From a bacterium (GTDB taxonomy: Bacteria > Patescibacteriota > Minisyncoccia > Phycocordibacterales > Phycocordibacteraceae): 64,000 bases of DNA. A model generated the notes under the pieces. The model was given only the letters and a program-made list of their open reading frames with translations. It made no database searches and was not told the DNA's origin. Position 1 is the first letter of the stretch, and each line of letters starts with the position of its first letter. The DNA is taken from positions 21,136 through 85,135 of the forward strand of contig JAKBHL010000006.1 in assembly GCA_021836725.1 (NCBI GenBank), in the 5' to 3' direction. The translations under genes and the position numbers were made by a program. Positions 1 through 64,000 of the stretch are shown piece by piece.

Positions 1-1
1 G

Positions 2-247
2 CGCGCCGCTTTTGAAAAGATCGGCGGTTTCCGCGAGGATCTCGTCACGCGCGAGGACGGCGATTTTTTCTACCGGCTCTCGAAGGTCGGCCGCACGTAT
101 TTCGACCCGAAGCTCAAGGTCTACCACGGCGCTCGCCGCGCGCACCGCATCGGCTGGGCGCGGCTGTGGTTCATCTGGACCATAAACACGATCAGCGTGG
201 CGCTTTTCGACAAGGCCATCGCCAACGACTGGACGCCGATCCGTTGA
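2..247 (+). CDS. glycosyltransferase family 2, C-terminal fragment (5' end lies outside the window)
   Basis: Frame-2 translation RAAFEKIGGFREDLVTREDGDFFYRLSKVGRTYFDPKLKVYHGARRAH matches the conserved C-terminal region of GT2 enzymes. Stop TGA at 245-247. Confidence 0.5.
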   Translation, partial: RAAFEKIGGFREDLVTREDGDFFYRLSKVGRTYFDPKLKVYHGARRAHRIGWARLWFIWTINTISVALFDKAIANDWTPIR

Positions 248-397
248 CTCTCGTTTGGCGGCAAACTCCGGGGACGCCCCCTGTTTTCCAATCAACAGCT
301 TGCGTTCAAGCGAGGGAATCATTACGCCTACTTGACTTTTTTGGTTATTTTGATATGCTTTACCTCGGACCAACCAAACCTCAGAAGGAGGTAACCC

Positions 398-1009
398 GTG
401 TTCTCTGCAACGTTCCTGAAGGTTTTCGCCGCGGGCGAGGCGCTCGTCGTATTGCAAGCTCTGTTTTCCTGGTTCGACGGCATGCTTACTCCGACACAAA
501 TGCGTGCGTCCGGCTACGATAAAGGCCTGCCGTTCCTTGGTCACGGCGGCATGTGGAGCGACGTCGTCATCGTCTCTCCGCTTATCGCGGCGGCTGTTGC
601 GCTTTATGGTGCGACGTGGTCGCCGGATCACATTGTCGTGGCGGTTTTCGTCGGGCTCGTCTGTAGCATCCTCATGCACCTGACATATCTTGGCGCTAAG
701 TACCCTGAAGCGCACGTGCAGTTCGGTGAACTGACGACCGCAGGCATGGTACATGTCTTCTATATGGCCGTAGCGTTCGCCGTGCTTTTCTTGCTGTACT
801 TTGGCACTGTCCCTTTGCCGGCGTCATGGTTTCTGTGGATGACATCTGTGCTCCTCGTGATTCATATCGCGGTCGGTACGCACGTCGTCCTCGGTATCGT
901 GAAGCCGACGTGGTACGCGGGAGATCCGCTCCATAGCTGGGGCACATGGATACCCATCGCGGCCGCAGCCGTGTCCACGTTCGGATGGACCGCACACCTC
1001 GTTCTTTGA
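398..1009 (+). CDS. integral membrane protein, function unknown
   Basis: GTG start with AAGGAGG 8 nt upstream. Several hydrophobic helices. A hairpin plus T-run follows the stop. Confidence 0.55.
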   Translation: MFSATFLKVFAAGEALVVLQALFSWFDGMLTPTQMRASGYDKGLPFLGHGGMWSDVVIVSPLIAAAVALYGATWSPDHIVVAVFVGLVCSILMHLTYLGAKYPEAHVQFGELTTAGMVHVFYMAVAFAVLFLLYFGTVPLPASWFLWMTSVLLVIHIAVGTHVVLGIVKPTWYAGDPLHSWGTWIPIAAAAVSTFGWTAHLVL

Positions 1010-1033
1010 CCGGCGGATTGGGACCGCTTTCAG

Positions 1034-1066
1034 CCGCGCGAGCATCGCTCGCGCGGCTTTTTTTCT
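1034..1066 (+). terminator. rho-independent terminator
   Basis: GC-rich hairpin GCCGCGCGAGC/GCTCGCGCGGC followed by TTTTTTT. Confidence 0.6.
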
Positions 1067-1095
1067 TTGCCTTTTTATGCGATTATTGCCTGTGT

Positions 1096-1854
1096 ATGCG
1101 CATCAGCCTTGTTATTCCGGCATACAACGAGGAACAGCGATTACCCGCATGCCTCCGGGCGGTTGAGCGCGAATTGCGTCGTACGTCGTGCGACGCCGAA
1201 GTCATCGTCGTCAACAACGCGAGCACCGACCGCACAGGTGACTTAGCACGAAGTTTCTCGTGGGTGCGCGTGGTCGACGAGCCGAGGAAAGGGCTCGTGC
1301 GCGCCCGGGCCGCAGGGCTTGCCGCCTCCGTCGGCGAGCTCATTGCGAACGTCGATTCCGATACGATGCTGCCGGAGGGCTGGCTCGCCACCGTGCTCGC
1401 GGAGTTTGCGCGGGATGAAAAGCTCGCGGCGCTCAGCGGGCCGTTCATCTATTACGATTTGCCGCTGTTTCAGCGCGCGCTCGTGCGAATCTTTTATTTC
1501 TTCGGGTATCTGTCGCATCTGCTAAACCAGTACGTGTTCCATACGGGCGCGATGCTCCAGGGCGGTAATTTCATCGTGCACAGGACGTATCTCGAGCGCG
1601 CCGGCGGATTCGATACTTCGATCGAGTTTTATGGAGAGGATACCGACGTGGCGCGGCGCATCAGCAAAGTAGGGAAAGTGAAATGGACATTCCGGCTCCC
1701 GATGTACGCTTCCGGCCGCCGGCTCGCGAAAGAGGGCATCGTCACCATGGGCCTGCGCTATGCGGCGAATTATCTGCATACGCTTATGCGCGGCCGCCCG
1801 CTCACCGTGGCCTACACCGATATCCGTGATACCATCACCGTAAAGAAGGATTAG
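1096..1854 (+). CDS. glycosyltransferase family 2
   Basis: MRISLVIPAYNEEQRLPACL...VIVVNNASTDRT with a DSD(T) acidic motif, the classic GT2 N-terminal signature. ATG at 1096 chosen over the longer upstream ORF because the upstream part overlaps the terminator. Confidence 0.8.
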   Translation: MRISLVIPAYNEEQRLPACLRAVERELRRTSCDAEVIVVNNASTDRTGDLARSFSWVRVVDEPRKGLVRARAAGLAASVGELIANVDSDTMLPEGWLATVLAEFARDEKLAALSGPFIYYDLPLFQRALVRIFYFFGYLSHLLNQYVFHTGAMLQGGNFIVHRTYLERAGGFDTSIEFYGEDTDVARRISKVGKVKWTFRLPMYASGRRLAKEGIVTMGLRYAANYLHTLMRGRPLTVAYTDIRDTITVKKD

Positions 1855-1893
1855 TGTTTGCGGAGCGGCGCATTACCAATTCACATTGACGAT

Positions 1894-2283
1894 ATGAAAG
1901 GATTCCTGACGAACATCGAGCAAGCGACGAAAGAGAACACCGATTATCGGCGCGTCCTCTACACCGCCATGCACAGCCAGCTGGTGCTGATGAGTCTTAT
2001 GCCGGGCGAGGAAATAGGCGAAGAAGTGCACCATCTCGATCAATTCATCCGCTTTGAAGCGGGGCAAGGGAAAGTGGTGCTTGACGGCGTCGCACACGAG
2101 GTCAAAGCCGATGATGCGGTGGTGATACCGGAGGGCACGCGGCACAACGTCATCAATACGGGCGCGGGCGATCTGAAGCTCTACACGGTGTATGCGCCGC
2201 CCGAGCACAAGGACGGCACGGTGGAAGCGAGTAAGGCGGACGAGCACGAAGAGCATTTCGACGGAACCACAAGCGAGGGTTAG
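1894..2283 (+). CDS. cupin-domain protein
   Basis: GEEIGEEVHHLDQFIRFEAGQGKVVLDGVAHEVKADDAVVIPEGTRHNVINTG is the two-motif cupin (G(X)5HXH...G(X)5PXG(X)2H-like) pattern. Start taken at MKGF. Confidence 0.65.
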   Translation: MKGFLTNIEQATKENTDYRRVLYTAMHSQLVLMSLMPGEEIGEEVHHLDQFIRFEAGQGKVVLDGVAHEVKADDAVVIPEGTRHNVINTGAGDLKLYTVYAPPEHKDGTVEASKADEHEEHFDGTTSEG

Positions 2284-2300
2284 GAGCGAAAGACGAAATC

Positions 2301-2332
2301 AAAAAACGTCCCGCCGAGGCGGGACGTTTTTC
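2301..2332. terminator. bidirectional rho-independent terminator between the cupin gene and csp
   Basis: AAAAAACGTCCCGCC-GAG-GCGGGACGTTTTT is a perfect hairpin flanked by an A-run and a T-run. Confidence 0.7.
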
Positions 2333-2349
2333 CGCATTGATCCAATCGC

Positions 2350-2559
2350 TTAGATCTTGCTGACGTTGAGCGCGTTCGGGCCTTTCGGGCTGTCGCCGAC
2401 CTCAAACGAGACCTTGTCTCCTTCCTGGAGCTCGTCGAACGAAATGTTCTTGAGCTCGTTGGAATGGAAGAACAGGTCCTTAGAACCATCCGGTGCTCCG
2501 TCGACTTTGATGAAGCCGAAGCCCTTCTCGTTCTTCTTGATCACTGTGCCATTTTGCAT
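2350..2559 (-). CDS. csp: cold-shock protein (CspA family)
   Basis: MQNGTVIKKNEKGFGFIKVDGAPDGSKDLFFHSNEL carries the RNP1-like KGFGFI motif. Length 69 aa. Confidence 0.9.
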   Translation of the reverse strand: MQNGTVIKKNEKGFGFIKVDGAPDGSKDLFFHSNELKNISFDELQEGDKVSFEVGDSPKGPNALNVSKI

Positions 2560-2713
2560 GGTGCAGATAGATAGATTGTGTGACTAAGGTATCAAATCAG
2601 TAGCCGAAGATAGAAGCTCGATCCCACTTCTCTGGATCCAGCGCTGGTTGACGGATGTACAGTAGCAATTCTCCGGTTCGCTGTCAATACGTTGCGGGAT
2701 CGCGGGTGCAAAG

Positions 2714-2866
2714 AATTCATTTCAAAACTCTAGGCGACGCGAGGGGTATGCGGCAGAAAGAGGCTTACGGAGCGCGACGGTGCGAGTACGAGCCGCTTTT
2801 TGAGCACAAAAAGACGGCGTACTCCTTTCTGTCGCATACCCGAGCGGCGGGTTTTGAAACGGGTTC
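2714..2866. repeat. palindromic repeat element, copy 1 (same family as 5447, 10330, 38005, 48383, 60824)
   Basis: Shares the core GGTATGCGGCAGAAAGAGGCTTACGGAGCG...GAGTACGAGCCGCTTTTTGAGCACAAAAAGACGGCGTACTCCTTTCTGTCGCATACC and the outer CATTTCAAAAC/GTTTTGAAA arms. Confidence 0.75.
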
Positions 2867-2924
2867 TAAAACAGGAAACACATGCTACACTGATGCGTAT
2901 CAAACACTATAGACAATCATAGTT

Positions 2925-3626
2925 ATGGACGCATCTGACCAGACCCCCTTTACCTATAGGGATTTTTTGAAGAAAGACAAATTGTATTCGCTCCTCAGCG
3001 CTTTCCTGATGCTTGCCGTCGCATTCGCGTTCGAGCATGTCGCTTCCGTGTATGCGTATGCGTATCTGGCACGCTCCACCTCTGCGCCCGTGGGGGATAT
3101 CCTTCTCGACAATCTTCCGGTCGTCAATCTGAATTTCCTCATCATCGAGGGCGCGCTGATCTCTATCGTCCTCGGGACGCTGTTCGTGTTCTCGAAGCCG
3201 CGCTACATCCTTTTCACCCTCAAAGCCGTGGCGCTCTTTATCGCAACACGGGCCTTTTTCACCTCTCTGACACACGTAGGCATCTACCCGGGCGCCATAA
3301 ATCCCGGCGCAGGATTTTTCGACAGCATTTACATATACCTCGATTTCCAAACCGGCCTCTTTTTCTCAGGCCACACCGGTTTGCCGTTCCTCATGGCCCT
3401 TATTTTCTGGCGCGAGCCGTTCCCGCGCGCCGTGCTGCTGTCGCTTTCTTTCATCTTCGCCGTTGCCGTGCTTTTAGCGCACGTCCACTACTCGATCGAC
3501 GTATTCGCGGCGCCGTTCATGGCCTACGGCATATTTACGATCGCAAAGAAATTCTTCCCGCGCGATTACGCGCTCATCGATCCGGAGCCGCAACGTCCCG
3601 CCCCACTTCCCGCGCCAGCGCTTTAG
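2925..3626 (+). CDS. PAP2-superfamily / sphingomyelin-synthase-like membrane protein
   Basis: Multi-TM protein with FSGHTG (PSGH-like) and HYSIDVF (HxxxD) motifs characteristic of the PAP2/SMS phosphotransferase fold. Confidence 0.55.
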   Translation: MDASDQTPFTYRDFLKKDKLYSLLSAFLMLAVAFAFEHVASVYAYAYLARSTSAPVGDILLDNLPVVNLNFLIIEGALISIVLGTLFVFSKPRYILFTLKAVALFIATRAFFTSLTHVGIYPGAINPGAGFFDSIYIYLDFQTGLFFSGHTGLPFLMALIFWREPFPRAVLLSLSFIFAVAVLLAHVHYSIDVFAAPFMAYGIFTIAKKFFPRDYALIDPEPQRPAPLPAPAL

Positions 3627-3629
3627 CAG

Positions 3630-3660
3630 AAAAAGCTCCCATGCATGGCATGGGAGCTCA
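3630..3660 (-). terminator. terminator hairpin downstream of queC
   Basis: GCTCCCATGC-ATG-GCATGGGAGC hairpin with an A-run on the plus strand, which reads as a T-run for the minus-strand transcript. Confidence 0.5.
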
Positions 3661-3681
3661 TAGTGGTTTGTACGGTGAAAG

Positions 3682-4359
3682 TTACGCGCTGCGCCGGTTT
3701 TCCAATGGGAACAACGCCGCATCTCTCGCGAGGCATTGTCCGCACGCCCCGCAGGGTTGTCCGTCCCTCGGGTCAGAACAGCTGAAAGTCTCGTCCATAC
3801 TAATCCCGTACTCGGGAGCCAGCATGCAGACGATTTGCGGCTTGCTGTACCTGATGAGCGGCAGAATGATCTGCGGGCGTACCTGCGCCTGTAGTTCCGC
3901 GAGGTCTTGATGAAGCGTGATGAGCCGAAACACCTTGCGGCGCTGCGATTCGTCCGGCAGGTCGTCCTTATGGAGCGCCCATGCGACTTTCCCGATGCGG
4001 GCCGTGCACGCGTGCATCAACGCCATGGTAAGCATGATCGATACGCTCATCGGCGCGCCCTGCGTATTGCTGCCCGGGCAGTTATTGATAGACCCGCCAA
4101 ACGACAGACGCAGGTCCGGCGCATGCCGGATCAGCTCGTCGGCCGACGTCAAATCCACCTCGATATGCCGCGTCGCGAATCGCTTCGCAAGGGCTCGGGC
4201 GCACAAGACTTCAGGCATGTTGTTCAGGCGGGATTCCTGCCGGAACGAAAGCGTGGTCACTTCAAATCCTTGTCTCTGAAGCATCGCAAGGCAGACAGCC
4301 GAGTCAATACCGCCAGAGAGCATGAGAAGCGCTTTCTTGAATTGCGTGATATTTTCCAT
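3682..4359 (-). CDS. queC: 7-cyano-7-deazaguanine synthase QueC
   Basis: LSGGIDS PP-loop near the N-terminus and a C-terminal CGxCxxC zinc motif (CGACGQC). GGAGA RBS upstream of the MENITQF start. The longer upstream extension was rejected. Confidence 0.85.
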   Translation of the reverse strand: MENITQFKKALLMLSGGIDSAVCLAMLQRQGFEVTTLSFRQESRLNNMPEVLCARALAKRFATRHIEVDLTSADELIRHAPDLRLSFGGSINNCPGSNTQGAPMSVSIMLTMALMHACTARIGKVAWALHKDDLPDESQRRKVFRLITLHQDLAELQAQVRPQIILPLIRYSKPQIVCMLAPEYGISMDETFSCSDPRDGQPCGACGQCLARDAALFPLENRRSA

Positions 4360-4482
4360 CGATATTCTCCCAAAGAAAAAGAGCAGTGGGGCTTTGCGAC
4401 AGTGCATCCCCACGGGAATGAAAGTACTCCGAGTACAAATAATGTCAATCGCACCCGGAAGGGTTATCCGCGTTGGAACATA

Positions 4483-4520
4483 AAAAACACCCGCGAATTG
4501 ATCGCGGGTGTTTTTGTTTT
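4483..4520. terminator. bidirectional rho-independent terminator
   Basis: AAAAAACACCCGCG-AATTGAT-CGCGGGTGTTTTTGTTTT, immediately 3' of the minus-strand gene ending at 4530. Confidence 0.65.
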
Positions 4521-4529
4521 ATGAACGGA

Positions 4530-5339
4530 TTAATTCCCCTCAGAATGAGGTGTCGTCGTGGAAGACCACGTAGGACCGGTCGATCCTTCGCTATTCTGTA
4601 CGCAGGTACCGCCCTCATCGACAATCGGACCAAGCTGGCAGTGGAGCCCTTCGGCGCACTGCGGCGCATTCTGGATAAAGCCGCCGCAGTGTGCGCCTAC
4701 GCCCACTTTCGCGTGCTCTCCTCCGCTCACGTCACCGGTCGAAGAGGCCGTGGAGTCGGAAGACGAAGAAGAGGAATCTCCCATCTCGCATTCCACCTCC
4801 AATTCCTTGTTTATATCTTCACGGGTCAGCGGCCCGACATTCCCGTAGCCCGTGGATTCGGAATCGCCCGAGGAAACGATGCCCTGAGCGGCCTGCCAGC
4901 GCTGTACCGCCGCCAACGTCGACGAGCCGAAGTAACCGGTGACGGCGTCTTCGGGGTAGATGCTCTTATTTTTTCCGAGGAACGCTTGCAGACGGGACAC
5001 TTCGCCTTCCGTGGTCCGATCGGTGGACCCGATACTCATGTTAGTCGAGAGCAGAGCGCAATTACCATTGCCGCTTGAGGTCGGCGTAGTGCCGCTTGAA
5101 GGATTCGAGCCGTTTGATGTCGAGGTTTGCGTCGAAGTCGCCGTATTTTCGAGCGCCGCCTGCACGTTTGCGATCGTCGCCGTATCGGCGCCGAATGCCT
5201 GCAGGAGGTTGAGTATGGCCTGGATCTGAACCGTGCTCAGAGGCGCGGCCTGGGCAAGAGAAGCGCCACCCAAAACGCTGACGACGAACGCCGCGCCGGT
5301 CACTAGGGAAAGAAAACGATGATTTCTAAAGAAGTGCAT
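4530..5339 (-). CDS. secreted protein with a PG_binding_1-like peptidoglycan-binding domain and Ser/Thr-rich linkers
   Basis: Signal-peptide-like N-terminus (MHFFRNHRFLSLVTGAAFVVSVLGGASLAQA). TGYFGSSTLAAVQRWQAAQGIV matches the peptidoglycan-binding repeat. Long S/T/G-rich low-complexity tracts. Cys-rich C-terminus. Confidence 0.6.
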   Translation of the reverse strand: MHFFRNHRFLSLVTGAAFVVSVLGGASLAQAAPLSTVQIQAILNLLQAFGADTATIANVQAALENTATSTQTSTSNGSNPSSGTTPTSSGNGNCALLSTNMSIGSTDRTTEGEVSRLQAFLGKNKSIYPEDAVTGYFGSSTLAAVQRWQAAQGIVSSGDSESTGYGNVGPLTREDINKELEVECEMGDSSSSSSDSTASSTGDVSGGEHAKVGVGAHCGGFIQNAPQCAEGLHCQLGPIVDEGGTCVQNSEGSTGPTWSSTTTPHSEGN

Positions 5340-5446
5340 TGTTACGTAAGCTAGCCAGTAATAACTTAAGAGGCCCATTCATGGTAGCACGGCACGGGAA
5401 CCCCCGAAGGGCTTTTGGGGGAAAACTCCTCTAGCCCAATGACACT

Positions 5447-5604
5447 AGAACCCATTTCAAAACCCCACTCCCCGCGAGAGGTATGCGGCAGAAAGAGGCT
5501 TACGGAGCGCGACGGCGCGAGTACGAGCCGCTTTTTGAGCACAAAAAGACGGCGTACTCCTTTCTGTCGCATACCCGAGAGCGGGGGTTTTGAAATGGGT
5601 TCTA
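5447..5604. repeat. palindromic repeat element, copy 2 (best preserved; perfect 21-bp terminal inverted repeats TAGAACCCATTTCAAAACCCC / GGGGTTTTGAAATGGGTTCTA)
   Basis: About 158 bp with an imperfect internal palindrome. ORFs called inside it on both strands are judged spurious. Confidence 0.8.
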
Positions 5605-5718
5605 GCTCTTCGGTAGTGCATTTGTGTTTCTACACACACGTGGTATAACCCCTAACGGCCAGTCAAAGATTTTTGGCGGCCAGGGTACTTCTTTCACTTT
5701 GTTCCTGTGAGGTGAATT

Positions 5719-5892
5719 ATGAGCACGAATAAAAAACCGAAGTCAGACCCTTCCTCCGGACCCTACGCGGCGATCCGCGCCATGAATAAAGAAGCGGTGC
5801 AAACCTTCCTCAAGGGAGAGAGCACCGATCCCGCTCAACTCATCGAGCGGTTTGAAGAGCGAGCGGAACTTGAGAGCAGGGAAGAAGGATAA
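5719..5892 (+). CDS. small hypothetical protein (57 aa)
   Basis: ATG with GAGGTG RBS 6 nt upstream. MSTNKKPKSDPSSGPYAAIRAMNKEAVQTFLKGESTDPAQLIERFEERAELESREEG. A strong terminator follows. It is below the ORF-track length cutoff. Confidence 0.4.
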   Translation: MSTNKKPKSDPSSGPYAAIRAMNKEAVQTFLKGESTDPAQLIERFEERAELESREEG

Positions 5893-5916
5893 CAATAACA
5901 GCGGTTTTCTTCCGTC

Positions 5917-5950
5917 AAAAGGGTACCCACGGGTACCCTTTTTGTTTTTT
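5917..5950 (+). terminator. rho-independent terminator
   Basis: AAAAGGGTACCC-AC-GGGTACCCTTTTTGTTTTTT. Confidence 0.7.
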
Positions 5951-6009
5951 GTTGCCGTTGCGGTATAGTGCTGCCCAGCACGTTCCTTAGACAGACAGAG
6001 GACACAAAT

Positions 6010-6261
6010 ATGCGACCTGCCACCGTTCTGCAAACACTGCACTGGATGAAAAGAGACAGTCGATTCCAGACATCGACCCTCCTCAAGCTTTTCGATCTGG
6101 CATACTTCTACCAGCACAGGGAGCTGAACGACCTGCGGATAATCCAAGACGCGCGCCGTATGAGGCAGGACGGATATGTACCGCCGTACGTCGTTCTCTT
6201 CCTCCGCAAACGTGTGCATCCGAAAATGCTGATCGTGAATAACGACCGGCGTGATCAATAA
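6010..6261 (+). CDS. hypothetical protein (83 aa)
   Basis: ATG at 6010 preceded by AGAGGA RBS and a TATAGT -10-like box. A terminator follows. Confidence 0.5.
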   Translation: MRPATVLQTLHWMKRDSRFQTSTLLKLFDLAYFYQHRELNDLRIIQDARRMRQDGYVPPYVVLFLRKRVHPKMLIVNNDRRDQ

Positions 6262-6303
6262 CAAAGAGCTGCTGATGCCTCATCAGCAGCTCTTTTCTTT
6301 TTC
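6262..6303 (+). terminator. rho-independent terminator
   Basis: AAGAGCTGCTGATG-CCT-CATCAGCAGCTCTT followed by TTCTTTTTC. Confidence 0.7.
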
Positions 6304-6322
6304 TGTCCCGCAGCATCCGAAT

Positions 6323-7108
6323 CTAACTGCCGACCACGGGGCTCGGTACCGTAAACGGCCGTACCGTACCAATGGCGGTTATGGTAAAGCTACCTTCTAT
6401 ATTTTTATTCCCGCTTATCGCATTGCTGAGACCCGCGACCGACTGGAGCAATGCGCCGCTCTGATCCGCGATGCAAGCCGACATCGGCACGATGGTTTCG
6501 GCGCTCCCATTGGCGTTCACGATGGTCCATACGTGCCCGGCAGTGTTGGCAAAATTACAGGTGCCGTCCTCGCGCAAACGTACCGTCGGGTTTGTCGCCA
6601 TTCCCCAGAATTGTTGTGCAAATCCCGGCAAAGGAGGGGTAGCACTCCCTTGCGAGGCATACCACTTCCCGAGTTTTACGTAGGTATGGGTACCGATATA
6701 CCTTTCTACCCATGGGGTAGTCGTTTCCCAATTGTCCGCACTGTACACATTGCCGGAAATCGTCATTGAGCGCCCTCCGCCATTGGTAACTTGTGTGTAA
6801 CTGTAGTTTGTGAGAGATTCCAACCTGGCAAGCGAAATATTGCCCGGAAGAACCGCGGTGCTCGGCACAATGCCTGAGGATCCGTTTTGCACGCCGATCG
6901 CGCTCGTGCCGGGTTGCACAGCGTTCTGTGCGTTTTTAAGAGCGAGGCCCAGAAAGACGACAAATAAAATACCAAAAATGACCGACAAGGGCTGGCGCAC
7001 TGCCGTCCCAAATCCGGTCCCTCTGCGCATCTGGCTGACGAGCGTCACGATAAGCAACACCACAGATATCGCGCTCGCGGTAAGAAAGGAATAGTGCATG
7101 AATCGCAA
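6323..7108 (-). CDS. membrane-anchored or secreted hypothetical protein
   Basis: N-terminal hydrophobic helix, then a Gly/Ser/Thr/Asn-rich extracytoplasmic-looking region. No recognisable catalytic motif. Confidence 0.45.
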   Translation of the reverse strand: MRFMHYSFLTASAISVVLLIVTLVSQMRRGTGFGTAVRQPLSVIFGILFVVFLGLALKNAQNAVQPGTSAIGVQNGSSGIVPSTAVLPGNISLARLESLTNYSYTQVTNGGGRSMTISGNVYSADNWETTTPWVERYIGTHTYVKLGKWYASQGSATPPLPGFAQQFWGMATNPTVRLREDGTCNFANTAGHVWTIVNANGSAETIVPMSACIADQSGALLQSVAGLSNAISGNKNIEGSFTITAIGTVRPFTVPSPVVGS

Positions 7109-7192
7109 GAAGAATACGGCTAAGTCTCCAGTATATCAAAATCTCATTACTGACGGGTGGCCATAGTGAACAATCCGGAATACTATTGCGGC

Positions 7193-7444
7193 ATGGAGAT
7201 CATCATTTGGGCGGTCCTGGGCGCGCTCGTCGGGTGGGTAGCCACCATGCTTGTTGGAGGCGGAGGAGGATTATTCTGGGATGTCATCGTCGGCATTGCC
7301 GGAGCCGTCATCGGAGGATTTACCATGAACCTGATCGGGTATCACGGTATCGGCGGTCTGAACCTCCTCGTAACGCTTTCGGGCGCGCTCGCGCTTATCG
7401 CCACGGTACGAGCGGTGCGCAAGACGGGAAGCAGACTGAATTGA
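7193..7444 (+). CDS. GlsB/YeaQ/YmgE-family (transglycosylase-associated) small membrane protein
   Basis: MEIIIWAVLGALVGWVATMLVGGGGGLFWDVIVGIAGAVIGGF is the typical Gly-rich two-helix pattern of this family. An alternative GTG start exists at 7157. Confidence 0.6.
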   Translation: MEIIIWAVLGALVGWVATMLVGGGGGLFWDVIVGIAGAVIGGFTMNLIGYHGIGGLNLLVTLSGALALIATVRAVRKTGSRLN

Positions 7445-7458
7445 AGTTGAAATATATA

Positions 7459-7496
7459 AAAGCCCCGCAAGGAACCCTGCTTTTGCGGGGTTTCTT
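7459..7496 (+). terminator. rho-independent terminator
   Basis: CCCCGCAA...TTGCGGGG hairpin followed by TTTCTT. Confidence 0.55.
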
Positions 7497-7724
7497 GCGG
7501 GGCTTGCGTCTGATTGAGTCCCAAAGGGATCTCCAGCATTTTTGGCAAAGATCATGATTTTTGTCGGGAGTGCCACGCCATCCCTTGCGCCTCGACCTCA
7601 CTTTGATCCGTCGCCCGCATTCGCACCATTTGCTCATGGGAGCCTCCCAAGGAAGTATCCGTTTAGAACATACAACTTTCACTGCGGTAGTCAAACTCTC
7701 GCGCCCGGGCCGCCGCTCGCGTAA

Positions 7725-9176
7725 TCAGTCTCTGTTTTTATCCTGCGGCGGCGGCCGTTCTCTCCAGATAAAGGGCCCGAGATTCAGAAGTTCCGGCAGG
7801 CGGTTCAGATAGGGGATGTAGGGAAAGAGGATGAAGGTGAGCATGATGAATCCGAGGATGAACGCGGCATCCCGATCGCCGTACAAATTGTTCGGTAGAT
7901 TGAAAACGCTGTTGATCACGGCGAGCGGCAGAAGCCACCACGAGCCGGGCGGAAGCTTCCATACGCTTCCGGTCTCATCTTTGGTCATGCCCCACTGGAG
8001 GGTATCCATATTGAGCGTTGCGGCTTTCGCTTCCGGAATGCCCATGTCCACCAAAAAGCGCAAGCTATACGTGTTGTTGATGCTCGGATTTTCTTGATCG
8101 AGGAGCGACTCGTACAACCCGTTTCGCGCTATCGGCATAAGCGTATCGAGCATCGCGATGACAGGGTTCGTCGTGCTCGCGGAGAAATCCATGCTCGCGC
8201 CACGGACGTACTGCTGTGCTCCTTGGATATCGGCCTTTTGAAGAGCGGCCGGCGCTTCGGAAAACGCGGTCCACGCGTTTGGATTTTTGCCGTTTGTGAG
8301 GTACTGCTCGTAGGGCGTCACGACGTAGACCTGCCTGGTGTCGAAGGTGTAGGGATCAATGGAATCGAAATAAGTCGCGGTGTCCGAGGTGCGGGTAAAT
8401 TCTTGCAGAAGCGTCGTCGCGACAAGGCTCGGGTCTTGCCGGGCGATGTCCGCGATGCGCACTGCCGGCACGTACGGCGAGTGGAAGAAGAACGCGAGCG
8501 CGAGAATGAGCGCGACGAGCGCGCCGCCGCGGATGAAAAGGATGCGATGGTCCGCGGCAACCATCGTGTACGAAATATCTTTGCGGTAGGGGCGCGCGAT
8601 GCCGTAGGTGCGCTCAAGCGCGTAGTGGGCGAGGAAGAGCAGAAGTATCGTAAGCGGGATGATGGCGGTATGGATCACGAGCGTTTGCGTGTAGTTGAGC
8701 GGATTGAGCCAGTAGCCGAGATAGGCGCCGTTCCAGAAGTCCGCGCCGGAAACCGCGCGGAATTGTGAGGAAAAATCGCCGCGCAGGCCGTAGCCGAATT
8801 CAGTCTGGATGAGCACCAGGCAGAAAATGATCGCTCCAAAAACCCACACCATCCTGCGTGGCGCGCGGAATCCGCTCGTCGTAAACCCGACGAGAATGTG
8901 CAGTATGAGGATGAATATGAATGCCTGCACCGTCCACAGATGCACGCTCCGGAGGAAAATGCCCCAGGGATTCGTGAGCCACCACGTCTGGCCCATGAAC
9001 GCCATCGTAATGCCGGTGACCGCGAGCAGAAGCAGGCACGTGAGCGCCATGAAGCCGAGCGAATAGAATATTTTGTTGCCGTAGGAGGGCAGCCGGTGGA
9101 AATACACCTTGTCCCGAAGCGTTTTGAGAGCGTTGGTATGCGGGTCGTAGTGCGGAGACTCTGGTCCCTCGTCCAT
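7725..9176 (-). CDS. cytochrome-b-like di-haem membrane protein with a long C-terminal extension
   Basis: LRSVHLWTVQAFIFILILHIL carries two His 14 residues apart (helix B haem ligands) with R..H...A pattern. A second pair sits in VIHTAIIPLTILLLFLAHYAL. About 480 aa with further TM segments and a long C-terminal region. The exact start is uncertain. Confidence 0.5.
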   Translation of the reverse strand: MDEGPESPHYDPHTNALKTLRDKVYFHRLPSYGNKIFYSLGFMALTCLLLLAVTGITMAFMGQTWWLTNPWGIFLRSVHLWTVQAFIFILILHILVGFTTSGFRAPRRMVWVFGAIIFCLVLIQTEFGYGLRGDFSSQFRAVSGADFWNGAYLGYWLNPLNYTQTLVIHTAIIPLTILLLFLAHYALERTYGIARPYRKDISYTMVAADHRILFIRGGALVALILALAFFFHSPYVPAVRIADIARQDPSLVATTLLQEFTRTSDTATYFDSIDPYTFDTRQVYVVTPYEQYLTNGKNPNAWTAFSEAPAALQKADIQGAQQYVRGASMDFSASTTNPVIAMLDTLMPIARNGLYESLLDQENPSINNTYSLRFLVDMGIPEAKAATLNMDTLQWGMTKDETGSVWKLPPGSWWLLPLAVINSVFNLPNNLYGDRDAAFILGFIMLTFILFPYIPYLNRLPELLNLGPFIWRERPPPQDKNRD

Positions 9177-9216
9177 GGCTCTACCATAGCACGCGTGCCA
9201 AGAGCGGAGACGGTTC

Positions 9217-9996
9217 GTGATACACTATGCTCCGACACAACGATTGAAATCACTGCCACCGGCCATGATCCATCCGCATATCTACGTAAAAAAACTGGAT
9301 GAGCAGGATGGGTATACCGTCTGGCTCGTAAATGGCGCTATGGTCCGCAAGGAACTCGATGAGAACTTCGTCGAATATGACTACCACGGCCATTTTCGTT
9401 TCATTCCGGAAAAAGAATTCTGGATCGACGATGAAATGTCCGGAAAGGAATACGGTCTGTACATCAAACGCCTCCTCAAAGAGGTCTCTTTTCTGAAAGA
9501 GGGGATAACTGTCGCGGAAGCCGCCCACAAGGCCGACGCTTTTGAAGAAACGCTCCGGCAGAACGGAAAACGCATGCAAAAGATCCTCGCGTCCCAAAAC
9601 CAAGAGATGCTCCGCCGCACGCTCAAAAAAGAGAAGCTCGAAGAATACAGCAGCGCAGTAAGCGTGTGGCTCGTCGACGGTCCGCTCGTCAGGAGCGTGT
9701 ACATGCTCGGGTACGCCGAAGGGGGACACGACGTGGTGTATGCGTGGATTCCAAAAAATGAGATCTGGCTTGAAGAATCCCTCAAGGCGGAGGAGCGCGC
9801 TTTCATCGTCCTGCATGAACTGCACGAACGGTATCTCATGCTCTCGCAAAAGATGTCCTATGCGAACGCGCATCACGGAGCGACTATCATCGAAGATCAT
9901 TATCGAAAGAACAGGAAAGGGCTCGAAGAACGCATCCGTGAAGAAATAAAAAAGAATGATTCGGTTTCAGGCGATACGCCGCATAGCACGGTATAA
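9217..9996 (+). CDS. hypothetical protein with an internal tandem duplication
   Basis: Two related segments, VWLVNGAMVRKELDENFVEYDYHGHFRFIPEKEFWIDDE and VWLVDGPLVRSVYMLGYAEGGHDVVYAWIPKNEIWLEES. No known motif recognised. An alternative start exists at 9265. Confidence 0.4.
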   Translation: MIHYAPTQRLKSLPPAMIHPHIYVKKLDEQDGYTVWLVNGAMVRKELDENFVEYDYHGHFRFIPEKEFWIDDEMSGKEYGLYIKRLLKEVSFLKEGITVAEAAHKADAFEETLRQNGKRMQKILASQNQEMLRRTLKKEKLEEYSSAVSVWLVDGPLVRSVYMLGYAEGGHDVVYAWIPKNEIWLEESLKAEERAFIVLHELHERYLMLSQKMSYANAHHGATIIEDHYRKNRKGLEERIREEIKKNDSVSGDTPHSTV

Positions 9997-10041
9997 ACAA
10001 TAACGGGAGCTTTATGCTCCCGTTAGGAATGTACTTTTTTG

Positions 10042-10263
10042 TTATTTGAACTTGAAACTTAATTGTCGCGGCGGGCGCCTCGTTCCGCGGGATTTCCTGC
10101 CGCTCCGAAGCCCGCACTCCCGCAGAATACTCGTGCGGTGCGCGAGATATTCGTTTTTCCCGAGACTGTATTGCTTTAATACGTCATCAACGGCTTTCTG
10201 CATCGTCCCGCCGTTCTTGCGCCGCCGTTTGGCAGCTTCTGTCGCAAGCGCTTGAATGTCCAT
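10042..10263 (-). CDS. small basic hypothetical protein (73 aa)
   Basis: ATG (MDIQALATEAAKRRRK) preceded by GAGGAGG RBS. Confidence 0.4.
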   Translation of the reverse strand: MDIQALATEAAKRRRKNGGTMQKAVDDVLKQYSLGKNEYLAHRTSILRECGLRSGRKSRGTRRPPRQLSFKFK

Positions 10264-10329
10264 ACGAACCTCCTCACCAATGGGCACGCCGGATTATACC
10301 GTAGAAAATTGCGTTTGCCATGTGTCTCG

Positions 10330-10480
10330 GAACCCATTTCAAAACCCCACTCCCTGCGAGAGGTATGCGGCAGAAAGAGGCTTACGGAGCGTGACGACGC
10401 GAGTACGAGCTGCTTTTTCAGCAGAAAAAGACAGCGTACTCCTTTCTGTCGCATACCCGAGCGGGGGTTTTGAAATGAAC
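10330..10480. repeat. palindromic repeat element, copy 3 (right terminal repeat partly degenerate)
   Basis: GAACCCATTTCAAAACCCCACTCCCTGCGAGAGGTATGCGGCAGAAAGAGG...GGGGGTTTTGAAATGAAC. Confidence 0.75.
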
Positions 10481-10495
10481 TCCCCGAACAAGCGT

Positions 10496-11020
10496 TTAGC
10501 AGGTGACGCAGAGCCCTGCAGCGCGGCGCGCTGAAAAGTACAAGCCGATCGCCACGACAACGAGCATGGCCAGGACGATGTACGACTGATTTGCGGCGAC
10601 GAAGAGCGCGCCGCCGCCAAGGCCGAGCACGCCGAGCAGGATGCCGATACCGCACCCACACGAAGCGGCCGCGAGTACGCCGCCGGTGAACGAGGCGACG
10701 AGGCCGATGCCGCTTTCTCCGGCGGCGCGCAGGCTCCGCGTTCGGGAGCGTCGAAACGCAAAAAGCTCAAATGACAACAGCACGCCGGTCATAAGCGCAA
10801 GAGCGGCAAGCAAAGCATAGTTGAGCGCGGTCATCCGCGAGAGTTCGAGCGCGAGCGTGTTGCCCGGGACAAGCCACACGGGCACGAGAAGATACACGCT
10901 AAAAAACACAAGCGCGCTAGCTATTGAGATGATCCCGTACAAAGGTTTCCGAAACACACTCGCACCGGCGTGAAGCGTCGTGCGCATTTCAAGCCCGTAT
11001 TCTCTGTATTTCTCCAGCAT
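10496..11020 (-). CDS. integral membrane protein, unknown function
   Basis: Four to five hydrophobic helices and Gly-rich GxxxG-like stretches (LGVLGLGGGALF). Confidence 0.45.
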   Translation of the reverse strand: MLEKYREYGLEMRTTLHAGASVFRKPLYGIISIASALVFFSVYLLVPVWLVPGNTLALELSRMTALNYALLAALALMTGVLLSFELFAFRRSRTRSLRAAGESGIGLVASFTGGVLAAASCGCGIGILLGVLGLGGGALFVAANQSYIVLAMLVVVAIGLYFSARRAAGLCVTC

Positions 11021-11043
11021 AGGGCTATGCCCTCATTATATGC

Positions 11044-11652
11044 TCACCATACGAACAGGATAAGGTTCCATGTTTTTTTGGCGTATGCCGCGTAGGCGCT
11101 CCCGAAGCGTTTCTTCAAAGCGATTTCCTCGACGTGTATGCGCCAACGATACCCGATACATACGGTCGAGAGTATGAAAAGCAAGCCCATCCAATTTCCG
11201 AGCGCCAGACCCACGCCGAGAACGGAGATCATCGATCCGGTGTAAGACGGGTGGCGAAGGTACCGGTACGGTCCGGACGTGATGAGTTTATGGTCGTCTT
11301 GGATAAGGACAACGGTACGAAAATATTTTCCCAGTGTCTGAATTGACCAGAGGCGGAAGAGAATACCAACCCAGATCAAGATAATCCCCGAAGTGAAAAG
11401 CAAGGAATTCAAACTATCACTGTCGATACGGAATGCCGGCGCCAAGAAAGCAAAAGCAAAAGCAAGAAAAATCCCTGTGTACAGCATGGCCCAGAAAAAT
11501 AACGCGCTGTACCCGTCTGTATTATCGATGGTCGTTTTTGCGCGCACATCGCGCATGCTGACCCAGGTTTCAAAGACAAAGAACCACGAATAAAAACTGA
11601 CCCAGAAAAGGATTGCCCAAACGGGGTTATTGGTAATGGAGGATACGTTCAT
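11044..11652 (-). CDS. isoprenylcysteine carboxyl methyltransferase (ICMT/PEMT)-family membrane methyltransferase
   Basis: C-terminal RHPSYTG...EE..L...FG..Y..Y pattern typical of the ICMT / phospholipid methyltransferase family. Multi-TM. Confidence 0.65.
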   Translation of the reverse strand: MNVSSITNNPVWAILFWVSFYSWFFVFETWVSMRDVRAKTTIDNTDGYSALFFWAMLYTGIFLAFAFAFLAPAFRIDSDSLNSLLFTSGIILIWVGILFRLWSIQTLGKYFRTVVLIQDDHKLITSGPYRYLRHPSYTGSMISVLGVGLALGNWMGLLFILSTVCIGYRWRIHVEEIALKKRFGSAYAAYAKKTWNLILFVW

Positions 11653-11672
11653 GGCGGGTGCGCTACCGAGCA

Positions 11673-12389
11673 TCAGGAGAGGATCGGGACGGCATACGTT
11701 TTCCTAAAGAGGATGGAATAAATGGTTATGTCCGTGACCACGATGCACCAGATGATGAGTGCGAGCTGAGCGTATCCGAAAAATACCCCGAGGAATGCGA
11801 ATAAAGCGAGCAGTGCTTCCACGGTGGTTATTTTCAGTTTTCGGAAAACGACCGCTGGGTTTTGCATGGACGGGAGTCTCAGTGTGTAGGTAAGCATCTC
11901 AAAAAGGAGGAATGCCAGTATGAGGATGCTGAAATACCCGGGATGGGCGAAAGAGAACGCGAGAGAGAGGTGGAGGAAAAGCAAGACCGCATGGAGCATT
12001 TTTTGGATGATCGTGTGGGCAGGCAGGACTTTCGAGACGAATGAATGGGAAGCGTACTCTTTCCACACGAGCGTCCCGTAGATGATGACCAGGGGCCATA
12101 CGAGCATCAAGTTCTGCAGGGCAATAGCCACACCGATAACGCCGAACACAACGAATAAAGCGATTTTTGCCGCCGCCCTTTTTTGAGAACTCATAAAAAC
12201 GTATGACGCCAGTGTACCATGGAGTGTGGTCATGCTCGCATACCCAAGATGAAATCCGGATGAAGAAGCGCGGAATGCTCTCTTCTCTTCGGGTAATGGA
12301 ATAAAAAGAAAGAACGTCACAGAACCTAGGTTCTGTGACGTCCAATTTTGATACTCGAAGCGTTGCTTAAGCCATAAACACCAGGCCAT
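11673..12389 (-). CDS. integral membrane protein, unknown function (start uncertain)
   Basis: Mostly hydrophobic with six or more predicted helices. No motif recognised. Confidence 0.4.
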   Translation of the reverse strand: MAWCLWLKQRFEYQNWTSQNLGSVTFFLFIPLPEEKRAFRASSSGFHLGYASMTTLHGTLASYVFMSSQKRAAAKIALFVVFGVIGVAIALQNLMLVWPLVIIYGTLVWKEYASHSFVSKVLPAHTIIQKMLHAVLLFLHLSLAFSFAHPGYFSILILAFLLFEMLTYTLRLPSMQNPAVVFRKLKITTVEALLALFAFLGVFFGYAQLALIIWCIVVTDITIYSILFRKTYAVPILS

Positions 12390-12525
12390 ATCGTTCCATG
12401 TCGATTACGAAGCAAGCGGGGTTGATAGTTCCCCAATTGATTCGTTCATCACCAACAACGTAAGACACGTCCGGATGCATTTGGTCAAGCACTTTTGCTC
12501 CTACATGGAGATATGAAAGAATATA

Positions 12526-13197
12526 ATGATATACGAATCAATTTATATGAAGTTTCCCCAAAACCAAAAAGAGAATATAGTCGGTCTTCATTTCTTATAT
12601 TCCCTAGAGTTCGAGATTTCGTATGTGCAGAATCTCGTGAAGAAATTTGTATGGTATCTGGAACAGGGATATCCTTCCGAGCTCATCCTGCTTCCACAAG
12701 GGGTGACTCAGCACTCGACAGAGGAAGAGGTCACGCAGGCGTTACAAGTCGAATACGATGCTGCCGATTATGCAGCATGTGCCGCGAGCCTACAGGAAGA
12801 ATGGAGAGATATCTCTGGAGGTTTTGAGAAGATGTGCAAGGAGCCAGTATTTCGTCTTGGAGACGAGTACAGCGTCGTCTTGACGAAGTACGGTACGGGG
12901 GGTAATTACAACGTCACTATGAGCCGAGTGACTATCCGTATCAATGCTCAGTCCTCCAAGAAGATGGCGGCGACTGTTGTGCACGAGATTATCCACATGA
13001 CCATCCAATACCTCATCGATCAGTATCGTGTGCGGCATTGGCGCAAAGAACGTCTCGTTGACTTGCTTGTCGAACGTTATTTCCCGGGGTTGAAGAAGAT
13101 GCAGATGATCAAAGAGGATGTTTCGATGGTCGATTCGGCGTTCAGTGAATCGTTTCCGGATATTGAAGCGATAGTACGGTCGATCCGATCATCGTGA
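12526..13197 (+). CDS. hypothetical protein with an HExxH motif (possible zinc-metallopeptidase-like fold)
   Basis: AATVVHEIIHMTIQYLIDQY. AT-rich codon usage unlike the neighbouring core genes. Confidence 0.4.
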   Translation: MIYESIYMKFPQNQKENIVGLHFLYSLEFEISYVQNLVKKFVWYLEQGYPSELILLPQGVTQHSTEEEVTQALQVEYDAADYAACAASLQEEWRDISGGFEKMCKEPVFRLGDEYSVVLTKYGTGGNYNVTMSRVTIRINAQSSKKMAATVVHEIIHMTIQYLIDQYRVRHWRKERLVDLLVERYFPGLKKMQMIKEDVSMVDSAFSESFPDIEAIVRSIRSS

Positions 13198-13257
13198 ATA
13201 ACGCGTCTGGGCGCGAAGGCGCTATCATCGACGGAAACATCCGATGAAGTAATATCA

Positions 13258-13287
13258 GTGTTAACAAGGTTAAACCTTGTTCTGACA
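13258..13287. repeat. 30-bp direct repeat, copy A (GTGTTAACAAGGTTAAACCTTGTTCTGACA; contains an AACAAGGTT-A-AACCTTGTT palindrome)
   Basis: Identical 30-mer recurs at 14804-14833. Confidence 0.8.
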
Positions 13288-13321
13288 CAAAAATATATTT
13301 AATTTAGTATTAACTCACAGT

Positions 13322-13573
13322 TTGGCATACGCTATAATTAAAAGCCTGGCAGAAGTAGCTAGAAAAATGAAGGAAGAAAACTTTACATTTCCGAGGGGTA
13401 CTTTACATAAAGTTTGTTGGGATATCTATCAGAAAGATAAGAGTGGTCAATATGAATCTGACTATGGAGATTTTTCTGAAATCGAGATCGATCAAATGGA
13501 AGACGAAAAATTTATTACAACGTTGCAGGATGAAATTAATTATTTAGAAAATAAATATGGACAAGCTACATAA
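13322..13573 (+). CDS. small acidic hypothetical protein
   Basis: AT-rich 83-aa ORF with no recognisable motif. Its 3' end overlaps the next gene by 17 nt. Confidence 0.35.
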   Translation: MAYAIIKSLAEVARKMKEENFTFPRGTLHKVCWDIYQKDKSGQYESDYGDFSEIEIDQMEDEKFITTLQDEINYLENKYGQAT

Positions 13574-14540
13574 AAAACACGTTCACAAGACAAAATCTGG
13601 CGGTACCGTCTCCCAATTCATTGAATCAAAGAATTTACCGGCGGATATCCAAATCAGTTCGTTCATAAATTTTGTCCATTTTGGAAGCGAGGTAATTTTG
13701 ACGCCGGACGACGGTACGTCTTGGGGCCCGGTTTCCGGGGAAATAAAAGGGCAAGTGGACTGGAGAAAAGAACTGGTGCGCGAGACAGGTGAAAAGGCCG
13801 GAGTGTTGGTTGATGGTGTGGTCTTGTGCGGATATATTTCAAATGAAAGTAAGGTAGGCGATTCCGATTCCGTTACGACAATCTCTCCCATATGTTATTC
13901 CTATTGTCACGATATTAATCCCACGTGGACTCCGAAAGGAATAATGACGAGAGAACTTTTTTCTCATTCCAATGTTAAGGAACACCTAGCGAAGAGAAAC
14001 GACGAGGGTCAGATGTTAGAACTGTATCTGTATATACACGACCAGTTTAATAGGGATCTGCGCATCGAATTTTCTTTTTTACCCGACGAAATGCCGGATG
14101 TCATATTCGTGACATCGGCAATGGTTTTTTGCATCGATGATGACAATCGAATATGCCTTGTTAAAGACGGTGATGAGGATTTTTATAGTCTACCCGGAGG
14201 AGGTCGTAGGCTTCTCGAATCTCCACTGGAATGTGCAAAGCGGGAACTGCAAGAAGAGGCTCAGATTACCGCGAAGAACTTCAAAATCTTTGGAAGCATA
14301 ATCGTTAGCTTCTATTCAAACGACGTCTTGATCTCTAAGATGCAACAAGCCAGGTATATTTGCGACGTAGATGTTATGGGGGAATTCATTCCTTTCAAAG
14401 ACGGTTTCGAGACGGATGAAAGAATATTCGTTCAGGCGGATCAACTTCTAACACTTGGTAAACAGTTCAAAAATAATAACGGCATCCAAATCGTTGAGCA
14501 TTTAATAAAGATACAACTTGATCGAGAACACAACGCTTGA
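13557..14540 (+). CDS. two-domain protein: unknown N-terminal domain plus C-terminal Nudix hydrolase domain
   Basis: LPGGGRRLLESPLECAKRELQEEAQI matches the Nudix box GX5EX7REUXEEXGU. Confidence 0.6.
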   Translation: MDKLHKKHVHKTKSGGTVSQFIESKNLPADIQISSFINFVHFGSEVILTPDDGTSWGPVSGEIKGQVDWRKELVRETGEKAGVLVDGVVLCGYISNESKVGDSDSVTTISPICYSYCHDINPTWTPKGIMTRELFSHSNVKEHLAKRNDEGQMLELYLYIHDQFNRDLRIEFSFLPDEMPDVIFVTSAMVFCIDDDNRICLVKDGDEDFYSLPGGGRRLLESPLECAKRELQEEAQITAKNFKIFGSIIVSFYSNDVLISKMQQARYICDVDVMGEFIPFKDGFETDERIFVQADQLLTLGKQFKNNNGIQIVEHLIKIQLDREHNA

Positions 14541-14561
14541 TATTGAAGATCAGCTGTAGCT

Positions 14562-14813
14562 ATGCATGTGAAGAGAATCCCGCAGGAGATTATAGGCAAT
14601 CGAGATATTAGCACGGTCACTCTCGATATTGATGGAACGATGGTTAATGAGTACGTAGAAATGCCGGACGAGATTATCGATGCGGTTCGTCAGTTACTAG
14701 GCGCGAAAGTGCACATTGTGATTTGTACAGCTCGCAGTATTGAGAGTATTCTAAAACTTTTCAAGAAATTCTTTTCCGAAGAGGAGATGAGTCTATTTTC
14801 CACTCCGTGTTAA
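14562..14813 (+). pseudogene. truncated HAD-superfamily (Cof-like) hydrolase; only the N-terminal 83 aa remain
   Basis: VTLDIDGTMVN is HAD motif I (DxDGT). The reading frame runs straight into the second copy of the 30-bp repeat and stops there. Full-length members are about 270 aa. Confidence 0.5.
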
Positions 14814-14833
14814 CAAGGTTAAACCTTGTTCTG
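14804..14833. repeat. 30-bp direct repeat, copy B
   Basis: Identical to 13258-13287. Confidence 0.8.
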
Positions 14834-15157
14834 ACAGCAAAAAATGCGAACATCCATCAGCAAGGATCAGTCCCTTGGCGTCCCAAAATGGACCGAGCGG
14901 ATGATTGAGAAGTTCGGACCTGAACTCACCATGCGGCAGCGAGGGAGGCCAAGAAAAGGTATCTGACACCATTTCCACCATTTCCATCAATTTTGGAGGC
15001 CGCACATATGTGCGGTATGTTGCCTCAAAAGGAACGTTCTTGCTCAACAATATGTTAATCTCTATAAAACTGCTATTGACGCTTATCAGGCTGATAAGCA
15101 GTTTGAACCTTGGTCGCATTTAACAAGAACGCTTCAAGCCCAATTTAAATAGTCGCT

Positions 15158-16078
15158 ATGCAAGAAATCTCTGAAGCTTTAAAGGAATATGGCCTGTCTG
15201 CGAACTCGCCTATAAATCTTGTTCGCGAATCTGCGGACAATGTTGTGTATGTTATTGGTGAAGATGATAAGAAAATCTTAAGAATTAGCAAAAGACTTTC
15301 TGTTGAAGATGTTGCTTTCGAATATGAAGCAATAAAATACCTCGCACAAAATGGTGTACCTGTAGCGCACTGGCTAACGACGAAAGCGGGGAAGGAATAC
15401 TCGTTGGTAGATGGCCACGCCGCAGTTCTTTTTGATTTTTTGACTGGCCATCATATAAATGTTGATAAAGATAATCTCCCGACACAAGTTCAAGCTTATT
15501 CCGCCGGAGCAGAGTTGGGTCGTATGAGTAATGCCGCCAGTACGTTTACATCAAATGCTCCGAGAACGAGAACTATTTTTTCTGAGCTCGAGCGCGTGCT
15601 CTCCCTTGAAGAAATGTTTGTTAAGGATTTTGAAGGCGGTGAGGAATTCGTTAACCAAGTTAAAGAAGCACTAAAATTCGGTAGAGCACAAAACGAGATA
15701 ATTGGCTTTATTCACAATGACTATCGTCCAAGCAATGTATTTTTTGATGAGAACGATCAAGTGACGGGAATAATCGATTTCGATTGGAGCTGCATGGGCC
15801 CAGTAGTTAAAGACTTAGCTCTAGCACTCGTGGAATGGTCTTTCCCAGATGGAGCCACCGAAGCAAATATGGCGCTATTCCAAGGATTCCTAGATGGATA
15901 CAATTCTATTTCGAATAAGAAGTGGAAGAAGGACGACAAACTCTATTCTTGGATTAAATTCGCCACTCTTTCTGATGCATCAACATATTTTTGCGACTTG
16001 GCTGAAGACCTGACTTCAACTAAGCGAATCATTAAGTCGTATATGTATCGAAAGTTCACGTTCTTTTCACAAGCCTAG
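15158..16078 (+). CDS. phosphotransferase (APH / choline-kinase-like) family kinase
   Basis: IHNDYRPSNVFF (Brenner HxDxxxxN catalytic loop) and GIIDFDW (DFG-equivalent) motifs. Confidence 0.65.
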   Translation: MQEISEALKEYGLSANSPINLVRESADNVVYVIGEDDKKILRISKRLSVEDVAFEYEAIKYLAQNGVPVAHWLTTKAGKEYSLVDGHAAVLFDFLTGHHINVDKDNLPTQVQAYSAGAELGRMSNAASTFTSNAPRTRTIFSELERVLSLEEMFVKDFEGGEEFVNQVKEALKFGRAQNEIIGFIHNDYRPSNVFFDENDQVTGIIDFDWSCMGPVVKDLALALVEWSFPDGATEANMALFQGFLDGYNSISNKKWKKDDKLYSWIKFATLSDASTYFCDLAEDLTSTKRIIKSYMYRKFTFFSQA

Positions 16079-16183
16079 TCATGGAGCCATATCTTTATTT
16101 GCAGGGTTTAAAGAAGCTTGCCAAAGAGGCCCGTGGAGATGAAGTAATACATATCGGGATAAGACCTGTGCTATAGTCTTTGC

Positions 16184-17269
16184 ATGACGGCGGAAACTCG
16201 CCCGGTCATCCTCACAGGCAACAACGAGGTTGCCAAGCTTCGAGCGTCCCATCCGGAGCTCGTCGAAGTCGACGCGTTCGTGCGCCAGCTAAAGGAGCTT
16301 TTCTTCATCGACAATCATGCGTTCATCGGTACGCCGAAAGAAGAGGCCTATGCGACCGAAGATTTCAAGAAGTATGCGTCTTCGAAAGAAGGCGCATTTG
16401 TCTATGTATATTTCCCCTGGAACAATACGCTCGTGAAGACCGTCGATGCCGGGGATTACTACCGGCTCAAGACGAATCGCAACCAAGACCTTATCACTGC
16501 CGAAGAACAGAAGAAGCTGCGCGACTACAAAGTCGCGGTGCTCGGGATGAGCGTCGGCTCCAACGTCGCATTCGTGCTCACGCAAGCGGGGATTTCAAAT
16601 GACATCATCCTCGCCGATTTTGACGAGCTCGATACCACCAATCTCAATCGCATCCTTGCCGGCGTGCATGAGGTCGGCTTGAATAAGACCGTCATCGCGG
16701 CGCATCGCATTTATGAAGACAATCCGTTTGCAAACGTCACCCTGCTCCAAGAGGGGATACATGAGACCAATCTCGAAGAGCTCATCAAAGCCGGCAAGAT
16801 AAACTGTATTCTCGAAGAGATTGATGACTTGCCGTTCAAGATTCACGCGCGCCTGCTCGCGATGAAATATAAGATTCCTGTGGTGATGGTGACCGACAAC
16901 GGCGACGGTGTCGTGCTCCACGTCGAACGGTACGATCTCGGCCACGACATGATCTGGGGCAAGCCGCACGAATACTACGAGGAAAAGCTCGCCGACGGCC
17001 CTATGACCAAAGAAAAAGCGGGCGACATCATCATCCACGACATCGTCGGCGGCGTGCACAGGGTCGATCCGAAAATGATCGCAAGCGTGAAGCGCGTGCT
17101 TGCCAAAGAACTGGTGTCGTGGAGCCAGCTCGGCTCGGCGGCGATCCTCGGTGCGGTTGTCGCGACCTACGCGATAAAAGAAATCGCGCTTGGCAAGGGA
17201 ACCAAGAAAGATATTCGTGTATGGATCAGCCCGGAGCAGGTTGAACACGGCACGCACGCCGCCTCGTAA
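16184..17269 (+). CDS. ThiF/MoeB (E1-like) family adenylyltransferase with an approximately 110-aa N-terminal extension
   Basis: Rossmann motif KVAVLGMSVGSNVAFVLTQAGI (GxGxxG) followed by DFDELDTTNLNR. TATAGT box 13 nt upstream of the ATG with no obvious SD. Confidence 0.65.
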   Translation: MTAETRPVILTGNNEVAKLRASHPELVEVDAFVRQLKELFFIDNHAFIGTPKEEAYATEDFKKYASSKEGAFVYVYFPWNNTLVKTVDAGDYYRLKTNRNQDLITAEEQKKLRDYKVAVLGMSVGSNVAFVLTQAGISNDIILADFDELDTTNLNRILAGVHEVGLNKTVIAAHRIYEDNPFANVTLLQEGIHETNLEELIKAGKINCILEEIDDLPFKIHARLLAMKYKIPVVMVTDNGDGVVLHVERYDLGHDMIWGKPHEYYEEKLADGPMTKEKAGDIIIHDIVGGVHRVDPKMIASVKRVLAKELVSWSQLGSAAILGAVVATYAIKEIALGKGTKKDIRVWISPEQVEHGTHAAS

Positions 17270-17271
17270 TC

Positions 17272-18366
17272 ATGTTTGGATTCAACGCGAACTCAGCAAA
17301 CGGCGATGTAACGAAAATACGGGAACTTCCGGAATTCGATGATCACGCGCTCGTCTCTTTCGCCGAAGATGAAGCATCGGGCTTGCGCGCAATCATTGCA
17401 GTGCACCGTGCCAATCCCGACGTGCCGTCTTTCGGCGCCACGCGTTTCTGGCACTATGCTTCTGATTTGGAAGGGGTAAAAGACGCGCTCCGCCTCTCGC
17501 GCCTCATGTCCTACAAAGCGGCGCTTGCAGGGTTGAAGTGCGGCGGCGCCAAGGGCGTTATTCTGGCGCCAAAGACAAACGGTATCGTGCGCAAAAAGCT
17601 CATTGAAGCGTATGCCGCGCGCGTCAACATTCTCGGGGGGCGTTTTGTCACCGGCACCGACGTGGGTATTTCGCAAGAAGATCTCGATACCATGCGGAGA
17701 GTTTCCCGCAATATCATCGGCTTCAACGACAATTCGACCGAGTTCACTGCCATCGGCGTCTTTGAGAGCGTCAAGGCGGCGCTTCAGGAGGTGTTCGGAT
17801 CGCCGGATGTTGCCGGGCGGTCGTTCGCTATCCAGGGCCTCGGCAAGGTGGGCGGCGGTCTCCTCAGCCTCTTGTACGGGCCGGCAGGGCCCGAGGCAAA
17901 GATTTACGTGTCCGATATCGATCTGGAACGGGTAGAGAGGATCAAGGCGAAGTATCCGCGCGTGATTCCGGTCGCACCGGAGGCGATCGATGCGCAAGAA
18001 GTAGATGTTTTCTCCCCGTGCGCGCTCTCGGGTGCGATCAACAAAAAGAGCATCGAACGCATCAAAGCGAAGATCGTCGCGGGCGGCGCGAACAATCAGC
18101 TTACCGATGAGGCGTCCGGCGACGCACTCCACGCGCGCAAGATTCTCTATGTGCCGGATTACGTCGCAAACGCCGGCGGCCTCGTCGCCGTCTTTGATGA
18201 ATACCAGAACCCCTCGTACGACCGTGCCCGGGTGGCGCAGGCGGCGCAGCACATTCCCGAGACGCTCCGGAAGATTTTCGCCGAGAGCCGTGCGGAGAAC
18301 ATTACACCCTCCCGCATCGCGAACCGCATGGCTGAGCGTATCTTTAATGGATATCCCGTAGCCTAG
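17272..18366 (+). CDS. Glu/Leu/Phe/Val-type amino-acid dehydrogenase
   Basis: KCGGAKGVI (catalytic Lys region), NAD-binding AIQGLGKVGGGL and PCALSGAIN, typical of leucine/phenylalanine/valine dehydrogenases. Confidence 0.7.
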   Translation: MFGFNANSANGDVTKIRELPEFDDHALVSFAEDEASGLRAIIAVHRANPDVPSFGATRFWHYASDLEGVKDALRLSRLMSYKAALAGLKCGGAKGVILAPKTNGIVRKKLIEAYAARVNILGGRFVTGTDVGISQEDLDTMRRVSRNIIGFNDNSTEFTAIGVFESVKAALQEVFGSPDVAGRSFAIQGLGKVGGGLLSLLYGPAGPEAKIYVSDIDLERVERIKAKYPRVIPVAPEAIDAQEVDVFSPCALSGAINKKSIERIKAKIVAGGANNQLTDEASGDALHARKILYVPDYVANAGGLVAVFDEYQNPSYDRARVAQAAQHIPETLRKIFAESRAENITPSRIANRMAERIFNGYPVA

Positions 18367-18370
18367 TGCT

Positions 18371-19918
18371 ATGAAATCTACTCTTAAATCACTGCAATCG
18401 CTCGCACTGCCCGGCAATCTCGCGGATATCGAAAAACTATCACTCGCACTCACGAATGATCGCCCAGAACTGTGGGAGAAGCGGGGCGATATGCAAGCTC
18501 TTAAATTATTCCGCGCAACGGCAGAGCGTGTCCCGGCCTACAGAGATTTTCTAAGGCGGAATAAAATCAACCCGGATTCGATTCGCACTATACAAGATTT
18601 CAAACAACTTCCGCTTCTCGATAAGGAAAACTATCTGCGAGCCTATCCTTTTGAAGATCTTTGTTGGGATGGGAAATTCTCCGAACGTGCCTGGACTATT
18701 TGTACGACCTCCGGCTCAACCGGGAAACCGTTCTATTTCCCGCACGGTCTTCTCCAAGACGCGCAGTACGCTCTTTTTGCGGAACTATATCTGCGCACCA
18801 ATTTTGAAATTCACAAAAAACGAACACTCTATATAAATGGGTTTCCGATGGGTGCGTGGATTGGCGGCGTGTTTACCTACAAAGCTGTCACGATGATTGC
18901 AGAACGTGGTAACTATCCGCTCAGTATCATTAATCCGGGGATCAATAAGGATGAAATCATAAAAGCGGTTCGGACCTTGGGATCGCATTTCGATCAAGTA
19001 ATCATCGGAAGTTACGGTCCTTTTCTCAAAGATACGCTCGACGACGGGGTTCGTGAGGGAATTGATTGGAAGAAATACAATCTGGGTTTCATCTTTTCTG
19101 CTGAAGGCTTCTCGGAAGGATTCAGAGATTATGTGCTTGAGGTGGCAGGGAAGAAGGATGATATAGCGGCAACCCTGAATCACTACGGAACTGTTGACCT
19201 GGGAACGATGTCGTACGAAACACCCCTGGCGATTCTCGCTCGCCGGCATGCGGTCGAAGATAGCAATCTCTACAAAGATATTTTCGATGACTCCGTGCGC
19301 TTGCCAACGTTCACGCAGTTCTTCCCGAACCTTTTCTTCTTTGAAGAAGTTGATCGAACGCTCATTTGCTCAGCACCGGCTGGCCTGCCGTTGGTGCGCT
19401 ATAACCTCAAGGATACCGGCGGCGTTTATACGTATGGAAAGGTTATAGAACTATTTAGCCGCCACAATATTGATCTCAACAAAGAACTTGCCGGTCGCAA
19501 TCTTGCACGTACGCAGTGGAATCTGCCCTTTGTATATGTGTATGAACGGAATGATTTCTCGGTCAGTTTTTATGCTTTCCAAATTTATCCCGCTACAATC
19601 CGTCGTGCACTGGAGCACCCATCACTGCGCTCGAAAATCACCGGAAAATTCTCGATGCGAGTTGGTTATGACCGGAATCAGAACCAACGATTTGAAATTA
19701 ATCTTGAACTCAAGAGCGGGGTAAAACGAGATAAGCCTTTTGAGGCAAAAGTAGTGCGTTTGGTTGTGGAACAACTACTCAAAGAGAGCTCCGAGTATCA
19801 GGAGACCTATCGCGAAAAACGACGTCGAGCATTACCGCATATCTTCTTCTGGCCGTACGAACACGAGCGTTTCTTCCGCCCCGGCATCAAACAGAAGTGG
19901 GTAATGCGTCAGTCATAA
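18371..19918 (+). CDS. PaaK-family (phenylacetate-CoA ligase / F390-synthetase-like) adenylate-forming enzyme
   Basis: TTSGSTGKPF AMP-binding P-loop near residue 115. Length and architecture fit the PaaK/CapK family. Confidence 0.65.
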   Translation: MKSTLKSLQSLALPGNLADIEKLSLALTNDRPELWEKRGDMQALKLFRATAERVPAYRDFLRRNKINPDSIRTIQDFKQLPLLDKENYLRAYPFEDLCWDGKFSERAWTICTTSGSTGKPFYFPHGLLQDAQYALFAELYLRTNFEIHKKRTLYINGFPMGAWIGGVFTYKAVTMIAERGNYPLSIINPGINKDEIIKAVRTLGSHFDQVIIGSYGPFLKDTLDDGVREGIDWKKYNLGFIFSAEGFSEGFRDYVLEVAGKKDDIAATLNHYGTVDLGTMSYETPLAILARRHAVEDSNLYKDIFDDSVRLPTFTQFFPNLFFFEEVDRTLICSAPAGLPLVRYNLKDTGGVYTYGKVIELFSRHNIDLNKELAGRNLARTQWNLPFVYVYERNDFSVSFYAFQIYPATIRRALEHPSLRSKITGKFSMRVGYDRNQNQRFEINLELKSGVKRDKPFEAKVVRLVVEQLLKESSEYQETYREKRRRALPHIFFWPYEHERFFRPGIKQKWVMRQS

Positions 19919-19930
19919 AGCTGAATTAGT

Positions 19931-20719
19931 TCATTTCTCCTCTCTATTTTTTATCTTGTTGGTATTAAGCCGTCCGGCTTCTTCCCACGCAAGATTGAAG
20001 AGGCTCTTCATAACATCTGCAATATCCTGGCTTTGAATAATCACGCCGAATTCCTCGCTTGTTGAAATAAATACGATTTTGTCCGCATATATACGCAGTT
20101 CAGAAGAAAATGGATATATATCGGCTGGCACACATCGTACTCTTGAGGCGCCACTCTCATTTAATGATGAGCGCTCGACAGTTTTTTCGTAGGGGGAAAT
20201 GATCTCCGTTTTATATTTACGTTGTAAATTTTGATTCTTCCAAAAGGAAAATGATGAGCCAGAAATAACTCCTGCTGATACAGGTAAAAATGTGTACACT
20301 TGCGTCCCCTGCGGGTAGGCTAGCAGGTCATTACTAACAGTTTGTATTCCACCAACCCCTTCGTAAAACAATACATGTGGCTGGCTCTTTAGCTTCTTCG
20401 ATACCGAGAGAAGTTCGGAAAGCAATAAATTCATTTCATTTTCCTGTCGAGCTGAGCCCCGAGCCAACTTATCAGCTCGTTCCACAAGTTTTTCTGGGGA
20501 GACAGCGTAGTATTTAAGAATCCCGTTCTGCTGTGTTTTCTCGACAAATCCCTGCTTTACAAGTGTGGCAAGTAACATATAGGCCGACGACCGATTGAGT
20601 TTTGCTTCTCTTGCGGCCTCACGCGCGCTTGCCGGACCCATAGTAAGTAATCCCTGATAAAGTACAGCCGCTTTTTCCGAAAGTCCAAATTCTTGGAGAT
20701 GTGACAGTAGAGTATTCAT
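19931..20719 (-). CDS. TrmB-family transcriptional regulator
   Basis: N-terminal winged HTH LSEKAAVLYQGLLTMGPASAREAAREAKLNRSSAYMLLATLVKQGFVEK plus a C-terminal TrmB-like domain. Paralogous to the next gene. Confidence 0.6.
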   Translation of the reverse strand: MNTLLSHLQEFGLSEKAAVLYQGLLTMGPASAREAAREAKLNRSSAYMLLATLVKQGFVEKTQQNGILKYYAVSPEKLVERADKLARGSARQENEMNLLLSELLSVSKKLKSQPHVLFYEGVGGIQTVSNDLLAYPQGTQVYTFLPVSAGVISGSSFSFWKNQNLQRKYKTEIISPYEKTVERSSLNESGASRVRCVPADIYPFSSELRIYADKIVFISTSEEFGVIIQSQDIADVMKSLFNLAWEEAGRLNTNKIKNREEK

Positions 20720-21495
20720 GGAAATTCATCACCTATCCGTCGCGCTTCCCCGATCGCAAGGTCGAAAATTGTCTTCATCAATTCCGCAATTTCCTTACTC
20801 CTAATGAACGCTGTAAAAAGGAACGTGTGCGACATAAAAATCGTCTTATCATCGTAGACAGCAAAATCAGCAGGGAATCGATACTTGTCTTCCGAGATAA
20901 AGAAATGCGTATCCAAATCCTTAGACACGGGCATATTCTTAAATGCATTCATACTGCGAGGCTCTGCTGGATGAATCCCAACCATACCGATGTTTCTTTC
21001 CATCCGTTTTTGGACATAGGAAGGTAGATAATCGGGCAAGGTTCTAAAAATTTCAGGGCCGGAGGAAATGACCCGCATATATCCCTCTTTTAGAGAAAGG
21101 CTGTCATCAAATCCGTCTATTAACCCCTGCCGTCCTTCAAGTATAGTAACTTTGGGCCTGTAACGTGCCCCTCGATGTTTCGAGGAAAGTGCCGGAAGCA
21201 TGATCCGCAGATTTTTACTAAGTAGCTCGTGCCTTTCAGTCTTTTCTTTTGCTAGTTGCAGAAGATGTTCGGGTGGGGCAGCCACATATTTTCTGACCCC
21301 ATGAGTGGTTCCGATGCTTACGAGCCCTTGCTTGATAAGCCGTTCAAGGACCACATACATTGAACTACGATTGATACCTGTCTCCTTGCTAACCAGCTGA
21401 ACTGTGGCTCCGTCGAGAGACAAAAGCGCAAGATAAACCTGAGCATCCTTTTCAGGAAGTCCTAGTGCAGAAAGTCGTTTTGCGAGGGGTGTCAT
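20716..21495 (-). CDS. TrmB-family transcriptional regulator (paralog)
   Basis: LPEKDAQVYLALLSLDGATVQLVSKETGINRSSMYVVLERLIKQGLV. Its stop overlaps the downstream paralog's start by 4 nt. Confidence 0.6.
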   Translation of the reverse strand: MTPLAKRLSALGLPEKDAQVYLALLSLDGATVQLVSKETGINRSSMYVVLERLIKQGLVSIGTTHGVRKYVAAPPEHLLQLAKEKTERHELLSKNLRIMLPALSSKHRGARYRPKVTILEGRQGLIDGFDDSLSLKEGYMRVISSGPEIFRTLPDYLPSYVQKRMERNIGMVGIHPAEPRSMNAFKNMPVSKDLDTHFFISEDKYRFPADFAVYDDKTIFMSHTFLFTAFIRSKEIAELMKTIFDLAIGEARRIGDEFP

Positions 21496-21652
21496 ATAGG
21501 CACAACAGGCGGGAACTCACCTCGCCCATTTGTTGTCAGATATTAGCAACAATATGAAATATGGACAAGACAGCCACTTACTGAGATGGAGATAATCCAG
21601 GCCGATATTTTTGGTGTCATTTCGGACATCTTCAAAATAGAGTTGTTATAAA

Positions 21653-22045
21653 TTGACAACGATTATCTTTGAACCAAACATCTATCATATGGGTATTAAT
21701 CAGCCGTTCAGAAGAGATAAATTCTATCGTGATCGCGACAGTTACGCCGAATGGTGGACAATTGGGTGTTCTGCGTGTGCTCAAAAAGTGCTTCTCTATC
21801 AAAAAGATGGACACGGTAAATTATATCGTTGCTATCTAAATCGAATTTTTGCTCCATCAGACTATGCAAATCTTCAGTATGATTCAAGATTGACGGTAAA
21901 AAAACTACCCAATCTTGTTTGTGCACACTGTAAGAATCTTCTCGGAATCCCCATGCTTCATTGGGAAGGCAGGCTTGCGTTTCGACTAATCAAAGGACGT
22001 TGGGTAAGACGTAAAGCACAGCAATCCGATGAATGGAAAATCTAA
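21653..22045 (+). CDS. small protein with a four-Cys zinc-ribbon-like motif
   Basis: CSAC...CAHC Cys pairs. Overlaps the next gene by 17 nt. Confidence 0.4.
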   Translation: MTTIIFEPNIYHMGINQPFRRDKFYRDRDSYAEWWTIGCSACAQKVLLYQKDGHGKLYRCYLNRIFAPSDYANLQYDSRLTVKKLPNLVCAHCKNLLGIPMLHWEGRLAFRLIKGRWVRRKAQQSDEWKI

Positions 22046-22748
22046 AGATATAATACGGACTGTACGGAAAATCCTTATTCCAAAGGGGAAGAGGATACAA
22101 GTCGTTGAGTGCGGAGTAAAGAAGTATCTACTCGTCACACGAAAAGGCGTTGGCGCAATTCATACACCATATGGATATTTTTGGCAATATGATTTTCATG
22201 TTAATGATGAATGGGAGAAATATTCTGTCTTAGTACGCGCTTCGCTGAATGGGCAATTCAATCCAGTTTTTACTCGTAAAAACCTGTTGCTCCGCATAGA
22301 TTCTGGATGCGAGACGGGGCAACTCTTTCATGACAACACATGCGAATGTCGTGAACAATTGCATCTAGCATTACAAAGAATTGACGAATACGGAGAAGGG
22401 ATCATTGTGCACATCCCTTCTCAAGATGGGCGTGGTGGTGGGTTGGCTTTCAAGCTTGCAACACTGCTTCTCGAAAAGGATTTGGGGATGGATACGATAG
22501 AAGCCGCACGTGTTCTTACTGACGGGGGCGAAATAGATTTTCGAACCTATGGAGGTGTAGTTGGTATCTTGAAATTCTTCCGCGCCCAGAAAGAAGTATT
22601 TCTTATGACGAACAATCCGCTCAAGATCTCAGCTCTCACTGAAAATAAATATAAAATATCACGCCTAAATATCGTTGTCCCACCAACACGCTTCACTGCT
22701 AGACATTTGCGTGCCAAAGAGCAAGAGCTCGGACATATGCTTTCATGA
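22029..22748 (+). CDS. GTP cyclohydrolase II (RibA)-family protein
   Basis: RIDSGCETGQLFHDNTCECREQLHLALQRIDEYGEGIIVHIPSQDGRGGGLAFK...LMTNNPLKISALTE aligns with the RibA zinc motif CxxGxxxxxxxCxC and the C-terminal LTNNPxK region. Confidence 0.7.
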   Translation: MNGKSKDIIRTVRKILIPKGKRIQVVECGVKKYLLVTRKGVGAIHTPYGYFWQYDFHVNDEWEKYSVLVRASLNGQFNPVFTRKNLLLRIDSGCETGQLFHDNTCECREQLHLALQRIDEYGEGIIVHIPSQDGRGGGLAFKLATLLLEKDLGMDTIEAARVLTDGGEIDFRTYGGVVGILKFFRAQKEVFLMTNNPLKISALTENKYKISRLNIVVPPTRFTARHLRAKEQELGHMLS

Positions 22749-23545
22749 CGGAGCAGTTAACCATTTCGCTGCGGGGATTGTCTGCATCTGGGAAGGGCAC
22801 AATAGCGCCGATTCTTGCAAAAGAACTTAACGTACAGCATATAGATTGCGGACTATTGTTCAGAGCAATAGCGTTGTATATATGCGAACATCAAATTACG
22901 AGCAAACATCTTTTCCTAGAGAAAGTTCGTATTCGAATGATATGCGAAACGGTGTTCATTGTTGAAGAAAAAACATATCCTCGCGAGCAATTGCAAACTG
23001 AAAAGGTCGGATATCTTGCGGCTGAGTTGGCCAAAAGCCACAGCGAACAGCTTGTGTCATTAGTGAATGAACTGCTATCGAGTATGTCGCGAGTTGTCGT
23101 AGATGGGCGAAACGCAGGATTGAATATTCTCCCTAATCCGGACTTTTCTTTTTTCCTTCAAGCAAGTTTGAAGTCGCGTATCCAACGACGGTATGAGCAA
23201 GAAAGGTTTATTAATAAGGAAATAAAGAAATCAGAGATAAAATCTTCTCTCATCAAAAGAGACACTGTTGATCAAAAACGTGACAGAAAGCTCACAGAAC
23301 CCCAATTAAATGAGCACATCATCGTAACAGATGGGAAGACTCCATTACAATGCGCTAGAGAAATTGTCTCCGTAGTCAGAATTAAGACAAAAATGTTGGC
23401 ATGGACTGCAGTAGATAAACATGGAGATTTTTTCACTTATGAAGATGGAACAGTAGTTGTGGTAAGAAATAAGAGCCAGATACCTATCAGAGTGCGAGAA
23501 AGCGAGGAATATTCCGTGGTTAAAATAGAACTCAAGTTTGCGTAA
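22745..23545 (+). CDS. cytidylate-kinase-like P-loop nucleotide kinase with a C-terminal extension
   Basis: ISLRGLSASGKGTIAPILAKELNVQHIDCGLLFRAIAL resembles the Cmk N-terminus (P-loop plus the D.G..YR region). ATGA start/stop overlap with the upstream gene. Confidence 0.55.
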   Translation: MTEQLTISLRGLSASGKGTIAPILAKELNVQHIDCGLLFRAIALYICEHQITSKHLFLEKVRIRMICETVFIVEEKTYPREQLQTEKVGYLAAELAKSHSEQLVSLVNELLSSMSRVVVDGRNAGLNILPNPDFSFFLQASLKSRIQRRYEQERFINKEIKKSEIKSSLIKRDTVDQKRDRKLTEPQLNEHIIVTDGKTPLQCAREIVSVVRIKTKMLAWTAVDKHGDFFTYEDGTVVVVRNKSQIPIRVRESEEYSVVKIELKFA

Positions 23546-23666
23546 TTACCTCTATTGATAGAGACTTCAGTTGAGGGACATCTAGTTAGTCCCTCACCAC
23601 GACTGAGGTTGGCGTTTCTTAAATCGATTATAATGGAACTGTAGAGATTTTTTTAACCCCACGAAT

Positions 23667-24728
23667 ATGGTTCCCGATAACACAATTCTTCTTGAAATTC
23701 TGCGAGATGCTTGTCGAGCGCCTTCCGGCGATAATGTCCAGCCGTGGCGTTTTCGATGGGATGGTTCGACACTATCCCTCTACAACATCCCTGACATCCA
23801 CAACCCATACCTTGATTTTGAGGAACGCGGCGCATATATCGCACATGGTGCGCTCCTCGAGAACCTCGCGATTGCCGCCCCGCATTACGGCTATAACGCC
23901 TCGATAACACTCTTTCCGGATCTGGGGGTGCCCGATTTGGTCGCATGCATCGCCTTTGCACCTAGCGTTGCGTATGATGACCCGCTGTATACGGCGATAT
24001 CGAAGCGCGCAACGAATCGCCGCCCGTATGCATCACGCGCACTTACGTCCGATACACGCGTCGCGCTCAGAGACGTTGCGATGCCTAAAGATATAACACT
24101 CATTCTCATCGAAGACACCACAAAAAAAGAAGCGCTCGCACCGCACATAAGCGCAATGGAGCAACTCTTACTCGGTCATCCGGCTCTATCAAGTGCATTC
24201 TTCAGTCATATCGTATGGACGAAACGTGAAGAACGCGTAAGACGTAGCGGATTCTACATAAAGACCATGGAGTTCAATCCAGTGCAGGCATTCGTATTCA
24301 AGCTCGCAAGTAAACCCTGGCTTATGCGCGCGTTCCGCAAACTCGGGCTCCCCGCACTCATCGCGAATGAGAATGCCAAACTGTACAGGGGAGGCTCGGC
24401 ACTCGGGGGATTGCACGCGTCAGATTTTTCCAGAACTAGCGCAATTGCGCTAGGGCGTGCGCTCGAGCGCGTCTGGCTCACGGCTACGACGTTCGGACTC
24501 GCGTTCCAACCACTTTTTGGTACCACTATGATGGGGTACAAGTCGCGCCACGGCGAAGCGATGTTCCTCTCGGACGCGGAACGTACCGCCATTGAAGCAA
24601 ACGCGCGCTCTCTTGAGGCAACGTTCAAGAACACACATGATACGCCGACACTTATCTTCCGTGTTGGCTATGCTCAGGAGCCGAGTGCGTATACGTCTCG
24701 GAAGGAACCGAACATAGTTTATAATTAA
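23667..24728 (+). CDS. nitroreductase-family protein (tandem nitroreductase-like fold)
   Basis: CRAPSGDNVQPWRF N-terminal nitroreductase signature. The 353-aa length implies two nitroreductase-like halves. TATAAT at about 23630. Confidence 0.6.
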   Translation: MVPDNTILLEILRDACRAPSGDNVQPWRFRWDGSTLSLYNIPDIHNPYLDFEERGAYIAHGALLENLAIAAPHYGYNASITLFPDLGVPDLVACIAFAPSVAYDDPLYTAISKRATNRRPYASRALTSDTRVALRDVAMPKDITLILIEDTTKKEALAPHISAMEQLLLGHPALSSAFFSHIVWTKREERVRRSGFYIKTMEFNPVQAFVFKLASKPWLMRAFRKLGLPALIANENAKLYRGGSALGGLHASDFSRTSAIALGRALERVWLTATTFGLAFQPLFGTTMMGYKSRHGEAMFLSDAERTAIEANARSLEATFKNTHDTPTLIFRVGYAQEPSAYTSRKEPNIVYN

Positions 24729-24735
24729 AGCACCC

Positions 24736-26334
24736 ATGGGTGCTCTTGCGAATTTTGATCTCTTGTCGGTAGGCGTCGCCATCGCGGGCACGCTCGTGCT
24801 CGGGTTCGTCATTTATTTCACCGATCAGAAGAGTGGTACGAATCGCATCTTTTTCGCGTTCGCGTTCGTCACCGCGATATGGGGCTTGCTCAACTATCTC
24901 AGTTATCGCGTCGAGGATCTATCCGTCGCGTTTGCACTCCTACGTTTCGAACTTGCGCTCGCCGTGTGGCAAACGTTCATAATCTTTCGGCTTCTGCTCA
25001 TCTTCCCGGACCGCGACGATGTACTTCCACGGCGCTATCTGCTCGCGCTTGTCGTGTACGCGGGCGTCGTATCCGTGCTGTGCCTCACGCCATTCGTCTT
25101 TGAGCGCATCACTACAGTTACCGCCACGGGGTATATCAAAGACATAGCCGTCGGGCCGGCAATCGCGCTCTTCGGCGTCACGAGTATAGGGTTCGTCCTT
25201 GCAGGGTGGATAGTGTGCGCCCGGAAGACGTTCCGCCTCAGGGGCGCACAGCGTGCGCAAACGGGTTTCTTCCTGCTCGGGGCGATTGCGATGTTCTTGC
25301 CAATCATCATTCTGAACTTCATCTTTCCAGCATTCTTGCGGGATTCGAGATTCGTTCCGTATGGCGCGGTCTCAATATTCCCGTTCGTGCTGTTCACGTC
25401 TTACGCAATCCTGCGTTTCCATTTGTTCAACATCAAGGTCATTACGACGTCCATACTCGTATTCGTGCTTTCCATCGTTTCATTTGGGCAGATTCTTTTC
25501 TCGGGCACACTGCCTGCGATGCTGTTCCAAGCGAGCGTTTTCATGCTCGTGCTCGTATTCGGCATCAACCTGATCAGGAACGTTATCCGGGAAGTGGAGC
25601 AGCGGGAAAAGATACAGAAACTCGCGAAAGAATTGGAGGAGATCAATAAACGGCAGGAAACACTCATCCACTTCATCGGGCACGAGGTGAAGGGGTTCCT
25701 GACCAAGGCTGAGGGCGCATTCGCGTCGCTTACCGACGGTGATTTTGGCCAGTTGCCTGAGGAACTGAAGCCGTTCGTCGAGCGCTCATTCGCCGAGACC
25801 CGGCAAGGCGTTGGTTCGGTCGAGGACATCCTCAAGGCGTCGAACATCAAGAAGGGAACTGTGGCATACGCCAAAGAGCCATTCGATCTGAAAGCGCTCG
25901 TGACAGAAGCGGTCGAGAAGGCAAAGATGGCGGCCGCCCAGAAAGGTCTTGCGCTTACTCTCGTCGCAGACGACGCGTCGTATCAGATGACTGGCGACAG
26001 AGCGCAAATCAACGACCACGTCCTGCGCAACCTCATCGACAACGCTATCAACTACACGCCATCGGGTTCTATCGTGGTCTCGCTCGCGCACGAGAACGGC
26101 AAGGTCGTCTTCGCCGTGAAAGACAGCGGCATCGGCATCACCGACGAGGACAAACAGCGTCTTTTCACCGAGGGCGGCCACGGCAAGGACTCGCAGACGA
26201 TCAACGTGCACTCCACCGGCTACGGTCTCTACATCGCAAAACAGATTACCGAGGCGATGGGCGGCACGATCCGCGCCGAGTCCGAAGGCGCGGGGCGAGG
26301 GTCTACATTCATCGCGGAATTTCCTGCGGGATAG
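24736..26334 (+). CDS. sensor histidine kinase with multi-pass membrane N-terminal domain
   Basis: About 7 TM helices, H-box HFIGHEVKGF, and an HATPase_c C-terminus GYGLYIAKQITEAMGGTIRAESEGAGRGSTF. Confidence 0.8.
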   Translation: MGALANFDLLSVGVAIAGTLVLGFVIYFTDQKSGTNRIFFAFAFVTAIWGLLNYLSYRVEDLSVAFALLRFELALAVWQTFIIFRLLLIFPDRDDVLPRRYLLALVVYAGVVSVLCLTPFVFERITTVTATGYIKDIAVGPAIALFGVTSIGFVLAGWIVCARKTFRLRGAQRAQTGFFLLGAIAMFLPIIILNFIFPAFLRDSRFVPYGAVSIFPFVLFTSYAILRFHLFNIKVITTSILVFVLSIVSFGQILFSGTLPAMLFQASVFMLVLVFGINLIRNVIREVEQREKIQKLAKELEEINKRQETLIHFIGHEVKGFLTKAEGAFASLTDGDFGQLPEELKPFVERSFAETRQGVGSVEDILKASNIKKGTVAYAKEPFDLKALVTEAVEKAKMAAAQKGLALTLVADDASYQMTGDRAQINDHVLRNLIDNAINYTPSGSIVVSLAHENGKVVFAVKDSGIGITDEDKQRLFTEGGHGKDSQTINVHSTGYGLYIAKQITEAMGGTIRAESEGAGRGSTFIAEFPAG

Positions 26335-26362
26335 ATTCAAGAAATATGACATTCGTGATATA

Positions 26363-26599
26363 ATGAGCAGTATGAGAAATATTATGCAATTTCAGATTTC
26401 TGAAAGCGATGGAGGCTATGTCGCCGAGGGTGTAAGCGTGCCTATTGTTACCCAAGGAGAGACTCTTGATGAACTTGCTTCGAATATTCGCGAAGCAGTC
26501 GGGCTCTATGTAGAAGGTGAAAATCTCGCTGAGCTTGGTTTCGCACCGGCGCCTTCAGTGTTGGTAAATTTCGAGCTTCCCGCATCGGTGCATGCCTAA
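26363..26599 (+). CDS. hicB: HicB-family antitoxin (UPF0150)
   Basis: MQFQISESDGGYVAEGVSVPIVTQGETLDELASNIREAVGLYVEG. Overlaps hicA by 8 nt. Confidence 0.65.
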   Translation: MSSMRNIMQFQISESDGGYVAEGVSVPIVTQGETLDELASNIREAVGLYVEGENLAELGFAPAPSVLVNFELPASVHA

Positions 26600-26834
26600 A
26601 CCAAAGAGGCTTTCAGGGCCGGATATTATTCGGATCTTTGAGACGTTTGGTTTTACAATCGAGAACCAGCGAGGGAGTCACATAAAGCTCTCGCGTCTTG
26701 AATCTGACGAGAAACAAGTACTGCTCATCTCGAATCACAAAGAGCTAAAGACGGGAGCGGTCGTGGGGATATTTAAGCAGGCGACGCGATATGTGGCAGA
26801 ATCGGAACTTCGCGGACATTTCTACACTGAGTAA
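26592..26834 (+). CDS. hicA: HicA-family mRNA-interferase toxin
   Basis: IIRIFETFGFTIENQRGSHIKLSR...KELKTGAVVGIFKQA (YcfA/HicA GSH motif). Confidence 0.65.
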   Translation: MPKPKRLSGPDIIRIFETFGFTIENQRGSHIKLSRLESDEKQVLLISNHKELKTGAVVGIFKQATRYVAESELRGHFYTE

Positions 26835-26844
26835 CCCGTATTAA

Positions 26845-26925
26845 AGCGCACGGCGGCACGATCCGCGCCGAGTCCGAAGGGCAGGGGAAAGGTTCCACCT
26901 TCACCACAGAGTTTCCGGAGGTATA
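26845..26925 (+). repeat. degenerate copy of the histidine-kinase 3' end (second of three)
   Basis: Translates to HGGTIRAESEGQGKGSTFTTEFPEV*. Compare the real C-terminus GGTIRAESEGAGRGSTFIAEFPAG* at 26260-26334. Confidence 0.75.
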
Positions 26926-26960
26926 GAATCAACCCCAAAAGGAAACATCCTATCTGCGAT

Positions 26961-27437
26961 CTATGAAAGCGTTCTGTAGAACGACTCCACTTCACTAATG
27001 AGCATATTCTTCAAATAAAAAATCGGTATTTGCAATGATTCACCGGCATTATGCTCCCATTGACTCCCTATGCTTGTCTCCCACAACGGGAGAAAAACTA
27101 ATCCTGATATTTTCCCCGATTTTAAAATCGGATTGTAGAAGAAATCGAGCAGGGGGTAATCATACTCGTGGTGGTCTCTCAAAATATCGTCCAGTCGTTT
27201 TTCATATGAGACTTGATTGAACACAGATATCCCCCTTCTTTTTGCCGCTTGTATCATGGAATGCAAGCAATCTAGATTTTCTGTCACACTTCCGAGACCA
27301 CCTGTCGAAATCGGTCCGCAAAATTGAATGACCGGAGACTTAAGCCTTGATATTTCCAAGAGCGCTTCCTCCACTAGTTCGGTCAGTTCCTTTTTATACT
27401 TGCTTTCTGTATCTTCGCGTGATTTTTGACTATTCAT
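26961..27437 (-). CDS. hypothetical protein (possible nucleoside 2-deoxyribosyltransferase-like / DUF4406-like fold, low confidence)
   Basis: VIQFCGPISTGGLGS resembles the YLAGP-type motif of that fold. AT-rich. Divergent from the CYTH-domain gene. Confidence 0.4.
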   Translation of the reverse strand: MNSQKSREDTESKYKKELTELVEEALLEISRLKSPVIQFCGPISTGGLGSVTENLDCLHSMIQAAKRRGISVFNQVSYEKRLDDILRDHHEYDYPLLDFFYNPILKSGKISGLVFLPLWETSIGSQWEHNAGESLQIPIFYLKNMLISEVESFYRTLS

Positions 27438-27476
27438 AGCATTTACTATATAGTATACATTGTCCTAATAATATAT

Positions 27477-29078
27477 ATGCTTTCGCTCAAAGAACAGCAG
27501 CGTCGGCTCTCCGTTAACGTTATTAATTACTCACTTGAGGGGATGTGGAGTTCTCACCCACTCATTTCAGAACTCAGAAAAAGGGTTTCTGCTTTTCTGC
27601 CTAAAGAAGGGATTTATGACCCTCAGGATCTTGAACATCAAGCGTTATTCAGGCTAACGACGTTCGACCCAAAAGTCATAAATGACGAGCTCATTCAGTT
27701 TGTTGTCCAAGAGCAATACGAGGTGGTGAAGGATCGCCTGAATAAACTCGATTACGATACGGAGTATCTATTCAGAGGGCTTACGGGGAAATACCACGAC
27801 CTTAATGTAAACGACCGCCTCGAACTGCGATGGGAAAATGAACAACTCATCGCCAAAAATGATCGGCGATCGTTTAATGTCGAATTCCGGACCGTGCATG
27901 ACGAAAACATTGTTTCCCTATTTTCTAACGAACTCCACTATATTCACCAGGACCGGCCCAAGGGAGAGACTTTCGGATTTTATTTCGTCGGCGACACTAT
28001 ACCGTGGGCGATAGAGACAACAGAACCTTCTGCGATTGCAAAGCAGTACAAGAGAGATGCTCTGCTTGCAAATGGGATAGATCCGAACAAAGCCATCGAA
28101 CTCACCCGATTCTACACATTGCCGGGCGCACCAGTAAATGCTATCTCACTGATGGACGGATTGGTGGCAAGACACTACAAACAAAAAGGCATTGAAGCGC
28201 TCTATACAACCACCATGCCGATGTACTCGAAAACGAAAGGGACTACAATAGCGGGTGGCGTCAACAAACCATTACTCGTCAAAGATCTGCGACATAAATT
28301 CATCCCGGAAAAAATAGACGGTAGGATATTCTATCGACACGTGACAACAATCCCGGAAGATCACAAAGAAATCGAAGTTATAAAAACACATCCGAATTTC
28401 CCGACCATGCTTGTTGTCGAAGTCTTCCGCACGTTAAATGATCCAGGATTAAAACCGATTCCCATACTCGAAGACAAGTCAAAGGTTATCTATGTCATCC
28501 AAAGAGACGGCGCGAAGCTTGAAGAAGAGGTCAAGCTCGCCGTGCAAGATATCCCGGCGGTACTCGCGAAAATCCGTTCTGTAGCGAAGTATGTCCGGAC
28601 CGAATACGTACGGGATGTGATCTATGGCACGAAAGATGAGAAAAAGAAGATCCGTCTGCGGATACAGGATAACTTCGAGTTCCGTCTCGTCGACGCCACC
28701 TACAAATATCGTGTAGCGGTCGAAGACGGGGTTAAGAAAGAGATTGAAGAGACCCTCTATAAAGGAAACTCTTGCGAAGATGCTCTGAAATTCATCGCTT
28801 CACAAGGCGACTTCGTCGAGGAGAATTCATATGAAAAAATAAGAACCGTCTTCATCAGCCCTCACGGTACCGAGATTACGCTTGATATCTATCCTTATGG
28901 AGCGTGGGTTGAGATTGAGGGCGAAACCCGCAAGATTCATGACGTCGCGAAACAACTCGGCTTTACACAGAAAGATTACATTGACACGGGTGCGGACGAT
29001 CTTTATCTCGCTTGGATAAAGAAATATAATCTCTCCGAGATGTGGGATGTTCGCTTCGGCTTGAGCGGCAATAAATAG
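27477..29078 (+). CDS. large protein with a C-terminal CYTH-like (class IV adenylyl cyclase / triphosphate-tunnel) domain and an unknown N-terminal region of about 380 aa
   Basis: C-terminal RLRIQDNFEFRLVDATYKYRV...ISPHGTEITLDIYPYGAWVEIEGE fits the CYTH beta-barrel pattern (ExE...K...LD.v.glG.fvEiE). Start placed at the ATG downstream of a TATA-rich promoter-like stretch. Confidence 0.5.
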   Translation: MLSLKEQQRRLSVNVINYSLEGMWSSHPLISELRKRVSAFLPKEGIYDPQDLEHQALFRLTTFDPKVINDELIQFVVQEQYEVVKDRLNKLDYDTEYLFRGLTGKYHDLNVNDRLELRWENEQLIAKNDRRSFNVEFRTVHDENIVSLFSNELHYIHQDRPKGETFGFYFVGDTIPWAIETTEPSAIAKQYKRDALLANGIDPNKAIELTRFYTLPGAPVNAISLMDGLVARHYKQKGIEALYTTTMPMYSKTKGTTIAGGVNKPLLVKDLRHKFIPEKIDGRIFYRHVTTIPEDHKEIEVIKTHPNFPTMLVVEVFRTLNDPGLKPIPILEDKSKVIYVIQRDGAKLEEEVKLAVQDIPAVLAKIRSVAKYVRTEYVRDVIYGTKDEKKKIRLRIQDNFEFRLVDATYKYRVAVEDGVKKEIEETLYKGNSCEDALKFIASQGDFVEENSYEKIRTVFISPHGTEITLDIYPYGAWVEIEGETRKIHDVAKQLGFTQKDYIDTGADDLYLAWIKKYNLSEMWDVRFGLSGNK

Positions 29079-29086
29079 CCTTCGCG

Positions 29087-29160
29087 CACGGCGGCACGAT
29101 CCGCGCCGAGTCCGAAGGGCAGGGCAAGGGCTCGACGTTTATCGCAGAATTTCCTGCTTA
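29087..29160 (+). repeat. degenerate copy of the histidine-kinase 3' end (third of three)
   Basis: Translates to AHGGTIRAESEGQGKGSTFIAEFPA*. Confidence 0.75.
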
Positions 29161-29381
29161 ATTAAACCCATTTTGGCTATGAAATTTTAGAAGTAGAGTT
29201 AATAGATCCTGATTTATTCTTTAGATACATACCGATGTAACGAAAGCGGCGTCACAACAAGAGGGTCCGAGGACTTATTTTGACGCCGTAGTTGAGATAC
29301 CCGTTTCGGAACCGGCCCAAAATCCCAATGACTTGAGCGGGCTTTGCGGCAATCCGCAGAATTGACCACGTTTCCTATTCG

Positions 29382-29416
29382 CAAAACACCCGTCGAATGG
29401 CGGGTGTTTTGCTTTT
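29382..29416 (+). terminator. rho-independent terminator
   Basis: ACACCCG-TCGAATGG-CGGGTGTTTTGCTTTT. Confidence 0.6.
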
Positions 29417-29459
29417 AAGCACCTACCAAGCGTGCTGTCCCGGCGTTATACTTTGATGC

Positions 29460-29687
29460 ATGAATCGAGCGAAATATCGTGGTTCCACAGGTCTCACTGT
29501 GCTCATCATTGTGGCGCTTATCGTTCTCGCGTTCATCTTCTTCGGCCCCGGTTCCGGCTCCAGTTCGTCCTCGAGCCCAAGCAGCATTTCGACGTCGACT
29601 CAACAATTGGTAGGCACGAGCACCGTTTCAAAGGCGCTCCAATTTAGTAACTGGCTCGCAAAAGAGTACGCACCGGCCAAGCACTAG
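29460..29687 (+). CDS. small membrane protein with a Ser-rich tail
   Basis: One TM helix (LTVLIIVALIVLAFIFF) then SGSSSSSSPSS. TATACT box upstream. Confidence 0.35.
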   Translation: MNRAKYRGSTGLTVLIIVALIVLAFIFFGPGSGSSSSSSPSSISTSTQQLVGTSTVSKALQFSNWLAKEYAPAKH

Positions 29688-29750
29688 GGAAAGAAGCTAC
29701 TGCCGTAGCAGAGGAGAAAATCATAGGCGCATTGCGATATACTGCCGAGG

Positions 29751-30422
29751 ATGCAAACCGTCCTTATCACCGGTGCGACAAAAGGTATTGGGAAAGCGCT
29801 CGCGCAGAAGTTTCTGCGCGAAGGGTACCGCGTCTTCGCCACTTCGATGGAGGCTTTGGATTACGCGCATGAGGACCTGAAGGTATTTCCTCTTGATCTG
29901 CGTTCGCCAGAGAGCATCGCGGCATGCGCGTCCGAGATCGAGCAGACGCGCATGCCTGTCGACATCCTCATCAACAACGCGGGTGTGCTCCTCGACGAAG
30001 ATGAGACGATGCTCGTTCCGGAAAGGTTGCGCGCGACGCTCGAGGTGAACCTCATCGGAACCGCCGCATTCACCGAGGCGATCCTGCCGTTCGTGAGCGC
30101 GCAGGGAAGCATCGTTATGATCTCTTCGACCGCGGGCTCGCTCGCGCTCGTCGACCACCCCTCCTCCCACTACCCGCGCCACTACCCGGCGTACAAGATC
30201 TCGAAGGCCGCACTCAACATGTACATGCGCACCTTGGCACTGCGCCTCGGTGACACCGGCATCACCGTCTTCTCGGTTCACCCGGGGTGGGTCAGGACGG
30301 ATATGGGCGGCGAAGAGGCGGACCTCGCGCCCGAAGAGGCGGCGGAAGGCCTGTACGAGACGATCATCTCACGCCCGCAAACGGGCGGCTTCTACTTTAA
30401 AAAAGAACGGTTGCCGTGGTAG
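29751..30422 (+). CDS. short-chain dehydrogenase/reductase (SDR)
   Basis: TGATKGIGKA cofactor motif, NNAG, and catalytic YPAYKISK (YxxxK). Confidence 0.85.
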   Translation: MQTVLITGATKGIGKALAQKFLREGYRVFATSMEALDYAHEDLKVFPLDLRSPESIAACASEIEQTRMPVDILINNAGVLLDEDETMLVPERLRATLEVNLIGTAAFTEAILPFVSAQGSIVMISSTAGSLALVDHPSSHYPRHYPAYKISKAALNMYMRTLALRLGDTGITVFSVHPGWVRTDMGGEEADLAPEEAAEGLYETIISRPQTGGFYFKKERLPW

Positions 30423-30573
30423 CAAAATCCATCGGCTTTGCGCTGGTCAACACCGCGCAAGGGCTCTCACTTTTAGAAATGGTTAATTGTCCTACTGGGC
30501 TCCGCCGGATAGAGGATGTTCTAACTCGTGATGTATAAAACAATATCAAGATTTAATGTTATACTGCTGATCT

Positions 30574-30855
30574 ATGCACCAAGTTGACGTAAATTTGCCC
30601 GTGGTCTTTATTGGAGACAATGACAAAGTCGTTGCGTATACTCCTGCCCTTGATATTTCTACCGTAGGGAAAGACGAGACTGAAGCAAAGGCTCGATTTA
30701 GTGAGATGGTAAATATTTTTTTCGCAGATCTCGTAGAAAATAGCACTATTGATGATGTATTGTCTGAGCTTGGTTGGGTTAAAGAGCAGCAAAAGTGGAA
30801 TCCCCCGGCCATTTCTCAACAATCTATAAATGTAAAGATCTCTGCTTTCGCATAG
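30574..30855 (+). CDS. HicB-like (UPF0150) antitoxin-family protein, orphan
   Basis: VVFIGDNDKVVAYTPALDISTVGKDETEAKARFSEMVNIFF. AT-rich. No hicA partner adjacent. Confidence 0.45.
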   Translation: MHQVDVNLPVVFIGDNDKVVAYTPALDISTVGKDETEAKARFSEMVNIFFADLVENSTIDDVLSELGWVKEQQKWNPPAISQQSINVKISAFA

Positions 30856-31060
30856 TCCATACTTTATGGACAAGATCGGGAAAGTTGATTGGAAACGATT
30901 CGAGAAATTTCTTTTCAAAATTTGTTGAGATTATTAAGAGGCTCTAGCTCCGGGAGCAGGACCATGGGTACATTTCTCGAAGCTTACAGCTTCAGTACAC
31001 CTTGCGGATACATTCGTCGCAGACTCCTCAGTATGCTCGCAAGGTCTTCGAGTCCTGCAC

Positions 31061-31096
31061 GGAAGCGCCCCACGCTTCCTTCCCGTCGCAGTAACA
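31061..31096. repeat. 36-bp direct repeat, copy 1 (GGAAGCGCCCCACGCTTCCTTCCCGTCGCAGTAACA), followed by a terminator-like hairpin and CTGCTCC
   Basis: Identical 36-mer at 34287-34322 next to tRNA-Asn. Confidence 0.8.
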
Positions 31097-31369
31097 AAAA
31101 CACCCGAAAGGGTGTTTTTGTTACTGCTCCCTCTCTATATCGCAAATATACCAATCCTGTTGGATGTAAATATGCTTGCAGATCTCACACAGCGAAGACG
31201 GGTGGTGCGGGGCAGGTGAAAACAGGAACCGCTCAAGCAAACGCGGTGTCTGTTCGAGCGGCGGGCGAATCTTCCCGCGAGTTCGACGGAGACGAAGGGA
31301 CAGACGGTAGTGAATATATTCCAAGACAAAAGATAGAGCCGTCCGACAGAGCGAACGGCTCGCAACCTC

Positions 31370-32128
31370 CTAGTGATTTCCGCTGAAGAAGTCATAAATG
31401 GCGTCAGCAAACACTTCATGAGCTTTTGGCGTCTTTATGCCGTAGAGTCTCCTGAAATCGTGATCTGCCCCTGGTATGACGCGCGTGGACACCTGAGCCT
31501 TTCTGGCATGTGTGCAAATCGCAAAAGAAGATTCTCTTGGCACGACTGTGTCCTCGTCGCCATACAGCAAAAACAACTCGCCGACGAAACGACTCGCTGC
31601 GGCAAATATCGCCTCCGAATCCGACATCGTCGAGATAACAGACTGTTTCGAGCGACCCCGGTTCGAAGGCGGCGCACAGAGCGACAACCTCTGTATCTCC
31701 GGGAACTTCGCCGAAGCCATCAGCGCTACCGTACCGCCAATCGACATTCCGTGTACGTACAAGGCTAATTCCAGCGGGTTGATATTGAAACTCCCTTGAG
31801 CGCGATCTTTTACGTATCGGATGACAGCACATAGGTCATTCAACTCTTCGTCGAAGGTCTTACCCGCAAACGCCGCGGCTCGAGTCTCAAAACTGCTTCT
31901 CGGTGGGAACGAGAATGCGCGAGACGAATTGTAGAACACGACATGACTGACACTTCTTTCAATGAGCAAACCACCGAGCGTGCGAACGCCGCACGCATAC
32001 GCCGGGTCAAACACTCCGAATAATTCGTTACAAATAATCGTTACGGCCGGCGTATACCGCTCTGGAGCATACCAATAGACCTCTACCGGTCTTGGGCGGT
32101 ATGCGCCACCCAGCTGCACAATGTCCAT
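31370..32128 (-). CDS. alpha/beta hydrolase (dienelactone-hydrolase-like)
   Basis: Nucleophile elbow HGMSIGG (GxSxG) and C-terminal GADHDF His region. Confidence 0.6.
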   Translation of the reverse strand: MDIVQLGGAYRPRPVEVYWYAPERYTPAVTIICNELFGVFDPAYACGVRTLGGLLIERSVSHVVFYNSSRAFSFPPRSSFETRAAAFAGKTFDEELNDLCAVIRYVKDRAQGSFNINPLELALYVHGMSIGGTVALMASAKFPEIQRLSLCAPPSNRGRSKQSVISTMSDSEAIFAAASRFVGELFLLYGDEDTVVPRESSFAICTHARKAQVSTRVIPGADHDFRRLYGIKTPKAHEVFADAIYDFFSGNH

Positions 32129-32204
32129 AAGATATCACCTCCACAGTGATGAACCCATAGCGGAGGGTATCACTGCCGAAGAGATAGTCAATCAGATTTG
32201 CTCG

Positions 32205-32924
32205 CTATTTTCCCGTCAACGCAAGGAACCTGGCAAGGGGAGCAGCGCGATCGAATGGTCCGCCTCCTCCATCGATAAAAGCCAGGTTGTGGCTCGCCCC
32301 TGCGAATGTGCAAGTAATGAGCACTCGTGCCTGCTGCGCCGCTGCGATAATCTTATCTTGTGAGGATCGCGGGACTACCGCGTCTTTACCGCCACGGACG
32401 AATATAAACGCGCCCGTGAATCCCGCGAGGTTTTTGAGAAGCACTGCTTCTTCTGGAAGAGTTTGCAGGAGCGGCTTCTCAGTCGCGGGGCTCTTACCGC
32501 AACCGCTGCCGATCATGAGTATCGTCTCTGCACGACGTATGAGCTCGGGGACGCCAAGCACAGTTGTACCGCCGAATGAATTGCCGACGATAATCAGCCG
32601 ATCATCTTCCGTACATACGCCAAGCGCAATAAGCTCTGTATACGCCGCGTGCACATCCTCACATTCTTCGGCAAACGTCTTGCCAATAAATGCATCTGCT
32701 CCGTCCGCATCAGGTAAGCGTGCGGTATTTATGCAGACAATCGTATAAGTATCATTCATGTGCTCGGCCAAACCCGCCTCAAGAGAAGCGTTGTCTTGAG
32801 GATTGTGCACACTATAGAGTCCTTTCAGGAAAAGTATGGTGCCCTGCTTTCCCCCTGTTGCCGGGTAGATGAACAACTCAATGAGTAATTGCTTGAAGGA
32901 GGACTGCAGCGTATGCCTGCGCAT
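32205..32924 (-). CDS. alpha/beta hydrolase (paralog of the adjacent gene; start uncertain)
   Basis: GNSFGG nucleophile elbow and GASHNL. The longer ORF to 33152 would overlap the upstream gene by 170 nt. Confidence 0.5.
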   Translation of the reverse strand: MRRHTLQSSFKQLLIELFIYPATGGKQGTILFLKGLYSVHNPQDNASLEAGLAEHMNDTYTIVCINTARLPDADGADAFIGKTFAEECEDVHAAYTELIALGVCTEDDRLIIVGNSFGGTTVLGVPELIRRAETILMIGSGCGKSPATEKPLLQTLPEEAVLLKNLAGFTGAFIFVRGGKDAVVPRSSQDKIIAAAQQARVLITCTFAGASHNLAFIDGGGGPFDRAAPLARFLALTGK

Positions 32925-32979
32925 CGCGCATACTGTATCACAAAAACCCGGCCGATTGCTCGGCCGGGAATCATCCTGC

Positions 32980-34188
32980 TTAACGGAACTGAGGCACTTC
33001 ACCGCTATCAACCAAAGACACATCATTACCCAGCTGTTCTTGCGCGGATACCGCAAAACGATAAATCGTTTGCGGGAACCATGCGGTATCCCACCCACGG
33101 ATACCACGGTGATACTCACGGACTGCAGCCGCCACGTCGCCATACGTGTCACCGAAGTATCGGCAGAATGCTCTGACCATTCGTGAAAGAAGGTATCGGC
33201 CGATCATTCCGTCAAATACGTGACTGTACTGAGACGCGATTGTCGTACCCTCTTCCTCGCCTGCGATATGTTTATCAAACTCCGGCAGACCAAGTGATCG
33301 CCGAATTGCGCTATCACTGTACGTCCCTTGGAAGTCTCGATAGATCGCTCGACGGATGGTGAGGTCCGGTCCTATCTCTGCGAGTGTGTTCTGACCATGC
33401 AGCTCGGGAAGAATGCCCCGACGCGACATGAGCAGCACCCATGATTCAAGGATCGGTCCAACGATGTCTTTGACGAAGTAATCACGCGGACGACGAGGGG
33501 CATGCAGCTTAGTCATCTGCACTAGTAACGGTTCGTCCGCGGGCGCAAACGGATCTGGTGCGTACAACGAATGGTACGGCATGAGTATCCGTTGTTCCTG
33601 AATCTGAGGAAACGCAATTGTCTCGCGGAACAATACGCCAGATCCTTCATACGTCCCCTGACTCAATACTATGCCGAGCGATTCCGGTAAAAATCCGAAT
33701 CGAACTCCTGCCGGCAATGACACTGCAAAATCACGCAAGTCCGCACAGATGCCGATACTGTGCTCGACCGAACTCCGACGCAGGCGGCGAACGAAGCGAA
33801 AGTGCTTCTTGTCCAGATCCGTTTTGATGTATATGCGCGGTCTTTGTTCTGTGAGCACAGTACGCGTTGAACTCGTCGGTTGCGCCTTGACCGCGCCAGC
33901 AATCTTCAAACCAGGACGCTGTACGTCCGGATGCCAGAAAAACTTATACGACCCGGCAACCTCGACCCAGTTCAGGAGAAACTGTGGAGCTTGAGATTCA
34001 AATACCGCGCAGTTGTGCTTGGACACCAACGCGAATGGGAAAGATATCGTAGCGGTACTCCCTTGCGGATCGTACCTCGGATCCACCTCAGAATAGTCGC
34101 TGAAGTTTCCTTTAGTATCGTTCAGGTACCGTTCTCCATAGATAGTTCGCGTGAGCGGAGCGCCCACGATGATCTGTCGCAGTTCCAT
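32980..34188 (-). CDS. hypothetical protein, possibly IucA/IucC-family or FhuF-like (weak motif match)
   Basis: LPELHGQNTL resembles the HGQN motif of NIS synthetase / FhuF-like C-terminal domains. At 402 aa it is shorter than full IucA/IucC enzymes. Confidence 0.3.
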   Translation of the reverse strand: MELRQIIVGAPLTRTIYGERYLNDTKGNFSDYSEVDPRYDPQGSTATISFPFALVSKHNCAVFESQAPQFLLNWVEVAGSYKFFWHPDVQRPGLKIAGAVKAQPTSSTRTVLTEQRPRIYIKTDLDKKHFRFVRRLRRSSVEHSIGICADLRDFAVSLPAGVRFGFLPESLGIVLSQGTYEGSGVLFRETIAFPQIQEQRILMPYHSLYAPDPFAPADEPLLVQMTKLHAPRRPRDYFVKDIVGPILESWVLLMSRRGILPELHGQNTLAEIGPDLTIRRAIYRDFQGTYSDSAIRRSLGLPEFDKHIAGEEEGTTIASQYSHVFDGMIGRYLLSRMVRAFCRYFGDTYGDVAAAVREYHRGIRGWDTAWFPQTIYRFAVSAQEQLGNDVSLVDSGEVPQFR

Positions 34189-34286
34189 ATTCCTACCCTC
34201 ACAATGTGCTGTTGAAACTGAGGATATCTTTACTATTGTATCGGCGCAATGTCAACGGGTCGTACTGGTTCAGTGTCAGAAGAAAC

Positions 34287-34322
34287 GGAAGCGCCCCACG
34301 CTTCCTTCCCGTCGCAGTAACA
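34287..34322. repeat. 36-bp direct repeat, copy 2, immediately 3' of tRNA-Asn and its terminator hairpin
   Basis: Identical to 31061-31096. Confidence 0.8.
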
Positions 34323-34354
34323 TAAAACCGCCTCGTGGCGGTTTTAGCGTTCTG

Positions 34355-34426
34355 CTCCGGGAGCAGGACTCGAACCTGCAACCAACGCCTTAACAGGGCG
34401 CTGCTCTACCATTGAGCTATCCCGGA
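34355..34426 (-). tRNA. tRNA-Asn (anticodon GTT)
   Basis: Minus-strand cloverleaf TCCGGGA-TA-GCTC-AATGGTA-GAGC-A-GCGCC-CTGTTAA-GGCGT-TGGTT-GCAGG-TTCGAGT-CCTGC-TCCCGGA-G. CCA is not encoded. Confidence 0.85.
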
Positions 34427-34501
34427 ATGTGTCTCTAACGAACCTCCGCATTCTAGCGTAAACATCCTGTGCCGCAAAGTGGCATGAGGTATACTCTCCG
34501 A

Positions 34502-34981
34502 ATGGCCCTAACACTTACGAGCACTGCATTTGCGGATAATGAGAAGATTCCTGCAAAATATACCTGCGATGGCGAGCGTTTGCTCGCGCCGCCGCTCTCC
34601 ATTTCTGGCGTACCGGCGGGGACGAAATCGCTTGCGCTCATCATGGACGACCCCGACATCCCGACAGTAGCGAAAAAAGCACGCGGCATCGAAGAGCTCA
34701 ATCATTGGGTGCTCTATAACATTCCCGCTGCCACGATTGAAATTCCGGAAGGCGGCGCTTTGGGCGACACCGGCAAAAACGGTATCGGGACCGCCGCGTA
34801 CATAGGCCCTTGTCCGCCGCCCGAACACGAACCGTCCGAGCATCGCTACATTTTTACGCTCTATGCACTTTCGGGGACGGTTAGCTTTGCCACACCGCCA
34901 GCAAAAGCGGAGCTCGTCGCGGCGATCACGCCGCTTGTGATTGAGCAAGCGACACTCACCGGCCGTTACTCCCGAAAATAA
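34502..34981 (+). CDS. YbhB/YbcL-family PEBP (Raf-kinase-inhibitor-like) protein
   Basis: IMDDPDIP (DPDxP) and HRYIFTLYAL (HRYxFxLYAL) PEBP signatures. Confidence 0.75.
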   Translation: MALTLTSTAFADNEKIPAKYTCDGERLLAPPLSISGVPAGTKSLALIMDDPDIPTVAKKARGIEELNHWVLYNIPAATIEIPEGGALGDTGKNGIGTAAYIGPCPPPEHEPSEHRYIFTLYALSGTVSFATPPAKAELVAAITPLVIEQATLTGRYSRK

Positions 34982-34983
34982 TC

Positions 34984-35223
34984 ATGCTGATCCTCTACTC
35001 CCGGCCGACATGCCCGTTCTGCCACAGAGTGCTCGACACGGCCGGAGAACTCGGTCTCACCCTTGAGAAAAAAGATATTGCCGATCCGGCAATCGCCGCC
35101 GAACTCCTCGAACGAGGCGGCAAGCAGCAGGTGCCGTATCTCGTCGATACCGCGCGCGGCGTGGAGATGTATGAATCGATGGATATCGACGCCTATCTAC
35201 GCGCGCAGTACGCGAAATCCTGA
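34984..35223 (+). CDS. glutaredoxin-like protein
   Basis: LILYSRPTCPFCHRV carries the CPFC active site in a thioredoxin fold. 79 aa. Confidence 0.75.
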   Translation: MLILYSRPTCPFCHRVLDTAGELGLTLEKKDIADPAIAAELLERGGKQQVPYLVDTARGVEMYESMDIDAYLRAQYAKS

Positions 35224-35438
35224 TGTACCTCAAGGTATTCGTCACGCCGGGCGCCAAACGCGAACGCGTCGAAGAAAAAGGAGAGACGCTCGTGATCTCA
35301 GTGCGGGAGGCGGCGCAAGGGAATCAGGCGAACGCGCGGGTGCGCGCGATCGTCGCCGCGCGATTTGACGTACCGTTCGGGAAAGTACGAGTTCTCGCCG
35401 GTCACCGCTCGCGTTCGAAGATGCTCAGCATCGGCTAA
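35223..35438 (+). CDS. DUF167 (YggU-like, UPF0235) protein
   Basis: LKVFVTPGAKRERVEEKGETLVISVREAAQGNQANARVRAIVAARFDVPFGKVRVLAGHRSRSK fits the DUF167 pattern. ATG overlaps the glutaredoxin stop. Confidence 0.6.
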   Translation: MYLKVFVTPGAKRERVEEKGETLVISVREAAQGNQANARVRAIVAARFDVPFGKVRVLAGHRSRSKMLSIG

Positions 35439-35440
35439 TG

Positions 35441-35476
35441 AAAGAAACCGCCGCAGCTTTGCTACGGCGGTTTTCT
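35441..35476. terminator. bidirectional terminator hairpin
   Basis: AAACCGCCG-CAGCTTTGCTA-CGGCGGTTTTCTC. The convergent peroxiredoxin stop codon lies inside it. Confidence 0.6.
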
Positions 35477-36043
35477 CATGCTTTCTTTCCGCTGCTGCGC
35501 GCTGCCCTTGAGGTACGCGAGTAGCGTATCCGCGTCCGACACCTCGAAAGGATCATCAGGACAATCATCGGAGAATCCCGGCTCGCTGAAAAGCTTCTTG
35601 ATGATGCCGTCCTCTACGAACATGCTGTAGCGCCAGGAGCGCTCGCCGAAACCGAGATTTTCTTTTTTCACGAGCATACCCATGCCGCGCGCAAACTCGC
35701 CGTTGCCGTCAGGGAGCATCTTCACTTTCTTCACGCCGAGCTTGTCAGCCCACTGCTTCATGACGAATGCGTCATTTACCGAGAGGCAATAGACCTCGTC
35801 GATGCCGAGCATTTTGAATTCGTCATATTTCGCTTCGAAGCCGGGAAGATGCGTCGACGAGCAGGTCGGCGTAAAAGCGCCCGGGAGCCCGAAGACGACG
35901 ATCTTTTTACCGTTAAAGATTTCACTCGAGGAAACGTCCTGCCAGCGATAGGGATTGTCGCCGCCGACAGACTCGTCGCGCACGCGGGTCTTGAAAGTCA
36001 CTTCCGGCACTCGCACGCCTTCTTTGCGCAGTTCATGAGCCAT
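35462..36043 (-). CDS. peroxiredoxin (Prx5-type, AhpC/TSA family)
   Basis: VVFGLPGAFTPTCSSTHLPGF carries the Prx5 peroxidatic-Cys motif. Confidence 0.85.
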   Translation of the reverse strand: MAHELRKEGVRVPEVTFKTRVRDESVGGDNPYRWQDVSSSEIFNGKKIVVFGLPGAFTPTCSSTHLPGFEAKYDEFKMLGIDEVYCLSVNDAFVMKQWADKLGVKKVKMLPDGNGEFARGMGMLVKKENLGFGERSWRYSMFVEDGIIKKLFSEPGFSDDCPDDPFEVSDADTLLAYLKGSAQQRKESMRKPP

Positions 36044-36179
36044 AAGTCAGATAAGGTTACATCGGTCGCAATTGGTAAAAGTTGTGCACGTAGCATAGCA
36101 AAAGCTCCGAGTGAGGCAAGATTCTTACCCCGGGCGGCGTACTAATGCGTGATACCATTGAGTCGTAACAGAACCTGCC

Positions 36180-36542
36180 ATGAACACCATCATCAAATCG
36201 GCCAAGTATGAACTCACCTCCGAGACAGAAGCGCTCCTGAAAGAAAAGCTCGAAGCTCCGCTCCGGCTTCTTGGAGAAGAGGCTGACAGAGCATTGCTCG
36301 AGATAGAAATAGAACATGCGCCGCCGGAAGGGCGTTCGGCCGAACCGACGCGTCTTGTCGCGCGGCTGAGCGCCGCCGGAAAAGTCTTTCACGCCGAAGC
36401 GGTGAAGCCGACGCCCGAAAGCGCGGCCGACAGGGTGCGGAGCGAACTTGAAGCGGAAATACGCCGGTCGCGCGGCCGCGCGCGCCGCCTGGTGCGCGCG
36501 GGGAGCGCGAGGATAAAAAAGATGCTGCGTTTTGAACGCTAA
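36180..36542 (+). CDS. hpf: ribosome hibernation promoting factor / RaiA-family protein (short form)
   Basis: 120 aa with the charged EAEIRRSRGRARR tail and overall HPF pattern. Medium confidence. Confidence 0.6.
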   Translation: MNTIIKSAKYELTSETEALLKEKLEAPLRLLGEEADRALLEIEIEHAPPEGRSAEPTRLVARLSAAGKVFHAEAVKPTPESAADRVRSELEAEIRRSRGRARRLVRAGSARIKKMLRFER

Positions 36543-37369
36543 GCGCCCTTCAGGTAAGGCATCTCGCGTCTGCCCTCGGGAATGACGCGTTCGATGAGGA
36601 ACCGTCCGTCCCTGAAAGACGCTTTCGTTATCTTTATGCGTTTCCCATCCGCAAAGAAATATGTGCCGATGGTGTCGGCATAGGCGCGATACTTGTTCCA
36701 GTTCTCCTCTGCCGATGCATCGAGCGAAAGCAATCCGTCCTCTTTCTTCCGTTTCGGCGCGCGCGTAGCGCGCGCCGCCTCCTGCGGAGTGAGTGTGATC
36801 TCGCCCTGCAGGAATGCGGGAAGGGTATCGGCGAGCATCTGCGCGCCCAGGGTGATAAGCCGCGGGCGAAGCTCGCGCGCCGTCTCCTCAGGCGCTATAG
36901 CCGTCTCTTTTTGCGTGAGGATGGCGCCGGCATCGAGCTCTTGCGCCATCTTTTGGATGGTGACGCCGGTCATCGCGTCGCCCGCAAGAAGCGCCGCTTC
37001 AAGCGGCGCCGCGCCGCGGTACTTCGGCAAAAGCGAGTAATGGATGTTCAGCACGCCCTTGGGGAAAGCGGCTATGAGCGCTTCGGGGAATATCTTGCCG
37101 TACGCGACGACGACCGCGTAGTCGCACTCGAGCGCGCGGATTGCCGCGACCGCCGCGTCATCGAGCTTCTCCGGCGTCATCACGGGGATGTTCCGCTCCC
37201 GCGCCGCCGTCTTTACCGGCGAGGGCGTGAGCGCGAGGCCGCGCCCTTGCAGTGCGTCCGGAGAAGTCACCACGGCACGGGGAACGAAGCCGCGCTCGAT
37301 GAGAATCGCGAGCGTGTCGCGCGCGACTTCCGGCGTGCCGAAATAGATAAAATTATGCGTCGGGTTCAT
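36539..37369 (-). CDS. fmt: methionyl-tRNA formyltransferase
   Basis: IYFGTPEVARDTLAILIERGF, VVTSPDALQGRG, LNIHYSLLPKYRGAAP (formyltransferase SLLP motif). Confidence 0.85.
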   Translation of the reverse strand: MNPTHNFIYFGTPEVARDTLAILIERGFVPRAVVTSPDALQGRGLALTPSPVKTAARERNIPVMTPEKLDDAAVAAIRALECDYAVVVAYGKIFPEALIAAFPKGVLNIHYSLLPKYRGAAPLEAALLAGDAMTGVTIQKMAQELDAGAILTQKETAIAPEETARELRPRLITLGAQMLADTLPAFLQGEITLTPQEAARATRAPKRKKEDGLLSLDASAEENWNKYRAYADTIGTYFFADGKRIKITKASFRDGRFLIERVIPEGRREMPYLKGA

Positions 37370-37973
37370 GGGGGATGTGGACGAGGTTTTCGGCGTGATC
37401 GATGAAGAGGATACCGTTCAAATGATCCATTTCGTGCTCGAATATCTGTGCCATGAGGCCGCCCGCGCCGCGCTCAAACGAAGATCCGTCCGGGCGCCGC
37501 GCGCGCACGGTGACGCGTTCATGCCGGCGCGTCGTGCCGTACACTCCGCGGACCGAGAGGCATCCTTCCTCGGCTTGCGCGCGCTTGCGCGAAGTCTTTA
37601 TTATTTTCGGATTGATGTACACCGCTACCTCCGCAGTGAGGCGGGGAGAGGACTCGCTCGTTTGGACGGGGGAGGGAAGCGAGCGATCGTTGCGTACGAT
37701 GAAAAGACGATAGGAAACTCCAATTTGCGGGGCGGCGAGCGCAACGCCCTCGGGTTCGTGGTCGAGAGATTCTTCCATAGAGGCGATAAGGCGCATGAGC
37801 TCCGCGCTGCCGAAGAGCTCCTCCGGCACCGGCGCAGCCGTTTCGCGCAGCACCGGCGCTCCGTCCTGCACGATTTCTTCCGTACGGTCGCGCGGGACCA
37901 TGCTTCGCGATTCTCCCGTGTCCGCTGAGACGCGACTTCCTTCCGAATCATTCATGATGCGCCTATCATACAC
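37353..37973 (-). CDS. def: peptide deformylase (N-terminal start uncertain; may begin at the MVPRD codon at about 37901)
   Basis: EGCLSV and QIFEHEMDHLNG (HExxH) deformylase motifs. Overlaps fmt by 17 nt in a def-fmt operon. Confidence 0.8.
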   Translation of the reverse strand: MYDRRIMNDSEGSRVSADTGESRSMVPRDRTEEIVQDGAPVLRETAAPVPEELFGSAELMRLIASMEESLDHEPEGVALAAPQIGVSYRLFIVRNDRSLPSPVQTSESSPRLTAEVAVYINPKIIKTSRKRAQAEEGCLSVRGVYGTTRRHERVTVRARRPDGSSFERGAGGLMAQIFEHEMDHLNGILFIDHAENLVHIPHEPDA

Positions 37974-38004
37974 TCCGGGAAGGGTTTCGCGCGATTAGGA
38001 TCCC

Positions 38005-38120
38005 CCCGCGAGGGGTGTGCGACGGAAAGGAGTACGCCGTCTTTTTCTGCTCTAAAAGCGGCTCGTACTCGCCCCGTCGGGCTCCGTAAGCCTCTTTCAA
38101 CCGCACACCCCTCGCGGGGC
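38005..38120. repeat. palindromic repeat element, copy 4 (inner palindrome only, reverse orientation, outer arms missing)
   Basis: CCCGCGAGGGGTGTGCGACGGAAAGGAGTACGCCGTCTTTTTCTGCTCTAAAAGCGGCTCGTACTCGCC...CTCTTTCAACCGCACACCCCTCGCGGGG. Confidence 0.65.
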
Positions 38121-38187
38121 CGGTCAAATCTCCTAAGATGTCATCTTGAAGATGCTATCTTGGGAGATTTGGGAGATTGAGGGGATT

Positions 38188-38481
38188 CTAGTGTTTTTTC
38201 GGGTCAAGCTCCCACCAGAACTTTTTGCTGAAATTTTTTGCCTGGCTGCACACGCTCTTGAGGTAATAGAGATCCGCGGTCGGGATGCCCTCGATTTCTG
38301 CGCCGAGGCGCGCCATCGTAAGCGGAACGAGGCCGTCCTGTTTGCGGGAATAGTTCAGATGACGGAGGAAAAAACGCATCAGTTCTCCGCGCTCCGTCTC
38401 GCGTTTCCGTCCCTTCGGCGCCGCCGCCGCTCTTTTCTCGATATCGGGAAGAATATCGCGGATGGGTTTCATCCCGTTCAT
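38188..38481 (-). CDS. hypothetical protein downstream of murA
   Basis: 97-aa ORF, GC-rich and co-directional with murA. No motif recognised. Confidence 0.35.
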   Translation of the reverse strand: MNGMKPIRDILPDIEKRAAAAPKGRKRETERGELMRFFLRHLNYSRKQDGLVPLTMARLGAEIEGIPTADLYYLKSVCSQAKNFSKKFWWELDPKKH

Positions 38482-38511
38482 TCTAAACCAGGCGCGCCGC
38501 CGCCGCGACGG

Positions 38512-39831
38512 TCAGTCCGTGTGCGCTTCGATGGACGCGCCGAGGCGTTGGAGGCGCAGGACGATGTCCTCATAGCCCCGGTTGATGCTGTATACGTTCC
38601 GGAGCGTCGAGCGGCCTTTTGCGGCGAGCATCGCGACGAGGATAATGGTCGCGGGCCGCAGCGCCGGCGGGCAGATGACTTCGGCGGCCTTGAGACGGGA
38701 CGGGCCCTCAATCGAGATGCGGTGCGGGTCGTGGAGGATGGTCGTCGCGCCAAGCCGGTCAAGCTCGGTGTAATAAATCGCACGTTTTTCGTACACCCAG
38801 TCGTGGATGAGCGTCATGCCTTTGGCTTGCGTGGCGATGACCGCAAAGAAGGGAAGATTGTCGATATTGAGGCCCGGGTACGGCCGCGCATGGATCTTTT
38901 CGGGGAACGCGATGAGCACGGATGGTTCAACAGTTATGTCGACAAGCTTCGTGATCCCGTTTTCAGAAACGCGCCGATTGGACAGCGAGAACGCAAGACC
39001 CATTTTCTCAAGTACGAGCAATTCGACTTCGAGAAACTCGATCGGCGCGGCGGCGATGGTGATGGCGGAACCGGTCACCGCCGCCGCCGCGAGAAAGAAC
39101 ATCGCATCGGTCGGATCCTCGGCAACGCTGTAGGAGACATCGCGGTCGATAGTGGCGACGCCCTCGATGCGGAGCGTCGTCGAACCGACGCCCTCGACTT
39201 TGACGCCGAGCGCGCGCAAAAAGCCGCACACTTCCTGCACCTGGTAATTTGCCGAGGCATACTTAATGACGCTCGCGCCCTCAATGCGTGCGGCGGCAAA
39301 AATCGCATTGATAGTCGCCGTGTCGCTCGATTCGTACAGAATAACCTCTGCCGGGCGGAGTCCCTCGTACGTGACATGATAATTATCCGAACGCGCTTCT
39401 ATCGCGACGCCGAATTTCTCAAGCGCCATGAGGTGCGGGCGCACGGAACGCAGCCCGAGCGTGCAGCCGCCCGATTGCGGCAATTCAAACTCTTTCAGAG
39501 CGTGGAGTAGGGGACCGATGAACATCAGGATGCTGCGCGTCTTCATCGCGGCGGCGCGGTCGATCGTCTCGAGTGAGAATTTCTGCGGCGGCTCCAGAGA
39601 GACGCTCGTTCCCTGCCATGTCACCGTGACGCCGATGGAACGGAGGACTTCGATGAGACGGTTGACCTCTTCGATTTTCGGCACATGGTCGAGGATCGTC
39701 TGTCCGCGGTTGAGCAGAGAAGCGGCTAGAAGCGCGACCGCGCCGTTTTTCGAGCGGCTCGTCTCCACGCGGCCGTGCAGCTTTTGTCCGCCCTCGATGA
39801 TGAAGTTCATCCCTTCCTGCATGCGGGACAT
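38512..39831 (-). CDS. murA: UDP-N-acetylglucosamine 1-carboxyvinyltransferase MurA
   Basis: MNFIIEGGQKLHGRVETS..., GGCTLGLRSVRPHLMALEKFG (catalytic Cys loop), INRGYEDIVLRLQRLGASIE C-terminus. AAGGTGG RBS before the MSRMQEG start. The longer N-terminal extension in the ORF track was rejected. Confidence 0.85.
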   Translation of the reverse strand: MSRMQEGMNFIIEGGQKLHGRVETSRSKNGAVALLAASLLNRGQTILDHVPKIEEVNRLIEVLRSIGVTVTWQGTSVSLEPPQKFSLETIDRAAAMKTRSILMFIGPLLHALKEFELPQSGGCTLGLRSVRPHLMALEKFGVAIEARSDNYHVTYEGLRPAEVILYESSDTATINAIFAAARIEGASVIKYASANYQVQEVCGFLRALGVKVEGVGSTTLRIEGVATIDRDVSYSVAEDPTDAMFFLAAAAVTGSAITIAAAPIEFLEVELLVLEKMGLAFSLSNRRVSENGITKLVDITVEPSVLIAFPEKIHARPYPGLNIDNLPFFAVIATQAKGMTLIHDWVYEKRAIYYTELDRLGATTILHDPHRISIEGPSRLKAAEVICPPALRPATIILVAMLAAKGRSTLRNVYSINRGYEDIVLRLQRLGASIEAHTD

Positions 39832-39889
39832 AGTACCACCTTGCACCGGGGCTTTGCGCGAGTGCGGAGGGCGCGATACTATACGCACA

Positions 39890-40915
39890 ATGCCTTTCTT
39901 TTCTCCGAAGCTCGGTATCGATCTCGGGACGACCAATGTCCTCGTATTCGTGCCGGGCAAGGGCGTCGTGATAAACGAGCCCTCGGTTGTCGCGGTGAGC
40001 AAGGCGCACGGCAAGCACGGCGGCAACAAGATCCTTGCCATCGGTGCGGAAGCGAAACGGATGGTGGGCCGCACGCCCGACGACATCATCGCGTATCGTC
40101 CCATGAAAGACGGCGTCATCGCCGATTACCGCGTGACCGAGGCGATGTTGCGCTACTTCATGCGCAAAGCGCTCGGAAAAAATCCGTTCAAACCGACCGT
40201 GCTCGTTTCGGTCCCGGCGGGCGTGTCTTCGACCGAGAAGCGCGCCGTCATCGAAGCGGCGATGAAAGCGGGCGCAAAGAACGCGTTCGTGGTGAAAGAG
40301 CCGATACTCGCGGCTATCGGCGCGGGCATCCCCATCCATGAACCTATGGGGCGAATGGTCGTGGACATCGGCGGCGGCACGATCGACGTCGCGGTGATCT
40401 CGCTCGGCGGCATCGTCGCTTCGACTTCCGTAAAGTGCGCCGGCGATCGCCTCGACCGCGCGATCACCGATCACGTCAAAAAGCAATACAATCTCGCCAT
40501 CGGCGACAAAACCGCGGAAGAGATGAAGATAAAAGTCGGTGCGGCGGTGCCGCTAAACGAAGAACTCACGCTTGCGGTCAAGGGGCGCGATCTCATTTCC
40601 GGCTTGCCGCGCACTGTCGATGTCTCAACCAACGATCTCGTGCAGGCGATGGCGCGGGAACTGCGCGAAATGACGCAGGCGATACGCAAGGTGCTCCAGG
40701 ATACGCCGCCGGAACTCGCCGCCGATATCATCGATAACGGCATCATCCTTACCGGCGGCTCCTCGCAGCTACGCCAGATGCCGGAACTCGTGTACCGCCG
40801 CACGGGTGTCGTCGCCAAACTCGCGCAGGATCCCTACTACTGCGTCGCTCGCGGCACCGGTATCGCGCTCAAGCATCTGGATACGTATCAGAAAAGCATT
40901 TTGGCAAAAAAATAG
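39890..40915 (+). CDS. mreB: rod shape-determining protein MreB (copy 1)
   Basis: LGIDLGTTNVLVFV, DIGGGT, and actin-fold phosphate motifs. Divergent from murA across a 58-bp spacer. The upstream 154 codons of the track ORF were rejected. Confidence 0.85.
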   Translation: MPFFSPKLGIDLGTTNVLVFVPGKGVVINEPSVVAVSKAHGKHGGNKILAIGAEAKRMVGRTPDDIIAYRPMKDGVIADYRVTEAMLRYFMRKALGKNPFKPTVLVSVPAGVSSTEKRAVIEAAMKAGAKNAFVVKEPILAAIGAGIPIHEPMGRMVVDIGGGTIDVAVISLGGIVASTSVKCAGDRLDRAITDHVKKQYNLAIGDKTAEEMKIKVGAAVPLNEELTLAVKGRDLISGLPRTVDVSTNDLVQAMARELREMTQAIRKVLQDTPPELAADIIDNGIILTGGSSQLRQMPELVYRRTGVVAKLAQDPYYCVARGTGIALKHLDTYQKSILAKK

Positions 40916-40938
40916 GCGCGGCGCGGTACACTAACCCC

Positions 40939-41619
40939 ATGCGGCACCATGCATTCGTTGTCGAAGCGGGAGCGGAGGAGGGGATAGCTATCGCACAGGA
41001 ATGGGCGGCGCGAGAGCTCGGGATGCAGACGCGGGGGAACCCGGACATCGTCGCCCTGCGCCACGGCCTCCTTTCGGTTGAAGATGCGCGGCGCGTCACG
41101 GAGCTTGCCGCGTCCGCGCCGTTTGCGGGCGAGTCCAAGGTGCTCATCGTGAGCGCAAGCCGCGCCTACCACGAGGCACAGAACGCGCTCCTGAAGCTTT
41201 TTGAAGAACCGCCGGAAGGCACCTACCTTTTCCTCATTCTGCCGAACGCGGGCGGGCTTCTGCCAACACTGCGTTCCCGCGTGCATGTCCTTGGCGCCCC
41301 CGCGGCATCTCCGGCGACCCGCCAGGCGGAAGCCGCGGCGTTCATGAAAGCCGGGAAAGAGGCGCGCAGCGCGCTCATCAAAAGACTTGCAAGCGGAAAG
41401 GACGAAGAGACGCGGCGCGCGAATCGCGACGAAGCCCTGCGCATCGTAAACGGCATGGAGGCTGCCGCTTATGCCGCGCTGAAGGAGTCCGGCGGCGCGT
41501 CCGTTACCGCGTTTCTCTCGGATATCGCGACGGTACGCGGATACCTCTACGACCGGAGCGCCCCCGTGCGCATGATCCTGGAACATCTTTCGCTCGTCAT
41601 GCCGAAGAATTTGCTATGA
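40939..41619 (+). CDS. holB: DNA polymerase III delta/delta-prime-like subunit, short form lacking an N-terminal P-loop
   Basis: LLKLFEEPP clamp-loader motif. 226 aa. No GxxxxGK(S/T) at the N-terminus. Confidence 0.55.
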   Translation: MRHHAFVVEAGAEEGIAIAQEWAARELGMQTRGNPDIVALRHGLLSVEDARRVTELAASAPFAGESKVLIVSASRAYHEAQNALLKLFEEPPEGTYLFLILPNAGGLLPTLRSRVHVLGAPAASPATRQAEAAAFMKAGKEARSALIKRLASGKDEETRRANRDEALRIVNGMEAAAYAALKESGGASVTAFLSDIATVRGYLYDRSAPVRMILEHLSLVMPKNLL

Positions 41620-41626
41620 TGCGCCT

Positions 41627-42178
41627 ATGGCATACGATTTCTCCGCGCTGAAGAATGACATCAAAGAGACCGAAGAGTGGCTGGTGCGCGAGCTCTCCGG
41701 AGTTCGCACCGGCCGCGCGACGCCGGCCCTGCTTGATGGCGTGAAAGTCGAGGCATACGGTGCGCGCACGCCGCTTGCGCAACTCGCTTCCGTTTCGATC
41801 GAGGATGCGCGCACGCTCCGCGTCATCTCCTGGGACAGCGCGCTTTTGAAAGCGATTGAGAAAGGCATTACGGAAGCGGATCTCGGCGTCGGCGTCGCGA
41901 CCGATGATCAGGGCCTGCGGATATCGTTCCCCGAACTCACGAGCGAACGGCGCGTACAGCTTTTGAAGATCGCGGGCGATAAAACCGAACAAGCGAAAGT
42001 GACGTTACGCTCGCATCGCACCGATGCGCTCCGGGCGCTCGACGCGCTCTTAAAAGACGGAGGGACCGGCAAGGACGAGATCACGCGGCTGCGGAACGAG
42101 GTTCAAAAACTCATCGACGCGGGCACCGATACGCTCGGCGAGGCCCTCAAGAAAAAAGAGGCCGAAATCGCCCGCTAG
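41627..42178 (+). CDS. frr: ribosome recycling factor
   Basis: 183 aa. LSGVRTGRATPALLDGVKVEAYG and ISFPELTSERR RRF signatures. Confidence 0.85.
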   Translation: MAYDFSALKNDIKETEEWLVRELSGVRTGRATPALLDGVKVEAYGARTPLAQLASVSIEDARTLRVISWDSALLKAIEKGITEADLGVGVATDDQGLRISFPELTSERRVQLLKIAGDKTEQAKVTLRSHRTDALRALDALLKDGGTGKDEITRLRNEVQKLIDAGTDTLGEALKKKEAEIAR

Positions 42179-42182
42179 CTCG

Positions 42183-43271
42183 ATGGAGGTACTTATTTTC
42201 ATCGCCGTCATCGTCGCACTCATCGTGGTGCACGAATTCGGACACTTCATCGTCGCGAAACTTTCGGGGATGCGCGTCGATGAATTCGGACTCGGTTACC
42301 CCCCCCGCGCCGCGGTCATCGGGAGGATAGGCGAGACCGCGTACACGCTCAACTGGCTTCCGTTCGGCGGTTTTGTAAAGATTTACGGCGAAGACGGCGG
42401 CGAGAGCGGCGCACGCGCATTCTCCGCGCGCCCGCGCGTACTGCAGGCATTGGTACTGGTCGCCGGCATCGCGATGAACCTCCTTTTCGCATATGTGCTT
42501 ATCACCGGCGCGCTTGTGTCCGGGACCCCCCGCGCGCTCTCCGCAAGCGAAGTCGCGGGCGCGCGGGACGTCTCGCTCGCGGTGGCGGATGTACTTTCCG
42601 GCACGCCCGCCGCGAGCGCGGGACTTCTTCCCGGCGATTCCATCTTAAGCGCGAAAGATGCCGAGGGAGAATGGCACGCCGCGGACCCCGCGAGCTTTTC
42701 GGCGTTTATCGCCGCAAGCGGCGGGGAGAAAGTCACGCTATCGGTAAGCCGCGCCGGCAAGGATTTCTCCGTTGCCGCGTCGCCCTTACACGGTATCGTC
42801 CCGAGCGATCCCGCGCGCTACGCGCTCGGCGTCGAAGTCGCCACCATCGGTACGGTACCGCTTTCTTTTGGCAAGGCGATCACGCAAGGCGCTTCGCTTA
42901 CCTGGGGCGCGACCGTCCTCACTGCGCAGGGACTGTGGCATTTTTTCTACGGAATCTTTACGTTCCGGGCGAATCTCTCGCAAGTGGCGGGTCCTATCGG
43001 CATCGCTGGCGCGGTCGGCTCCGCATCGGCGCAGGGGCTCGGCGATCTCCTTTCGCTCATGGCGATCATCTCGATCAATCTCGCGCTCATAAATCTCATC
43101 CCCATCCCCGCCCTTGATGGCGGGCGGCTGCTTTTCGTTCTCATCGAAAGCGTCATCCGCCGGCCCATCAAACCGAGCGTCGCGCGCACGGTGAATGCGA
43201 TCGGTTTTGTGTTCCTCATCCTGCTTATGGTCGTCGTGAGCGCCCACGATATCTTCCGGATCGTCGGCTAG
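42183..43271 (+). CDS. rseP: RseP-type site-2 zinc metalloprotease
   Basis: VHEFGHFIVAK (HExxH) in TM1, a PDZ-like middle region, LNLLPIPALDGG near the C-terminus. Confidence 0.8.
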   Translation: MEVLIFIAVIVALIVVHEFGHFIVAKLSGMRVDEFGLGYPPRAAVIGRIGETAYTLNWLPFGGFVKIYGEDGGESGARAFSARPRVLQALVLVAGIAMNLLFAYVLITGALVSGTPRALSASEVAGARDVSLAVADVLSGTPAASAGLLPGDSILSAKDAEGEWHAADPASFSAFIAASGGEKVTLSVSRAGKDFSVAASPLHGIVPSDPARYALGVEVATIGTVPLSFGKAITQGASLTWGATVLTAQGLWHFFYGIFTFRANLSQVAGPIGIAGAVGSASAQGLGDLLSLMAIISINLALINLIPIPALDGGRLLFVLIESVIRRPIKPSVARTVNAIGFVFLILLMVVVSAHDIFRIVG

Positions 43272-43322
43272 CGAAACGGCTCTTTTGCGCTTGCTGCACG
43301 GGCAGCATATACTGCTCTCTAT

Positions 43323-44573
43323 ATGCGCCAGTCGAAACTCTTTACCAGGACGCGCCGCGAGGCGCCCGCCGGCGAGGTCGCGAAGAATGCACAGCTTCTC
43401 GTGCGCGCGGGCTACATCCATAAGGAGATGGCGGGCGTGTATTCTTATCTCCCGCTCGGCCGCCGGGTCCTCACGCGCATCGAAAACATCGTGCGCGAAG
43501 AAATGGACGCTATCGGGGGACAGGAAATCCGCATGGCGACACTGCACCCCTCGGAAAACTGGAAGACGACCGGCGGGTGGGATGGCGTGGACGTGCTCTT
43601 CAAGATCCAGAGCCGTACCGAAAAAGAGTACGCGCTCGGCCAGAGCGAGGAAGAAATCGTGACGCCCATCGCGCAGGAATTCGTCACCTCCTATAAGGAT
43701 CTGCCCGTCGCGCTGTACCAGATAGGACAGAAGTATCGCGATGAGTTGCGCGCGAAGTCCGGCATCATGCGCGGCCGGGAGTTCGGCATGAAAGACATGT
43801 ACAGTTTCCATGAGACGCAAGAGGACTTCGAGCGTTTCTACCGGATCGTAAAAGACGCGTATTTCAGGATTTACGAGCGCTGCGGACTGACCGCGAAGGC
43901 GACCGAAGCATCGGGAGGCAATTTCAGCGAGAAAATCTCATACGAATTTATGGTGCTCACCGACGCGGGCGAGGATGATATCGTCTTCTGCGATGCGTGC
44001 GAATTCTGTGCGAACGCCGAAGTCGCGCAGGTGAAGGCGGGCGACGTCTGCCCGCGCTGCGGAAAAGGGAGGGTGCAGGCGGCGCGCGCGGTCGAGGCGG
44101 GCAACGTGTTCGATCTCGGGCAGAAATATCCGAAAGCGTTCGGATTCACATACAAAGACAAGGAGGGGAAGGCTCAGACGCCTATCATGGGCTGTTACGG
44201 GCTTGGCACCACGCGGCTTATGGGCACCCTCGTGGAGGTTTTTGCGGATGAGAAGGGTATCGTGTGGCCGGAGAACGTGGCGCCGTTTTCTGTGCATCTG
44301 GTCTCTCTCGGCCAGCCGGGGGATGAGGTATCGAAGACCGCGGACACCCTCTATGAGGATCTGACGAAGGCCGGGGTCGAGGTTCTCTACGACGATCGCG
44401 ACCTGCGCGCCGGAGAAAAATTCGCGGAAAGCGACCTGCTCGGCATCCCGCAGCGCATCGTCGTGGGGAAAGACGCGGCGGCAACCGGAGTCTTTGAAGT
44501 GGTGTCTCGCGCGACCGGTGTAGCGACGAAGATGCCGCGCGCCGAGCTCCTTGCTTCGCATATAAAAAAATAA
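43323..44573 (+). CDS. proS: prolyl-tRNA synthetase, short form without an editing insertion
   Basis: MRQSKLFTRTRREAPAGEVAKNAQLLVRAGYI (class II motif 1 region), FGMKDMYSFH, and a C-terminal anticodon-binding domain. 416 aa. Confidence 0.8.
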   Translation: MRQSKLFTRTRREAPAGEVAKNAQLLVRAGYIHKEMAGVYSYLPLGRRVLTRIENIVREEMDAIGGQEIRMATLHPSENWKTTGGWDGVDVLFKIQSRTEKEYALGQSEEEIVTPIAQEFVTSYKDLPVALYQIGQKYRDELRAKSGIMRGREFGMKDMYSFHETQEDFERFYRIVKDAYFRIYERCGLTAKATEASGGNFSEKISYEFMVLTDAGEDDIVFCDACEFCANAEVAQVKAGDVCPRCGKGRVQAARAVEAGNVFDLGQKYPKAFGFTYKDKEGKAQTPIMGCYGLGTTRLMGTLVEVFADEKGIVWPENVAPFSVHLVSLGQPGDEVSKTADTLYEDLTKAGVEVLYDDRDLRAGEKFAESDLLGIPQRIVVGKDAAATGVFEVVSRATGVATKMPRAELLASHIKK

Positions 44574-44574
44574 T

Positions 44575-45627
44575 ATGGCACGATTTTCAAAAAATTCGCT
44601 CTTCAGCAGTGACATCGCGATTGATCTCGGGACGGCGAATACGCTGGTATACGTACGCGGACGCGGCGTGGTCATAAACGAGCCGTCGGTGGTCGCGGTC
44701 AACGACAAGACTAACCAGGTCGTCGCGGTGGGGAAGGAGGCGAAAACAATGCTCGGCAAAACGCCCTCCCACATCCGCACCGTGCGTCCGTTGCTGCACG
44801 GGGTCATCTCCGACTTTGAGGTCACCGAGGAGCTGCTCACGTATTTCATCAATAAAGCGCACGGCGGCCATGCGCGGCTGTTTGGTCCGCGGGTCGTTAT
44901 CGGCGTGCCGACGGGAGTGACCAACGTGCAAAGCCGCGCCGTACGCGATGCGGCAAGGAATGCCGGCGCGCGCGAGGCGATTATCATTGAAGAAACGGTT
45001 GCAGGCGCCATCGGCGCAAAGCTGCCGGTCGCCGAGGCGACCGGCACGATGGTGCTTGATATCGGCGGCGGCACCACCGACATCGCTGTTATCGCGCTCG
45101 GCGGCACGGTCGCGAGCAAGAGTTCACAGGTTGCGGGCGACAAGCTGAATGAGAACATCATCGATTTCGTGCGCAGCGAGTTCAAGCTCGGCATCGGCGA
45201 ACGAACCGCCGAGGATATAAAAATAGCCATCGGCGCGGTCACGCCGCTTACGGAAACCCTTACCAAGAGCGTGCGCGGACGCGACTACGCGACGGGACTT
45301 CCGCGCGAGGTGACACTCACCGACGTACATATCCGCGAGGCCATTGCGCCTTCCCTCGATGCGCTCATGGACACGATAAAAGAAGTGATCGAAGCGACGC
45401 CGCCCGAGCTCCTTTCCGATGTCCTCCAACACGGCGTCACTGTCTTTGGCGGCGGCGCGCTCCTGCGCGGTTTGCCGCAGATACTCGCAAAGATGCTCGG
45501 CGTGCCGGTAAAAGTCACCCCCGATCCTTTGACCACGGTCGTGCGCGGCGCAGGCATCGTGACCGAAAATCCGATGCCCTATGCGGATTTTTTCATCGAT
45601 GAAGAAGACATTCTCAGCGAAGCGTAA
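44575..45627 (+). CDS. mreB: rod shape-determining protein MreB (copy 2, heads the mreCD-mrdA cluster)
   Basis: IAIDLGTANTLVYV, DIGGGTTD. Paralogous to 39890-40915. Confidence 0.8.
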   Translation: MARFSKNSLFSSDIAIDLGTANTLVYVRGRGVVINEPSVVAVNDKTNQVVAVGKEAKTMLGKTPSHIRTVRPLLHGVISDFEVTEELLTYFINKAHGGHARLFGPRVVIGVPTGVTNVQSRAVRDAARNAGAREAIIIEETVAGAIGAKLPVAEATGTMVLDIGGGTTDIAVIALGGTVASKSSQVAGDKLNENIIDFVRSEFKLGIGERTAEDIKIAIGAVTPLTETLTKSVRGRDYATGLPREVTLTDVHIREAIAPSLDALMDTIKEVIEATPPELLSDVLQHGVTVFGGGALLRGLPQILAKMLGVPVKVTPDPLTTVVRGAGIVTENPMPYADFFIDEEDILSEA

Positions 45628-46438
45628 CGCGCTCCTGTCGTCCGCGACGGTCTCGTGGGGCGGCGGCGCCCTCGCGTTCGTCCTCATCGTCCTTCTCGTG
45701 CGGTTGGCCGCGCCGAATATCTTTTGGCGTGCCTTCGCGCCGGTATTCCGCGCGGCAGACACCCTCGCTCTCGCGAGCCATACCTTTACCGCGAGCTTCG
45801 GTACTGCCGCGACGCTTACCCTTCAGAATGAACGGCTGACGAGCGAAAACGCCGCTCTCGCAAGCGAGAACCAAGCGCTTTCCCAGAAAATACTGAGCAT
45901 TTCCGCGCTTTCCGGTTTTTCCGTTCCGCAACAACATGCTTCCGGAATTTTGGCCGGCGTTCTCGCCCATCCGCCCGTGAGCCCGTACGACACGCTCGTG
46001 CTTTCCGCCGGCTCAGGAGCGGGAGTGCGCAAAGGCATGGAAGTCTTCGGGGAGGGCGGCGTGCCGCTCGGCGTCGTCGAAACGGTTCTCGCCGACTTTT
46101 CGCGCGCGGTGCTTTTTTCGGCGCCCGGCATGTCGACCTACGGCTGGGTCGGGAAGGCAAGCAGCCCGGTCACGCTCGTGGGCGAAGGAGCGGGCACCAT
46201 GAGCGCGGTAATGCCGCGTTCCGCGCACATCATCGTCGGCGACAGCGTTTTTGTCCCCGGCCCGGGCATGCTCCCCATCGGAAGCGTCGTGCGCATCGAC
46301 GATGAGCCCTCGGCGCCTTCGGTGACGCTGCGCATCATGCTTTCGCAAAATATTTTTTCGATTCCCTGGGTGCTCGCGCGCGATAGCGGTACGGCGCTTC
46401 AGGGTCCGCTCTTTTCGGCGACTTCGACACTGCCATGA
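45599..46438 (+). CDS. mreC: rod shape-determining protein MreC
   Basis: TM anchor, coiled-coil LQNERLTSENAALASENQALSQK, then beta-barrel region GDSVFVPGPGMLPIGSV. The start overlaps the mreB end (alternative 45581). Confidence 0.65.
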   Translation: MKKTFSAKRNALLSSATVSWGGGALAFVLIVLLVRLAAPNIFWRAFAPVFRAADTLALASHTFTASFGTAATLTLQNERLTSENAALASENQALSQKILSISALSGFSVPQQHASGILAGVLAHPPVSPYDTLVLSAGSGAGVRKGMEVFGEGGVPLGVVETVLADFSRAVLFSAPGMSTYGWVGKASSPVTLVGEGAGTMSAVMPRSAHIIVGDSVFVPGPGMLPIGSVVRIDDEPSAPSVTLRIMLSQNIFSIPWVLARDSGTALQGPLFSATSTLP

Positions 46439-46689
46439 TACGTGGCGCGCTCACACTCGTCGCGCTCGCTTCAGTCATATTTTTCCCCTGGCCGCTCACG
46501 GCCGTCCTCATGCTCGTCTCTTCCTCCCTCGAGCCGCTCGTACCGCTCGCCGCCGGAATTTTTGCCGATACGCTTTATTACACGCCGAAAGCCGGAGTAC
46601 TGCCGTTCTTCACCCTTTTCGGGGCGTTGACGACCGTTGTGGCGCTTCTCGTGCGTAGTCGGCTTCGAACGGGTATCATCGGGGGATGA
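46435..46689 (+). CDS. mreD: MreD-like small membrane protein (by position and hydrophobicity only)
   Basis: 84-aa two-helix membrane protein between mreC and mrdA. Confidence 0.4.
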   Translation: MIRGALTLVALASVIFFPWPLTAVLMLVSSSLEPLVPLAAGIFADTLYYTPKAGVLPFFTLFGALTTVVALLVRSRLRTGIIGG

Positions 46690-48380
46690 AATGGCGGCGT
46701 ACGCGGCGGCAGGATCCCGAGATCGCTCCCGATGAGATATTCCTCGACGCATCGAATGCGCCGGATTTTGACCGCGCGCGCTTTGAGGGGCGGCTCGAGA
46801 AACCGCTTTCGCGCGGGACGTTTCTGACGCTCTCGTTCACGCTCGTGCTTCTGCTTGGCATCCTTATCCTCCGCTCATGGAATCTTGAAATCACCAACGG
46901 CGCCGCTTTCGCCGCCGAGAGCGCTCATAACAGCCTTGAAGTGACGACGCTGTTCGCGTCGCGCGGCGTCATCACCGATCGTTACGGGAACGTACTTGCC
47001 GACAACGTCGCAAAAGCGGACGGCAGCACGATACGTAATTACCCGGTGCCTTCTCTTGGTCAGATCATCGGGTATGTCTCATATCCGAAAAAAGATTCAC
47101 ATGGCGTGTATTACGACACGCGCGAGACCGGTATTGCCGGACTTGAAGCGGAATACGATTCATTCCTCGCCGGCACAAACGGCCACATCCTCACCGAGCG
47201 GGACGCGTTCGGCAATATCCGTTCAGAGGGAGGCATCATTCCCGCAAAAGACGGAGGGACGCTCAAGCTCTCGATCGACGGGCCGCTCGAACAGCTGTTT
47301 GCCCGAGCCATTACGGATGTCGCGCGCAAACAGCACTTCATGGCCGGTGCCGGCGTCATCATGGACGTGCACTCCGGTGCCATACGCGCCATTTTTTCCT
47401 ATCCGAGCTACGACCCGAATGTGATGGCGAACGGCGGCCCCGCGGCTGCCATCAACGCCTACAACACCGATCAGGGCTATCCTTTCCTCGATCATGCGGT
47501 GCAGGGCGTGTACGCGCCCGGTTCCATCGTGAAGCCGTTTATCGCTTCCGGAGCGCTCACCGACGGGATCATTACGCCGAGCACCACCATCGACGACCCG
47601 GGCTTCCTTTCGTTGCCCGATCCTTACCATCCCGGCAAGACATTCATCTATAAAGGATGGAAAGCGCTCGGCATAGTCGACGTGAGAAAGGCGATTGCCT
47701 GGTCCTCGGACGTTTTCTTCTACACGGTCGGCGGCGGCTTCGGAAAGCAAAAAGGCCTCGGCATCGACCGGCTCGACTACTGGTACCGGCAATTCGGTTT
47801 CGGGCGGCCGACCGGCATCGATTTGCCGGAAGAAGCGAGCGGGCTGGTCCCGAGTCCCGCATGGAAGGAAAGAACGCTCGGCGAACCGTGGTACCTCGGC
47901 GATACGTACTTCACGGCGATCGGGCAATACTCGATGCAAGTAACGCCGCTCCAGATAGCGCGCGCCACCGCCGCGATAGCCAATGACGGGAAGCTCTATA
48001 CCCCGACTTTGCTCGCCGGGCAGACGCCCTCGTATGTGACCGTGCCGGTCGCCACGTCGACGTTTGCCGTTGTGCGCCAGGGGATGCGCGAGGGTGTAAC
48101 CGGCGCGCTCGCGCAGGCGATCAACCTCCCATATCTGAGCGTGGCGGCAAAGACCGGTACCGCGCAAACAGGCGTACACAACCAGTATGACAATGCGTGG
48201 GTCGAAGGATTTTTCCCGTACCACAATCCGCAATACGCTTTTTCAGTCGTGCTTGAACGGGGACCAAACGGCGCGGGCGAACAGGCGGTGAATGTCATGC
48301 GGGAACTTTTCGACGCTCTTCATGCCGCGAACTCGCCCTACGTCGGCGGAACCGCAACCACCACAGCACTCATACACTAA
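46686..48380 (+). CDS. mrdA: penicillin-binding protein 2 (peptidoglycan D,D-transpeptidase MrdA)
   Basis: N-terminal TM, dimerisation domain, transpeptidase motifs GSIVKP (SxxK), SSD (SxN-like), KTGTAQ (KTG). Confidence 0.8.
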   Translation: MKWRRTRRQDPEIAPDEIFLDASNAPDFDRARFEGRLEKPLSRGTFLTLSFTLVLLLGILILRSWNLEITNGAAFAAESAHNSLEVTTLFASRGVITDRYGNVLADNVAKADGSTIRNYPVPSLGQIIGYVSYPKKDSHGVYYDTRETGIAGLEAEYDSFLAGTNGHILTERDAFGNIRSEGGIIPAKDGGTLKLSIDGPLEQLFARAITDVARKQHFMAGAGVIMDVHSGAIRAIFSYPSYDPNVMANGGPAAAINAYNTDQGYPFLDHAVQGVYAPGSIVKPFIASGALTDGIITPSTTIDDPGFLSLPDPYHPGKTFIYKGWKALGIVDVRKAIAWSSDVFFYTVGGGFGKQKGLGIDRLDYWYRQFGFGRPTGIDLPEEASGLVPSPAWKERTLGEPWYLGDTYFTAIGQYSMQVTPLQIARATAAIANDGKLYTPTLLAGQTPSYVTVPVATSTFAVVRQGMREGVTGALAQAINLPYLSVAAKTGTAQTGVHNQYDNAWVEGFFPYHNPQYAFSVVLERGPNGAGEQAVNVMRELFDALHAANSPYVGGTATTTALIH

Positions 48381-48382
48381 AA

Positions 48383-48527
48383 TCCATCTCAAACCCCCTG
48401 CTCGGGTATGCGGCAGAAAGGAGTACGCCGTCTTTTTGTGCTCAAAAAGCGGCTCGTACTCGCGTCGTCACGCTCCGTAAGCCTCTTTCTGCCGCATACC
48501 CGAGCGGTGGTTTTTGAATGGGTCCTC
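48383..48527. repeat. palindromic repeat element, copy 5 (reverse orientation relative to copies 1-3; perfect GCGGCAG/CTGCCGC arms)
   Basis: ATCCATCTCAAACCCCCTGCTCGGGTATGCGGCAGAAAGGAGTACGCCGTCTTTTTGTGCTCAAAAAGCGGCTCGTACTCGCG...CTTTCTGCCGCATACCCGAGCGGTGGTTTTTGAATGGGTCC. Confidence 0.75.
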
Positions 48528-48590
48528 AAATTATTGCCTTGCGCTCCGGGCGCCCTCGCGTACAATGTGCGCACCGAACCCACCTAACCT

Positions 48591-49064
48591 ATGGCAGATG
48601 CACAAGATTCCGTCGTCTCACGGGAGAAATTCGATGAGATGGTAAAAGAACTCGAACACCTCAAGACGGTGCGTCGCACCGAGATCGCGAAAAATCTTGA
48701 GTATGCCCGCGCGCTCGGCGATCTTTCGGAAAACGCGGAGTACCAAGAAGCGCGCGACCTGCAGGCCGCAACCGAAGAGCGCATCAAGAAGCTTGAAGAG
48801 TTGGTGAAGTACACGAAGATCGTCACCGAAGGAAAAAAGAAAAGCGAAGTCGGTTTCGGCTCGAAAGTATCGATTAAAAAGGAGGGCAGCACGGAAACGC
48901 ACGAATACACCATCGTCGGGAGCGAAGAAGTCGATATGCGCGTAAAAAAGCTTTCGCATATTTCGCCCTTGGGCGCCGCGCTGATGGGAAAGAAAAAAGG
49001 CGACGTGTTCACGTTCCAAACCCCCGCCGGCAAGCAGACCTATATCATTGAGAAAGTGGGTTAG
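48591..49064 (+). CDS. greA: transcription elongation factor GreA
   Basis: KFDEMVKELEHLKTVRRTEIAKNLEYARALGDLSENAEYQEARDLQA is the canonical GreA N-terminal coiled coil. 157 aa. Confidence 0.85.
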   Translation: MADAQDSVVSREKFDEMVKELEHLKTVRRTEIAKNLEYARALGDLSENAEYQEARDLQAATEERIKKLEELVKYTKIVTEGKKKSEVGFGSKVSIKKEGSTETHEYTIVGSEEVDMRVKKLSHISPLGAALMGKKKGDVFTFQTPAGKQTYIIEKVG

Positions 49065-49097
49065 GATTTTTTGCCGGCAAGGCCGGATGCTATAGTG

Positions 49098-50558
49098 ATG
49101 CGTATGGCCTTGCTTGAAACGGTGCGCGCCGAAAGGATCGCAAAGATAGGCCGCCTTAAAGCGGCGGGCATGGACGCATATCCGGCTCGCACGCTCCGCA
49201 CGCACGCGATACGCCAGTTTCTCGAGCAGCACGGGGCACTGGAGAAGGACGGCGAGCAAGTTACGCTTGCCGGACGCGTGCTATCGATACGCGAGCACGG
49301 AGGATCGCTCTTCATCGATCTTTTTGACGGGACAAAAGGGCAGTGTTACGTGCAGCGCGATAAGCTCGGAGATTTTGCTTACGACCTTTTCGGCGGTACG
49401 GTCGATACCGGCGACATCATCGAGTGCACGGGGATCGCGTTCACGACGAAACGCGGCATGCCGTCTTTGGACGCGACCGGATGGCGCATGCTCGCGAAAT
49501 CGCTCCGGCCTCTGCCGGACGAGTGGTACGGCATCAAGGACGAAGACGAGCGCTATCGGAAACGCTATCTCGATATTTTGCTGTCAAAAGATTTGGCAGA
49601 CCGCTTCCGCCGGCGTTCCGCGTTCTGGAACACCATCCGTTCGTACCTTCTCGAGAGGGATTTCGTCGAAGTGGAAACACCGGTGCTCGAAACGACCACC
49701 GGCGGCGCCGAAGCGCGCCCGTTTGTCACGCACCACAACGCGCTTGATCTGGATGTCTACTTGCGCATCTCGGTCGGAGAACTGTGGCAGAAACGGCTCA
49801 TGGTCGCGGGCCTTCCGAAGACCTTCGAGATAGGCCGCGTGTTCCGCAACGAAGGAATGTCGGCCGAACATGCTCAGGATTACACGGCGGTCGAGTTCTA
49901 TGAAGCGTTCAAAGATTATGAGGCGGGTATGGCCATGATCGTCGACCTGTACCGTACGATCGCCGATACGGTGTACGGCACGCAGGTTTTTTCAATCAAG
50001 GATTTCACTATCGACTTGAGCAAAGAGTGGGAGAAGTATGATTTCTGCGCGCTTTTGCGGAAAGAGTACGGCCTTGATCCGCTCGATGAAGACGCGGATT
50101 GGGCTTCGGTTCTTGCGCAAAAGGGCATCCCGTTTGAGAAGGGCGTCGAGAAGGGACGATTGGTCGATACCGCATGGAAACAGATCCGGAAGACCCTCGC
50201 CGGCCCCGGGTTCCTCGTAAACGTACCGGTCTACATGGAGCCGCTCGCAAAAAGGAGCTCGAAAGACCCGCGCATCGTGGAGCGTTTCCAAGTCGTGCTC
50301 GCCGGAAGCGAAAATGGCAAGGGGTTCAGCGAACTGAACGATCCGGTCGATCAGGCGGAACGTTTTGCGCGCCAACAGAGACTGCGCGAAGCGGGAGATG
50401 AAGAGGCGCAAATGCCGGATGCCGAATTCGTCGAGGCGCTTGAATACGGCATGCCGCCGGCATTCGGCTTCGGCGTGTCCGAACGCCTCTTAAGCTTCCT
50501 CGAGGGGGTGTCGATACGGGAAGGACAGCTGTTTCCTCTTTTGCGGCCCCGACAATAA
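49098..50558 (+). CDS. lysS: lysyl-tRNA synthetase (class II)
   Basis: N-terminal OB anticodon-binding region, class II motifs (FVEVETPVLE; FRNEGMSAEH), C-terminal GMPPAFGFGVSERL. Start chosen at MRMALLE. The track uses an upstream TTG. Confidence 0.85.
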   Translation: MRMALLETVRAERIAKIGRLKAAGMDAYPARTLRTHAIRQFLEQHGALEKDGEQVTLAGRVLSIREHGGSLFIDLFDGTKGQCYVQRDKLGDFAYDLFGGTVDTGDIIECTGIAFTTKRGMPSLDATGWRMLAKSLRPLPDEWYGIKDEDERYRKRYLDILLSKDLADRFRRRSAFWNTIRSYLLERDFVEVETPVLETTTGGAEARPFVTHHNALDLDVYLRISVGELWQKRLMVAGLPKTFEIGRVFRNEGMSAEHAQDYTAVEFYEAFKDYEAGMAMIVDLYRTIADTVYGTQVFSIKDFTIDLSKEWEKYDFCALLRKEYGLDPLDEDADWASVLAQKGIPFEKGVEKGRLVDTAWKQIRKTLAGPGFLVNVPVYMEPLAKRSSKDPRIVERFQVVLAGSENGKGFSELNDPVDQAERFARQQRLREAGDEEAQMPDAEFVEALEYGMPPAFGFGVSERLLSFLEGVSIREGQLFPLLRPRQ

Positions 50559-50573
50559 GCCGTTCTCTCACTA

Positions 50574-50603
50574 CGGCGCGGGCTTTGCCCGCGCCGTTTT
50601 CCG
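50574..50603 (+). terminator. rho-independent terminator after lysS
   Basis: GGCGCGGGC-TTTG-CCCGCGCCGTTTTCC. Confidence 0.65.
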
Positions 50604-50761
50604 TATAAAAGCCAGACTCTACCTGGCCGCCTGCTGTGGGCGATATGGGGATAACTTAAATATGGGAAGTGGGGGAAAGTGGTATATAATCCACTAATGG
50701 TTAGCAGAGTGGGAAACGGGAGTGGTGGCCTGTTTTCTCCTCACGCAACCTGACCCACACC

Positions 50762-51196
50762 ATGTTTCTCGGAGAATACCTTCACACTTTCGATTCCAAG
50801 AATAGGATTTCGATCCCTTCGAAATTCCGAAAGGATCTGGGCCGCGTCGTCGTCGTGACGCGCGGCCTCGATCATTGTTTGTACGTCTATTCTCGCAAAG
50901 CGTGGGAAAAAGAAGCGCGGACGTATGCGGAGGCGGTGAACGGGAGCGCTGCGCGCCGCGGCCTCGCCCGCCTTTTCCTCGCCGGTTCCTCCGAAGCCGA
51001 GGTCGATAAGTCGGGCCGCGTGCTGATCCCCGAACACCTAAAATCGTTCGCCTCCCTGCGGGAGATGGCAGTCATCGCCGGCGTTGCCGATCGGGTCGAG
51101 ATCTGGGAAGAGAACGCATGGAAAAAGTACACGGCCGCCATCGAACGAGACGCCGATGCTTTCGCGGAAACGCTCGGCGCAAGCGTCCGAAACTGA
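50762..51196 (+). CDS. mraZ: transcriptional regulator MraZ
   Basis: MFLGEYLHTFDSKNRISIPSKFR...VVVTRGLDHCLYVY (two DXXXR-like repeats). 144 aa. Confidence 0.85.
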   Translation: MFLGEYLHTFDSKNRISIPSKFRKDLGRVVVVTRGLDHCLYVYSRKAWEKEARTYAEAVNGSAARRGLARLFLAGSSEAEVDKSGRVLIPEHLKSFASLREMAVIAGVADRVEIWEENAWKKYTAAIERDADAFAETLGASVRN

Positions 51197-51197
51197 T

Positions 51198-52154
51198 ATG
51201 GAGGCCCGCCATGACAGCGTACTCATGAGGGAGGTGCTAGAAGCGCTCGCGGTGCATCCTGGCGAGACGGTCGTCGATGCGACGCTCGGCGGAGCGGGGC
51301 ACTTCGCCGCGCTTCTTGGCGCGCTTGGAGCGGGCGGCGTCATCGTCGGTATTGATGCCGATCCGGCGGCGGTCGAACGCGCCCGCGCGGCATACGCGCT
51401 TGATCGCCGCAGCGACCGCCCGATTGCGCATCTGGTGAATGACAATTTCCGTAACCTCTCGCGCATACTCGAACGGCTTCGCATCGCTCCGGTCGACAAG
51501 ATCCTTTTTGATCTCGGCTGGAGCGGGTATCAGATTGCCGCGCCGCGCGGATTCTCTTTCGGGGGCGACGAGCCGCTCCTTATGAATTATGACGAAAACG
51601 GCGAGACAGCGGCTGACATCGTCAATACGTATACCGAAGAAGCGCTCGCCGACCTCATATTCACGTACGGCGAAGAACGTTTCGCGCGCGGCATCGCACA
51701 CGCCATCGTCAAAGCGCGTTCCAAAGAGCGGATACTCACCACTGGCGCGCTTGTCAGGGCGGTGCGCGCCGGGACGCCGGCCTGGTATCAAACACGGAAA
51801 ATCCATCCGGCCACGAAAACGTTCCAGGCGCTGCGCATCGCCGTCAATGACGAGCTCCAGAGCTTGCGCGAGGGGCTCGGGGCCGCGCTCGATGCGCTCG
51901 CGCCGAAAGGCCGCCTGGCGATTATCTCTTTCCACAGCATCGAAGACCGTATCGTGAAAAGCATGCTGCGTGATGCGGTGCACGCGGGGTTCGGTTCGCT
52001 TTCGCCGAAAAAGCCCATCGTGCCGACGCGCGCGGAAATTCTTTCGAACCGACGAGCGCGAAGCGCGAAGCTTCGCGTTTTTGAACGGGTTGCGGCGGCG
52101 ATACCCGTCGAATCCGTCCCGTCCCACACCTCTTCTTTTTCTTATGCCCAGTAA
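51198..52154 (+). CDS. rsmH: 16S rRNA (cytosine1402-N4)-methyltransferase RsmH/MraW
   Basis: HDSVLMREVLEAL...VDATLGGAGHF...FDLGWSGYQI are RsmH signatures. ATG immediately after the mraZ stop. The upstream 38 codons of the track ORF were rejected. Confidence 0.85.
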   Translation: MEARHDSVLMREVLEALAVHPGETVVDATLGGAGHFAALLGALGAGGVIVGIDADPAAVERARAAYALDRRSDRPIAHLVNDNFRNLSRILERLRIAPVDKILFDLGWSGYQIAAPRGFSFGGDEPLLMNYDENGETAADIVNTYTEEALADLIFTYGEERFARGIAHAIVKARSKERILTTGALVRAVRAGTPAWYQTRKIHPATKTFQALRIAVNDELQSLREGLGAALDALAPKGRLAIISFHSIEDRIVKSMLRDAVHAGFGSLSPKKPIVPTRAEILSNRRARSAKLRVFERVAAAIPVESVPSHTSSFSYAQ

Positions 52155-52488
52155 CACGATCGCGCAAAAGCGTCCTCTTCACGCACGCCGCAGCGCTGAC
52201 GCGTTTCGTTTCCGTCTCCCGTTTTCTCCGGTATCGCTCTGTTTTGGGGCGGTTGCGGTCCTTGCCATCACCTATATCGGCCTCATCGCGGTCGTCATGA
52301 GCTATGCGGTACTCACCGTTGAATTTTCTCAATCGGTGAGGAATGACGAAGCAACGGTTGCCACGCTCGAGTCGCAGTATCTTACGGCCGTCGCACAGAT
52401 TACGGATACGAATTACGTTGCGGCAGGTTACGCGAAACCGATCGCGAAAATCTTCGTACCGACGCAGAGTGCGACCGCATTGCGCTAG
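52144..52488 (+). CDS. ftsL: FtsL-like cell-division protein (small bitopic membrane protein)
   Basis: 114 aa with a single TM (SLCFGAVAVLAITYIGLIAVVM). Sits between rsmH and ftsI. Overlaps the rsmH stop by 11 nt. Confidence 0.45.
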   Translation: MPSNTIAQKRPLHARRSADAFRFRLPFSPVSLCFGAVAVLAITYIGLIAVVMSYAVLTVEFSQSVRNDEATVATLESQYLTAVAQITDTNYVAAGYAKPIAKIFVPTQSATALR

Positions 52489-52494
52489 TACTTC

Positions 52495-54252
52495 ATGCGA
52501 GCGCAGTTCCGCATCCGCATCCGTCTCGTCCTTGCTTTCGTCGTCTTCATCGCTTTTCTCATCCTGGCGCGCCTTTATTTCATCCAGATAGTGCAGGGGC
52601 AAGACTATGCGCAAAAGGCGGACCAGCAATTCGCTTCAAACGGCAGCGGGCTTTTCGATAGGGGTTCGATCTATTTCACGCGCAAGGACGGCACGCTCAT
52701 TTCCGCGGCAACGCTCGCGAGCGGTTACCTCGTGGCGATAAATCCGCAAACGCTCGTTGATCCCGAGGCCGCCTATGCCGCGATAACTTCCGTCGCCTCT
52801 TCTTCGCTTTCGCTTACGCATGCGGCGTTTCTTGCCGCCGCCGCAAAGAAGACCCAGGTCTATATCGAAGTCGCGCACCATCTTTCAGATGCGGAGGGGA
52901 CGGCGCTCGCTGCCATGGGAGTCCCCGGCGTGCAAGTGCTGCGCGAGCGCTGGCGGTATTATCCCGGCAATACGCTTGCCGCGCAGACGATCGGCATCGT
53001 TTCGTACGGTTCCGGCGCCACGCTCACCGGCCAAACCGGCCTTGAGGCGACCTATGACAGCACGCTCTCGCGTTCGGGGGATGTATTATATAAAAACTTT
53101 TTTGCCGAACTCTTCTCGAACGTCGGCCGGCTTCTGGTGAATACGCAAGACGCGCACCAGGGCGATATCGTAACGACAATCGAACCGGAGGTGGAGATGC
53201 GGCTCGCCGCCGATCTTGCAAAAGTGAATACGAAGTATTCGAGCATAGGTTCCGGCGGCATCATCATGGATACGAAAACCGGCGCCATACTCGCCCTCGC
53301 AAGCTATCCGACTTTTAACGAGAACGACCTCCAGAACATCAACCCGCAGATTCTGAGCAATCCGTTGGTTGAGCACGTCTTCGAATACGGTTCAATCATG
53401 AAGCCCATAACGATGGCTTCGGCGCTTACCGCCGGCGTCGTAACACCGCAGACGACGTATAACGACACCGGGTGTATTCACGTCGACGGCAATCGCATCT
53501 GCAACTGGAATTATAGATCGCACGGGGCGTACGGCATCATTCCCATGCAAACGATCATCGAACAGTCGCTCAACGTGGGCGCCTCGTGGGTGGCGGAGCA
53601 GCTCGGCCAACAAAAATTCAGGGACTATTTCACGAAAATCTTCGGACAAAAGACCGGTATCGATCTCCCGCATGAGACCGATGCGCTCATCGGGAACCTT
53701 TATAAACCTCAGCAGATCTATTACGATACGGCTGCGTTCGGGGAAGGGATCGCAGTGACGCCGGTACAGATGATCCGTGCCCTCGGCGCGATCGCCAATC
53801 ATGGCGTGATGATGACCCCGCACCTCGTGAGCGCGATACGGCTCAATTCAGGCGTCGTCCAAAAGTTGGACTGGGGCCCGGGTACTCGGGTTTTTTCCGC
53901 CGCAGCCGCGCGCGAGACAACCGTCATGATGGATGCGCTTTGGGACAAGGCGCTCATCGTCAACGGCGTATCGGCGCGGATCCCGACCATGTCCGTTGCG
54001 GCAAAAACCGGTACCGCGCAATTGCCGACGCCGACCGGCGGGTATTACAACGATAAGTTTTTCAACTCCGAAGTCGCCTTTTTCCCGTCGTTTGATCCGC
54101 GCTTCATCATCCTCCTCTATACCGATGACCCCAAGCACGTCATCTACGCGGAGCAATCGCTCTCGACATCGCTGCTTGACCTCGTGCATTTTCTTATAAA
54201 TTATTATAACGTGCCACCTGATCGCGGCTTTGCGACCACGACATCCCCATGA
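52495..54252 (+). CDS. ftsI: peptidoglycan D,D-transpeptidase FtsI (PBP3-type)
   Basis: N-terminal TM, transpeptidase motifs GSIMKP (SxxK), SLN (SxN), KTGTAQ (KTG). Confidence 0.8.
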   Translation: MRAQFRIRIRLVLAFVVFIAFLILARLYFIQIVQGQDYAQKADQQFASNGSGLFDRGSIYFTRKDGTLISAATLASGYLVAINPQTLVDPEAAYAAITSVASSSLSLTHAAFLAAAAKKTQVYIEVAHHLSDAEGTALAAMGVPGVQVLRERWRYYPGNTLAAQTIGIVSYGSGATLTGQTGLEATYDSTLSRSGDVLYKNFFAELFSNVGRLLVNTQDAHQGDIVTTIEPEVEMRLAADLAKVNTKYSSIGSGGIIMDTKTGAILALASYPTFNENDLQNINPQILSNPLVEHVFEYGSIMKPITMASALTAGVVTPQTTYNDTGCIHVDGNRICNWNYRSHGAYGIIPMQTIIEQSLNVGASWVAEQLGQQKFRDYFTKIFGQKTGIDLPHETDALIGNLYKPQQIYYDTAAFGEGIAVTPVQMIRALGAIANHGVMMTPHLVSAIRLNSGVVQKLDWGPGTRVFSAAAARETTVMMDALWDKALIVNGVSARIPTMSVAAKTGTAQLPTPTGGYYNDKFFNSEVAFFPSFDPRFIILLYTDDPKHVIYAEQSLSTSLLDLVHFLINYYNVPPDRGFATTTSP

Positions 54253-55523
54253 AAAATTTCTTCAAATCCATCGTTGCAATCGTGCTCTGGCTCTTCGCAC
54301 GCGCCGTGGTGCGCCGCTACCGGCCGCATATCGTGATGGTTACCGGTTCGGTGGGGAAGACGTCGACCAAAGACGCCGTTGCGGCGGTTCTGTCCGCGCG
54401 CTTTTTTGTTCGCAAAAGCGAAAAGAGTTTCAATAGCGAATTCGGCGTCCCGTTCACCATCCTCGGGGTGGGGAATCCATGGGGTAACCCGTTCGCGTGG
54501 ATAGCGCTCGTAAAGAGCGCTATCGCGCTTCTCATTTTGCCGAATCATTACCCGAACATGCTCGTGCTTGAAACGGGCGCGGATCGCTCCGGCGATCTCG
54601 CCCGGATATTGCGCATCGCAACGCCGGACACGGTCGTCGTAACGCGTTTGCCCGAGATACCGGTGCACGTCGAGGCGTATGCTTCGCCCGAAGCCGTGCG
54701 GGAAGAGGAGTTTTCTCCCGCATACGCGCTTCCTCCCGCGGCACCGCTTATCATTCCGGCCGATGATCCCTATGCGTCCGACATGGCGATGCGCACCCAG
54801 GCGCGCGTCATCTCCTACGGCGTCGCGGATAGTGCCACCGTGCGCATCAGCAACGCCGATTTCTACGACCATGAAGGAAACGTCGCCGGCATGAGCGCGG
54901 ACGTCGTCGCAGGGGATGAGCACGGCAGCCTTCGCGTACGCGGTTCGGTCGGGAAAACGCAGCTGCTTCCGGCCGCCGCCGCGCTCGCGGTTGCGCGCGC
55001 ATTCCTCATACCGCTTTCGGAGGCATTGGGCGCGCTCGAAAGTTACGAACCCCCGCCGGGCCGCGGCCGGCTTCTTGCGGGGAAGAACGATTCGATCATC
55101 ATCGATGATTCCTATAACGCATCGCCGGCGGCGGTTGAGGAAGCGCTCGCCACCCTGAAGGCGTTTCCGCGCGCTCGCCGGCGCATCGCCGTGCTCGGCG
55201 ACATGCTTGAGCTCGGGCGCTATTCGGTGATGGAACACGAACACATCGGCGCGGTGGCCGGTGCCGCGGCCGACATGATCATCGCGGTCGGTATCCGTGC
55301 GCGCGCATTCGCCCACGCTTCCGGAGACTCGAAAGTGTTATCGTTCGATAATTCCCGCGCCGCCTCGCTCGCCCTTGCTGATATCGTTCGTGCCGGCGAT
55401 GTTGTTCTCGTGAAAGGTTCCCAATCTATCCGCACCGAACGCATCGTGGAGGCGCTTCTCGCAAATTCCGCCGATGCTTCGCGCCTCGTCCGTCAGGAGA
55501 AAAAATGGAAGCAAAAAGCGTGA
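54249..55523 (+). CDS. murF: Mur ligase, MurF-like (UDP-MurNAc-pentapeptide synthetase)
   Basis: VTGSVGKTSTK P-loop and IIDDSYNASP. Overlaps the ftsI stop by 4 nt. MurE versus MurF cannot be fully resolved from motifs. Confidence 0.7.
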   Translation: MKNFFKSIVAIVLWLFARAVVRRYRPHIVMVTGSVGKTSTKDAVAAVLSARFFVRKSEKSFNSEFGVPFTILGVGNPWGNPFAWIALVKSAIALLILPNHYPNMLVLETGADRSGDLARILRIATPDTVVVTRLPEIPVHVEAYASPEAVREEEFSPAYALPPAAPLIIPADDPYASDMAMRTQARVISYGVADSATVRISNADFYDHEGNVAGMSADVVAGDEHGSLRVRGSVGKTQLLPAAAALAVARAFLIPLSEALGALESYEPPPGRGRLLAGKNDSIIIDDSYNASPAAVEEALATLKAFPRARRRIAVLGDMLELGRYSVMEHEHIGAVAGAAADMIIAVGIRARAFAHASGDSKVLSFDNSRAASLALADIVRAGDVVLVKGSQSIRTERIVEALLANSADASRLVRQEKKWKQKA

Positions 55524-55553
55524 CCAGTTTGCGCCCGTATTTTTACGTGAAGC

Positions 55554-56102
55554 TCAGTTGGGCACCGTGCACGTCCCGCCAAAAGAGATAGCAAAAGCAT
55601 AGTCATCACCAAGCCCGTTATAGATGGTGTCGGGCGACGAGATTCCAGATCCGGCACCGCTATTGATATTGCCGTCAAGGATACCATCCGGTCCAGCGGA
55701 GTACACCATGTCATAGCGGCACGGTTCGGCTGGAATCTCACCTTCATTTTCATCCAGGGTGTAGGGATTGCCCCACGGGTCAACCGGCGGCGTTTTAAAC
55801 CCAATTTTCGCCCAGCTGGAAGCATTTGTTGCCAATGCCGCCGTTTGCGATTTCATCGTTTGGGTCGTATTAAAAGCGCAATCGGTACACCAATTGCCAG
55901 TAAGAGTCCCGAGCGTGGTGACTCGAGTCATATCTATCTGTATTTCTATGCTATGTGCGTCCGCCTGCAATTTAGCAATCTGTCCTTTTTGTCGAGCGGT
56001 GTTCAATGCAGCAAGCACTACCGAAGATAGCAGGCCGATGATGGCGATGACAACGAGGAGCTCGATGAGAGTAAATCCTTTCGTAATCGAAAAACGCGTC
56101 AT
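55554..56102 (-). CDS. type IV pilin / pseudopilin with prepilin N-methylation motif
   Basis: MTRFSITKGFTLIELLVVIAIIGLLSSVVLAAL carries a class III signal (G/FTLIE). Confidence 0.75.
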   Translation of the reverse strand: MTRFSITKGFTLIELLVVIAIIGLLSSVVLAALNTARQKGQIAKLQADAHSIEIQIDMTRVTTLGTLTGNWCTDCAFNTTQTMKSQTAALATNASSWAKIGFKTPPVDPWGNPYTLDENEGEIPAEPCRYDMVYSAGPDGILDGNINSGAGSGISSPDTIYNGLGDDYAFAISFGGTCTVPN

Positions 56103-56109
56103 AAGAACG

Positions 56110-56364
56110 TTAGTTCTGAGAACCGGGCAATGTTAATTTTTGAGGCACATTTTTCGGTATATGTATCTGTGAGCCGCTCATAAACAGAGGGAGTATGAAA
56201 GCAAGAATTACCATGAACGCCGCACTGCCCAACAAAACATACTCCGCTTGTTTCTTGGTAGAAACCACGCCGGTGGCTAACACGAGCCGGATAAAAGGCG
56301 AGGCATCCGCAGGATGCTCGCGCTGCGGGTATTGAGGCTCTTCGTCAAATTGAATGCCTGCCAT
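56110..56364 (-). CDS. small membrane protein, hypothetical
   Basis: 84 aa with one hydrophobic helix, directly downstream of the pilin gene. Confidence 0.35.
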   Translation of the reverse strand: MAGIQFDEEPQYPQREHPADASPFIRLVLATGVVSTKKQAEYVLLGSAAFMVILAFILPLFMSGSQIHIPKNVPQKLTLPGSQN

Positions 56365-56480
56365 AGCAATATAGTAGGATCATACTCGAGCATATTCTAA
56401 CATCCGTTCCGCCCATTGTGCGTAACGCATTAACTCCCCGCATTGCTTTCGGAAGCGTTAAGAATAAGCATTCCTATTAC

Positions 56481-56555
56481 TGGTGACCCTACAGAGAATC
56501 GAACTCTGATTTGATCCTTGAGAAGGATCCGTCCTAGCCGTTAGACGATAGGGCC
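56481..56555 (-). tRNA. tRNA-Glu (anticodon CTC), CCA encoded
   Basis: Minus-strand GGCCCTA-TC-GTCT-AACGGCTA-GGAC-G-GATCC-TTCTCAA-GGATC-AAAT-CAGAG-TTCGATT-CTCTG-TAGGGTC-A-CCA. The D-arm TCGTCTAACGGCTAGGAC resembles other tRNA-Glu sequences. Confidence 0.8.
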
Positions 56556-56656
56556 GCAGGCGCACATGTATCACCGAGTGCACCGGTGTGCGTTTTATAA
56601 CAGAAAAAGACGGAGGAGGGAAGCATGAAATGCGCGAGCGGCTGACCGCTCGCGCA

Positions 56657-56947
56657 TCACTGCAGCGACTTCGGGTCGGGCGGGAGAATGTCTCCTTCTT
56701 CCGATTCGCTATACAGGGTTTCGGCGGTCTCCACGGCGGCTTTCTTCGCGTCCTCCGCGAGCATCTCCGCCCGCAACGCGTCCTCTTGCTGCTGCTGGTT
56801 TCGTTTCAGGCGGTTTGATTCCGCCGCCGCCGCGCCGCCCTTACGGGACATGTTCCGGTGCCGCCGTATGGCGTCGGGGTTGTCTCTCGCGGTTTCCTGT
56901 ATAAGCCTCTGAACCGCCGCCGGCCTTCTTTCTGCTGGATTTTTCAT
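56657..56947 (-). CDS. small basic hypothetical protein
   Basis: 96 aa. GAGGAA RBS before the ATG. Lys/Arg/Gln/Ala-rich. Confidence 0.4.
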   Translation of the reverse strand: MKNPAERRPAAVQRLIQETARDNPDAIRRHRNMSRKGGAAAAESNRLKRNQQQQEDALRAEMLAEDAKKAAVETAETLYSESEEGDILPPDPKSLQ

Positions 56948-56993
56948 ACGGGTTCCTCGCGCTTACGTCCGTCTCAATTACACACCCATCCCG

Positions 56994-57449
56994 CTAAGAA
57001 AGCAAACTGTCCACGACCGCTTTCACTTCGCTACCTTCGGCTTTGCCTTTGAGCTCTTTCATGAGGCCGCCGATGAAGGCGCCCGCCTCGGCTTTCGACG
57101 TGGCGCCGCGTTCCGCCATCTTTGCCTGCACGAATGCCATAATCTCTTCGCGGCTCATCTGGGCGGGAAGATAGGTTTCAAGCAGGGCGAGCTCGGCTTT
57201 TTCCGGTCCGGCAAGGTCGACGCGCCCCGCCTTTTCGAACTGCTCGATAGAGTCCTTGCGCTGGTTTGTCGCGCGCTTGATGACGATGATCGCTTCTTCA
57301 TCGGTCAGGAACTCTTCGGGTTTGCGTTTTTTAGCGACCACTTCATTGGTCATTGCGGTGACGAGCGAACGCAGCGTCCGGAGGCGCACCTCGTCCCGGG
57401 CGCGAAGCGCCTCGGGAATCGAACGTTTCAGATTTTCGTGGATAGTCAT
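56994..57449 (-). CDS. GatB/YqeY-domain protein
   Basis: MTIHENLKRSIPEALRARDEVRLRTLRSLVTAMTNEVVAKKRK...AVVDSLLS matches YqeY family length and pattern. Confidence 0.8.
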   Translation of the reverse strand: MTIHENLKRSIPEALRARDEVRLRTLRSLVTAMTNEVVAKKRKPEEFLTDEEAIIVIKRATNQRKDSIEQFEKAGRVDLAGPEKAELALLETYLPAQMSREEIMAFVQAKMAERGATSKAEAGAFIGGLMKELKGKAEGSEVKAVVDSLLS

Positions 57450-57470
57450 ACGACAGAGTATACTATACGC

Positions 57471-58529
57471 ATGAATCCGCTCGAGATAGCCCTCGTCATC
57501 CTCGCCCTGCTGTTTCTGCAGGGTGTCGGCCTGTATGTGATACTGCGCCGCCGCGAGCTCCCGCAGGACGCGGGCGGCATGGTGCTTCTCCAGCAGCAGA
57601 TGCAGGAGCTCGCGCGCACGCTTGATGCGCGCGTTTCGGAATCCTCACGAGCGATGCAGGAGAATTCCCACCGCCAATTTTCCGAGTCCGCGCGGCTCAT
57701 TAAAGAAATCACCCAGGAAGTAACTTCAGTGAAAGAAATCGGCCGGCAGACGCAGGGATTCGCCGAGCAGCTGCAGAATCTCCAGGACATTCTAAAGAAT
57801 CCGAAACAGCGCGGCATCCTCGGCGAGTACTATCTCGAAACCGTACTGAAGAATGTCTTGCCGCCCGGCATGTACCGGATGCAATACCCGTTCAAAAATG
57901 GCGAGGTCGTCGATGCGGCGGTTTTCGTGAGCGATAAGATTGTCCCTATCGACTCCAAGTTCTCACTCGATAACTACAATCGCATGGTGCATGCGTCCGA
58001 AGCCGAACGCTCCGTTCTCGAAAAAGCGTTCATAAACGACCTCAAGCTGCGCATCCAGGAAACCGCGAAATACATCCGTCCCGAAGAGGGGACTATGGAC
58101 TTCGCTTTCATGTTCATTCCTTCTGAAGGCATTTATTACGATCTTCTGACCAATCAGGTCGGGGGCGCGCAGGGATCGGACGGCGAGGAGAATCTTATTC
58201 AACGAGCAGCGAGCAAGCACAAAGTCATCATCGTCTCGCCCACGTCGTTTCTCGCGTATCTCCAGACGGTCATGCAGGGCTTGAAGGCGCTCCAGATAGA
58301 ACAAAAAGCGGTCGAGATCGGGCAGCGGGTCGGAGAATTGGGGAAGCATATAGGCGCGTATGAGGAACTCTATCGCAAACTCGGCGTTTCGCTCACGACT
58401 TCCATAAACCACTACAATAACGGCTACAAAGAGCTCGGAAAGATAGACAAAGACGTCTACCGTATCACGGAAACAAAAACAGGCATCGAACCGGAGCTTC
58501 TCGAAAAGCCGCTCGCAGGTATTGACTAA
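57471..58529 (+). CDS. rmuC: DNA recombination protein RmuC
   Basis: N-terminal TM, long coiled coil, C-terminal VDAAVFVSDKIVPIDSKFSLDNY...FMFIPSEGIYYDL RmuC nuclease-like region. TATACT box upstream. Confidence 0.75.
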   Translation: MNPLEIALVILALLFLQGVGLYVILRRRELPQDAGGMVLLQQQMQELARTLDARVSESSRAMQENSHRQFSESARLIKEITQEVTSVKEIGRQTQGFAEQLQNLQDILKNPKQRGILGEYYLETVLKNVLPPGMYRMQYPFKNGEVVDAAVFVSDKIVPIDSKFSLDNYNRMVHASEAERSVLEKAFINDLKLRIQETAKYIRPEEGTMDFAFMFIPSEGIYYDLLTNQVGGAQGSDGEENLIQRAASKHKVIIVSPTSFLAYLQTVMQGLKALQIEQKAVEIGQRVGELGKHIGAYEELYRKLGVSLTTSINHYNNGYKELGKIDKDVYRITETKTGIEPELLEKPLAGID

Positions 58530-58568
58530 AATAGCTTATCATGCTATAAGAGACGAGGAAGGGATCTC

Positions 58569-59030
58569 GTGGTGAGATCCTTGTCAATCGCGGGAGAAAG
58601 TGAAATGAATCTGAGTTTCCACAACCTCATTGCCCTTGTTGGGCTTCCAATCCTCGGATTGGTTTGCTTGTGGGTATCCGCTTCGAAGGATCGCGACAAA
58701 GAGGAGAGGGTAGCGAGTCTCGTCATCGCCCTGTTTTGCTTCGGAGCATTCGCGTTCACTTGCGTATATGCAGGGAACGGGTACCTCCAGGATAGAACCG
58801 AGACCCTTTCAGGCCTGCTCTCAAACGGGCACGCCTACGAGCTCGTCACGGTCCGCCAGGATGGAAAAGACAAAGTGCTGACCATCATGGGTAAAAAGGA
58901 AAACGCCAACGGCACGCACAACTTCTACATCCTGCGCGTACGGGGGCCGGTACCGCCGAAGTATTTCCAGATGGACCGCGGGGAACCGGTAGCCTATCTG
59001 CCTGGTGCCCAATCGCAATGGCCGCAGTGA
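58569..59030 (+). CDS. membrane protein, hypothetical
   Basis: Two TM helices then a soluble domain. A terminator follows. Confidence 0.4.
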   Translation: MVRSLSIAGESEMNLSFHNLIALVGLPILGLVCLWVSASKDRDKEERVASLVIALFCFGAFAFTCVYAGNGYLQDRTETLSGLLSNGHAYELVTVRQDGKDKVLTIMGKKENANGTHNFYILRVRGPVPPKYFQMDRGEPVAYLPGAQSQWPQ

Positions 59031-59045
59031 ATCGTAATGTACTTT

Positions 59046-59080
59046 CAGGCCGCGCTCTTACAGCGCGGCCTTGTCTTTTG
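59046..59080 (+). terminator. rho-independent terminator
   Basis: GGCCGCGCT-CTTACA-GCGCGGCC then TTGTCTTTTG. Confidence 0.6.
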
Positions 59081-59108
59081 CGGCCGTAAATGCTAAAGTG
59101 GGAAGACT

Positions 59109-59426
59109 ATGGAAGTGGCCGTAATCAAGACCGGCGGGAAGCAATATGTCGTCTCAAAAGGCGACACTATTTCGATAGAAAAGCTCCCGGGCGATTTGAA
59201 AAAAGGCGATACGGTTGTCTTCGGCGAGGTGCTCCTCGTTGACAACGGCTCGGACACGACCATCGGTGCGCCCTTTATCACGGGTGCAGAGGTCAAGGGC
59301 ACCGTTGTTCTCGCCGGGAAGGCGAAGAAAGTCGAGGTAGTGAAGTACAAGCCGAAGAGCCGCTACTACAAACGCCGCGGACATCGTCAGCCGCTTCTCA
59401 AAGTGAAAATCGACTCGATTTCTTAG
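59109..59426 (+). CDS. rplU: 50S ribosomal protein L21
   Basis: MEVAVIKTGGKQYVVSKGDTISIEKL...KPKSRYYKRRGHRQPLLKVKI is the canonical L21. Confidence 0.9.
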   Translation: MEVAVIKTGGKQYVVSKGDTISIEKLPGDLKKGDTVVFGEVLLVDNGSDTTIGAPFITGAEVKGTVVLAGKAKKVEVVKYKPKSRYYKRRGHRQPLLKVKIDSIS

Positions 59427-59464
59427 GCCGCTCAATTCCCCGGAGCGAGCTTCTTCGAGAGCTT

Positions 59465-60823
59465 TTGCTCTCTTTGTCTTATTTATTTGTCCTAGCAAAT
59501 TACTCTATGCAAGTAGGGCGTTGGAATCATCAATCGACAGGCGGGCATGCGCCAAGCGGCGGACGTGCGTATTCGCCGCGCCCTTCAAGGCAGGGCGGGC
59601 CGAGCGGACCGCGCCGTTTCGATACTCACGGCGGTTTCGGCCGCGGCGGCTACGGCAATCGCGGTCGTGCTCCCGTGCGGCGCAAGAAGGGCTTCGGCTC
59701 TTTCGGCGAAACGGAGTCTGAGATCTCGAAGTTCATGAATAAAACGGTCGTCACGACCGAGGAGCCGGTATTCGTCCCCGAACACACATTCTCGGATTTC
59801 GCGGTGCATGAAAAATTGCAGAAGAACATAGCCGCAAAGGGCTACGATCTCCCGACGCCCATCCAAGATAAAGCAATTCCGCATGCACTTTTGGGTCAGG
59901 ATGTCGTCGGCCTTGCCGAAACCGGAACCGGAAAGACGGCGGCTTTCCTCATCCCGCTTATCGATAAGGTTATGAAGCAAAAAGGTGAGCGCGTTCTCGT
60001 CATGGCGCCTACCCGCGAGCTTGCGGTGCAGATTGAAAAAGAGCTCGCCGGTTTCGCGAAAGGTCTCGGGTTTCGCGGCATGGTCGCGGTCGGCGGCGCG
60101 AATATCGGGCCTCAGATTTCGATGCTCCGATATGATCCGGCATTCGTCATCGGTACTCCCGGGCGCCTGAAGGACCTCATGGAACGCCGCGCGCTCGATC
60201 TTTCCGGTTTCGGCACGGTCGTACTCGACGAGGCGGATCGCATGCTTGATATGGGTTTCATCGACGATATGCGCGCCATCCTCGGGATGATGCGTAAAGA
60301 ACGCCACACGCTCTTTTTCTCCGCAACGATGTCGAAAGATATCGAACGGCTTATCGGCGATTTCCTTTCAAGTCCGGTCATCATCTCGGTGAAAAGGCGC
60401 GACACTCCTTCAAGCGTCGACCAAGATGTCGTCCGCATCCCGCGCGGAAAAGACAAGTTCGACGTACTTGTCGAGCTTCTTAAAAATCCCGACTTCAGCC
60501 GCGTGCTCGTCTTCGGCCGCACCAAGTTCGGCGTGGAGAAGCTCGCCAAGGCGCTCTCGCGCCTCCACATCCATGCGGAGAGCATCCACGGCAACAAGAC
60601 GCAGGGCGCGCGCCAGAGAGCGCTCGACGCTTTCAAGGCGGGGAAGGTGAGCGTGCTTGTCGCGACCGACGTCGCGGCGCGCGGTATCGATATCCCCGCC
60701 GTCTCGCACGTCATCAACTACGACCTTCCCTCGACCTACGAGGATTACGTGCACCGCATCGGCCGCACCGGCCGCGCCGACAAGAAAGGGAAAGCACTAA
60801 CCTTTGTCCAGGAGCGCTACTAG
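59465..60823 (+). CDS. DEAD-box ATP-dependent RNA helicase with an Arg/Gly-rich N-terminal extension (start uncertain: 59465, 59507 or 59736)
   Basis: Q motif (F...GY..PTPIQ), AETGTGKT, VLDEADRMLDMGF (DEAD), SAT, HRIGRTGRA. Upstream in-frame GGFGRGGYGNRGR tract. Confidence 0.8.
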   Translation: MLSLSYLFVLANYSMQVGRWNHQSTGGHAPSGGRAYSPRPSRQGGPSGPRRFDTHGGFGRGGYGNRGRAPVRRKKGFGSFGETESEISKFMNKTVVTTEEPVFVPEHTFSDFAVHEKLQKNIAAKGYDLPTPIQDKAIPHALLGQDVVGLAETGTGKTAAFLIPLIDKVMKQKGERVLVMAPTRELAVQIEKELAGFAKGLGFRGMVAVGGANIGPQISMLRYDPAFVIGTPGRLKDLMERRALDLSGFGTVVLDEADRMLDMGFIDDMRAILGMMRKERHTLFFSATMSKDIERLIGDFLSSPVIISVKRRDTPSSVDQDVVRIPRGKDKFDVLVELLKNPDFSRVLVFGRTKFGVEKLAKALSRLHIHAESIHGNKTQGARQRALDAFKAGKVSVLVATDVAARGIDIPAVSHVINYDLPSTYEDYVHRIGRTGRADKKGKALTFVQERY

Positions 60824-61000
60824 CTCATTTCAAACTCCCGCTCGGGTATGCGGCAGAGCGGAGAGCGGCAAGCAGTTTTGGAGCGTCCGGAGCACGACGG
60901 TGCGAGGCAGAGCAAATTTTCAGCAGAAAATTATGCGGCTCCAAAACTGCTTGCCGCTCGAAGCCCTGACGTTACCCGTGCATAAGGAGTACGCCGCGCG
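60824..61000. repeat. palindromic repeat element, copy 6 (composite: family left arm, then an unrelated perfect 22-bp inverted repeat, family right arm truncated by the recR 3' end)
   Basis: CTCATTTCAAACTCCCGCTCGGGTATGCGGCAG then GAGCGGCAAGCAGTTTTGGAGC(60862-60883)...GCTCCAAAACTGCTTGCCGCTC(60938-60959) then ...AAGGAGTACGCCG. Confidence 0.7.
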
Positions 61001-61004
61001 GCGG

Positions 61005-61607
61005 CTAGGTTTCTTTGCGGTTGGTGAGTGCCGCGCGAAGCGTCTCGGCATCGGAGTATTCCAGTTCGCTGCCAGTCGCAAGGCCGCGACCGAGCTCTGA
61101 GACCTTCACGTGATCGCGATAGGGCTGCAGAAGCGCCCGCACGTGATCAGCCGTGTGTTCGCCCTCGCTCGTTGCTGAAAGCGCGAGCACGACCTCTTTC
61201 AATCCCGTTTTCAAACGCTTTTCAACGCTCCGCACGAGCTCTTTTTCCCGGATGCCGCCTTTCCCGGAGAGAGTGAGTACGCCGCCGAGCACGAAATAAC
61301 GGCCCTTATAGGTGCCTGCGCGCTCTACGGCAGCAAGGTCCTGGTCTTTTTCTACGAGCATCAAAAGCGAATCGTCACGCCTCCCCTCACCACAGTAGTC
61401 GCAGACGGCCGCCGCCGTGCCGTTGTAGAAGCGCAGGCACTCGGGGCACTGGCGCACGTTTTTACCGAGCGACACGATGAGTTCGGCGAGTTTCGCGCGC
61501 TCCGCAGGAGGCGCCGCAAGCAGGTAAAAGACGAAACGCTTGCCCTGGCGCGGCCCGATCCCCGGAAGGCGGGAAAGCGCTTGTGCGAGTTCGTCAATCT
61601 TGTCCAT
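61005..61607 (-). CDS. recR: recombination protein RecR
   Basis: LSRLPGIGPRQGKRFVFYLL (HhH), C4 zinc finger CPECLRFYNGTAAAVCDYC, Toprim domain. Confidence 0.85.
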   Translation of the reverse strand: MDKIDELAQALSRLPGIGPRQGKRFVFYLLAAPPAERAKLAELIVSLGKNVRQCPECLRFYNGTAAAVCDYCGEGRRDDSLLMLVEKDQDLAAVERAGTYKGRYFVLGGVLTLSGKGGIREKELVRSVEKRLKTGLKEVVLALSATSEGEHTADHVRALLQPYRDHVKVSELGRGLATGSELEYSDAETLRAALTNRKET

Positions 61608-61618
61608 AACCTAACAGC

Positions 61619-61762
61619 GAATGCGTAATTTTGGAACACGCGTCGGCTCGCCCAGCCGCTTGCCGCGCTCACTCTCGCCGCTGCAAATTTCGGCGCAGCC
61701 TCCCTTCGGCGCCGAAATTGCCATGCTGCAGCGGCTCCGAGAGTTTCCAAAATTACGCATTC
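61619..61762. other. 144-bp structured element filling the dnaB-recR intergenic space (perfect 18-bp terminal inverted repeats plus an internal near-perfect 13-14-bp hairpin)
   Basis: GAATGCGTAATTTTGGAA...GCAAATTTCGGCGC-AGCCTCCCTTCG-GCGCCGAAATTGC...TTCCAAAATTACGCATTC. Ends 12 nt from the recR start codon. Confidence 0.6.
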
Positions 61763-61777
61763 GCTGTGTCGTCATGA

Positions 61778-63154
61778 TTAAAACTCCGCCGCGAGTTCGC
61801 CGTATCCCGACTTATCGACCGGCTGGAACGTGGCGCGTTTCTCGTCGAAATACAGTTCGGTCATGCCGGTCGGGCCGTTCCGGTGCTTCTCGACGAGTAT
61901 TTCCGCGATATTCGGGCGATCGCTCTCGGGATTGCGCTTGTCTTCGCGATGGATGAAAAGGACGACGTCTGCGTCCTGTTCGATGGAACCGGAGTCACGC
62001 AAATCGCTCAGACGCGGCTTCCCGCCGCGCTGTTCCACCGCGCGGGAGAGCTGCGAGAGCGCGATGACCGGCACGGAAAGCTCGCGCGCGAGCGATTTGA
62101 GCGAGCGGGAAATCTCGGTTACCTGCTGGACGAGCGAGTCGGAGGCTTTGGTCGACGTCGGAGCCATGAGCTGGAGATAATCGACGATGATAAGCCCGAT
62201 GCCGCGTTCCCGTTTGAGCCTTCGCGCGACCGCGCGCATCGAGAGGATATTGTTCCCCGGCTTGTCATCGATGAAAATGGGCGCTTTTGAGAGCGATTCA
62301 AGCGCGTCGCGGATACGGCCGAAATCTTCTTCTTCTTTCACTTGTCCGGTGCGCAATTTCCACGAGTTGACGAAAGATTCCGCGGCGAGCATGCGGTCGA
62401 TGAGCTGCTCGGAACTCATTTCAAGCGAGAAGATGCCGACGGGGACGTTATGACGCACGGCGGCGTTGCGCGCGATGTCAAGGGCGAGCGATGTTTTTCC
62501 CATCGAGGGCCGCGCGGCGATGATAACGAGGTCGGAAGGATGGAAGCCCGAAAGGAGGTTGTCGAGGGCGGGGAAACCCGATGGAACTCCGCGTATGCCG
62601 TCCTCTTTCTTCGAGAGCGCCTCGATGCGGTCCCACGCTTCATGGATTTTATCGCCGATCGCGGTGAATTTATGCGCAGCGGACGCATTGCCGATGGCAT
62701 ATATGCTTTTCTCGGCTTCATCGAGGACTTCCATCGTCTCGCGCGCATCATCATAGGCGGATTCGGTAATGTTATATGCCGCATCGATCAGGGAACGCAT
62801 CAGGAACTTGCGCGAGACAAGCTCGGCATAATAAGAGAAATTTCCCGGCGCCGGCGCGGAACCGGCAAGCTCAGCGAGATAACTGCGCCCTCCCGCGCGC
62901 TCCAGAGTGCCCTGGTTCTGCATGCGCTCAGAGAGCGACAGGAGATCGATCGGCTCGCCGCGCTCCGCGAGTTCGCGCATGGAGCCGAATATAAGGCGGT
63001 GTTTTTCCGCATAGAAGGAATCGGGACGGATGAGATCTGAAACGTCATGAATAGCCTCGGGTTTCAGGAGCAGGGCGCCTAAAAGCGCGCGCTCGGACTC
63101 GAGAGATTGGGGCGGGATGCGGTCAGCGGCGGCCATTGCGGCCAATTGTATCAA
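61778..63154 (-). CDS. dnaB: replicative DNA helicase DnaB
   Basis: N-terminal DnaB domain (PPQSLESERALLGALLL), Walker A AARPSMGKTSLAL, LIIVDYLQLM. Confidence 0.85.
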   Translation of the reverse strand: MIQLAAMAAADRIPPQSLESERALLGALLLKPEAIHDVSDLIRPDSFYAEKHRLIFGSMRELAERGEPIDLLSLSERMQNQGTLERAGGRSYLAELAGSAPAPGNFSYYAELVSRKFLMRSLIDAAYNITESAYDDARETMEVLDEAEKSIYAIGNASAAHKFTAIGDKIHEAWDRIEALSKKEDGIRGVPSGFPALDNLLSGFHPSDLVIIAARPSMGKTSLALDIARNAAVRHNVPVGIFSLEMSSEQLIDRMLAAESFVNSWKLRTGQVKEEEDFGRIRDALESLSKAPIFIDDKPGNNILSMRAVARRLKRERGIGLIIVDYLQLMAPTSTKASDSLVQQVTEISRSLKSLARELSVPVIALSQLSRAVEQRGGKPRLSDLRDSGSIEQDADVVLFIHREDKRNPESDRPNIAEILVEKHRNGPTGMTELYFDEKRATFQPVDKSGYGELAAEF

Positions 63155-64000
63155 AAAGAGGCCCGAGTCAACACCGGCCCCTGAGGCCCGTCATCCACAC
63201 GATATCCCCTGTGCGAAATGGCATCCCGGATGCGGTCGGCTTCCGCGAAGTTTCCGGACGCGCGCGAGGCCTCGCGCCGGACGAGCATTTCCCGGATGTC
63301 TTCCGGCGCATCCGTCTTCGCCACCGCCTCCGGCAAGGGCGGCGCAAGGAGCGAGAGACCGAGGTGCGCCTCGGCGTCCTCCAGGAGCCCCCATTTTTCC
63401 TCCGGCGCGTATTCTTCGCTCCGGAGCGTATCCCACAGGATGCTGAGAGCCTGCGGCGTCGCGAGATCGTCGCGCATCGCGGCTAGGAAACGCTCACGCG
63501 CTTCCGATCGCGCGCTGCGGTGTTTCGATTCGTGCGCGATATCGTTTGCGAGTTTCCACAGCCGCTCAAGCGCGCTTGAAGCGCCCGCAAGCGCCTCAAA
63601 GGAAAAGGAAAGAGGCGTCCGATAATGCGCCTGGAGGAAAAAGTAGCGCACGGCAAGCGGAGAGAACCCCTTTTCGATAACCTCTGATAGGTAGACGACA
63701 TTCCCCAATGACTTCGAGGCCTTGTCACCTCCCATCAGAAGGAAAGCGCCGTGCATCCAGTAGCGGACGAACGGCCGCCCGTTTGCCGCCTCCGATTGGG
63801 CGATTTCATTGTTGTGATGGATGCTGATGTGGTCTTCGCCGCCGGTGTGGATGTCTATCTCTTGCCCGAGGAGAGCGCGGATCATCGCCGAGCACTCGAT
63901 ATGCCAGCCGGGGTTGCCGCGCCCCCACGGGCTGTCCCATTGCTGAAGATCTCCCCTCCGTGCGGTGCGCCAGAGGACGAAATCGGCAGGGGAGCGCTTC
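63151..64000 (-). CDS. cysS: cysteinyl-tRNA synthetase (3' portion; 5' end beyond the window)
   Basis: KASKSLGN (KMSKS-type) and, in frame beyond the track [22 protein letters not shown]...[23 protein letters not shown]. The stop overlaps the dnaB start by 4 nt. Confidence 0.8.

Follow-up and report, generated by a model that had tools for sequence, protein, structure and literature searches.

An interspersed intergenic hairpin repeat with a covarying three-way-junction tip in Patescibacteria, a candidate non-autonomous repeat family

The 64-kb window (the whole stretch of DNA that was analysed), from a Parcubacteria-type genome of the candidate phyla radiation (CPR), carries seven copies, six strong and one variant, of an intergenic hairpin repeat of ∼150 bases. 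Each unit is a hairpin of 120–170 nt whose tip forms an asymmetric, T-shaped three-way junction of the helices P1, P2 and P3 and, judging by the sequences searched, the repeat corresponds to no Rfam family and to no description in the literature searched. We consider it an even bet that this is a non-autonomous repeat family of the REPIN/MITE kind, in which the junction tip would serve as a cis-acting recognition module and whose copies would be tolerated or co-opted at gene ends. On this reading, the elements would form a Patescibacteria-wide family of interspersed palindromic repeats, comparable to REPINs, ERIC or MITEs.

Patescibacteria (CPR) have tiny genomes of ∼1 Mb, in which genes are separated by very short gaps and few mobile elements or non-coding RNAs have been recognised. 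As the 150-nt unit occurs about once per 9–20 kb, the repeat could fill a percent or so of the genome. With a core that covaries from Paceibacteria to Saccharibacteria and Magasanikbacteria, it would be an intragenomic replicator of long standing or else a widespread signal in RNA or DNA that has so far gone unrecognised. In both cases, it would provide a ready marker for CPR contigs, would be a likely source of assembly breaks and rearrangements, and points to a partner protein that could be found by comparative genomics. It also offers a case of an interspersed repeat that conserves its apex and not its ends, which bears on the recognition and copying of such repeats.

A covariance model trained on 80 relatives returned six strong matches in the window (2750-2841+, 5485-5576+, 10367-10458+, 38013-38104-, 48404-48495- and 60870-60958+; 73–81 bits). 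The orientation of each copy is well defined, since the opposite strand scores only ∼8 bits. A search of the window for direct and inverted repeats recovered the family; copies 1–3 are 85–100% identical in register, and the reverse complements of copies 4 and 5 match these at 86–95%. The copies lie 0.8–28 kb apart in mixed orientations, and all are intergenic according to Pfam-supported gene calls. They are as follows:

Copy 1 (type A), 2711..2868, plus strand: full length with a degenerate left terminal inverted repeat (TIR), 77.3 bits; in the divergent region between a cold-shock gene (2350-2559, minus) and a PAP2 gene (2925-3626, plus)
Copy 2 (type A, the best copy), 5446..5604, plus strand: 80.4 bits; in the divergent region between a PG-binding gene (4530-5378, minus) and a small gene (5719-5892, plus)
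Copy 3 (type A), 10328..10486, plus strand: right TIR degenerate over its last 8 nt, 80.7 bits; begins 16 nt past the stop codon of the gene at 10496-11020 (minus) and precedes a promoter-like site at 10293-10321 (minus); antisense to its flanking genes
Copy 4 (type A), 38004..38121, minus strand: without outer TIRs, internal loop 'corrected' to perfect pairing, 73.7 bits; the def start (37973) lies 31 nt downstream, and the copy is sense to its flanking genes
Copy 5 (type A), 48378..48527, minus strand: 79.3 bits; its first 3 nt coincide with the PBP2 (46686-48380) stop codon, and a greA promoter-like sequence, TTGCGC-17-TACAAT, follows; antisense to both the PBP2 and greA genes
Copy 6 (composite), 60821..60995, plus strand: 79.3 bits; a type-B element (about 60859-60983, core 60870-60958) nested in type-A remnants (60821-60858 and 60984-60995), the first triplet of which is the helicase stop codon TAG (60821-60823); the DEAD-helicase and recR genes on either side converge
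Copy 7 (variant), 61605..61776, minus strand: 42.7 bits; occupies the dnaB-recR gap, with P1, the junction, the GGA/GA loop and P3 as in the others and a long stem in place of the P2 tip

The first-pass annotation had reported a palindromic intergenic family at six sites, in both orientations and at high density. This description holds, and the covariance model found all six sites, but the variant seventh copy had been overlooked. The best copy, given as 5447-5604, is real and starts at 5446. Copies 4 and 6 had been counted as the same element; both belong to the family, although copy 4 lacks the outer TIRs and copy 6 is of another subfamily, a type-B unit inside the remains of a type-A one.

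The anatomy of the unit is clearest in copy 2, the parts of which are listed below:

5446..5466, plus strand: left TIR, TAGAACCCATTTCAAAACCCC, including the A-tract
5474..5479, plus strand: 5′ side of a purine-rich internal loop in P1, GCGAGA, opposite CGAGAGC at 5576-5582
5480..5495, plus strand: 5′ strand of the P1 inner arm, GGTATGCGGCAGAAAG, pairing with 5560-5575 with one G·T
5496..5559, plus strand: three-way-junction core, the most conserved part, made up of J1/2 and P2a (5496-5503), the GGA loop (5504-5506), the P2 hairpin GCGC-GACG-GCGC (5507-5518), GA and P2a′ (5519-5524), and P3 with its AGCA loop (5525-5555)
5584..5604, plus strand: right TIR, GGGGTTTTGAAATGGGTTCTA, including the T-tract

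The perfect 21-bp TIRs claimed for this copy were recovered at 21/21 positions (5446-5466 on the plus strand, 5584-5604 on the minus strand), and the same sequence recurs with two mismatches at 2848-2868 and 10328-10348; no such match arose in 100 shuffles. The inner arm GGTATGCGGCAGAAAGAGG or its complement occurs nine times in the window, with none expected by shuffling. Inspection of the sequences also bore out the G opposite T in the arms of copies 1–3 and the perfect arm of copy 5. The middle of the element, previously read as an imperfect palindrome, is in reality the asymmetric three-way junction, which is the best-conserved part across Patescibacteria. P2 has the consensus NNC-GGA-GCNC-GACG-GNGC-GA-GNN, with a GACG loop besides a purine loop of the GGA/GA type. 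P3 is capped by an AGCA loop. A K-turn was dropped as an interpretation of the GGA/GA loop, which on inspection is 3x2 and not a 3-nt bulge with tandem G·A, and the likeness of P3 (GAGC...) to group II intron domain V is superficial and finds no support in Rfam.

The same junction was found at 80 of the 104 genome loci fetched with a 19-base core pattern; the other 24, chance matches to high-GC coding sequence, were excluded. All 80 lie in Patescibacteria-type MAGs, from Paceibacteria lineages, Saccharibacteria and Magasanikbacteria (three MAGs bear a 'Gammaproteobacteria' label, and a protein search on these returned unnamed proteins). Covariation, which the first-pass annotation had proposed to test, is very strong: compensatory changes occur in 26/26 pairs of the ∼70-nt core, 93.8% of the cells in its alignment are paired, compared to 63% in shuffles, and the covariation score of 0.76 lies far above the 0.12–0.19 of controls. 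The secondary structure is thus conserved and backed by compensatory changes beyond controls. When 16 full-length type-A copies were aligned by sequence only, 92% were paired and 29/64 pairs compensated. Part of the covariation in P1 is no proof of selection, since template switching in long palindromes also yields compensatory changes. The P1 arms diverge fast between copies yet remain complementary, and in Saccharibacteria they are copy-specific and perfectly complementary over 25–50 bp, which fits a templated correction of one arm against the other. The notion that these are acquired, 'spacer-like' arms was rejected, as the arms of different copies are diverged homologues (e.g., L034 and L039).

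A search of the whole window against Rfam (4,227 families) at the gathering threshold returned two tRNAs only and nothing at the repeats. Copy 2 alone had no match at E<=10, and two relatives (L008 and L018) gave only far sub-threshold matches to generic hairpin (miRNA precursor) models, so that the Rfam comparison suggested by the first-pass annotation produced no family. Literature searches, including one with the literal core sequence, found no description of the repeat. The core pattern had no matches in 2.9 million viral contigs, and blastn against plasmids and phages likewise returned none. An attC, CRISPR or tRNA-derived origin found no support.

One strand of the repeat is the selected fold, as shown by G·U pairs, purine-rich loops and folding energy. 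The core-sense strand folds better in 81/100 family members (by a mean of 6.6 kcal/mol, p=6e-13) and has more G·U pairs than the opposite strand (332 vs 248) and more purine-rich unpaired positions (1,369 vs 810). The first-pass annotation had suggested that the fold is selected at the RNA level; selection on one strand stands, but the bias is independent of host transcription. By crude gene calls (ORFs >=80 aa, with small genes missed), 34 elements are sense to their flanking genes, 34 are antisense, 13 are convergent and 9 are divergent, so that the orientation bias which that annotation had thought worth seeking was not found. Cores score equally well whether the context is sense or antisense, and the G·U bias stays on the element's own strand in both. 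Because the strand bias ignores the direction of host transcription, it does not establish selection as RNA within mRNA, and a folded single DNA strand fits it equally well. A riboswitch or cis-regulatory leader was rejected because orientation is random (34:34) and the neighbours share no family; no recurrent neighbouring gene was seen near 97 elements.

In 51/68 codirectional cases, a copy is separated by a shorter distance from the preceding stop codon than from the following start (p=4e-5), a location at the 3′ ends of transcription units. Copies 3, 5 and 6 abut stop codons, which in copies 5 and 6 overlap with the TIR. Every copy had been said to sit between genes, often where a terminator would be expected; all are intergenic, but terminator placement applies to 5/7, copies 1 and 2 being in regions of divergent promoters. 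At the hairpin base, 41/100 elements have an A-tract on the 5′ side and a T-tract on the 3′ side, as is also seen in the type-A TIRs, and 12/100 have the two reversed. A simple terminator scan of the window does not call the elements because their 'loop' is too long.

These positions, together with the covariation of the junction across the superphylum and the preference for a defined strand, lend some weight to the main rival explanation, that the repeat is a host-functional structured RNA, although we regard this as rather doubtful. The element would then be a putative terminator, processing site or stabiliser of intergenic or 3′-UTR RNA, with the tip a putative site for a Patescibacteria-specific RNA-binding protein, or a sponge or ribozyme, and its use by the host at many operon boundaries would explain why the family multiplied. 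The GGA/GA and tandem G·A loops are of a kind typical of RNA-protein sites, and the P2 tip accepts extensions of variable length, as is often true of functional RNAs. At the PBP2-greA site, no other hairpin lies between the stop codon and the promoter of greA, and the element is present in all relatives examined. Copy 7 is kept, with compensated stems, in genomes with 83% RecR identity. However, half of the copies are antisense to their flanking genes with cores equally conserved, the strand bias stays the same whichever way transcription runs, and two of the window copies occupy divergent promoter regions. The genome also has ordinary terminators, some of them beside an element.

Copies have been gained, lost, nested and decayed; the decayed copies, and an inversion that leaves the core in place, further argue against a host-functional RNA. 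This inversion in situ was found between L117 and L118, where the elements are 87% identical as reverse complements vs 63% directly; the flanks are collinear and the core is intact. At the recR-helicase site, L107 and L108 retain a core-deleted remnant and a further deleted one. Copy 7 has an orthologue in L110 but is absent from L107-L109, and L112-L116 carry an insertion of ∼60 nt in the P2 loop. No copies were found near the QueC homologues in L119-L122, relatives from one metagenome scan that are too diverged to align. Every orthologous comparison in the recR, greA and QueC neighbourhoods led to a filled site, to a remnant or to DNA that could not be aligned, and none uncovered an empty site bearing a target duplication.

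Inversion without loss of the core is also what might be seen if the repeat were a structural site in DNA, a cruciform or single-stranded T-shaped hairpin resembling a parvovirus ITR and recognised by a chromosomal protein of replication, recombination, nucleoid organisation or DNA uptake. Orientation to genes would be irrelevant to such a site, in keeping with the lack of orientation bias and with conservation that is independent of transcription context; near-perfect or perfect arms favour extrusion, and the palindrome holds two internal palindromes. DNA hairpins also tolerate G·T and G·A mismatches, but the wobble bias and purine-rich loops are more typical of RNA, and stop-codon-hugging positions are not predicted. 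Moreover, the copies have no visible orientation pattern along the window, where the GC skew is flat and uninformative, and the site has no known partner protein. We consider a DNA-level site unlikely.

The architectural likeness to the AAV ITR lies in a long palindrome around two short ones, giving a T-shaped three-way junction, and in two inverted configurations (flip/flop) at the same place. In AAV, the ITR caps a linear ssDNA genome at either end and Rep nicks it, whereas the repeat lies within the chromosome, between genes, and no Rep/HUH gene was seen; the likeness is architectural only. Integron attC sites are also strand-specific folded palindromes with extrahelical or mismatched bases, recognised as single strands, a mode that for the repeat is only presumed. 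They are conserved at the base (R/L boxes) with a variable centre, and form one-orientation arrays beside an integrase. An attC identity is not supported, given the conserved apex, mixed orientations and wide spacing of the repeat, with no integrase seen in the scanned ORFs.

The least probable of the explanations, and in our view a very improbable one, is a classical MITE that descends from an insertion sequence of the IS630/Tc1-mariner type, in which a DDE transposase binds the TIRs and TA is duplicated on insertion. The first-pass annotation had raised this from TA flanks, and these recur: type-A copies in about ten genomes share the ends TA-GAAC...GTTC-TA, within unrelated flanks. The 150–160-bp length, intergenic location, multiple copies and perfect TIRs of copy 2 also suit a MITE; copy 4 has no TIRs. 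The TA may be a target duplication or a plain part of the repeat, as no empty site was recovered, and the nested type-B insertion of copy 6 has no flanking TA. A Pfam scan of about 40 window ORFs found no transposase, integrase or reverse transcriptase, no IS630-like or other transposase was found beside 97 elements elsewhere, and a TIR search of the window found no further copies flanking an ORF. Furthermore, the interior of the repeat is conserved and the TIRs are lineage-specific, with no conservation in other lineages, the reverse of what TIR-dependent transposition predicts.

The comparison with REP/BIME and Correia-type elements made in the first-pass annotation is apt as an analogy. REPINs are REP doublets that form hairpins and are mobilised by RAYT transposases; they are defined by two inverted, highly conserved REP ends with a less conserved spacer, and are presumed to be moved by a single-copy enzyme encoded elsewhere (PMC3116915). 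Like the repeat, they are intergenic hairpins of ∼100–150 nt, present in many copies, non-autonomous, foldable in ssDNA or mRNA, without an internal gene, persistent over long periods and marked by two-sided compensatory changes. The pattern of conservation is reversed, however, since here the central three-way junction is conserved and the arms are variable. The repeat has no GTAG/CGTC-type head, no RAYT (Y1 transposase) was seen among the window ORFs scanned, and REPIN families are genus-level while the repeat core spans classes of Patescibacteria.

The ERIC, Correia (CREE) and RUP elements are MITEs that can affect termination, RNase processing and mRNA stability. They share with the repeat a build of 100–160-bp imperfect palindromes with TIRs and TA flanks, an intergenic location in either orientation, and insertions often at or in stop codons. 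The repeat differs in having no sequence similarity to them, lineage-specific TIRs, a covarying junction apex shared across the superphylum, no known parent IS, and TA as a possible duplication only.

A non-autonomous mobile repeat remains the reading that we prefer. In its favour are the multicopy state, the covariation of the junction, the transcription-independent orientation, the turnover of sites, arms that fit a templated correction and the placement at stop codons, and neither a recurrent neighbouring gene nor a viral, plasmid or phage copy offers a vector that would account for the copies. The cis-acting module would comprise the junction tip and the purine-rich G·A loops spaced along P1, and a trans-acting enzyme encoded elsewhere in the genome would recognise the tip once one strand self-folds, as ssDNA at the replication fork, as a cruciform or as a transcript. 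Such recognition would let the unit be copied into new intergenic sites and, because the enzyme would recognise the folded strand, the tip would be conserved whatever the direction of the neighbouring gene. The palindromic arms permit flipping, arm-against-arm correction, internal deletion and nested insertion, matching the turnover observed in the DNA. Copies survive mostly just past stop codons, where a long G+C-rich stem between an A-tract and a T-tract may serve as a bidirectional terminator or RNA-stabilising hairpin, so that many would be tolerated or co-opted by the host.

Several observations count against this putative mobile repeat. No mobilising enzyme was found among the window ORFs scanned or near the 97 elements, and no empty site was recovered. 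Unlike in classical MITEs, the terminal sequences are conserved within lineages only. A 70-nt covarying core across class-level lineages is unusual for selfish repeats and would be expected of a host-functional RNA, and orthologous copies persist over substantial divergence at the dnaB-recR and PBP2-greA sites. It is conceivable, if on the doubtful side, that the T-shaped tip is the working part of a new, Patescibacteria-specific system. This could be a folded-strand mobile unit copied by a dedicated enzyme of the HUH, tyrosine-recombinase or reverse-transcriptase type, or a ribonucleoprotein or ribozyme module within terminator-like hairpins, with tens to roughly a hundred copies in a ∼1-Mb genome; the orientation of the units would be reset by flip/flop inversion.

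Bidirectional intrinsic terminators resemble the repeat in their G+C-rich stem, 5′ A-tract and 3′ T-tract, and in their location directly after stop codons in either orientation. The stems of the repeat are 3–5 times longer and have conserved purine loops and a 70-nt junction cap, and some copies lie in divergent regions. Short ordinary terminators coexist with the repeat in the same genome, and sometimes adjoin an element.

The repeat described in the first-pass annotation belongs to a multicopy, intergenic family whose members fold on a defined strand. The 21-nt terminal inverted repeat (TIR) reported there was recovered without mismatch at 5446-5466 (+) and 5584-5604 (-), and two further copies carry it terminally with two mismatches; shuffled sequence is expected to give no match. 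The reported inner arm occurs nine times against an expectation of zero, and a repeat search of the window also recovers the family. In an unfiltered search with a covariance model built from 80 relatives, exactly six copies were strong (73-81 bits), those listed at first pass. The strands opposite these six score about 8 bits, so that each of them has a defined polarity. A search of all sources adds a seventh, variant copy. The copies and their gene contexts are as follows.

Copy 1, 2711-2868 (+): divergent region between a cold-shock gene and a PAP2 gene; relative orientation not applicable
Copy 2, 5446-5604 (+): divergent region between a PG-binding gene and a small gene; relative orientation not applicable
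Copy 3, 10328-10486 (+): directly past the stop of gene 10496-11020; antisense to the flanking genes
Copy 4, 38004-38121 (-): 31 nt upstream of the def start; sense
Copy 5, 48378-48527 (-): overlaps the PBP2 stop codon, ahead of a greA promoter-like site; antisense
Copy 6, 60821-60995 (+): between the convergent helicase and recR genes; sense to the former, antisense to the latter
Copy 7, 61605-61776 (-): occupies the whole dnaB-recR gap; sense

Copies 1 and 2 count as divergent-region copies on account of two small genes below the usual ORF cut-off, encoding a 69-aa cold-shock protein (2350-2559, -) and a 57-aa ORF (5719-5892, +), the latter with its own terminator at 5917-5942. Copy 6, of the type B subfamily, is nested within remnants of a type-A copy; MAGs with the labels Nomura-, Kaiser- and Saccharibacteria hold copies nearly identical to its core.

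A degenerate 19-base pattern taken from the element centre (CGGAGCNNGACGNNGCGAGNNNGAGC), scanned over one genome per species, matched at least 104 loci. Among the 104 matches listed, 24 are chance matches in high-GC coding DNA and 80 lie in Patescibacteria-type MAGs, where the pattern caps a long hairpin in 80 of 80 loci. Host labels of the latter comprise Nomura-, Kaiser-, Yonath-, Niyogi-, Taylor-, Zambryski- and Magasanikbacteria, Paceibacterota, Minisyncoccia and many Saccharibacteria; RecR and GreA homologues carry the names Parcubacteria, Paceibacterota, Kaiserbacteria or Minisyncoccota. Three more MAGs with genuine copies (73-84 bits; loci L009, L052, L056 and L102) are Gammaproteobacteria by record label alone, including that of L052, whose copy is on a 759-kb contig of about 63% GC. 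The consensus structure, obtained from the alignment with RNAalifold, is a three-way junction with these parts.

P1: outer stem, long and variable
J1/2 (joining strand): RCU
P2 (inner hairpin): NNC-GGA-GCNC-GACG-GNGC-GA-GNN
J2/3: NGA
P3 (inner hairpin): GC-stem-(N)AGCA(N)-stem-GC
J3/1: GUN

The junction tip is conserved and covaries across Patescibacteria, and the covariation is very strong. In the 104 model-aligned sequences, 93.8% of cells are paired (63% when shuffled, 39-52% in slid registers), 26 of 26 pairs are compensated and the covariation score is 0.76 versus 0.12-0.19. The corresponding values for 16 full-length type-A elements in a sequence-only alignment are 92% (83% and 38-52%), 29 of 64 pairs and 0.29 versus 0.07-0.14, with P2a switching between C-G and U-A and between U-A and A-U. 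In copy 7, P1, the junction, P3 and the GGA/GA loop are all retained, but a stem of about 70 nt takes the place of the GACG tip of P2. In type A, GAGUAC...GUACUC is able to lengthen P3 at the cost of P2a; the minimum-energy fold of copy 2 is therefore slightly different from the consensus of the family, whose energy is 4.4 kcal/mol higher.

The folding energy of copy 2 is -92 kcal/mol (z = -12); being a near-palindrome, it folds about equally well on its other strand. Across the family, selection has favoured the fold of one strand: of 100 elements, 81 fold more stably on the core-sense strand (mean 6.6 kcal/mol, p = 6e-13), which also carries more G·U pairs (332 versus 248, p = 0.005). The unpaired positions of this strand within P1 are 1369 purines versus 810 pyrimidines (p = 4e-10) and make up recurring loops of the G·A type, among them GAGA/GAGA, GAA/GAA and CGAG/CGAG. 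The G·U bias stays on the element's own strand whether flanking genes are codirectional (92 versus 62) or opposed to it (82 versus 67), and the asymmetry is therefore the element's own rather than imposed by host transcription.

Element orientation is independent of the genes: by crude gene calls, 90 elements comprise 34 sense, 34 antisense, 13 convergent and 9 divergent cases, and cores score alike whether their context is sense or antisense. A cruciform or single-stranded site acting at the DNA level would suit this independence and the T-shaped, ITR-like architecture, but no partner accompanies it and we consider it improbable. Positions near stop codons are preferred, the core being nearer the upstream stop than the next start in 51 of 68 codirectional cases (p = 4e-5; median distances 29.5 and 78.5 nt). 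In both copy 5 and copy 6 the TIR opens with the stop codon itself (TAA or TAG). The hairpin base has a 5' A-tract and 3' T-tract in 41 of 100 elements, and the reverse arrangement in 12. Ordinary short bidirectional terminators coexist in the genome, some adjoining an element.

Comparison of orthologous sites revealed inversion, nesting, decay, gain and loss at the DNA level. At the PBP2-greA site, the window and every relative fetched (L112-L118) carry an element. L117 and L118 encode identical GreA proteins and differ by inversion of the whole element (87% identity as reverse complement, 63% direct), with 69 of 72 right-flank positions matching and a rare GUCG loop common to both. L112-L116 carry an insertion of about 60 nt inside the P2 loop. 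L113 (9700-9900) shares the greA side of L112 (9706-10010) and differs from it in the left flank, the junction falling within the element arms; both its arms descend from the 5'-type arm, and the switch was produced either by a rearrangement that the element mediated or by chimeric metagenome assembly at the repeat. At the recR-helicase site, the nested composite of the window corresponds to a type-A copy with its core deleted in L107 and a shorter remnant in L108. Copy 7 is found at the dnaB-recR site of the window and L110 (9855-9992; 83% RecR identity), with compensated stems, and is absent from L107, L108 and L109. QueC homologue neighbourhoods of L119-L122 contain no element. The main rival to the reading favoured below is a host RNA module, in which the hairpin would terminate or process transcripts and its tip would bind a protein. 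Deep conservation and the persistence of orthologous copies speak for it, random orientation, in-situ inversion and the copies in divergent regions against it; we regard it as possible but less likely.

In Saccharibacteria the arms differ from copy to copy but pair without a mismatch along 25-50 bp, and the purine loop has turned to perfect pairing in copy 4 and L054. This pattern fits arm-against-arm templated correction, so some of the 'covariation' in P1 may come from mutation and not from selection. The ends are lineage-specific and the interior is conserved, which renders the first-pass proposal of an IS630-type origin with TA target duplication very doubtful.

We favour, at about an even chance, a non-autonomous repeat family of the same kind as REPIN, ERIC and MITE elements. 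The junction tip would be a cis-acting module that an enzyme with its gene elsewhere recognises on a single strand in folded form, and copies may be tolerated or co-opted as bidirectional terminator-like hairpins. No transposase was seen among 396 clustered neighbouring ORFs of 97 elements, where no family occurred in more than four loci, or in Pfam scans of about 40 window ORFs. The element matched no Rfam family and no plasmid or phage sequence, and its core pattern was absent from viral contigs. Neither core nor element was found in the searchable literature, and a description elsewhere is possible. Interspersed palindromic repeats are known as a kind; the superphylum-wide, apex-conserved three-way-junction repeat with flip-type inversion is a variant absent from Rfam and that literature.

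The window also contains a lower-GC stretch at 12000-32000 (43-50% versus 55-61% elsewhere) without any element copy, possibly acquired; TrmB-type regulators, histidine kinases, NUDIX and APH-type enzymes are among its gene products. Direct repeats of 42 nt (98% identical) at 31059-31100 and 34285-34326, 3.2 kb apart, look like an integration scar, the second lying 28 nt past the tRNA-Asn 3' end (gene 34354-34426, -); no integrase was seen between them. Another 42-nt repeat (90% identical; 13255-13296 and 14804-14845), which includes the palindrome TTAACAAGGTTAAACCTTGTT, lies upstream of a NUDIX-domain and an APH-type kinase gene and may be a shared operator. Repeats of 81 nt (75-80% identical) in the histidine-kinase region (26260-26340, 26852-26932 and 29090-29170), the first spanning the 3' end of kinase gene 24736-26334, resemble the ends of paralogous genes more than a mobile repeat. 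Diverged similarity (75-82%) between 39912-40419 and 44615-45113 represents two MreB-family paralogues in a cell-shape gene cluster.

Follow-up and report, generated by a model that had tools for sequence, protein, structure and literature searches.

A five-gene Patescibacteria cluster joining a ThiF-like cyclase and a flavin oxidase with a PaaK-fold ligase, a candidate for oxazolone-type biosynthesis

Described ThiF and flavin oxidase systems

The oxazolone synthetase OxzAB of Pseudoalteromonas rubra (de Rond et al. 2021) is the founding small-molecule ThiF-nitroreductase di-domain enzyme, and the pairing of a ThiF-like enzyme with a nitroreductase-superfamily flavin oxidase (FDO) is also known from TyzACB, the tyrazolone pathway of M. 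tuberculosis (JBC 2023, PMC10404671), and from TrzAS (Rv1356c/Rv1355c), the N-acyl tryptazolone pathway of Mycobacterium (JBC 2025, PMC12856293). TrzS, TyzB/C and OxzB carry out the ATP-dependent cyclisation and O2-dependent desaturation of N-acyl Trp, Tyr or Phe (PMC12856293, PMC10404671, 10.1101/2020.06.11.147165); the known FDOs use O2, and a 2025 review counts no other small-molecule reaction among those known for ThiF-like enzymes. Clusters with NasY, ThiF and a nitroreductase, known from Pseudomonadota, Actinomycetota and Planctomycetota only, yield N-acyl dehydrotyrosines (stieleriacines, thalassotalic and kyonggic acids), and their stable end product can be a ring-opened N-acyl-2,3-dehydroamino acid (PMC12479983). 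PaaK-fold adenylases with C-terminal cap extensions (ClxA, NatL2 and AjiA1) form amides or esters free of CoA, with aminohydroxybenzoates as substrates in benzoxazole pathways (PMC12519233).

The window (the whole 64,000-nucleotide stretch of contig JAKBHL010000006.1 that was analysed) carries a five-gene cluster of the Patescibacteria (ultra-small CPR), consisting of a ThiF-like cyclase (E1), an amino-acid dehydrogenase (DH), a PaaK-fold ligase, an FDO and a 7TM histidine kinase (Table 1). TrzS is matched in its N-half by the E1, including the extension ahead of the Rossmann core, and in its C-half by the FDO, and its ThiF::FDO fusion architecture recurs in CPR relatives. The window genes differ from TrzAS, a system of the Actinomycetota, in being separate, split by an insert and below the family score cutoff; the acyl-CoA N-acyltransferase TrzA is absent in the window, which has the PaaK-fold ligase instead, and a dehydrogenase or aminotransferase and the kinase are added. 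TyzACB, with a stand-alone ThiF (TyzB) and a stand-alone FDO (TyzC) in one operon acting by cyclisation and desaturation on an N-acyl aromatic amino acid, resembles the unfused arrangement of the window, but TyzB is shorter than the E1 (318 aa), the amide is made from lauroyl-CoA by the AHL-synthase-like acyltransferase TyzA (PMC10404671), and ligase, DH and kinase are lacking. The reaction logic of OxzAB is the one proposed here, although that system is proteobacterial, its partner OxzA is an acyl-CoA-using N-acyltransferase, and the E1 is nearer in score to the TrzS-type model than to the other ThiF-FDO fusion models, PRK14851/14852. The NasY clusters have the same ThiF and nitroreductase pair, but their hallmark N-acyl amino acid synthase is absent from the window cluster. 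The ThiF and FDO core is already described (OxzAB 2021, TyzACB 2023, TrzAS 2025). No account of this core together with a PaaK-fold ligase, an amino-acid dehydrogenase and a 7TM kinase appears in the literature searched; an earlier sequence-only reading, which knew of no described system of this composition, holds for the combination and not for the core.

Layout and conservation of the cluster

Table 1. Features of the cluster in window coordinates, with the basis of each assignment.
Feature	Position	Strand	Basis
Extended -10-like box TGcTATAGT	16169..16177	+	Sequence read; positional conservation
Predicted ThiF-like ATP-dependent carboxylate-adenylating cyclase (E1), TyzB / TrzS-N / OxzB-N type, 361 aa	16184..17269	+	NCBIfam Rv1355c family
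NAD(P)-dependent L-amino-acid dehydrogenase (DH), Leu/Phe/Trp-DH branch, 364 aa	17272..18366	+	Pfam ELFV_dehydrog_N + ELFV_dehydrog
Divergent PaaK-fold (ANL superfamily) adenylate-forming ligase, 515 aa	18371..19918	+	Predicted fold, motifs
AT-rich insert, 3.75 kb, splitting the cluster	19919..23666		GC; Pfam/NCBIfam assignments
FDO, nitroreductase-superfamily flavin oxidase	23667..24728	+	NCBIfam Acg family, PRK14851, Rv1355c
Sensor histidine kinase, N-terminal 7TM region (HisKA_7TM), 532 aa	24736..26334	+	Pfam HisKA_7TM + HATPase_c

The sequence-only reading had described a tight operon of three GC-rich plus-strand genes at 16081-19918, lying between an AT-rich patch and two TrmB-like genes on its downstream side, and this description stands. 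The spacers are 2 and 4 nt, all the motifs it quoted are present in the translations, and GC is 0.52–0.58 over the three genes compared to 0.41–0.47 in both flanks. Its three enzyme families were also correctly named (Pfam ThiF; ELFV domains; a PaaK-type predicted fold with weak NCBIfam PaaK/F390 matches), and the ORFs are real genes, as each has hundreds of homologues at E<1e-130. The functional unit extends beyond these three, however, and includes the FDO and the kinase, which escaped that reading because the insert separates the pair from the ligase. The insert (GC 0.43–0.45, against 0.52–0.58 in the three-gene block) codes for a pair of TrmB-like regulators, a Cys-rich ORF product of 130 aa, and proteins resembling GTP cyclohydrolase II and CMP kinase (Pfam, NCBIfam), all outside the pathway, and no terminal repeats were found at it. 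It is present in L005/L006 and partial in L007, and it is lacking in L009–L013 and most other loci, where the FDO lies directly 3' of the ligase. Set apart in this way, the FDO-kinase pair must be transcribed on its own in this genome.

Across species-level Patescibacteria loci, the E1, the DH (or a HisC-like aminotransferase), the ligase, the FDO and the kinase occur together in 21 of the 24 that could be assessed. The ligase adjoins the E1 in 25/26 loci, the tight operon of the earlier reading being co-conserved, and an adjacent FDO is missing from L003/4, L015 and L034. The kinase, with HisKA_7TM at residues 16–233 (Pfam), starts 7 nt after the FDO stop codon and is directly 3' of the FDO, often overlapping it, in 22/30 species-level loci; receiver-only response regulators adjoin it in seven loci, and none was found in the window. 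An alpha/beta hydrolase occurs in some CPR clusters (L037, L041), and by analogy with the NasY clusters a ring-opened end product may be relevant there.

Upstream of the E1, TATAGT (16172–16177) is preceded by TG (16169–16170) and ends 6 nt before the ATG, and an equivalent TGnTAnAnT box lies 6–14 nt 5' of the start codon in 8/10 relatives (boxes at this distance are those of the window, L007, L005/6, L009, L001, L011 and L012). A generic sigma-70 scan of the region was not above chance, and it is from positional conservation alone that the box is taken as a probable promoter, its transcript leaderless or nearly so; the earlier suggestion of leaderless transcription is plausible given this recurrence. 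The 31-codon ORF at 16081–16176 has no counterpart in relatives 94–97% identical and is hence a chance ORF, rightly rejected earlier as an MccA-like substrate.

Sequence and predicted structure of the enzymes

E1 residues 100–235 match Pfam ThiF (74 bits), and residues 15–340 match positions 26–326 of 722 of the NCBIfam Rv1355c family at 211 bits, compared to 65 bits or less for the ThiF, MoeB or TcdA families (ThiF, at 65, being the next best NCBIfam family). The E1 is 33% identical (E 2e-42) to an annotated Rv1355c-family protein. Invariant residues of the core (G121/S123/G125, D147, N153/N155/R156, D214) and of the clade-specific N-terminal domain of ~100 aa (D30/Q35/E38/P78/W79) are common to the fusions and TrzS-type proteins. 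On these alignments the E1, extension included, is homologous to oxazolone synthetases (TrzS/Rv1355c, TyzB, OxzB) in their cyclase half, and the extension is conserved as a hallmark of the ThiF clade of oxazolone-synthetase type. The FDO likewise corresponds by sequence to the oxidase half, with NCBIfam matches to the Acg family (172 bits), PRK14851 (163 bits) and Rv1355c positions 374–715 (159 bits), 24% identity (E 1e-16) to the C-half of an Rv1355c-family protein, and invariant APSxxNxQPW, R114 and R118. The CPR ThiF::FDO fusions (718–761 aa) match positions 11–645 of 722 of the TrzS model at 351–381 bits, and the window E1 and FDO sum to about 370 bits; since all are under the NCBIfam Rv1355c cutoff of 476, the CPR proteins are relatives and not equivalogs.

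The DH has full-length homology to Leu, Phe and Trp dehydrogenases (LeuDH 1LEH/6ACF, PheDH 1C1D, TrpDH ScyB 5B37), with best matches to LeuDH 3vpx (2.9e-67), TrpDH 5b37 (6e-61) and PheDH (3e-44), and scores 277 bits against the ScyB Trp-DH model (cutoff 600), below every equivalog cutoff. The catalytic Lys/Lys/Asp equivalents are invariant in the cluster DHs. Gly occurs at LeuDH-A113 in 34/34 and Leu at LeuDH-V291 in 32/35 of them, presumably a large-pocket, PheDH-like signature in view of the mutagenesis literature, and in the window DH this is combined with Phe at LeuDH-L40. A HisC-like aminotransferase replaces the DH in L003/4, L009 and L015, and both this and the DH pocket fit a bulky or aromatic amino-acid substrate, as in the known oxazolone pathways. 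Unlike the Leu/Phe/TrpDHs, the window DH is embedded in a biosynthetic cluster, into which such DHs are sometimes fused.

The ligase has no match in Pfam and scores 31–35 bits against the NCBIfam PaaK/F390 models, where the PaaK equivalog cutoffs are 646–700, but its AF2 model (pLDDT 88) has a confidently predicted PaaK-type fold. Its best structural match is PaaK1 (2y27; Foldseek E 8.5e-21, TM 0.65/0.78), with which it shares the P-loop TSGSTGKP at 15% identity; it differs in a C-terminal extension of about 85 aa and in the lack of paa genes. The amide ligase ClxA (9s3l) is matched at 7.5e-13, and the window ligase is proposed to act like ClxA, NatL2 and AjiA1, enzymes with a PaaK-type fold and C-terminal caps that form amides or esters directly in an ATP-dependent reaction, though identity is ~14%, the lengths differ (about 400–430 aa in those enzymes), and homology between the extensions is unsupported. 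Invariant positions are TSGSxG, R343-Y344..D348, E392-R393.D395, T424-G-K426 and, at the C-terminus, G505.K507-Q508.W510. A full-length homologue in Nonomuraea has neither ThiF nor FDO nearby. Judged by its sequence alone, the ligase would fit amide and CoA thioester formation alike.

Alternative readings and a proposed route

A single pathway for the four enzymes is well supported, as natural fusions link them: ThiF::FDO (L037/38, L039/40), DH::LIG, LIG::ThiF, ThiF::LIG and DH::LIG::ThiF, with the ligase fused to DH and/or ThiF in P0241, P0265, P0308 and P0323. The earlier idea of two carboxylate-adenylating enzymes and an amino/2-oxo-acid enzyme in a small-molecule conjugation pathway holds in general. 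A catabolic route from Phe through phenylpyruvate to phenylacetyl-CoA with an unrelated E1 draws on a PaaK-fold ligase lying next to a DH whose pocket is PheDH-like, and is very improbable: it is contradicted by the fusions and by the co-conservation of E1, FDO and kinase with these two, the ligase is far from PaaK equivalogs, and genes for a 2-oxo-acid decarboxylase/oxidoreductase and paa ring oxidation are missing. Also largely refuted, and scarcely credible, is an MccB/PaaA-like E1 activating a ubiquitin-like protein or ribosomal peptide, with the other enzymes tailoring the conjugate. The fold (AF2 pLDDT 82.6) does resemble Uba5, ThiF, MoeB and MccB, and the E1-like core follows an N-terminal domain as in the microcin C7 synthetase MccB, from which the sequence-only reading had proposed a peptide clamp or fused recognition domain. 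That domain instead aligns with the TrzS family of small-molecule cyclases and does not match the MccB clamp in sequence; no similarity to MccB extends beyond the Rossmann core, MccB ranks 35 or lower among the fold matches (rmsd about 12 A), the predicted topologies of the N-domains differ, and an MccA-like peptide is missing. RREs have a beta-beta-beta-alpha-alpha-alpha topology, and the predicted element order of the E1 N-domain is different. The ubiquitin-like variant fares no better, as the single Cys of the E1 is not conserved, there is no conserved Cys or CxxC, no conserved small ORF ending in GG or Asn was found, and Ubl, E2, JAMM and RiPP transporter or immunity genes are missing in all neighbourhoods examined.

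Two readings keep the four-enzyme pathway and change its chemistry, and each is considered unlikely. The ligase could be an ordinary acyl-CoA (or acyl-carrier) ligase feeding an N-acyltransferase encoded elsewhere, the rest being the canonical oxazolone route, as the CoA ligases PaaK1, BT_0428 and HCL are nearest to it in fold and sequence and its family is annotated by JGI as phenylacetate-CoA ligase; set against this are the scores far below the PaaK equivalog cutoffs, the direct fusion of the ligase to the ThiF domain and DH, which fits consecutive steps, and the finding of no NAS or GNAT acyltransferase inside the cluster in about 40 CPR loci, the sole GNAT-type gene lying two genes beyond the kinase in L002. 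The ring, similarly, could be of the diketopiperazine, diketomorpholine or pyrazinone type, in which case the ligase would, for example, couple one amino acid to another or to a 2-oxo acid, the ThiF-like enzyme would close a six-membered ring and the FDO would desaturate it as AlbA does in albonoursin biosynthesis. Sequence does not define which nucleophile attacks the acyl-adenylate, AlbA, of the nitroreductase family, is cited by De Rond et al. as desaturating cyclic dipeptides, the DH suggests that a 2-oxo acid takes part, and the E1 is far more conserved than expected from its TrzS-type relatives while falling under their family cutoff. Nevertheless, oxazolones are what the nearest characterised relatives of the E1 and FDO all produce, with N-acyl amino acids as substrates, cyclodipeptide synthase and NRPS genes are missing, and a six-membered product is without positive support.

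For the oxazolone-type route, homology, co-conservation and gene fusions suggest the following order. The DH, or in some lineages the HisC-like aminotransferase, would interconvert an L-amino acid with a large hydrophobic or aromatic side chain and the matching 2-oxo acid, in a direction that we infer, and so provide one of two ligase substrates. The ligase would adenylate a carboxylic acid and transfer its acyl moiety straight onto the nitrogen of an amino acid, giving an N-acyl amino acid without CoA and taking the place of the acyl-CoA N-acyltransferase of the known systems. By homology to TrzS, TyzB and OxzB, the E1 would then adenylate the alpha-carboxylate of this product, the amide oxygen closing a 5(4H)-oxazolone ring, and by homology to TyzC and the C-domain of TrzS the FDO would desaturate C-alpha/C-beta. 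The co-transcribed 7TM kinase may sense the product or control the pathway. Overall, it is somewhat better than an even chance that the cluster builds a small oxazolone-type ring compound derived from an amino acid, along a previously undescribed route.

Gene content and boundaries of the cluster

The three plus-strand genes described as an operon in the sequence-only reading, encoding a ThiF-like cyclase (E1), an amino-acid dehydrogenase (DH) and a PaaK-fold ligase (LIG), were recovered with spacers of 2 nt (E1-DH) and 4 nt (DH-ligase), all of the motifs quoted for them were found in the translations, and they are GC-rich as reported (0.52–0.58 vs 0.41–0.47 on either side). The plus-strand genes are real, but their extent as a three-gene unit did not hold. 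In the neighbourhoods of divergent E1 homologues the colinear set is longer: ThiF and an ELFV dehydrogenase are joined by proteins of ~510 aa and ~350 aa, the latter nitroreductase-like, and by a HisKA_7TM kinase. By this comparison the nitroreductase-superfamily flavin oxidase (FDO) and the 7TM histidine kinase of the window belong to the unit as well. In the window, the FDO lies 3.75 kb downstream of the ligase, beyond an insert missing in relatives.

Features of the cluster and its flanks in the window
Feature	Coordinates	Strand	Annotation
E1 ORF, 361 aa	16184–17269	+	Pfam ThiF at residues 100–235
DH ORF, 364 aa	17272–18366	+	Pfam ELFV_dehydrog_N and ELFV_dehydrog
Ligase ORF, 515 aa	18371–19918	+	Weak NCBIfam PaaK/F390 matches, 31–35 bits
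AT-rich insert between ligase and FDO, 3.75 kb	19919–23666		GC about 0.43
Two tandem TrmB-like regulators	within 19919–23666	-	In insert
Cys-rich ORF, 130 aa	21653–22045		In insert
GTP-cyclohydrolase-II-like gene	22029–22748		In insert
CMP-kinase-like gene	22745–23545		In insert
FDO gene	23667–24728		NCBIfam matches to C-terminal half of Rv1355c-family model and to Acg family
7TM histidine kinase gene	24736–26334		HisKA_7TM
Protein, 223 aa	within 12526–16078		Upstream AT-rich accessory patch; no family match
Protein, 327 aa	within 12526–16078		Upstream accessory patch; C-terminal NUDIX domain
HAD-like fragment, 83 aa	14562–14813		Upstream accessory patch; DIDGT motif
APH/homoserine-kinase-like phosphotransferase	15158–16078		Upstream accessory patch
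ORF, 158 aa	within 26961–29078	-	No Pfam or PADLOC match
ORF, 550 aa	within 26961–29078	+	No Pfam or PADLOC match

Among the homologous loci compared (L001–L045), L005/L006 have proteins identical to those of the insert and L007 has part of them (relatives at 97% and 94%), while the insert is absent from relatives with 81–82% E1 identity and from most other loci, where the FDO is directly 3′ of the ligase. The Cys-rich ORF, the GTP-cyclohydrolase-II-like gene and the CMP-kinase-like gene of the insert have overlapping ends. No terminal repeats were found at the insert boundaries, and for the insert and the accessory genes on its flanks PADLOC gave only weak HTH and P-loop matches. The upstream flank is entirely different in L005, a 97% relative, and the APH kinase was therefore placed outside the unit; as a candidate member it was rejected, the APHs near other loci not being orthologous. 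The HAD-like fragment in the same patch looks like a truncated pseudogene. A second AT-rich stretch (26961–29078) occurs downstream of the kinase, and L005 has HicA-toxin-like genes at the matching place.

A TATAGT box (16172–16177), preceded by TG at 16169–16170, ends 6 nt before the E1 ATG. An extended -10-like box (TGnTAnAnT) is positioned 6–14 nt 5′ of the E1 start in the window, L001, L005–L007, L009, L011 and L012, and the relatives that share it have otherwise unrelated upstream DNA and no Shine-Dalgarno sequence. Because the box is kept at this position under these conditions, the comparison suggests that the operon is transcribed leaderless in Paceibacteria, in agreement with the earlier proposal for the window. 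A generic promoter and terminator scan of 15–27 kb was not above shuffled expectation; a candidate TATAAT (23629–23634) could serve as a separate promoter for the FDO and kinase. The 31-codon ORF present at 16081–16176 is not conserved in the 94–97% relatives and was therefore rejected as a precursor peptide, consistent with the earlier view that it does not provide an MccA-like substrate.

Scanning one genome per GTDB species yielded 30 loci, all Patescibacteria-like (CPR), with other taxonomic labels on a few bins. A profile-based census found all five functions (E1, DH or aminotransferase, ligase, FDO and kinase) in 21 of the 24 loci long enough for judging; the exceptions were L003/4 and L015, without an adjacent FDO or kinase, L034, without an FDO, and L019, without a ligase. 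The three genes of the original operon are thus co-conserved across genomes, with the ligase adjoining E1 in 25 of 26 loci, often with overlapping gene ends, and in many loci translation of the kinase is coupled to that of the FDO. The cluster is kept in most of the Paceibacteria examined and occurs also in Microgenomates and Saccharibacteria. Several unrelated loci have genes for class Ib aminoacyl-tRNA synthetases of Tyr/TrpRS size near the cluster (L002, 14408–15352; L003, 2975–4177; L041, 88–5846), a proximity that may be coincidental, since small genomes are densely packed with genes.

A ligase profile search covering 1.84 billion representatives returned 762 ligase-family clusters (50% identity) at E ≤ 1e-30, and fusions of the ligase to its neighbours include DH::LIG (P0265), LIG::ThiF (P0241), ThiF::LIG (P0323) and DH::LIG::ThiF (P0308). 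In Roizmanbacteria and Saccharibacteria, ThiF and FDO form a single protein (718–761 aa; L037/38 and L039/40) between the same ligase and 7TM kinase. Taken together, the fusions place the four enzymes in one pathway, and their domain order suggests the sequence DH, ligase, ThiF, FDO.

The ThiF-FDO core and its relation to oxazolone synthetases

TrzS (Rv1355c) performs an ATP-dependent cyclisation followed by an O2-dependent desaturation, converting N-acyl-tryptophan to N-acyl tryptazolone; oxazolones do not survive acid or alcohols (PMC12856293). TyzB/TyzC (PMC10404671) and OxzB carry out the same two steps with Tyr and Phe. A 2025 review names oxazolone formation of the OxzB type as the sole validated reaction of a ThiF-like enzyme on a small molecule.

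At least 511 homologues of E1 were found, with 60–97% identity among the top 120, from Parcubacteria/Paceibacterota metagenome bins. By far the best family was NCBIfam Rv1355c, on whose N-terminal half E1 scored 211 bits (residues 15–340 on model positions 26–326 of 722), while the ThiF, MoeB, TcdA and SAMP-E1 models scored 25–65 bits vs cutoffs of 150–650. The window FDO scored 159 bits on the C-terminal half of the Rv1355c model and 172 bits on the Acg family, and the CPR ThiF::FDO fusions matched the Rv1355c model across positions 11–645 (351–381 bits). All of the scores on the Rv1355c model are below its cutoff of 476, and the proteins are therefore homologues of Rv1355c/TrzS, not equivalogs. 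Compared with a Mycobacterium plasmid protein that NCBI annotates as Rv1355c family, E1 is 33% identical over residues 74–338 (E 2e-42) and the FDO 24% identical (E 1e-16). As in oxazolone synthetases, an FDO of the FDO-A/Acg-like type is fused to or beside the ThiF gene, the two genes adjoining in 22 of 30 species-level loci.

In a joint alignment of CPR E1s, CPR fusions, a Streptomyces homologue and the annotated Rv1355c-family protein, the ThiF-like nucleotide-binding and adenylation motifs are intact, with G121, S123, G125, D147, N153, N155, R156 and D214 invariant; from its motif position, D214 is probably the equivalent of TrzS D217 and ThiF D127. The N-terminal extension, previously read as an MccB-type clamp or a fused recognition domain, is a compact, confidently modelled alpha/beta domain whose sequence does not match that of the MccB clamp. 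Since further invariant residues of the joint alignment fall within it (D30, Q35, E38, P78, W79, R99, N100 and T105), the sequences mark the extension as a signature of the oxazolone-type cyclase clade. The best PDB fold match of the E1 core was AclA (9egb), for which no paper was found in the literature search. Across the L001–L036 genomes, E1 is far more conserved (56–97% identity) than its partners (DH, 36–78%; ligase, 36–76%; kinase, 34–63%; FDO, 22–52%), which may reflect several protein-protein contacts. A stand-alone ThiF of 390 aa on a Streptomyces sp. NBC_01426 plasmid (L043, 8923–10697) has no FDO nearby and shares 32% identity with the window E1 (residues 6–338, N-terminal domain included); a GNAT acetyltransferase gene starts before the ThiF gene ends, and the pair may be another variant of an acyl-amino-acid cyclase system.

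The dehydrogenase and the ligase

The DH belongs to the Leu/Phe/Trp-DH branch of the ELFV family, with both Pfam domains above the gathering score (PF02812, 46 bits; PF00208, 77 bits), invariant equivalents of the catalytic K68, K80 and D115 (34/34) and full-length matches to LeuDH (2.9e-67), TrpDH (6e-61) and PheDH (3e-44); it missed the ScyB equivalog cutoff (277 vs 600 bits). The cluster DHs have Gly at the LeuDH-A113 position (34/34), Leu at V291 (32/35) and Phe at L40 (29/34), a Gly/Leu pattern that we take, from the mutagenesis literature on PheDH G124/L307, to be of the large-pocket type. A HisC-like aminotransferase replaces the DH in L003/4, L009 and L015, and the conserved requirement is therefore for amino acid/2-oxo acid interconversion. 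The residue pattern and the HisC-type alternative point to a bulky or aromatic substrate, whether amino acid or 2-oxo acid, in keeping with the oxazolones already known, and the DH could supply either the 2-oxo acid as acyl donor or the amino acid as acceptor.

The ligase had no Pfam match and was rejected as a PaaK phenylacetate-CoA ligase equivalog, scoring 32.5 and 35.5 bits vs cutoffs of 646 and 700, with no paa catabolic genes in the window or the neighbourhoods examined. Its AlphaFold model (pLDDT 88) matched PaaK1, BT_0428 and 2-hydroxyisobutyryl-CoA ligase (E 1e-21 to 1e-14; TM 0.65/0.78; about 15% identity) as well as ClxA (7.5e-13), a PaaK-like fold that therefore assigns it only to the wider PaaK-fold ANL branch. 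The P-loop TSGSxG and the A7-, A8- and A10-like residues (R343/Y344/D348, E392/R393/D395 and T424-G-K426) are retained, and a C-terminal extension of about 85 residues carries an invariant G505.K507-Q508.W510.

No CPR locus examined has an acyltransferase gene inside the cluster, its conserved position being taken by the ligase; the lone GNAT-type gene in the CPR neighbourhoods is two genes past the kinase in L002. The PaaK-fold adenylases ClxA, NatL2 and AjiA1, which have cap-domain extensions, form amides or esters directly without CoA (PMC12519233). From this precedent, the missing acyltransferase, the conserved position and the fusion to the cyclase, we infer that the ligase makes the N-acyl amino acid with ATP alone. 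A full-length ligase homologue (32% identity) in Nonomuraea gerenzanensis (L045, 6759–14365) has genes for a HisKA_3 histidine kinase and for a response-regulator-SpoIIE phosphatase as neighbours, which ties the ligase family to signal-transduction genes outside the CPR too. Neither ThiF nor FDO occurs within 9 kb of it, and a Gemmatirosa homologue has only a weak FDO-like ORF; both are uninformative for mechanism.

Proposed pathway, alternatives and implications

The reading we prefer is a five-gene CPR cluster for an oxazolone-type compound. By family assignment, the DH or aminotransferase would interconvert an amino acid and its 2-oxo acid; by context and precedent, the ligase would make an N-acyl amino acid by way of an acyl-AMP. 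By homology, the ThiF-like enzyme would adenylate the alpha-carboxylate, with attack by the amide oxygen giving a 5(4H)-oxazolone, and the FDO would introduce a C-alpha/C-beta double bond. Roizmanbacteria-type and some other clusters carry an alpha/beta-fold hydrolase between the cyclase (or ThiF::FDO) and the kinase (L037, 11788–12702; L041, 10582–11499). This enzyme could act in signal turnover or in ring opening, the latter giving an N-acyl-dehydroamino acid as with stieleriacine-type compounds.

Against the oxazolone model stand the scores under the TrzS equivalog cutoff, the low FDO identity, the few loci in which the FDO is not adjacent, the Nonomuraea ligase homologue with neither core gene nearby, the oxygen dependence of known FDOs and the split cluster of the window genome. 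That the pathway forms a different heterocycle is quite unlikely, and we consider it improbable to a similar degree that the ligase is a CoA-ligase supplying an unlinked acyltransferase. A ubiquitin-like conjugation variant or RiPP activation, as the sequence-only reading had entertained, is very improbable and was rejected: the single E1 Cys (C208) is not conserved and CxxC is absent; the search for a Ubl/ThiS/MoaD-like or JAMM partner found no credible small GG-ended ORF in the window at 5–32 kb and no Ubl, E2 or JAMM gene in any neighbourhood examined; and neither the N-terminal RRE clamp nor the short precursor peptide of an MccB/PaaA-type E1 was found. Catabolism of Phe, with the DH and ligase acting apart from E1, is hardly credible and was likewise rejected, given the lack of paa genes, the co-conservation of five genes and the fusions of DH and ligase with ThiF.

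The CPR cluster and the OxzB, TyzBC and TrzS systems have the ThiF-FDO core in common, but the CPR cluster has a PaaK-fold ligase where the known systems have an acyltransferase partner. Neither Patescibacteria nor a ligase-type partner is mentioned in the oxazolone papers or in what a full-text literature search returned. The core is known, and the novelty lies in the acylation enzyme, the added DH/aminotransferase, the dedicated 7TM kinase and the phylum.

Receiver-only response regulators flank the kinase in seven loci, and none is beside it in the window. Speculatively, the kinase may be a sensor of the product or a regulator of the pathway. The genomes of Patescibacteria are very small, and few specialised metabolites are expected of them. 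A tentative extension, which we regard as unlikely, is that the cluster is a self-contained CPR signalling module, with an oxazolone or N-acyl-dehydroamino acid as an autoinducer-like product, made from scavenged amino acids with ATP alone as would suit minimal-metabolism cells, and with the 7TM kinase, accompanied in several lineages by receiver-only response regulators, as its receptor; if true, it would provide CPR episymbionts with cell-cell or symbiont-host communication.

The comparison corrects the routine annotations ‘molybdopterin/thiamine biosynthesis adenylyltransferase’ and ‘phenylacetate-CoA ligase’ for the cluster genes. If the oxazolone model is right, ThiF-FDO oxazolone chemistry would reach a fourth phylum, the N-acyl amino acid precursor would have a CoA-independent route, and a conserved CPR small molecule would be tied to a dedicated sensor kinase, making the sensing of partners, or of each other, by these episymbionts experimentally approachable.

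Follow-up and report, generated by a model that had tools for sequence, protein, structure and literature searches.

The locus described here resembles several characterized enzymes and modules that act on nucleotides. GTP cyclohydrolase II (RibA; EC 3.5.4.25; structures 2bz0, 4rl4 and 4i14) carries a Cx10CxC zinc site, a nucleophilic Arg128 accompanied by Asp126, and the residues Arg49, Arg94, Lys101 and Lys154 together with a TNNP motif. Cytidylate kinase (Cmk; 1q3t, 2h92 and 1cke) is a P-loop enzyme with an NMP-binding insert and DGR and RRxxQ motifs. The nucleotide-pool module of bacteriophage T4 combines a dCTPase/dUTPase (gp56), a dNMP kinase (gp1) and a ThyA-family enzyme, and a bifunctional dCTP deaminase-dUTPase is also known. 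Among the beta-tent zinc domains (cereblon/CULT, RIG-I CTD, MsrB and Mis18/Yippee), uridine is a ligand of the cereblon type and 5′-triphosphates are ligands of the RIG-I type. Finally, UTP cyclohydrolase (URC1/UrcA; 7eev and 7ej3) is described as an enzyme of the GTP cyclohydrolase II (GCH-II) fold that acts on a pyrimidine NTP (Zhang et al., ACS Catal 2021, cited in PMC12507026), and it is a precedent for altered base specificity in this fold. UrcA is catabolic, and a large N-terminal domain forms part of its roughly 420 aa.

We examined a window of patescibacterial DNA, meaning the whole stretch of 64,000 nucleotides that was analysed, whose mean GC is 0.546. It contains an AT-rich block of five genes with GC of 0.41-0.46 and GC3 of 0.32-0.43. 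This patch had been predicted and proves to be sharp: four of five flanking genes measured have GC3 of 0.56-0.72, with the adjacent PaaK-like gene intermediate at 0.49. The features of the block are as follows.

19931..20719, minus strand: TrmB-family HTH regulator 1, distal in the pair (262 aa; PF01978, E 1.1e-13; GC3 0.40)
20716..21495, minus strand: TrmB-family HTH regulator 2, divergent from the cassette (259 aa; PF01978, E 8.6e-16)
21496..21688, no strand: divergent intergenic region (193 bp, AT-rich, GC 0.38)
21689..22045, plus strand: ZnR, a zinc-ribbon protein (118 aa from ATG; two CxxC pairs; YQKDGxG motif)
22029..22748, plus strand: GCH-II-like zinc enzyme (239 aa; Patescibacteria-specific clade; PF00925, 92 bits)
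22745..23545, plus strand: Cmk-like P-loop NMP kinase (266 aa; DGRN motif; PF02224, 106 bits)

The five reading frames are arranged as originally predicted. Their coordinates place the two TrmB-like genes in tandem on the minus strand with a 4-nt overlap, convergent with the plus-strand frame at 18371-19918 and divergent from three overlapping plus-strand genes. The ZnR frame overlaps the GCH-II-like gene by 17 nt, and the latter overlaps the kinase gene by 4 nt (ATGA). A 130-aa frame for ZnR (21653-22045) does exist from a TTG codon, although gene callers and homologue alignments prefer the ATG at 21689 and hence 118 aa. The Pfam list places no riboflavin gene within 10 kb on either side of the cassette, in keeping with the earlier statement that none is nearby. 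A HicA/HicB-like pair lies 2.8 kb downstream of the cassette.

The central enzyme is closest to RibA, which is its best Foldseek match (E. coli RibA, 2bz0) ahead of UTP cyclohydrolase 7eev. The fold is shared (Foldseek E 1e-13, TM 0.86 on the RibA chain, about 31% identity), as is the Cx10CxC zinc site, and the predicted zinc motif CETGQLFHDNTCEC is present. The anticipated LTNNP reads MTNNP in the window protein, the TNNP portion being kept in the clade. Residues R49, C54, C65, C67, R94, K101, D126, R128 and K154 are kept over 68 clade members, and to judge from these residues the enzyme retains the entire triphosphate/pyrophosphate-release apparatus of GTP cyclohydrolase II as well as the three zinc cysteines. 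A check of the catalytic Arg/Tyr/Lys had been proposed; Arg128 and Lys154 are kept, but position 105 is never Tyr in these 68 proteins. Other clade changes relative to RibA are H51D, E53G, D58Q and N118A. The replacement of Tyr105 by Leu, with His51 to Asp and Glu53 to Gly, removes the zinc-bound-water residues common to RibA and UTP cyclohydrolase, and a Glu (sometimes Asp) stands beside the first zinc ligand, after the first Cys, in 53 of the 68 members. The clade also has an extra beta-rich segment of about 40 aa at the N-terminus, which is conserved and contains invariant residues specific to the clade. Because Tyr105 is absent clade-wide and the score against the ribA equivalog TIGR00505 (106.9) is half of the cut-off of 205.85, the designation as a RibA-family GTP cyclohydrolase II was too strong. 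A further difference from RibA is the company of the gene, which is ZnR and a nucleotide kinase and in no case a rib gene.

Relationship to UTP cyclohydrolase is more distant. Both have the zinc triad and a nucleophile motif of the form Asp-x-Arg, but identity is only 13%, and UrcA keeps the His, Glu and Tyr missing from the patescibacterial clade while lacking TNNP. Profile comparison gives E 1e-24 for the clade versus RibA and E 0.018 versus UTP cyclohydrolase, and because the clade is so much nearer to RibA by sequence, GTP may still be the substrate.

The third protein resembles cytidylate kinase, as predicted, in its P-loop, overall architecture, NMP-binding insert and DGR and RRxxQ motifs. 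However, it scores 88.1 against the Cmk equivalog TIGR00017 (cut-off 135.55), so that by score it is not a bona fide cmk product, and residues contacting cytosine are altered. Compared with solved Cmk structures, it has Asn for Asp132 and Cys for Ser36; the DGRD motif thereby reads DGRN, and DSG..YR reads D(C/L)G..FR. These positions are cytosine-base contacts in E. coli Cmk. A C-terminal tail put at 90 aa amounts to about 54 extra residues by alignment, and is common only to the window kinase and its orthologue in a 70%-identity relative (L007). Unlike Cmk, this kinase is tied genomically to a GCH-II-like gene, and 218-aa relatives were directly downstream of ZnR and GCH-like genes in all three cases sampled.

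Homologues of the first protein, ZnR, form 576 clusters in a library of 1.84 billion proteins. The two predicted CxxC pairs (CSAC and CAHC) are present and are invariant across the family, and searches of Pfam and NCBIfam matched no family. An AF2 model (pLDDT 91.7) gave weak Foldseek matches that consistently fall in the beta-tent fold, namely bacterial cereblon, MsrB and the C-terminal domains of RIG-I, MDA5, LGP2 and DRH-3, with scores below significance (E 0.08-0.4, TM 0.37-0.48). A profile search returned no significant sequence match, the weak ones including Mis18. The likeness to beta-tent domains lies in a size of about 110 aa and in CxxC pairs on beta hairpins, whereas TM below 0.5 and the lack of sequence-family membership set ZnR apart, and membership of this fold is thus a lead rather than a result. 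The ligands of such domains, uridine and 5′-triphosphates, would suit ZnR as a nucleotide-binding subunit.

More than 300 homologues of the GCH-II-like protein were found at about 50% identity, and GTDB species genomes contain 79 loci from many lineages of Patescibacteria. A neighbourhood census of 84 loci, a few of them redundant, revealed ZnR as a partner in 70, PyrF in 63, a Gmk-like kinase in 54, a ThyA-like protein in 18 and a Cmk-like kinase in 5. The common form of the module is ZnR, GCH-II-like enzyme, PyrF and Gmk-like kinase, with or without the ThyA-like protein. Natural fusions join the GCH-II-like enzyme to PyrF, PyrF to the Gmk-like kinase, the Gmk-like kinase to ZnR, and ZnR to the GCH-II-like enzyme, and at three loci (L043, L038 and L070) the module sits within a carB-pyrE-pyrD-pyrB-pyrC cluster. 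Outside the core the neighbouring genes differ between loci, most having housekeeping roles (such as dnaX, nusA, yidC and tRNA synthetases). The window contains one version of an uncharacterized operon that is widespread in Patescibacteria and some of their phages, and that accompanies pyrimidine genes, not riboflavin or anti-phage defence genes. The suggestion that co-conservation of the three genes be examined was borne out strongly, the linkage recurring in distant lineages and phages.

The partners differ in how well they match known enzymes. PyrF passes its equivalog threshold (181-190 versus 110.6), whereas the Gmk-like kinase fails (60-80 versus 160) and lacks Ser37, Tyr53 and Glu72, the residues for the GMP base. 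Both alternative partner kinases, judged by sequence, lack base-reading residues, those for guanine in the Gmk-like form and those for cytosine in the Cmk-like form. The ThyA-like protein retains the Cys nucleophile and a uracil-type Asn177.

In the rarer variant found in the window, a Cmk-like kinase (Asp132 to Asn) takes the place of PyrF and the Gmk-like kinase. PyrF and ThyA being absent, the pyrimidine link here runs through homology to the common form and through the Cmk-type kinase. This variant recurs independently, including on a genuine phage genome and on a phage-like contig that has gene overlaps identical to those of the window cassette and the same GC of 0.40. A rough NJ tree groups the window cassette with the phage-like copy, and this grouping and the base composition suggest that the cassette was probably acquired laterally. 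Phages hold the module inside their replication gene block.

We favour, with roughly even confidence, the view that a dedicated module for pyrimidine-nucleotide conversion is widespread in Patescibacteria and that the cassette is a copy of it, regulated and gained by lateral transfer. The original prediction was right to see a dedicated module acting on nucleotides in the three translationally coupled genes, and right to set it apart from housekeeping riboflavin synthesis. The changed residues and the gene context point to a nucleoside triphosphate as the substrate, with a pyrimidine (d)NTP the most likely. The GCH-II-like enzyme would expel pyrophosphate via a covalent nucleotidyl-arginine intermediate, and would make a zinc-dependent hydrolytic step on the base, unlike the opening of the guanine imidazole ring. 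In the concrete version that we prefer, the enzyme would turn (d)CTP or (d)UTP into (d)UMP as a Dcd/Dut analogue feeding thymidylate synthesis. The partner kinase would act on the monophosphate belonging to that nucleotide family (UMP, dUMP or dTMP-like), and ZnR would be a beta-tent-type subunit that binds nucleotide or bridges kinase and hydrolase. The invariant zinc site counts against this explanation, since a plain dUTPase-like role would not need it. In logic only, the proposed module would parallel those of the T4 type, which likewise bring together a pyrophosphohydrolase taking NTP to NMP, an NMP kinase with an unusual specificity and a member of the ThyA family in a phage replication block. 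However, the cassette enzyme has the GCH-II fold, not a dUTPase or MazG fold, its Zn-ribbon partner is obligatory, and the patescibacterial module resides mainly on chromosomes, with conservation that spans a bacterial phylum.

An altered GTP cyclohydrolase is a clearly less likely account: GTP would still be the substrate with a changed outcome, such as the formamidopyrimidine (GCH-III-like) product reportedly made by natural GCH II variants without the Tyr, which would enter a cofactor or pterin/folate-like route for the neighbouring thymidylate synthase while the kinases recycle GMP or phosphorylate the product. The clade is nearest to RibA in sequence and fold, its zinc triad and Arg128 are invariant, and a ThyA-like gene adjoins in 18 loci. 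Moreover, a Streptomyces coelicolor paralogue with Met at the Tyr105-equivalent position reportedly has a changed product without loss of ring opening, and Chlamydia RibA is said to be able to feed folate synthesis. However, His51, Glu53 and Asp58 are changed besides Tyr105, the Gmk-like partner lacks guanine-reading residues, the 130 neighbouring proteins include no recurring pterin, folate or riboflavin gene product, and the PyrF fusion and the location within pyr clusters speak for pyrimidines. That same pyrimidine context, kinase residues unsuited to G or C, and the structural match to UTP cyclohydrolase (7eev/7ej3, E 4e-6) would fit a URC-type catabolic pathway, in which the uracil ring of kinase-assisted UTP is opened and pyrimidines are broken down for nitrogen or carbon. 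We nevertheless regard such a pathway as distinctly improbable. In sequence the clade is only very weakly related to UrcA (E 0.018, 13% identity), and the His, Glu and Tyr common to RibA and UrcA are all replaced. PF00925 is the sole Pfam match, and therefore a URC1-type N-terminal domain is lacking; no urea-handling family is present among the 25 recurrent neighbour families listed. UTP degradation from within a de novo pyr operon is also physiologically implausible, both for organisms that scavenge and for the replication modules of phages, and the module sits among biosynthetic genes.

We give little credence to the earlier proposal of anti-phage defence, in which the GCH-II-like effector destroys GTP upon infection as part of a nucleotide-depleting cassette. 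In line with it are the AT-rich block, apparently acquired by lateral transfer and equipped with regulators of its own, the nearby HicA/HicB-like pair, TIR-domain proteins flanking one cassette copy (L092) and a weak P-loop PADLOC match of the kinase (VakA, E 7.5e-6). Yet PADLOC gave no match for the GCH-II-like or ZnR proteins, and phages themselves hold the module among replication genes. Patescibacteria-wide conservation beside PyrF, ThyA-like genes and complete pyr clusters is a core-metabolism context, and the fusions to PyrF and among the module's own proteins and the mostly housekeeping neighbours also speak against defence. A role in RNA 5′-end processing or repair, with ZnR binding 5′-triphosphate ends, the enzyme removing pyrophosphate and the P-loop kinase re-phosphorylating, appears just as doubtful. 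It would accord with the RIG-I-type matches of ZnR, with an RlaP RNA-repair-type nucleotidyltransferase (PF10127) after the cassette in phage L097 and with THEP1-type NTPases after it in L090 and L091. The ZnR matches are weak, however, the kinases belong to NMP-kinase rather than polynucleotide-kinase families, and the PyrF fusion and pyr/ThyA operons indicate metabolism of free nucleotides. Hardly credible at all is a chance neighbourhood of an ordinary riboflavin ribA and a normal cmk: the L007 kinase does carry the NCBI annotation (d)CMP kinase, and RibA or RibBA labels occur on several family members, but both proteins fall under their equivalog cut-offs, Tyr105 is absent, the neighbourhoods examined contain no rib genes beside the clade genes, and a three-gene linkage recurring in distant lineages and phages is not chance.

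The 193-bp spacer is presumed to be a shared control region, and both TrmB-like proteins would regulate transcription from it. A promoter scan of the spacer found only weak sigma-70-like matches, at a count no higher than chance expectation. Just 28% identity separates the two regulators, and their paralogy is therefore old rather than a recent duplication. In L007 the pair is kept upstream of the cassette, with the orthologue of regulator 2 in the same position, and another locus (L089) has a single TrmB-like copy.

Five genes make up the AT-rich patch in the window, and the ORF listing, the Pfam and NCBIfam matches and the base composition confirm the original prediction of its open reading frames, their overlaps and the pair of TrmB-like regulators, with small corrections.

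Genes of the five-gene block (window coordinates)
19931–20719, minus strand: TrmB-like regulator (PF01978), overlapping the second TrmB-like gene by 4 nt
20716–21495, minus strand: second TrmB-like regulator (PF01978)
21653–22045, plus strand: small Cys-rich ORF encoding the zinc-ribbon protein ZnR, with no Pfam or NCBIfam match
22029–22748, plus strand: enzyme resembling GTP cyclohydrolase II (GCH-II-like; PF00925), overlapping the ZnR ORF by 17 nt
22745–23545, plus strand: cytidylate kinase-like (Cmk-like) kinase (PF02224), overlapping the GCH-II-like gene by 4 nt

The corrections concern lengths. Gene callers and homologue alignments favor an ATG at 21689 as the ZnR start, which yields 118 amino acids instead of the 130 first proposed. 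The kinase does carry an extra C-terminal tail, but alignment gives it ~54 residues rather than 90. Across the block GC is 0.41–0.46 and GC3 is 0.32–0.43, compared with a window mean GC of 0.546; of five flanking genes measured, four have a GC3 of 0.56–0.72. Both TrmB-like proteins, which are only 28% identical to each other, possess an N-terminal TrmB-type winged helix-turn-helix that covers the whole 68-residue PF01978 profile (51 and 58 bits; cut-off 25.6). The sugar-sensing C-terminal domain of TrmB and TrmBL1 is absent, as the corresponding NCBIfam models cover only the first ~80 residues (18–30 bits against cut-offs of 600–650), and the C-terminal ~170 amino acids match no Pfam or NCBIfam family. 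Promoter and terminator scans of the cassette performed no better than scans of shuffled sequences.

Identical cassette proteins are present on contigs of the Patescibacteria assembly GCA_027422625.1, a metagenome-assembled genome, and of sibling metagenome assemblies. More than 300 homologues of the GCH-II-like enzyme at ~50% identity were identified, almost all of them in Patescibacteria. A scan using one genome per GTDB species produced 79 loci from Parcubacteria, Saccharibacteria, Uhr-, Magasanik-, Andersen-, Peri- and Nomurabacteria, WWE3 and other lineages, including a few bins with other labels that may be mis-binned. Databases list these proteins as “RibA”, “RibBA” or “hypothetical”. 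The window enzyme scores 106.9 bits with the ribA equivalog model TIGR00505, below the cut-off of 205.85. The best structural match to its model (pLDDT 93.5) is E. coli RibA (2bz0; E 1e-13, 31% identity), followed by the UTP cyclohydrolase structures 7eev and 7ej3 (E 4e-6, 13% identity).

A residue census of 68 clade members, in E. coli RibA numbering, reveals which parts of the active site have been preserved. In RibA, three cysteines hold the catalytic zinc and Arg128 is proposed to act as the nucleophile that releases pyrophosphate (PMC10366380). These zinc ligands (C54, C65 and C67, equivalent to C94, C105 and C107 of the window protein) are kept in 67–68 of the 68 members. R49 is kept in 68, R94 in 66, K101 in 67, D126 in 67, R128 in 68 and K154 in 68. 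S52, Q70 and Q91 are each kept in 66–68 members, and TNNP is among the triphosphate-binding features retained. Elsewhere H51 has become Asp (66 of 68), E53 Gly (66), D58 Gln (60) and N118 Ala (63), and a Glu or Asp directly follows the first zinc cysteine in 53 members. Position 105 is Leu in 48 members, including the window protein, Glu in 12, Met in 4, Gln in 2, and never Tyr. Tyr105 is said, in work by Ren et al. in 2005, to be hydrogen-bonded to the zinc-activated water and to be needed for canonical ring opening and deformylation. Among the catalytic Arg, Tyr and Lys residues to which the original prediction drew attention, Arg128, Lys101 and Lys154 are preserved and the tyrosine is missing throughout.

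The His-x-Glu-Cys and Tyr positions are common to RibA and UTP cyclohydrolase; of these, the His, Glu and Tyr are replaced in the Patescibacteria clade. By this census, the clade keeps the machinery for NTP binding, PPi release and zinc coordination but has rebuilt the surroundings of the reactive water that both characterized cyclohydrolases share. The enzyme is named RibA or RibBA everywhere but cannot be a canonical RibA. In the 10 kb to each side of the window GCH-II-like gene there is no ribD, ribB, ribH or ribE gene. Together with the score below the ribA cut-off and the absence of Tyr105, this agrees with the earlier view that the cassette does not serve riboflavin synthesis.

The partners of the enzyme are strongly conserved. 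ORFs were called in 84 loci, a few of them redundant, and labeled with HMMs seeded from the window and one further locus (L008). ZnR is present in 70 of the 84, an OMP decarboxylase-family protein (PyrF) in 63, a guanylate kinase-family (Gmk-like) protein in 54 and a short ThyA-like protein in 18, while the Cmk-like kinase of the window type occurs in only five. Most often the genes run ZnR, GCH-like, PyrF, Gmk-like, and a ZnR copy can stand ahead of the set, behind it or on both sides; Saccharibacteria have ThyA-like, GCH-like, PyrF and Gmk-like genes, all in one direction. PyrF scores 181–190 bits, above its equivalog cut-off of 110.6. The Gmk-like kinase scores 60–80 bits, under a cut-off of 160, and lacks Ser37, Tyr53 and Glu72 of real guanylate kinases. 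The ThyA-like protein retains the Cys nucleophile, Arg166, Asp169 and the uracil-type Asn177. Several loci encode two components as single-ORF fusions (GCH-like with PyrF, PyrF with Gmk-like, Gmk-like with ZnR, and ZnR with GCH-like), and Pfam confirmed the Gmk-like–ZnR and ZnR–GCH-like fusions on independent database proteins. Beyond this core the neighbors vary, and no riboflavin, folate or defense family recurs among 130 neighboring proteins from at least 60 loci.

At three loci (L043, L038 and L070) the module is located directly beside a de novo pyrimidine cluster; the one annotated, in L043, comprises carB, pyrE, a pyrD-like gene, pyrB and pyrC. Because this cluster already carries pyrE and a pyrD-like gene (below curated cut-offs), we rejected a role for the enzyme as a stand-in for PyrE or PyrD.

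In the window operon, the Cmk-like kinase takes the place of PyrF and the Gmk-like kinase. Matches to PF02224 (106 bits over residues 7–210) and to Cmk entries in the PDB (E 3e-14) establish a Cmk-type P-loop NMP-kinase fold, although the score with the cytidylate kinase model TIGR00017 is 88.1 bits, under the cut-off of 135.55. The cytosine-contacting positions Ser36 and Asp132 (E. coli numbering) are Cys and Asn in the window kinase and Leu and Asn in its 218-aa relatives, in an alignment to an E. coli Cmk sequence; the Asp-to-Asn change is seen independently against 1q3t and 2h92. These two and other solved Cmk structures read DGRD where the window kinase and its relatives read DGRN, and DSG..YR where the window-type kinases read D(L/C)G..FR. 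The only close relative is in L007, a sibling at 70% identity, and all other matches are 218 aa long and at most 38% identical. In all three of these relatives that we sampled, chosen solely for their long contigs, the kinase gene comes directly after a ZnR and a GCH-like gene, and ZnR, GCH-like and Cmk-like genes therefore constitute a recurrent second operon form. This form is scattered among the common one in a rough neighbor-joining tree, which implies that the kinase swap was repeated several times or moved laterally.

Some loci depart from this arrangement. A THEP1-type NTPase gene (PF03266) directly follows the Cmk-like kinase gene in L090 (5735–6433), where the protein ends in a Cys/His-rich tail, and in L091 (5779–6492); it is possibly a fourth component of the second operon form that is missing from the window. 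Locus L092 (3091–4865) has two tandem GCH-II-like genes, the second encoding a divergent 272-aa paralogue with the motif SSGCYSGM, of the same type as a phage copy (L097, below), and is flanked by genes for TIR-domain proteins.

The ZnR family comprises 576 clusters at 50% identity, none of them annotated. Its AlphaFold model (pLDDT 91.7) gave only weak Foldseek matches in the PDB (E 0.08–0.4), the top ones all being β-tent zinc domains: bacterial cereblon, the C-terminal domains of RIG-I, MDA5, LGP2 and DRH-3, and MsrB. A ZnR profile found nothing significant among PDB sequences, with Mis18 (a Yippee-type domain) among the non-significant matches. The modeled fold offers a lead that ZnR may be a small ligand-binding, perhaps nucleotide-binding, subunit, and its fusions to both kinase and hydrolase argue that it works physically with them. 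Upstream and downstream ZnR copies do not form two paralogue families, since identity is equal within and between the groups. Homologues lacking a nearby GCH-like gene are encoded on a 65-kb viral contig (L096, 7788–8276; 162 aa) and on a contig labeled as a giant-virus MAG (L098, 7743–8282; 179 aa), so ZnR may have other partners.

Our searches also extended the module to phages. An IMG/VR viral genome of 59.7 kb (L097, IMGVR_UViG_3300033143_004977) that encodes a terminase large subunit and a primase/helicase has GCH-like, ZnR and Cmk-like genes in its replication block (4201–6506), followed directly by a gene for RlaP (PF10127), an RNA-repair-type nucleotidyltransferase. It was found by scanning IMG/VR with the ZnR alignment; the enzyme alignment gave no match there, and the pattern DSGCETGQ matched unrelated proteins. 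In the GenBank phage collection there was no ZnR, and the RibA-like genes there were all ordinary ones at ~32% identity. A second, phage-like contig (L095, 21.8 kb) is dense in tiny ORFs and encodes NinG, an HNH protein and a Pam3-gp33-like protein. Its ZnR, GCH-like and Cmk-like genes have 17-nt and 4-nt overlaps identical to those in the window, and in all three proteins it stands closest to the pair formed by the window and L007 (55%, 51% and 40% identity). Its GC content of 0.40 is that of the window cassette, unlike that of the window genome. This kinship, the matching GC and the break in GC3 at the cassette borders suggest lateral acquisition of the five genes, regulators included, from a donor of lower GC that was possibly linked to phages, a reading based on base composition and a crude tree. 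Given the prevalence of ZnR and the recurrence of the three-gene form in the sampled relatives, L095 and L097, the earlier description of a dedicated, co-conserved nucleotide module holds.

What the module does can be narrowed from these features. The enzyme is predicted to bind an NTP, release PPi and contain zinc, with a re-engineered base site. Of the alternative NMP-kinase partners, the Gmk-like one has lost guanine-reading residues and the Cmk-like one cytosine-reading residues. The module is coupled to PyrF and ZnR genetically and by fusion, often adjoins a uracil-type ThyA, and is found both in pyr clusters and in the replication modules of phages. We consider the chances evenly balanced that it handles a pyrimidine nucleotide at both the triphosphate and monophosphate levels. 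A specific reaction, which we prefer but regard as doubtful, is conversion of (d)CTP or (d)UTP to (d)UMP and PPi. In the deaminating case, the zinc-bound water would attack C4 of cytosine. The resulting (d)UMP would supply ThyA, and the partner kinase would phosphorylate the U or T monophosphates produced. Dcd/Dut with Tmk, or gp56 with gp1 of phage T4, follow the same logic, which would explain why phages carry the module if the preferred version is right.

Several rival readings were also weighed. That the enzyme is a GTP cyclohydrolase with an altered product seems unlikely. Ring opening of UTP in the manner of URC1/UrcA, to which the second fold match belongs, is quite improbable, as significant UrcA membership is lacking (profile E 0.018, 13% identity) and the protein has 239 rather than ~420 residues, with only PF00925 detected by Pfam and no large N-terminal URC1-type domain. 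A role for the module in RNA 5′-end processing is a very remote prospect. An ordinary ribA with cmk is scarcely credible, since both proteins score below the curated cut-offs.

The suggestion in the original prediction of an anti-phage defense cassette is likewise unsupported and very improbable. A PADLOC-DB 2.0 scan of nine proteins gave no match for the GCH-II-like enzyme or ZnR, only a weak VakA P-loop match for the kinase (E 7.5e-6), and matches of the TrmB-like proteins to the helix-turn-helix part alone of Csa3/CARF models. Moreover, the context of the module is core metabolism, and phages carry it themselves.

We found no description of the operon, the altered active site of the clade or the ZnR family in the searchable literature. 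The module fits best as a variant inside the GCH-II (NTP cyclohydrolase) superfamily, and ZnR is its new obligatory partner protein. More tentatively, the Patescibacteria clade could be a third functional branch of this superfamily, catalyzing an undescribed nucleotide conversion in complex with a new β-tent zinc subunit, as part of a module exchanged between ultrasmall bacteria and their phages. Such a branch might be a zinc-dependent deaminating pyrophosphohydrolase that converts (d)CTP to (d)UMP and replaces Dcd/Dut, or it might make a non-canonical nucleotide that a dedicated kinase re-phosphorylates for incorporation into DNA or RNA.

Patescibacteria represent a large share of bacterial diversity and depend on scavenged building blocks, and how they acquire and balance nucleotides is an open question (PMC11665869). 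The module is found in many of their lineages, variously fused and sometimes within de novo pyrimidine clusters, and also in their phages. Re-annotating the enzyme now labeled RibA or RibBA removes a false riboflavin signal from metabolic reconstructions. Its reaction could turn out to be a step so far missing from the supply of pyrimidines or thymidylate in reduced genomes, or could lead to a new modified nucleotide, and solving it would define a function for the 576-cluster zinc-protein family. Direct in vitro testing is feasible because the components are small and soluble-looking, and ZnR and the enzyme are modeled by AlphaFold with high confidence.

Additional features of the window lie outside the five-gene block.

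Other features (window coordinates)
2718–2859, 5448–5597, 10330–10477 and 48385–48500: four copies of an intergenic repeat
12270–16231: AT-rich insertion of 3.96 kb (GC 0.41–0.43)
13557–14540: NUDIX protein of 327 aa, within the insertion
15158–16078: APH/choline-kinase-like protein, within the insertion
16184–17269: ThiF-like protein
23667–24728: nitroreductase/Acg-like protein
24736–26334: HisKA_7TM-type sensor histidine kinase
26363–26834: HicB-like protein (78 aa) and HicA toxin (80 aa, PF07927)

A HisKA_7TM-type sensor kinase is encoded close to the GCH-like module, a few genes away at most, in eight loci from different lineages, namely the window, L007 (11673–13244) and six more, including L035, L041, L042 and L085. 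No response regulator was noted beside the window copy, and the HicB-like and HicA pair lies just downstream of it. The insertion, which also encodes a HAD-hydrolase fragment, is absent from two sibling-strain contigs (L001 and L002) that are otherwise 98.6–99.9% identical to the window and have ~110 bp at this position. It is a strain-variable islet, again with genes acting on nucleotides or phosphate.

The ThiF-like and nitroreductase/Acg-like proteins match the N-terminal and C-terminal halves, respectively, of the Rv1355c family. Their genes are adjacent in L007, nitroreductase then ThiF, but are 6.4 kb apart in the window with the cassette between them. Beside ThiF (region 16184–19918) are genes for a ScyB-like Trp/Glu-family dehydrogenase (277 bits, under the cut-off) and a PaaK/F390-synthetase-like ligase, and this group may be a small-molecule biosynthetic set. 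The intergenic repeat is ~150 nt long, and its copies are 89–95% identical by blastn. Built from a long imperfect palindrome (GGAACCCATTTCAAAACCCC ... GGGGTTTTGAAATGGGTTC), it has no match in Rfam, is not a tRNA and resembles a REP/MITE-like element.
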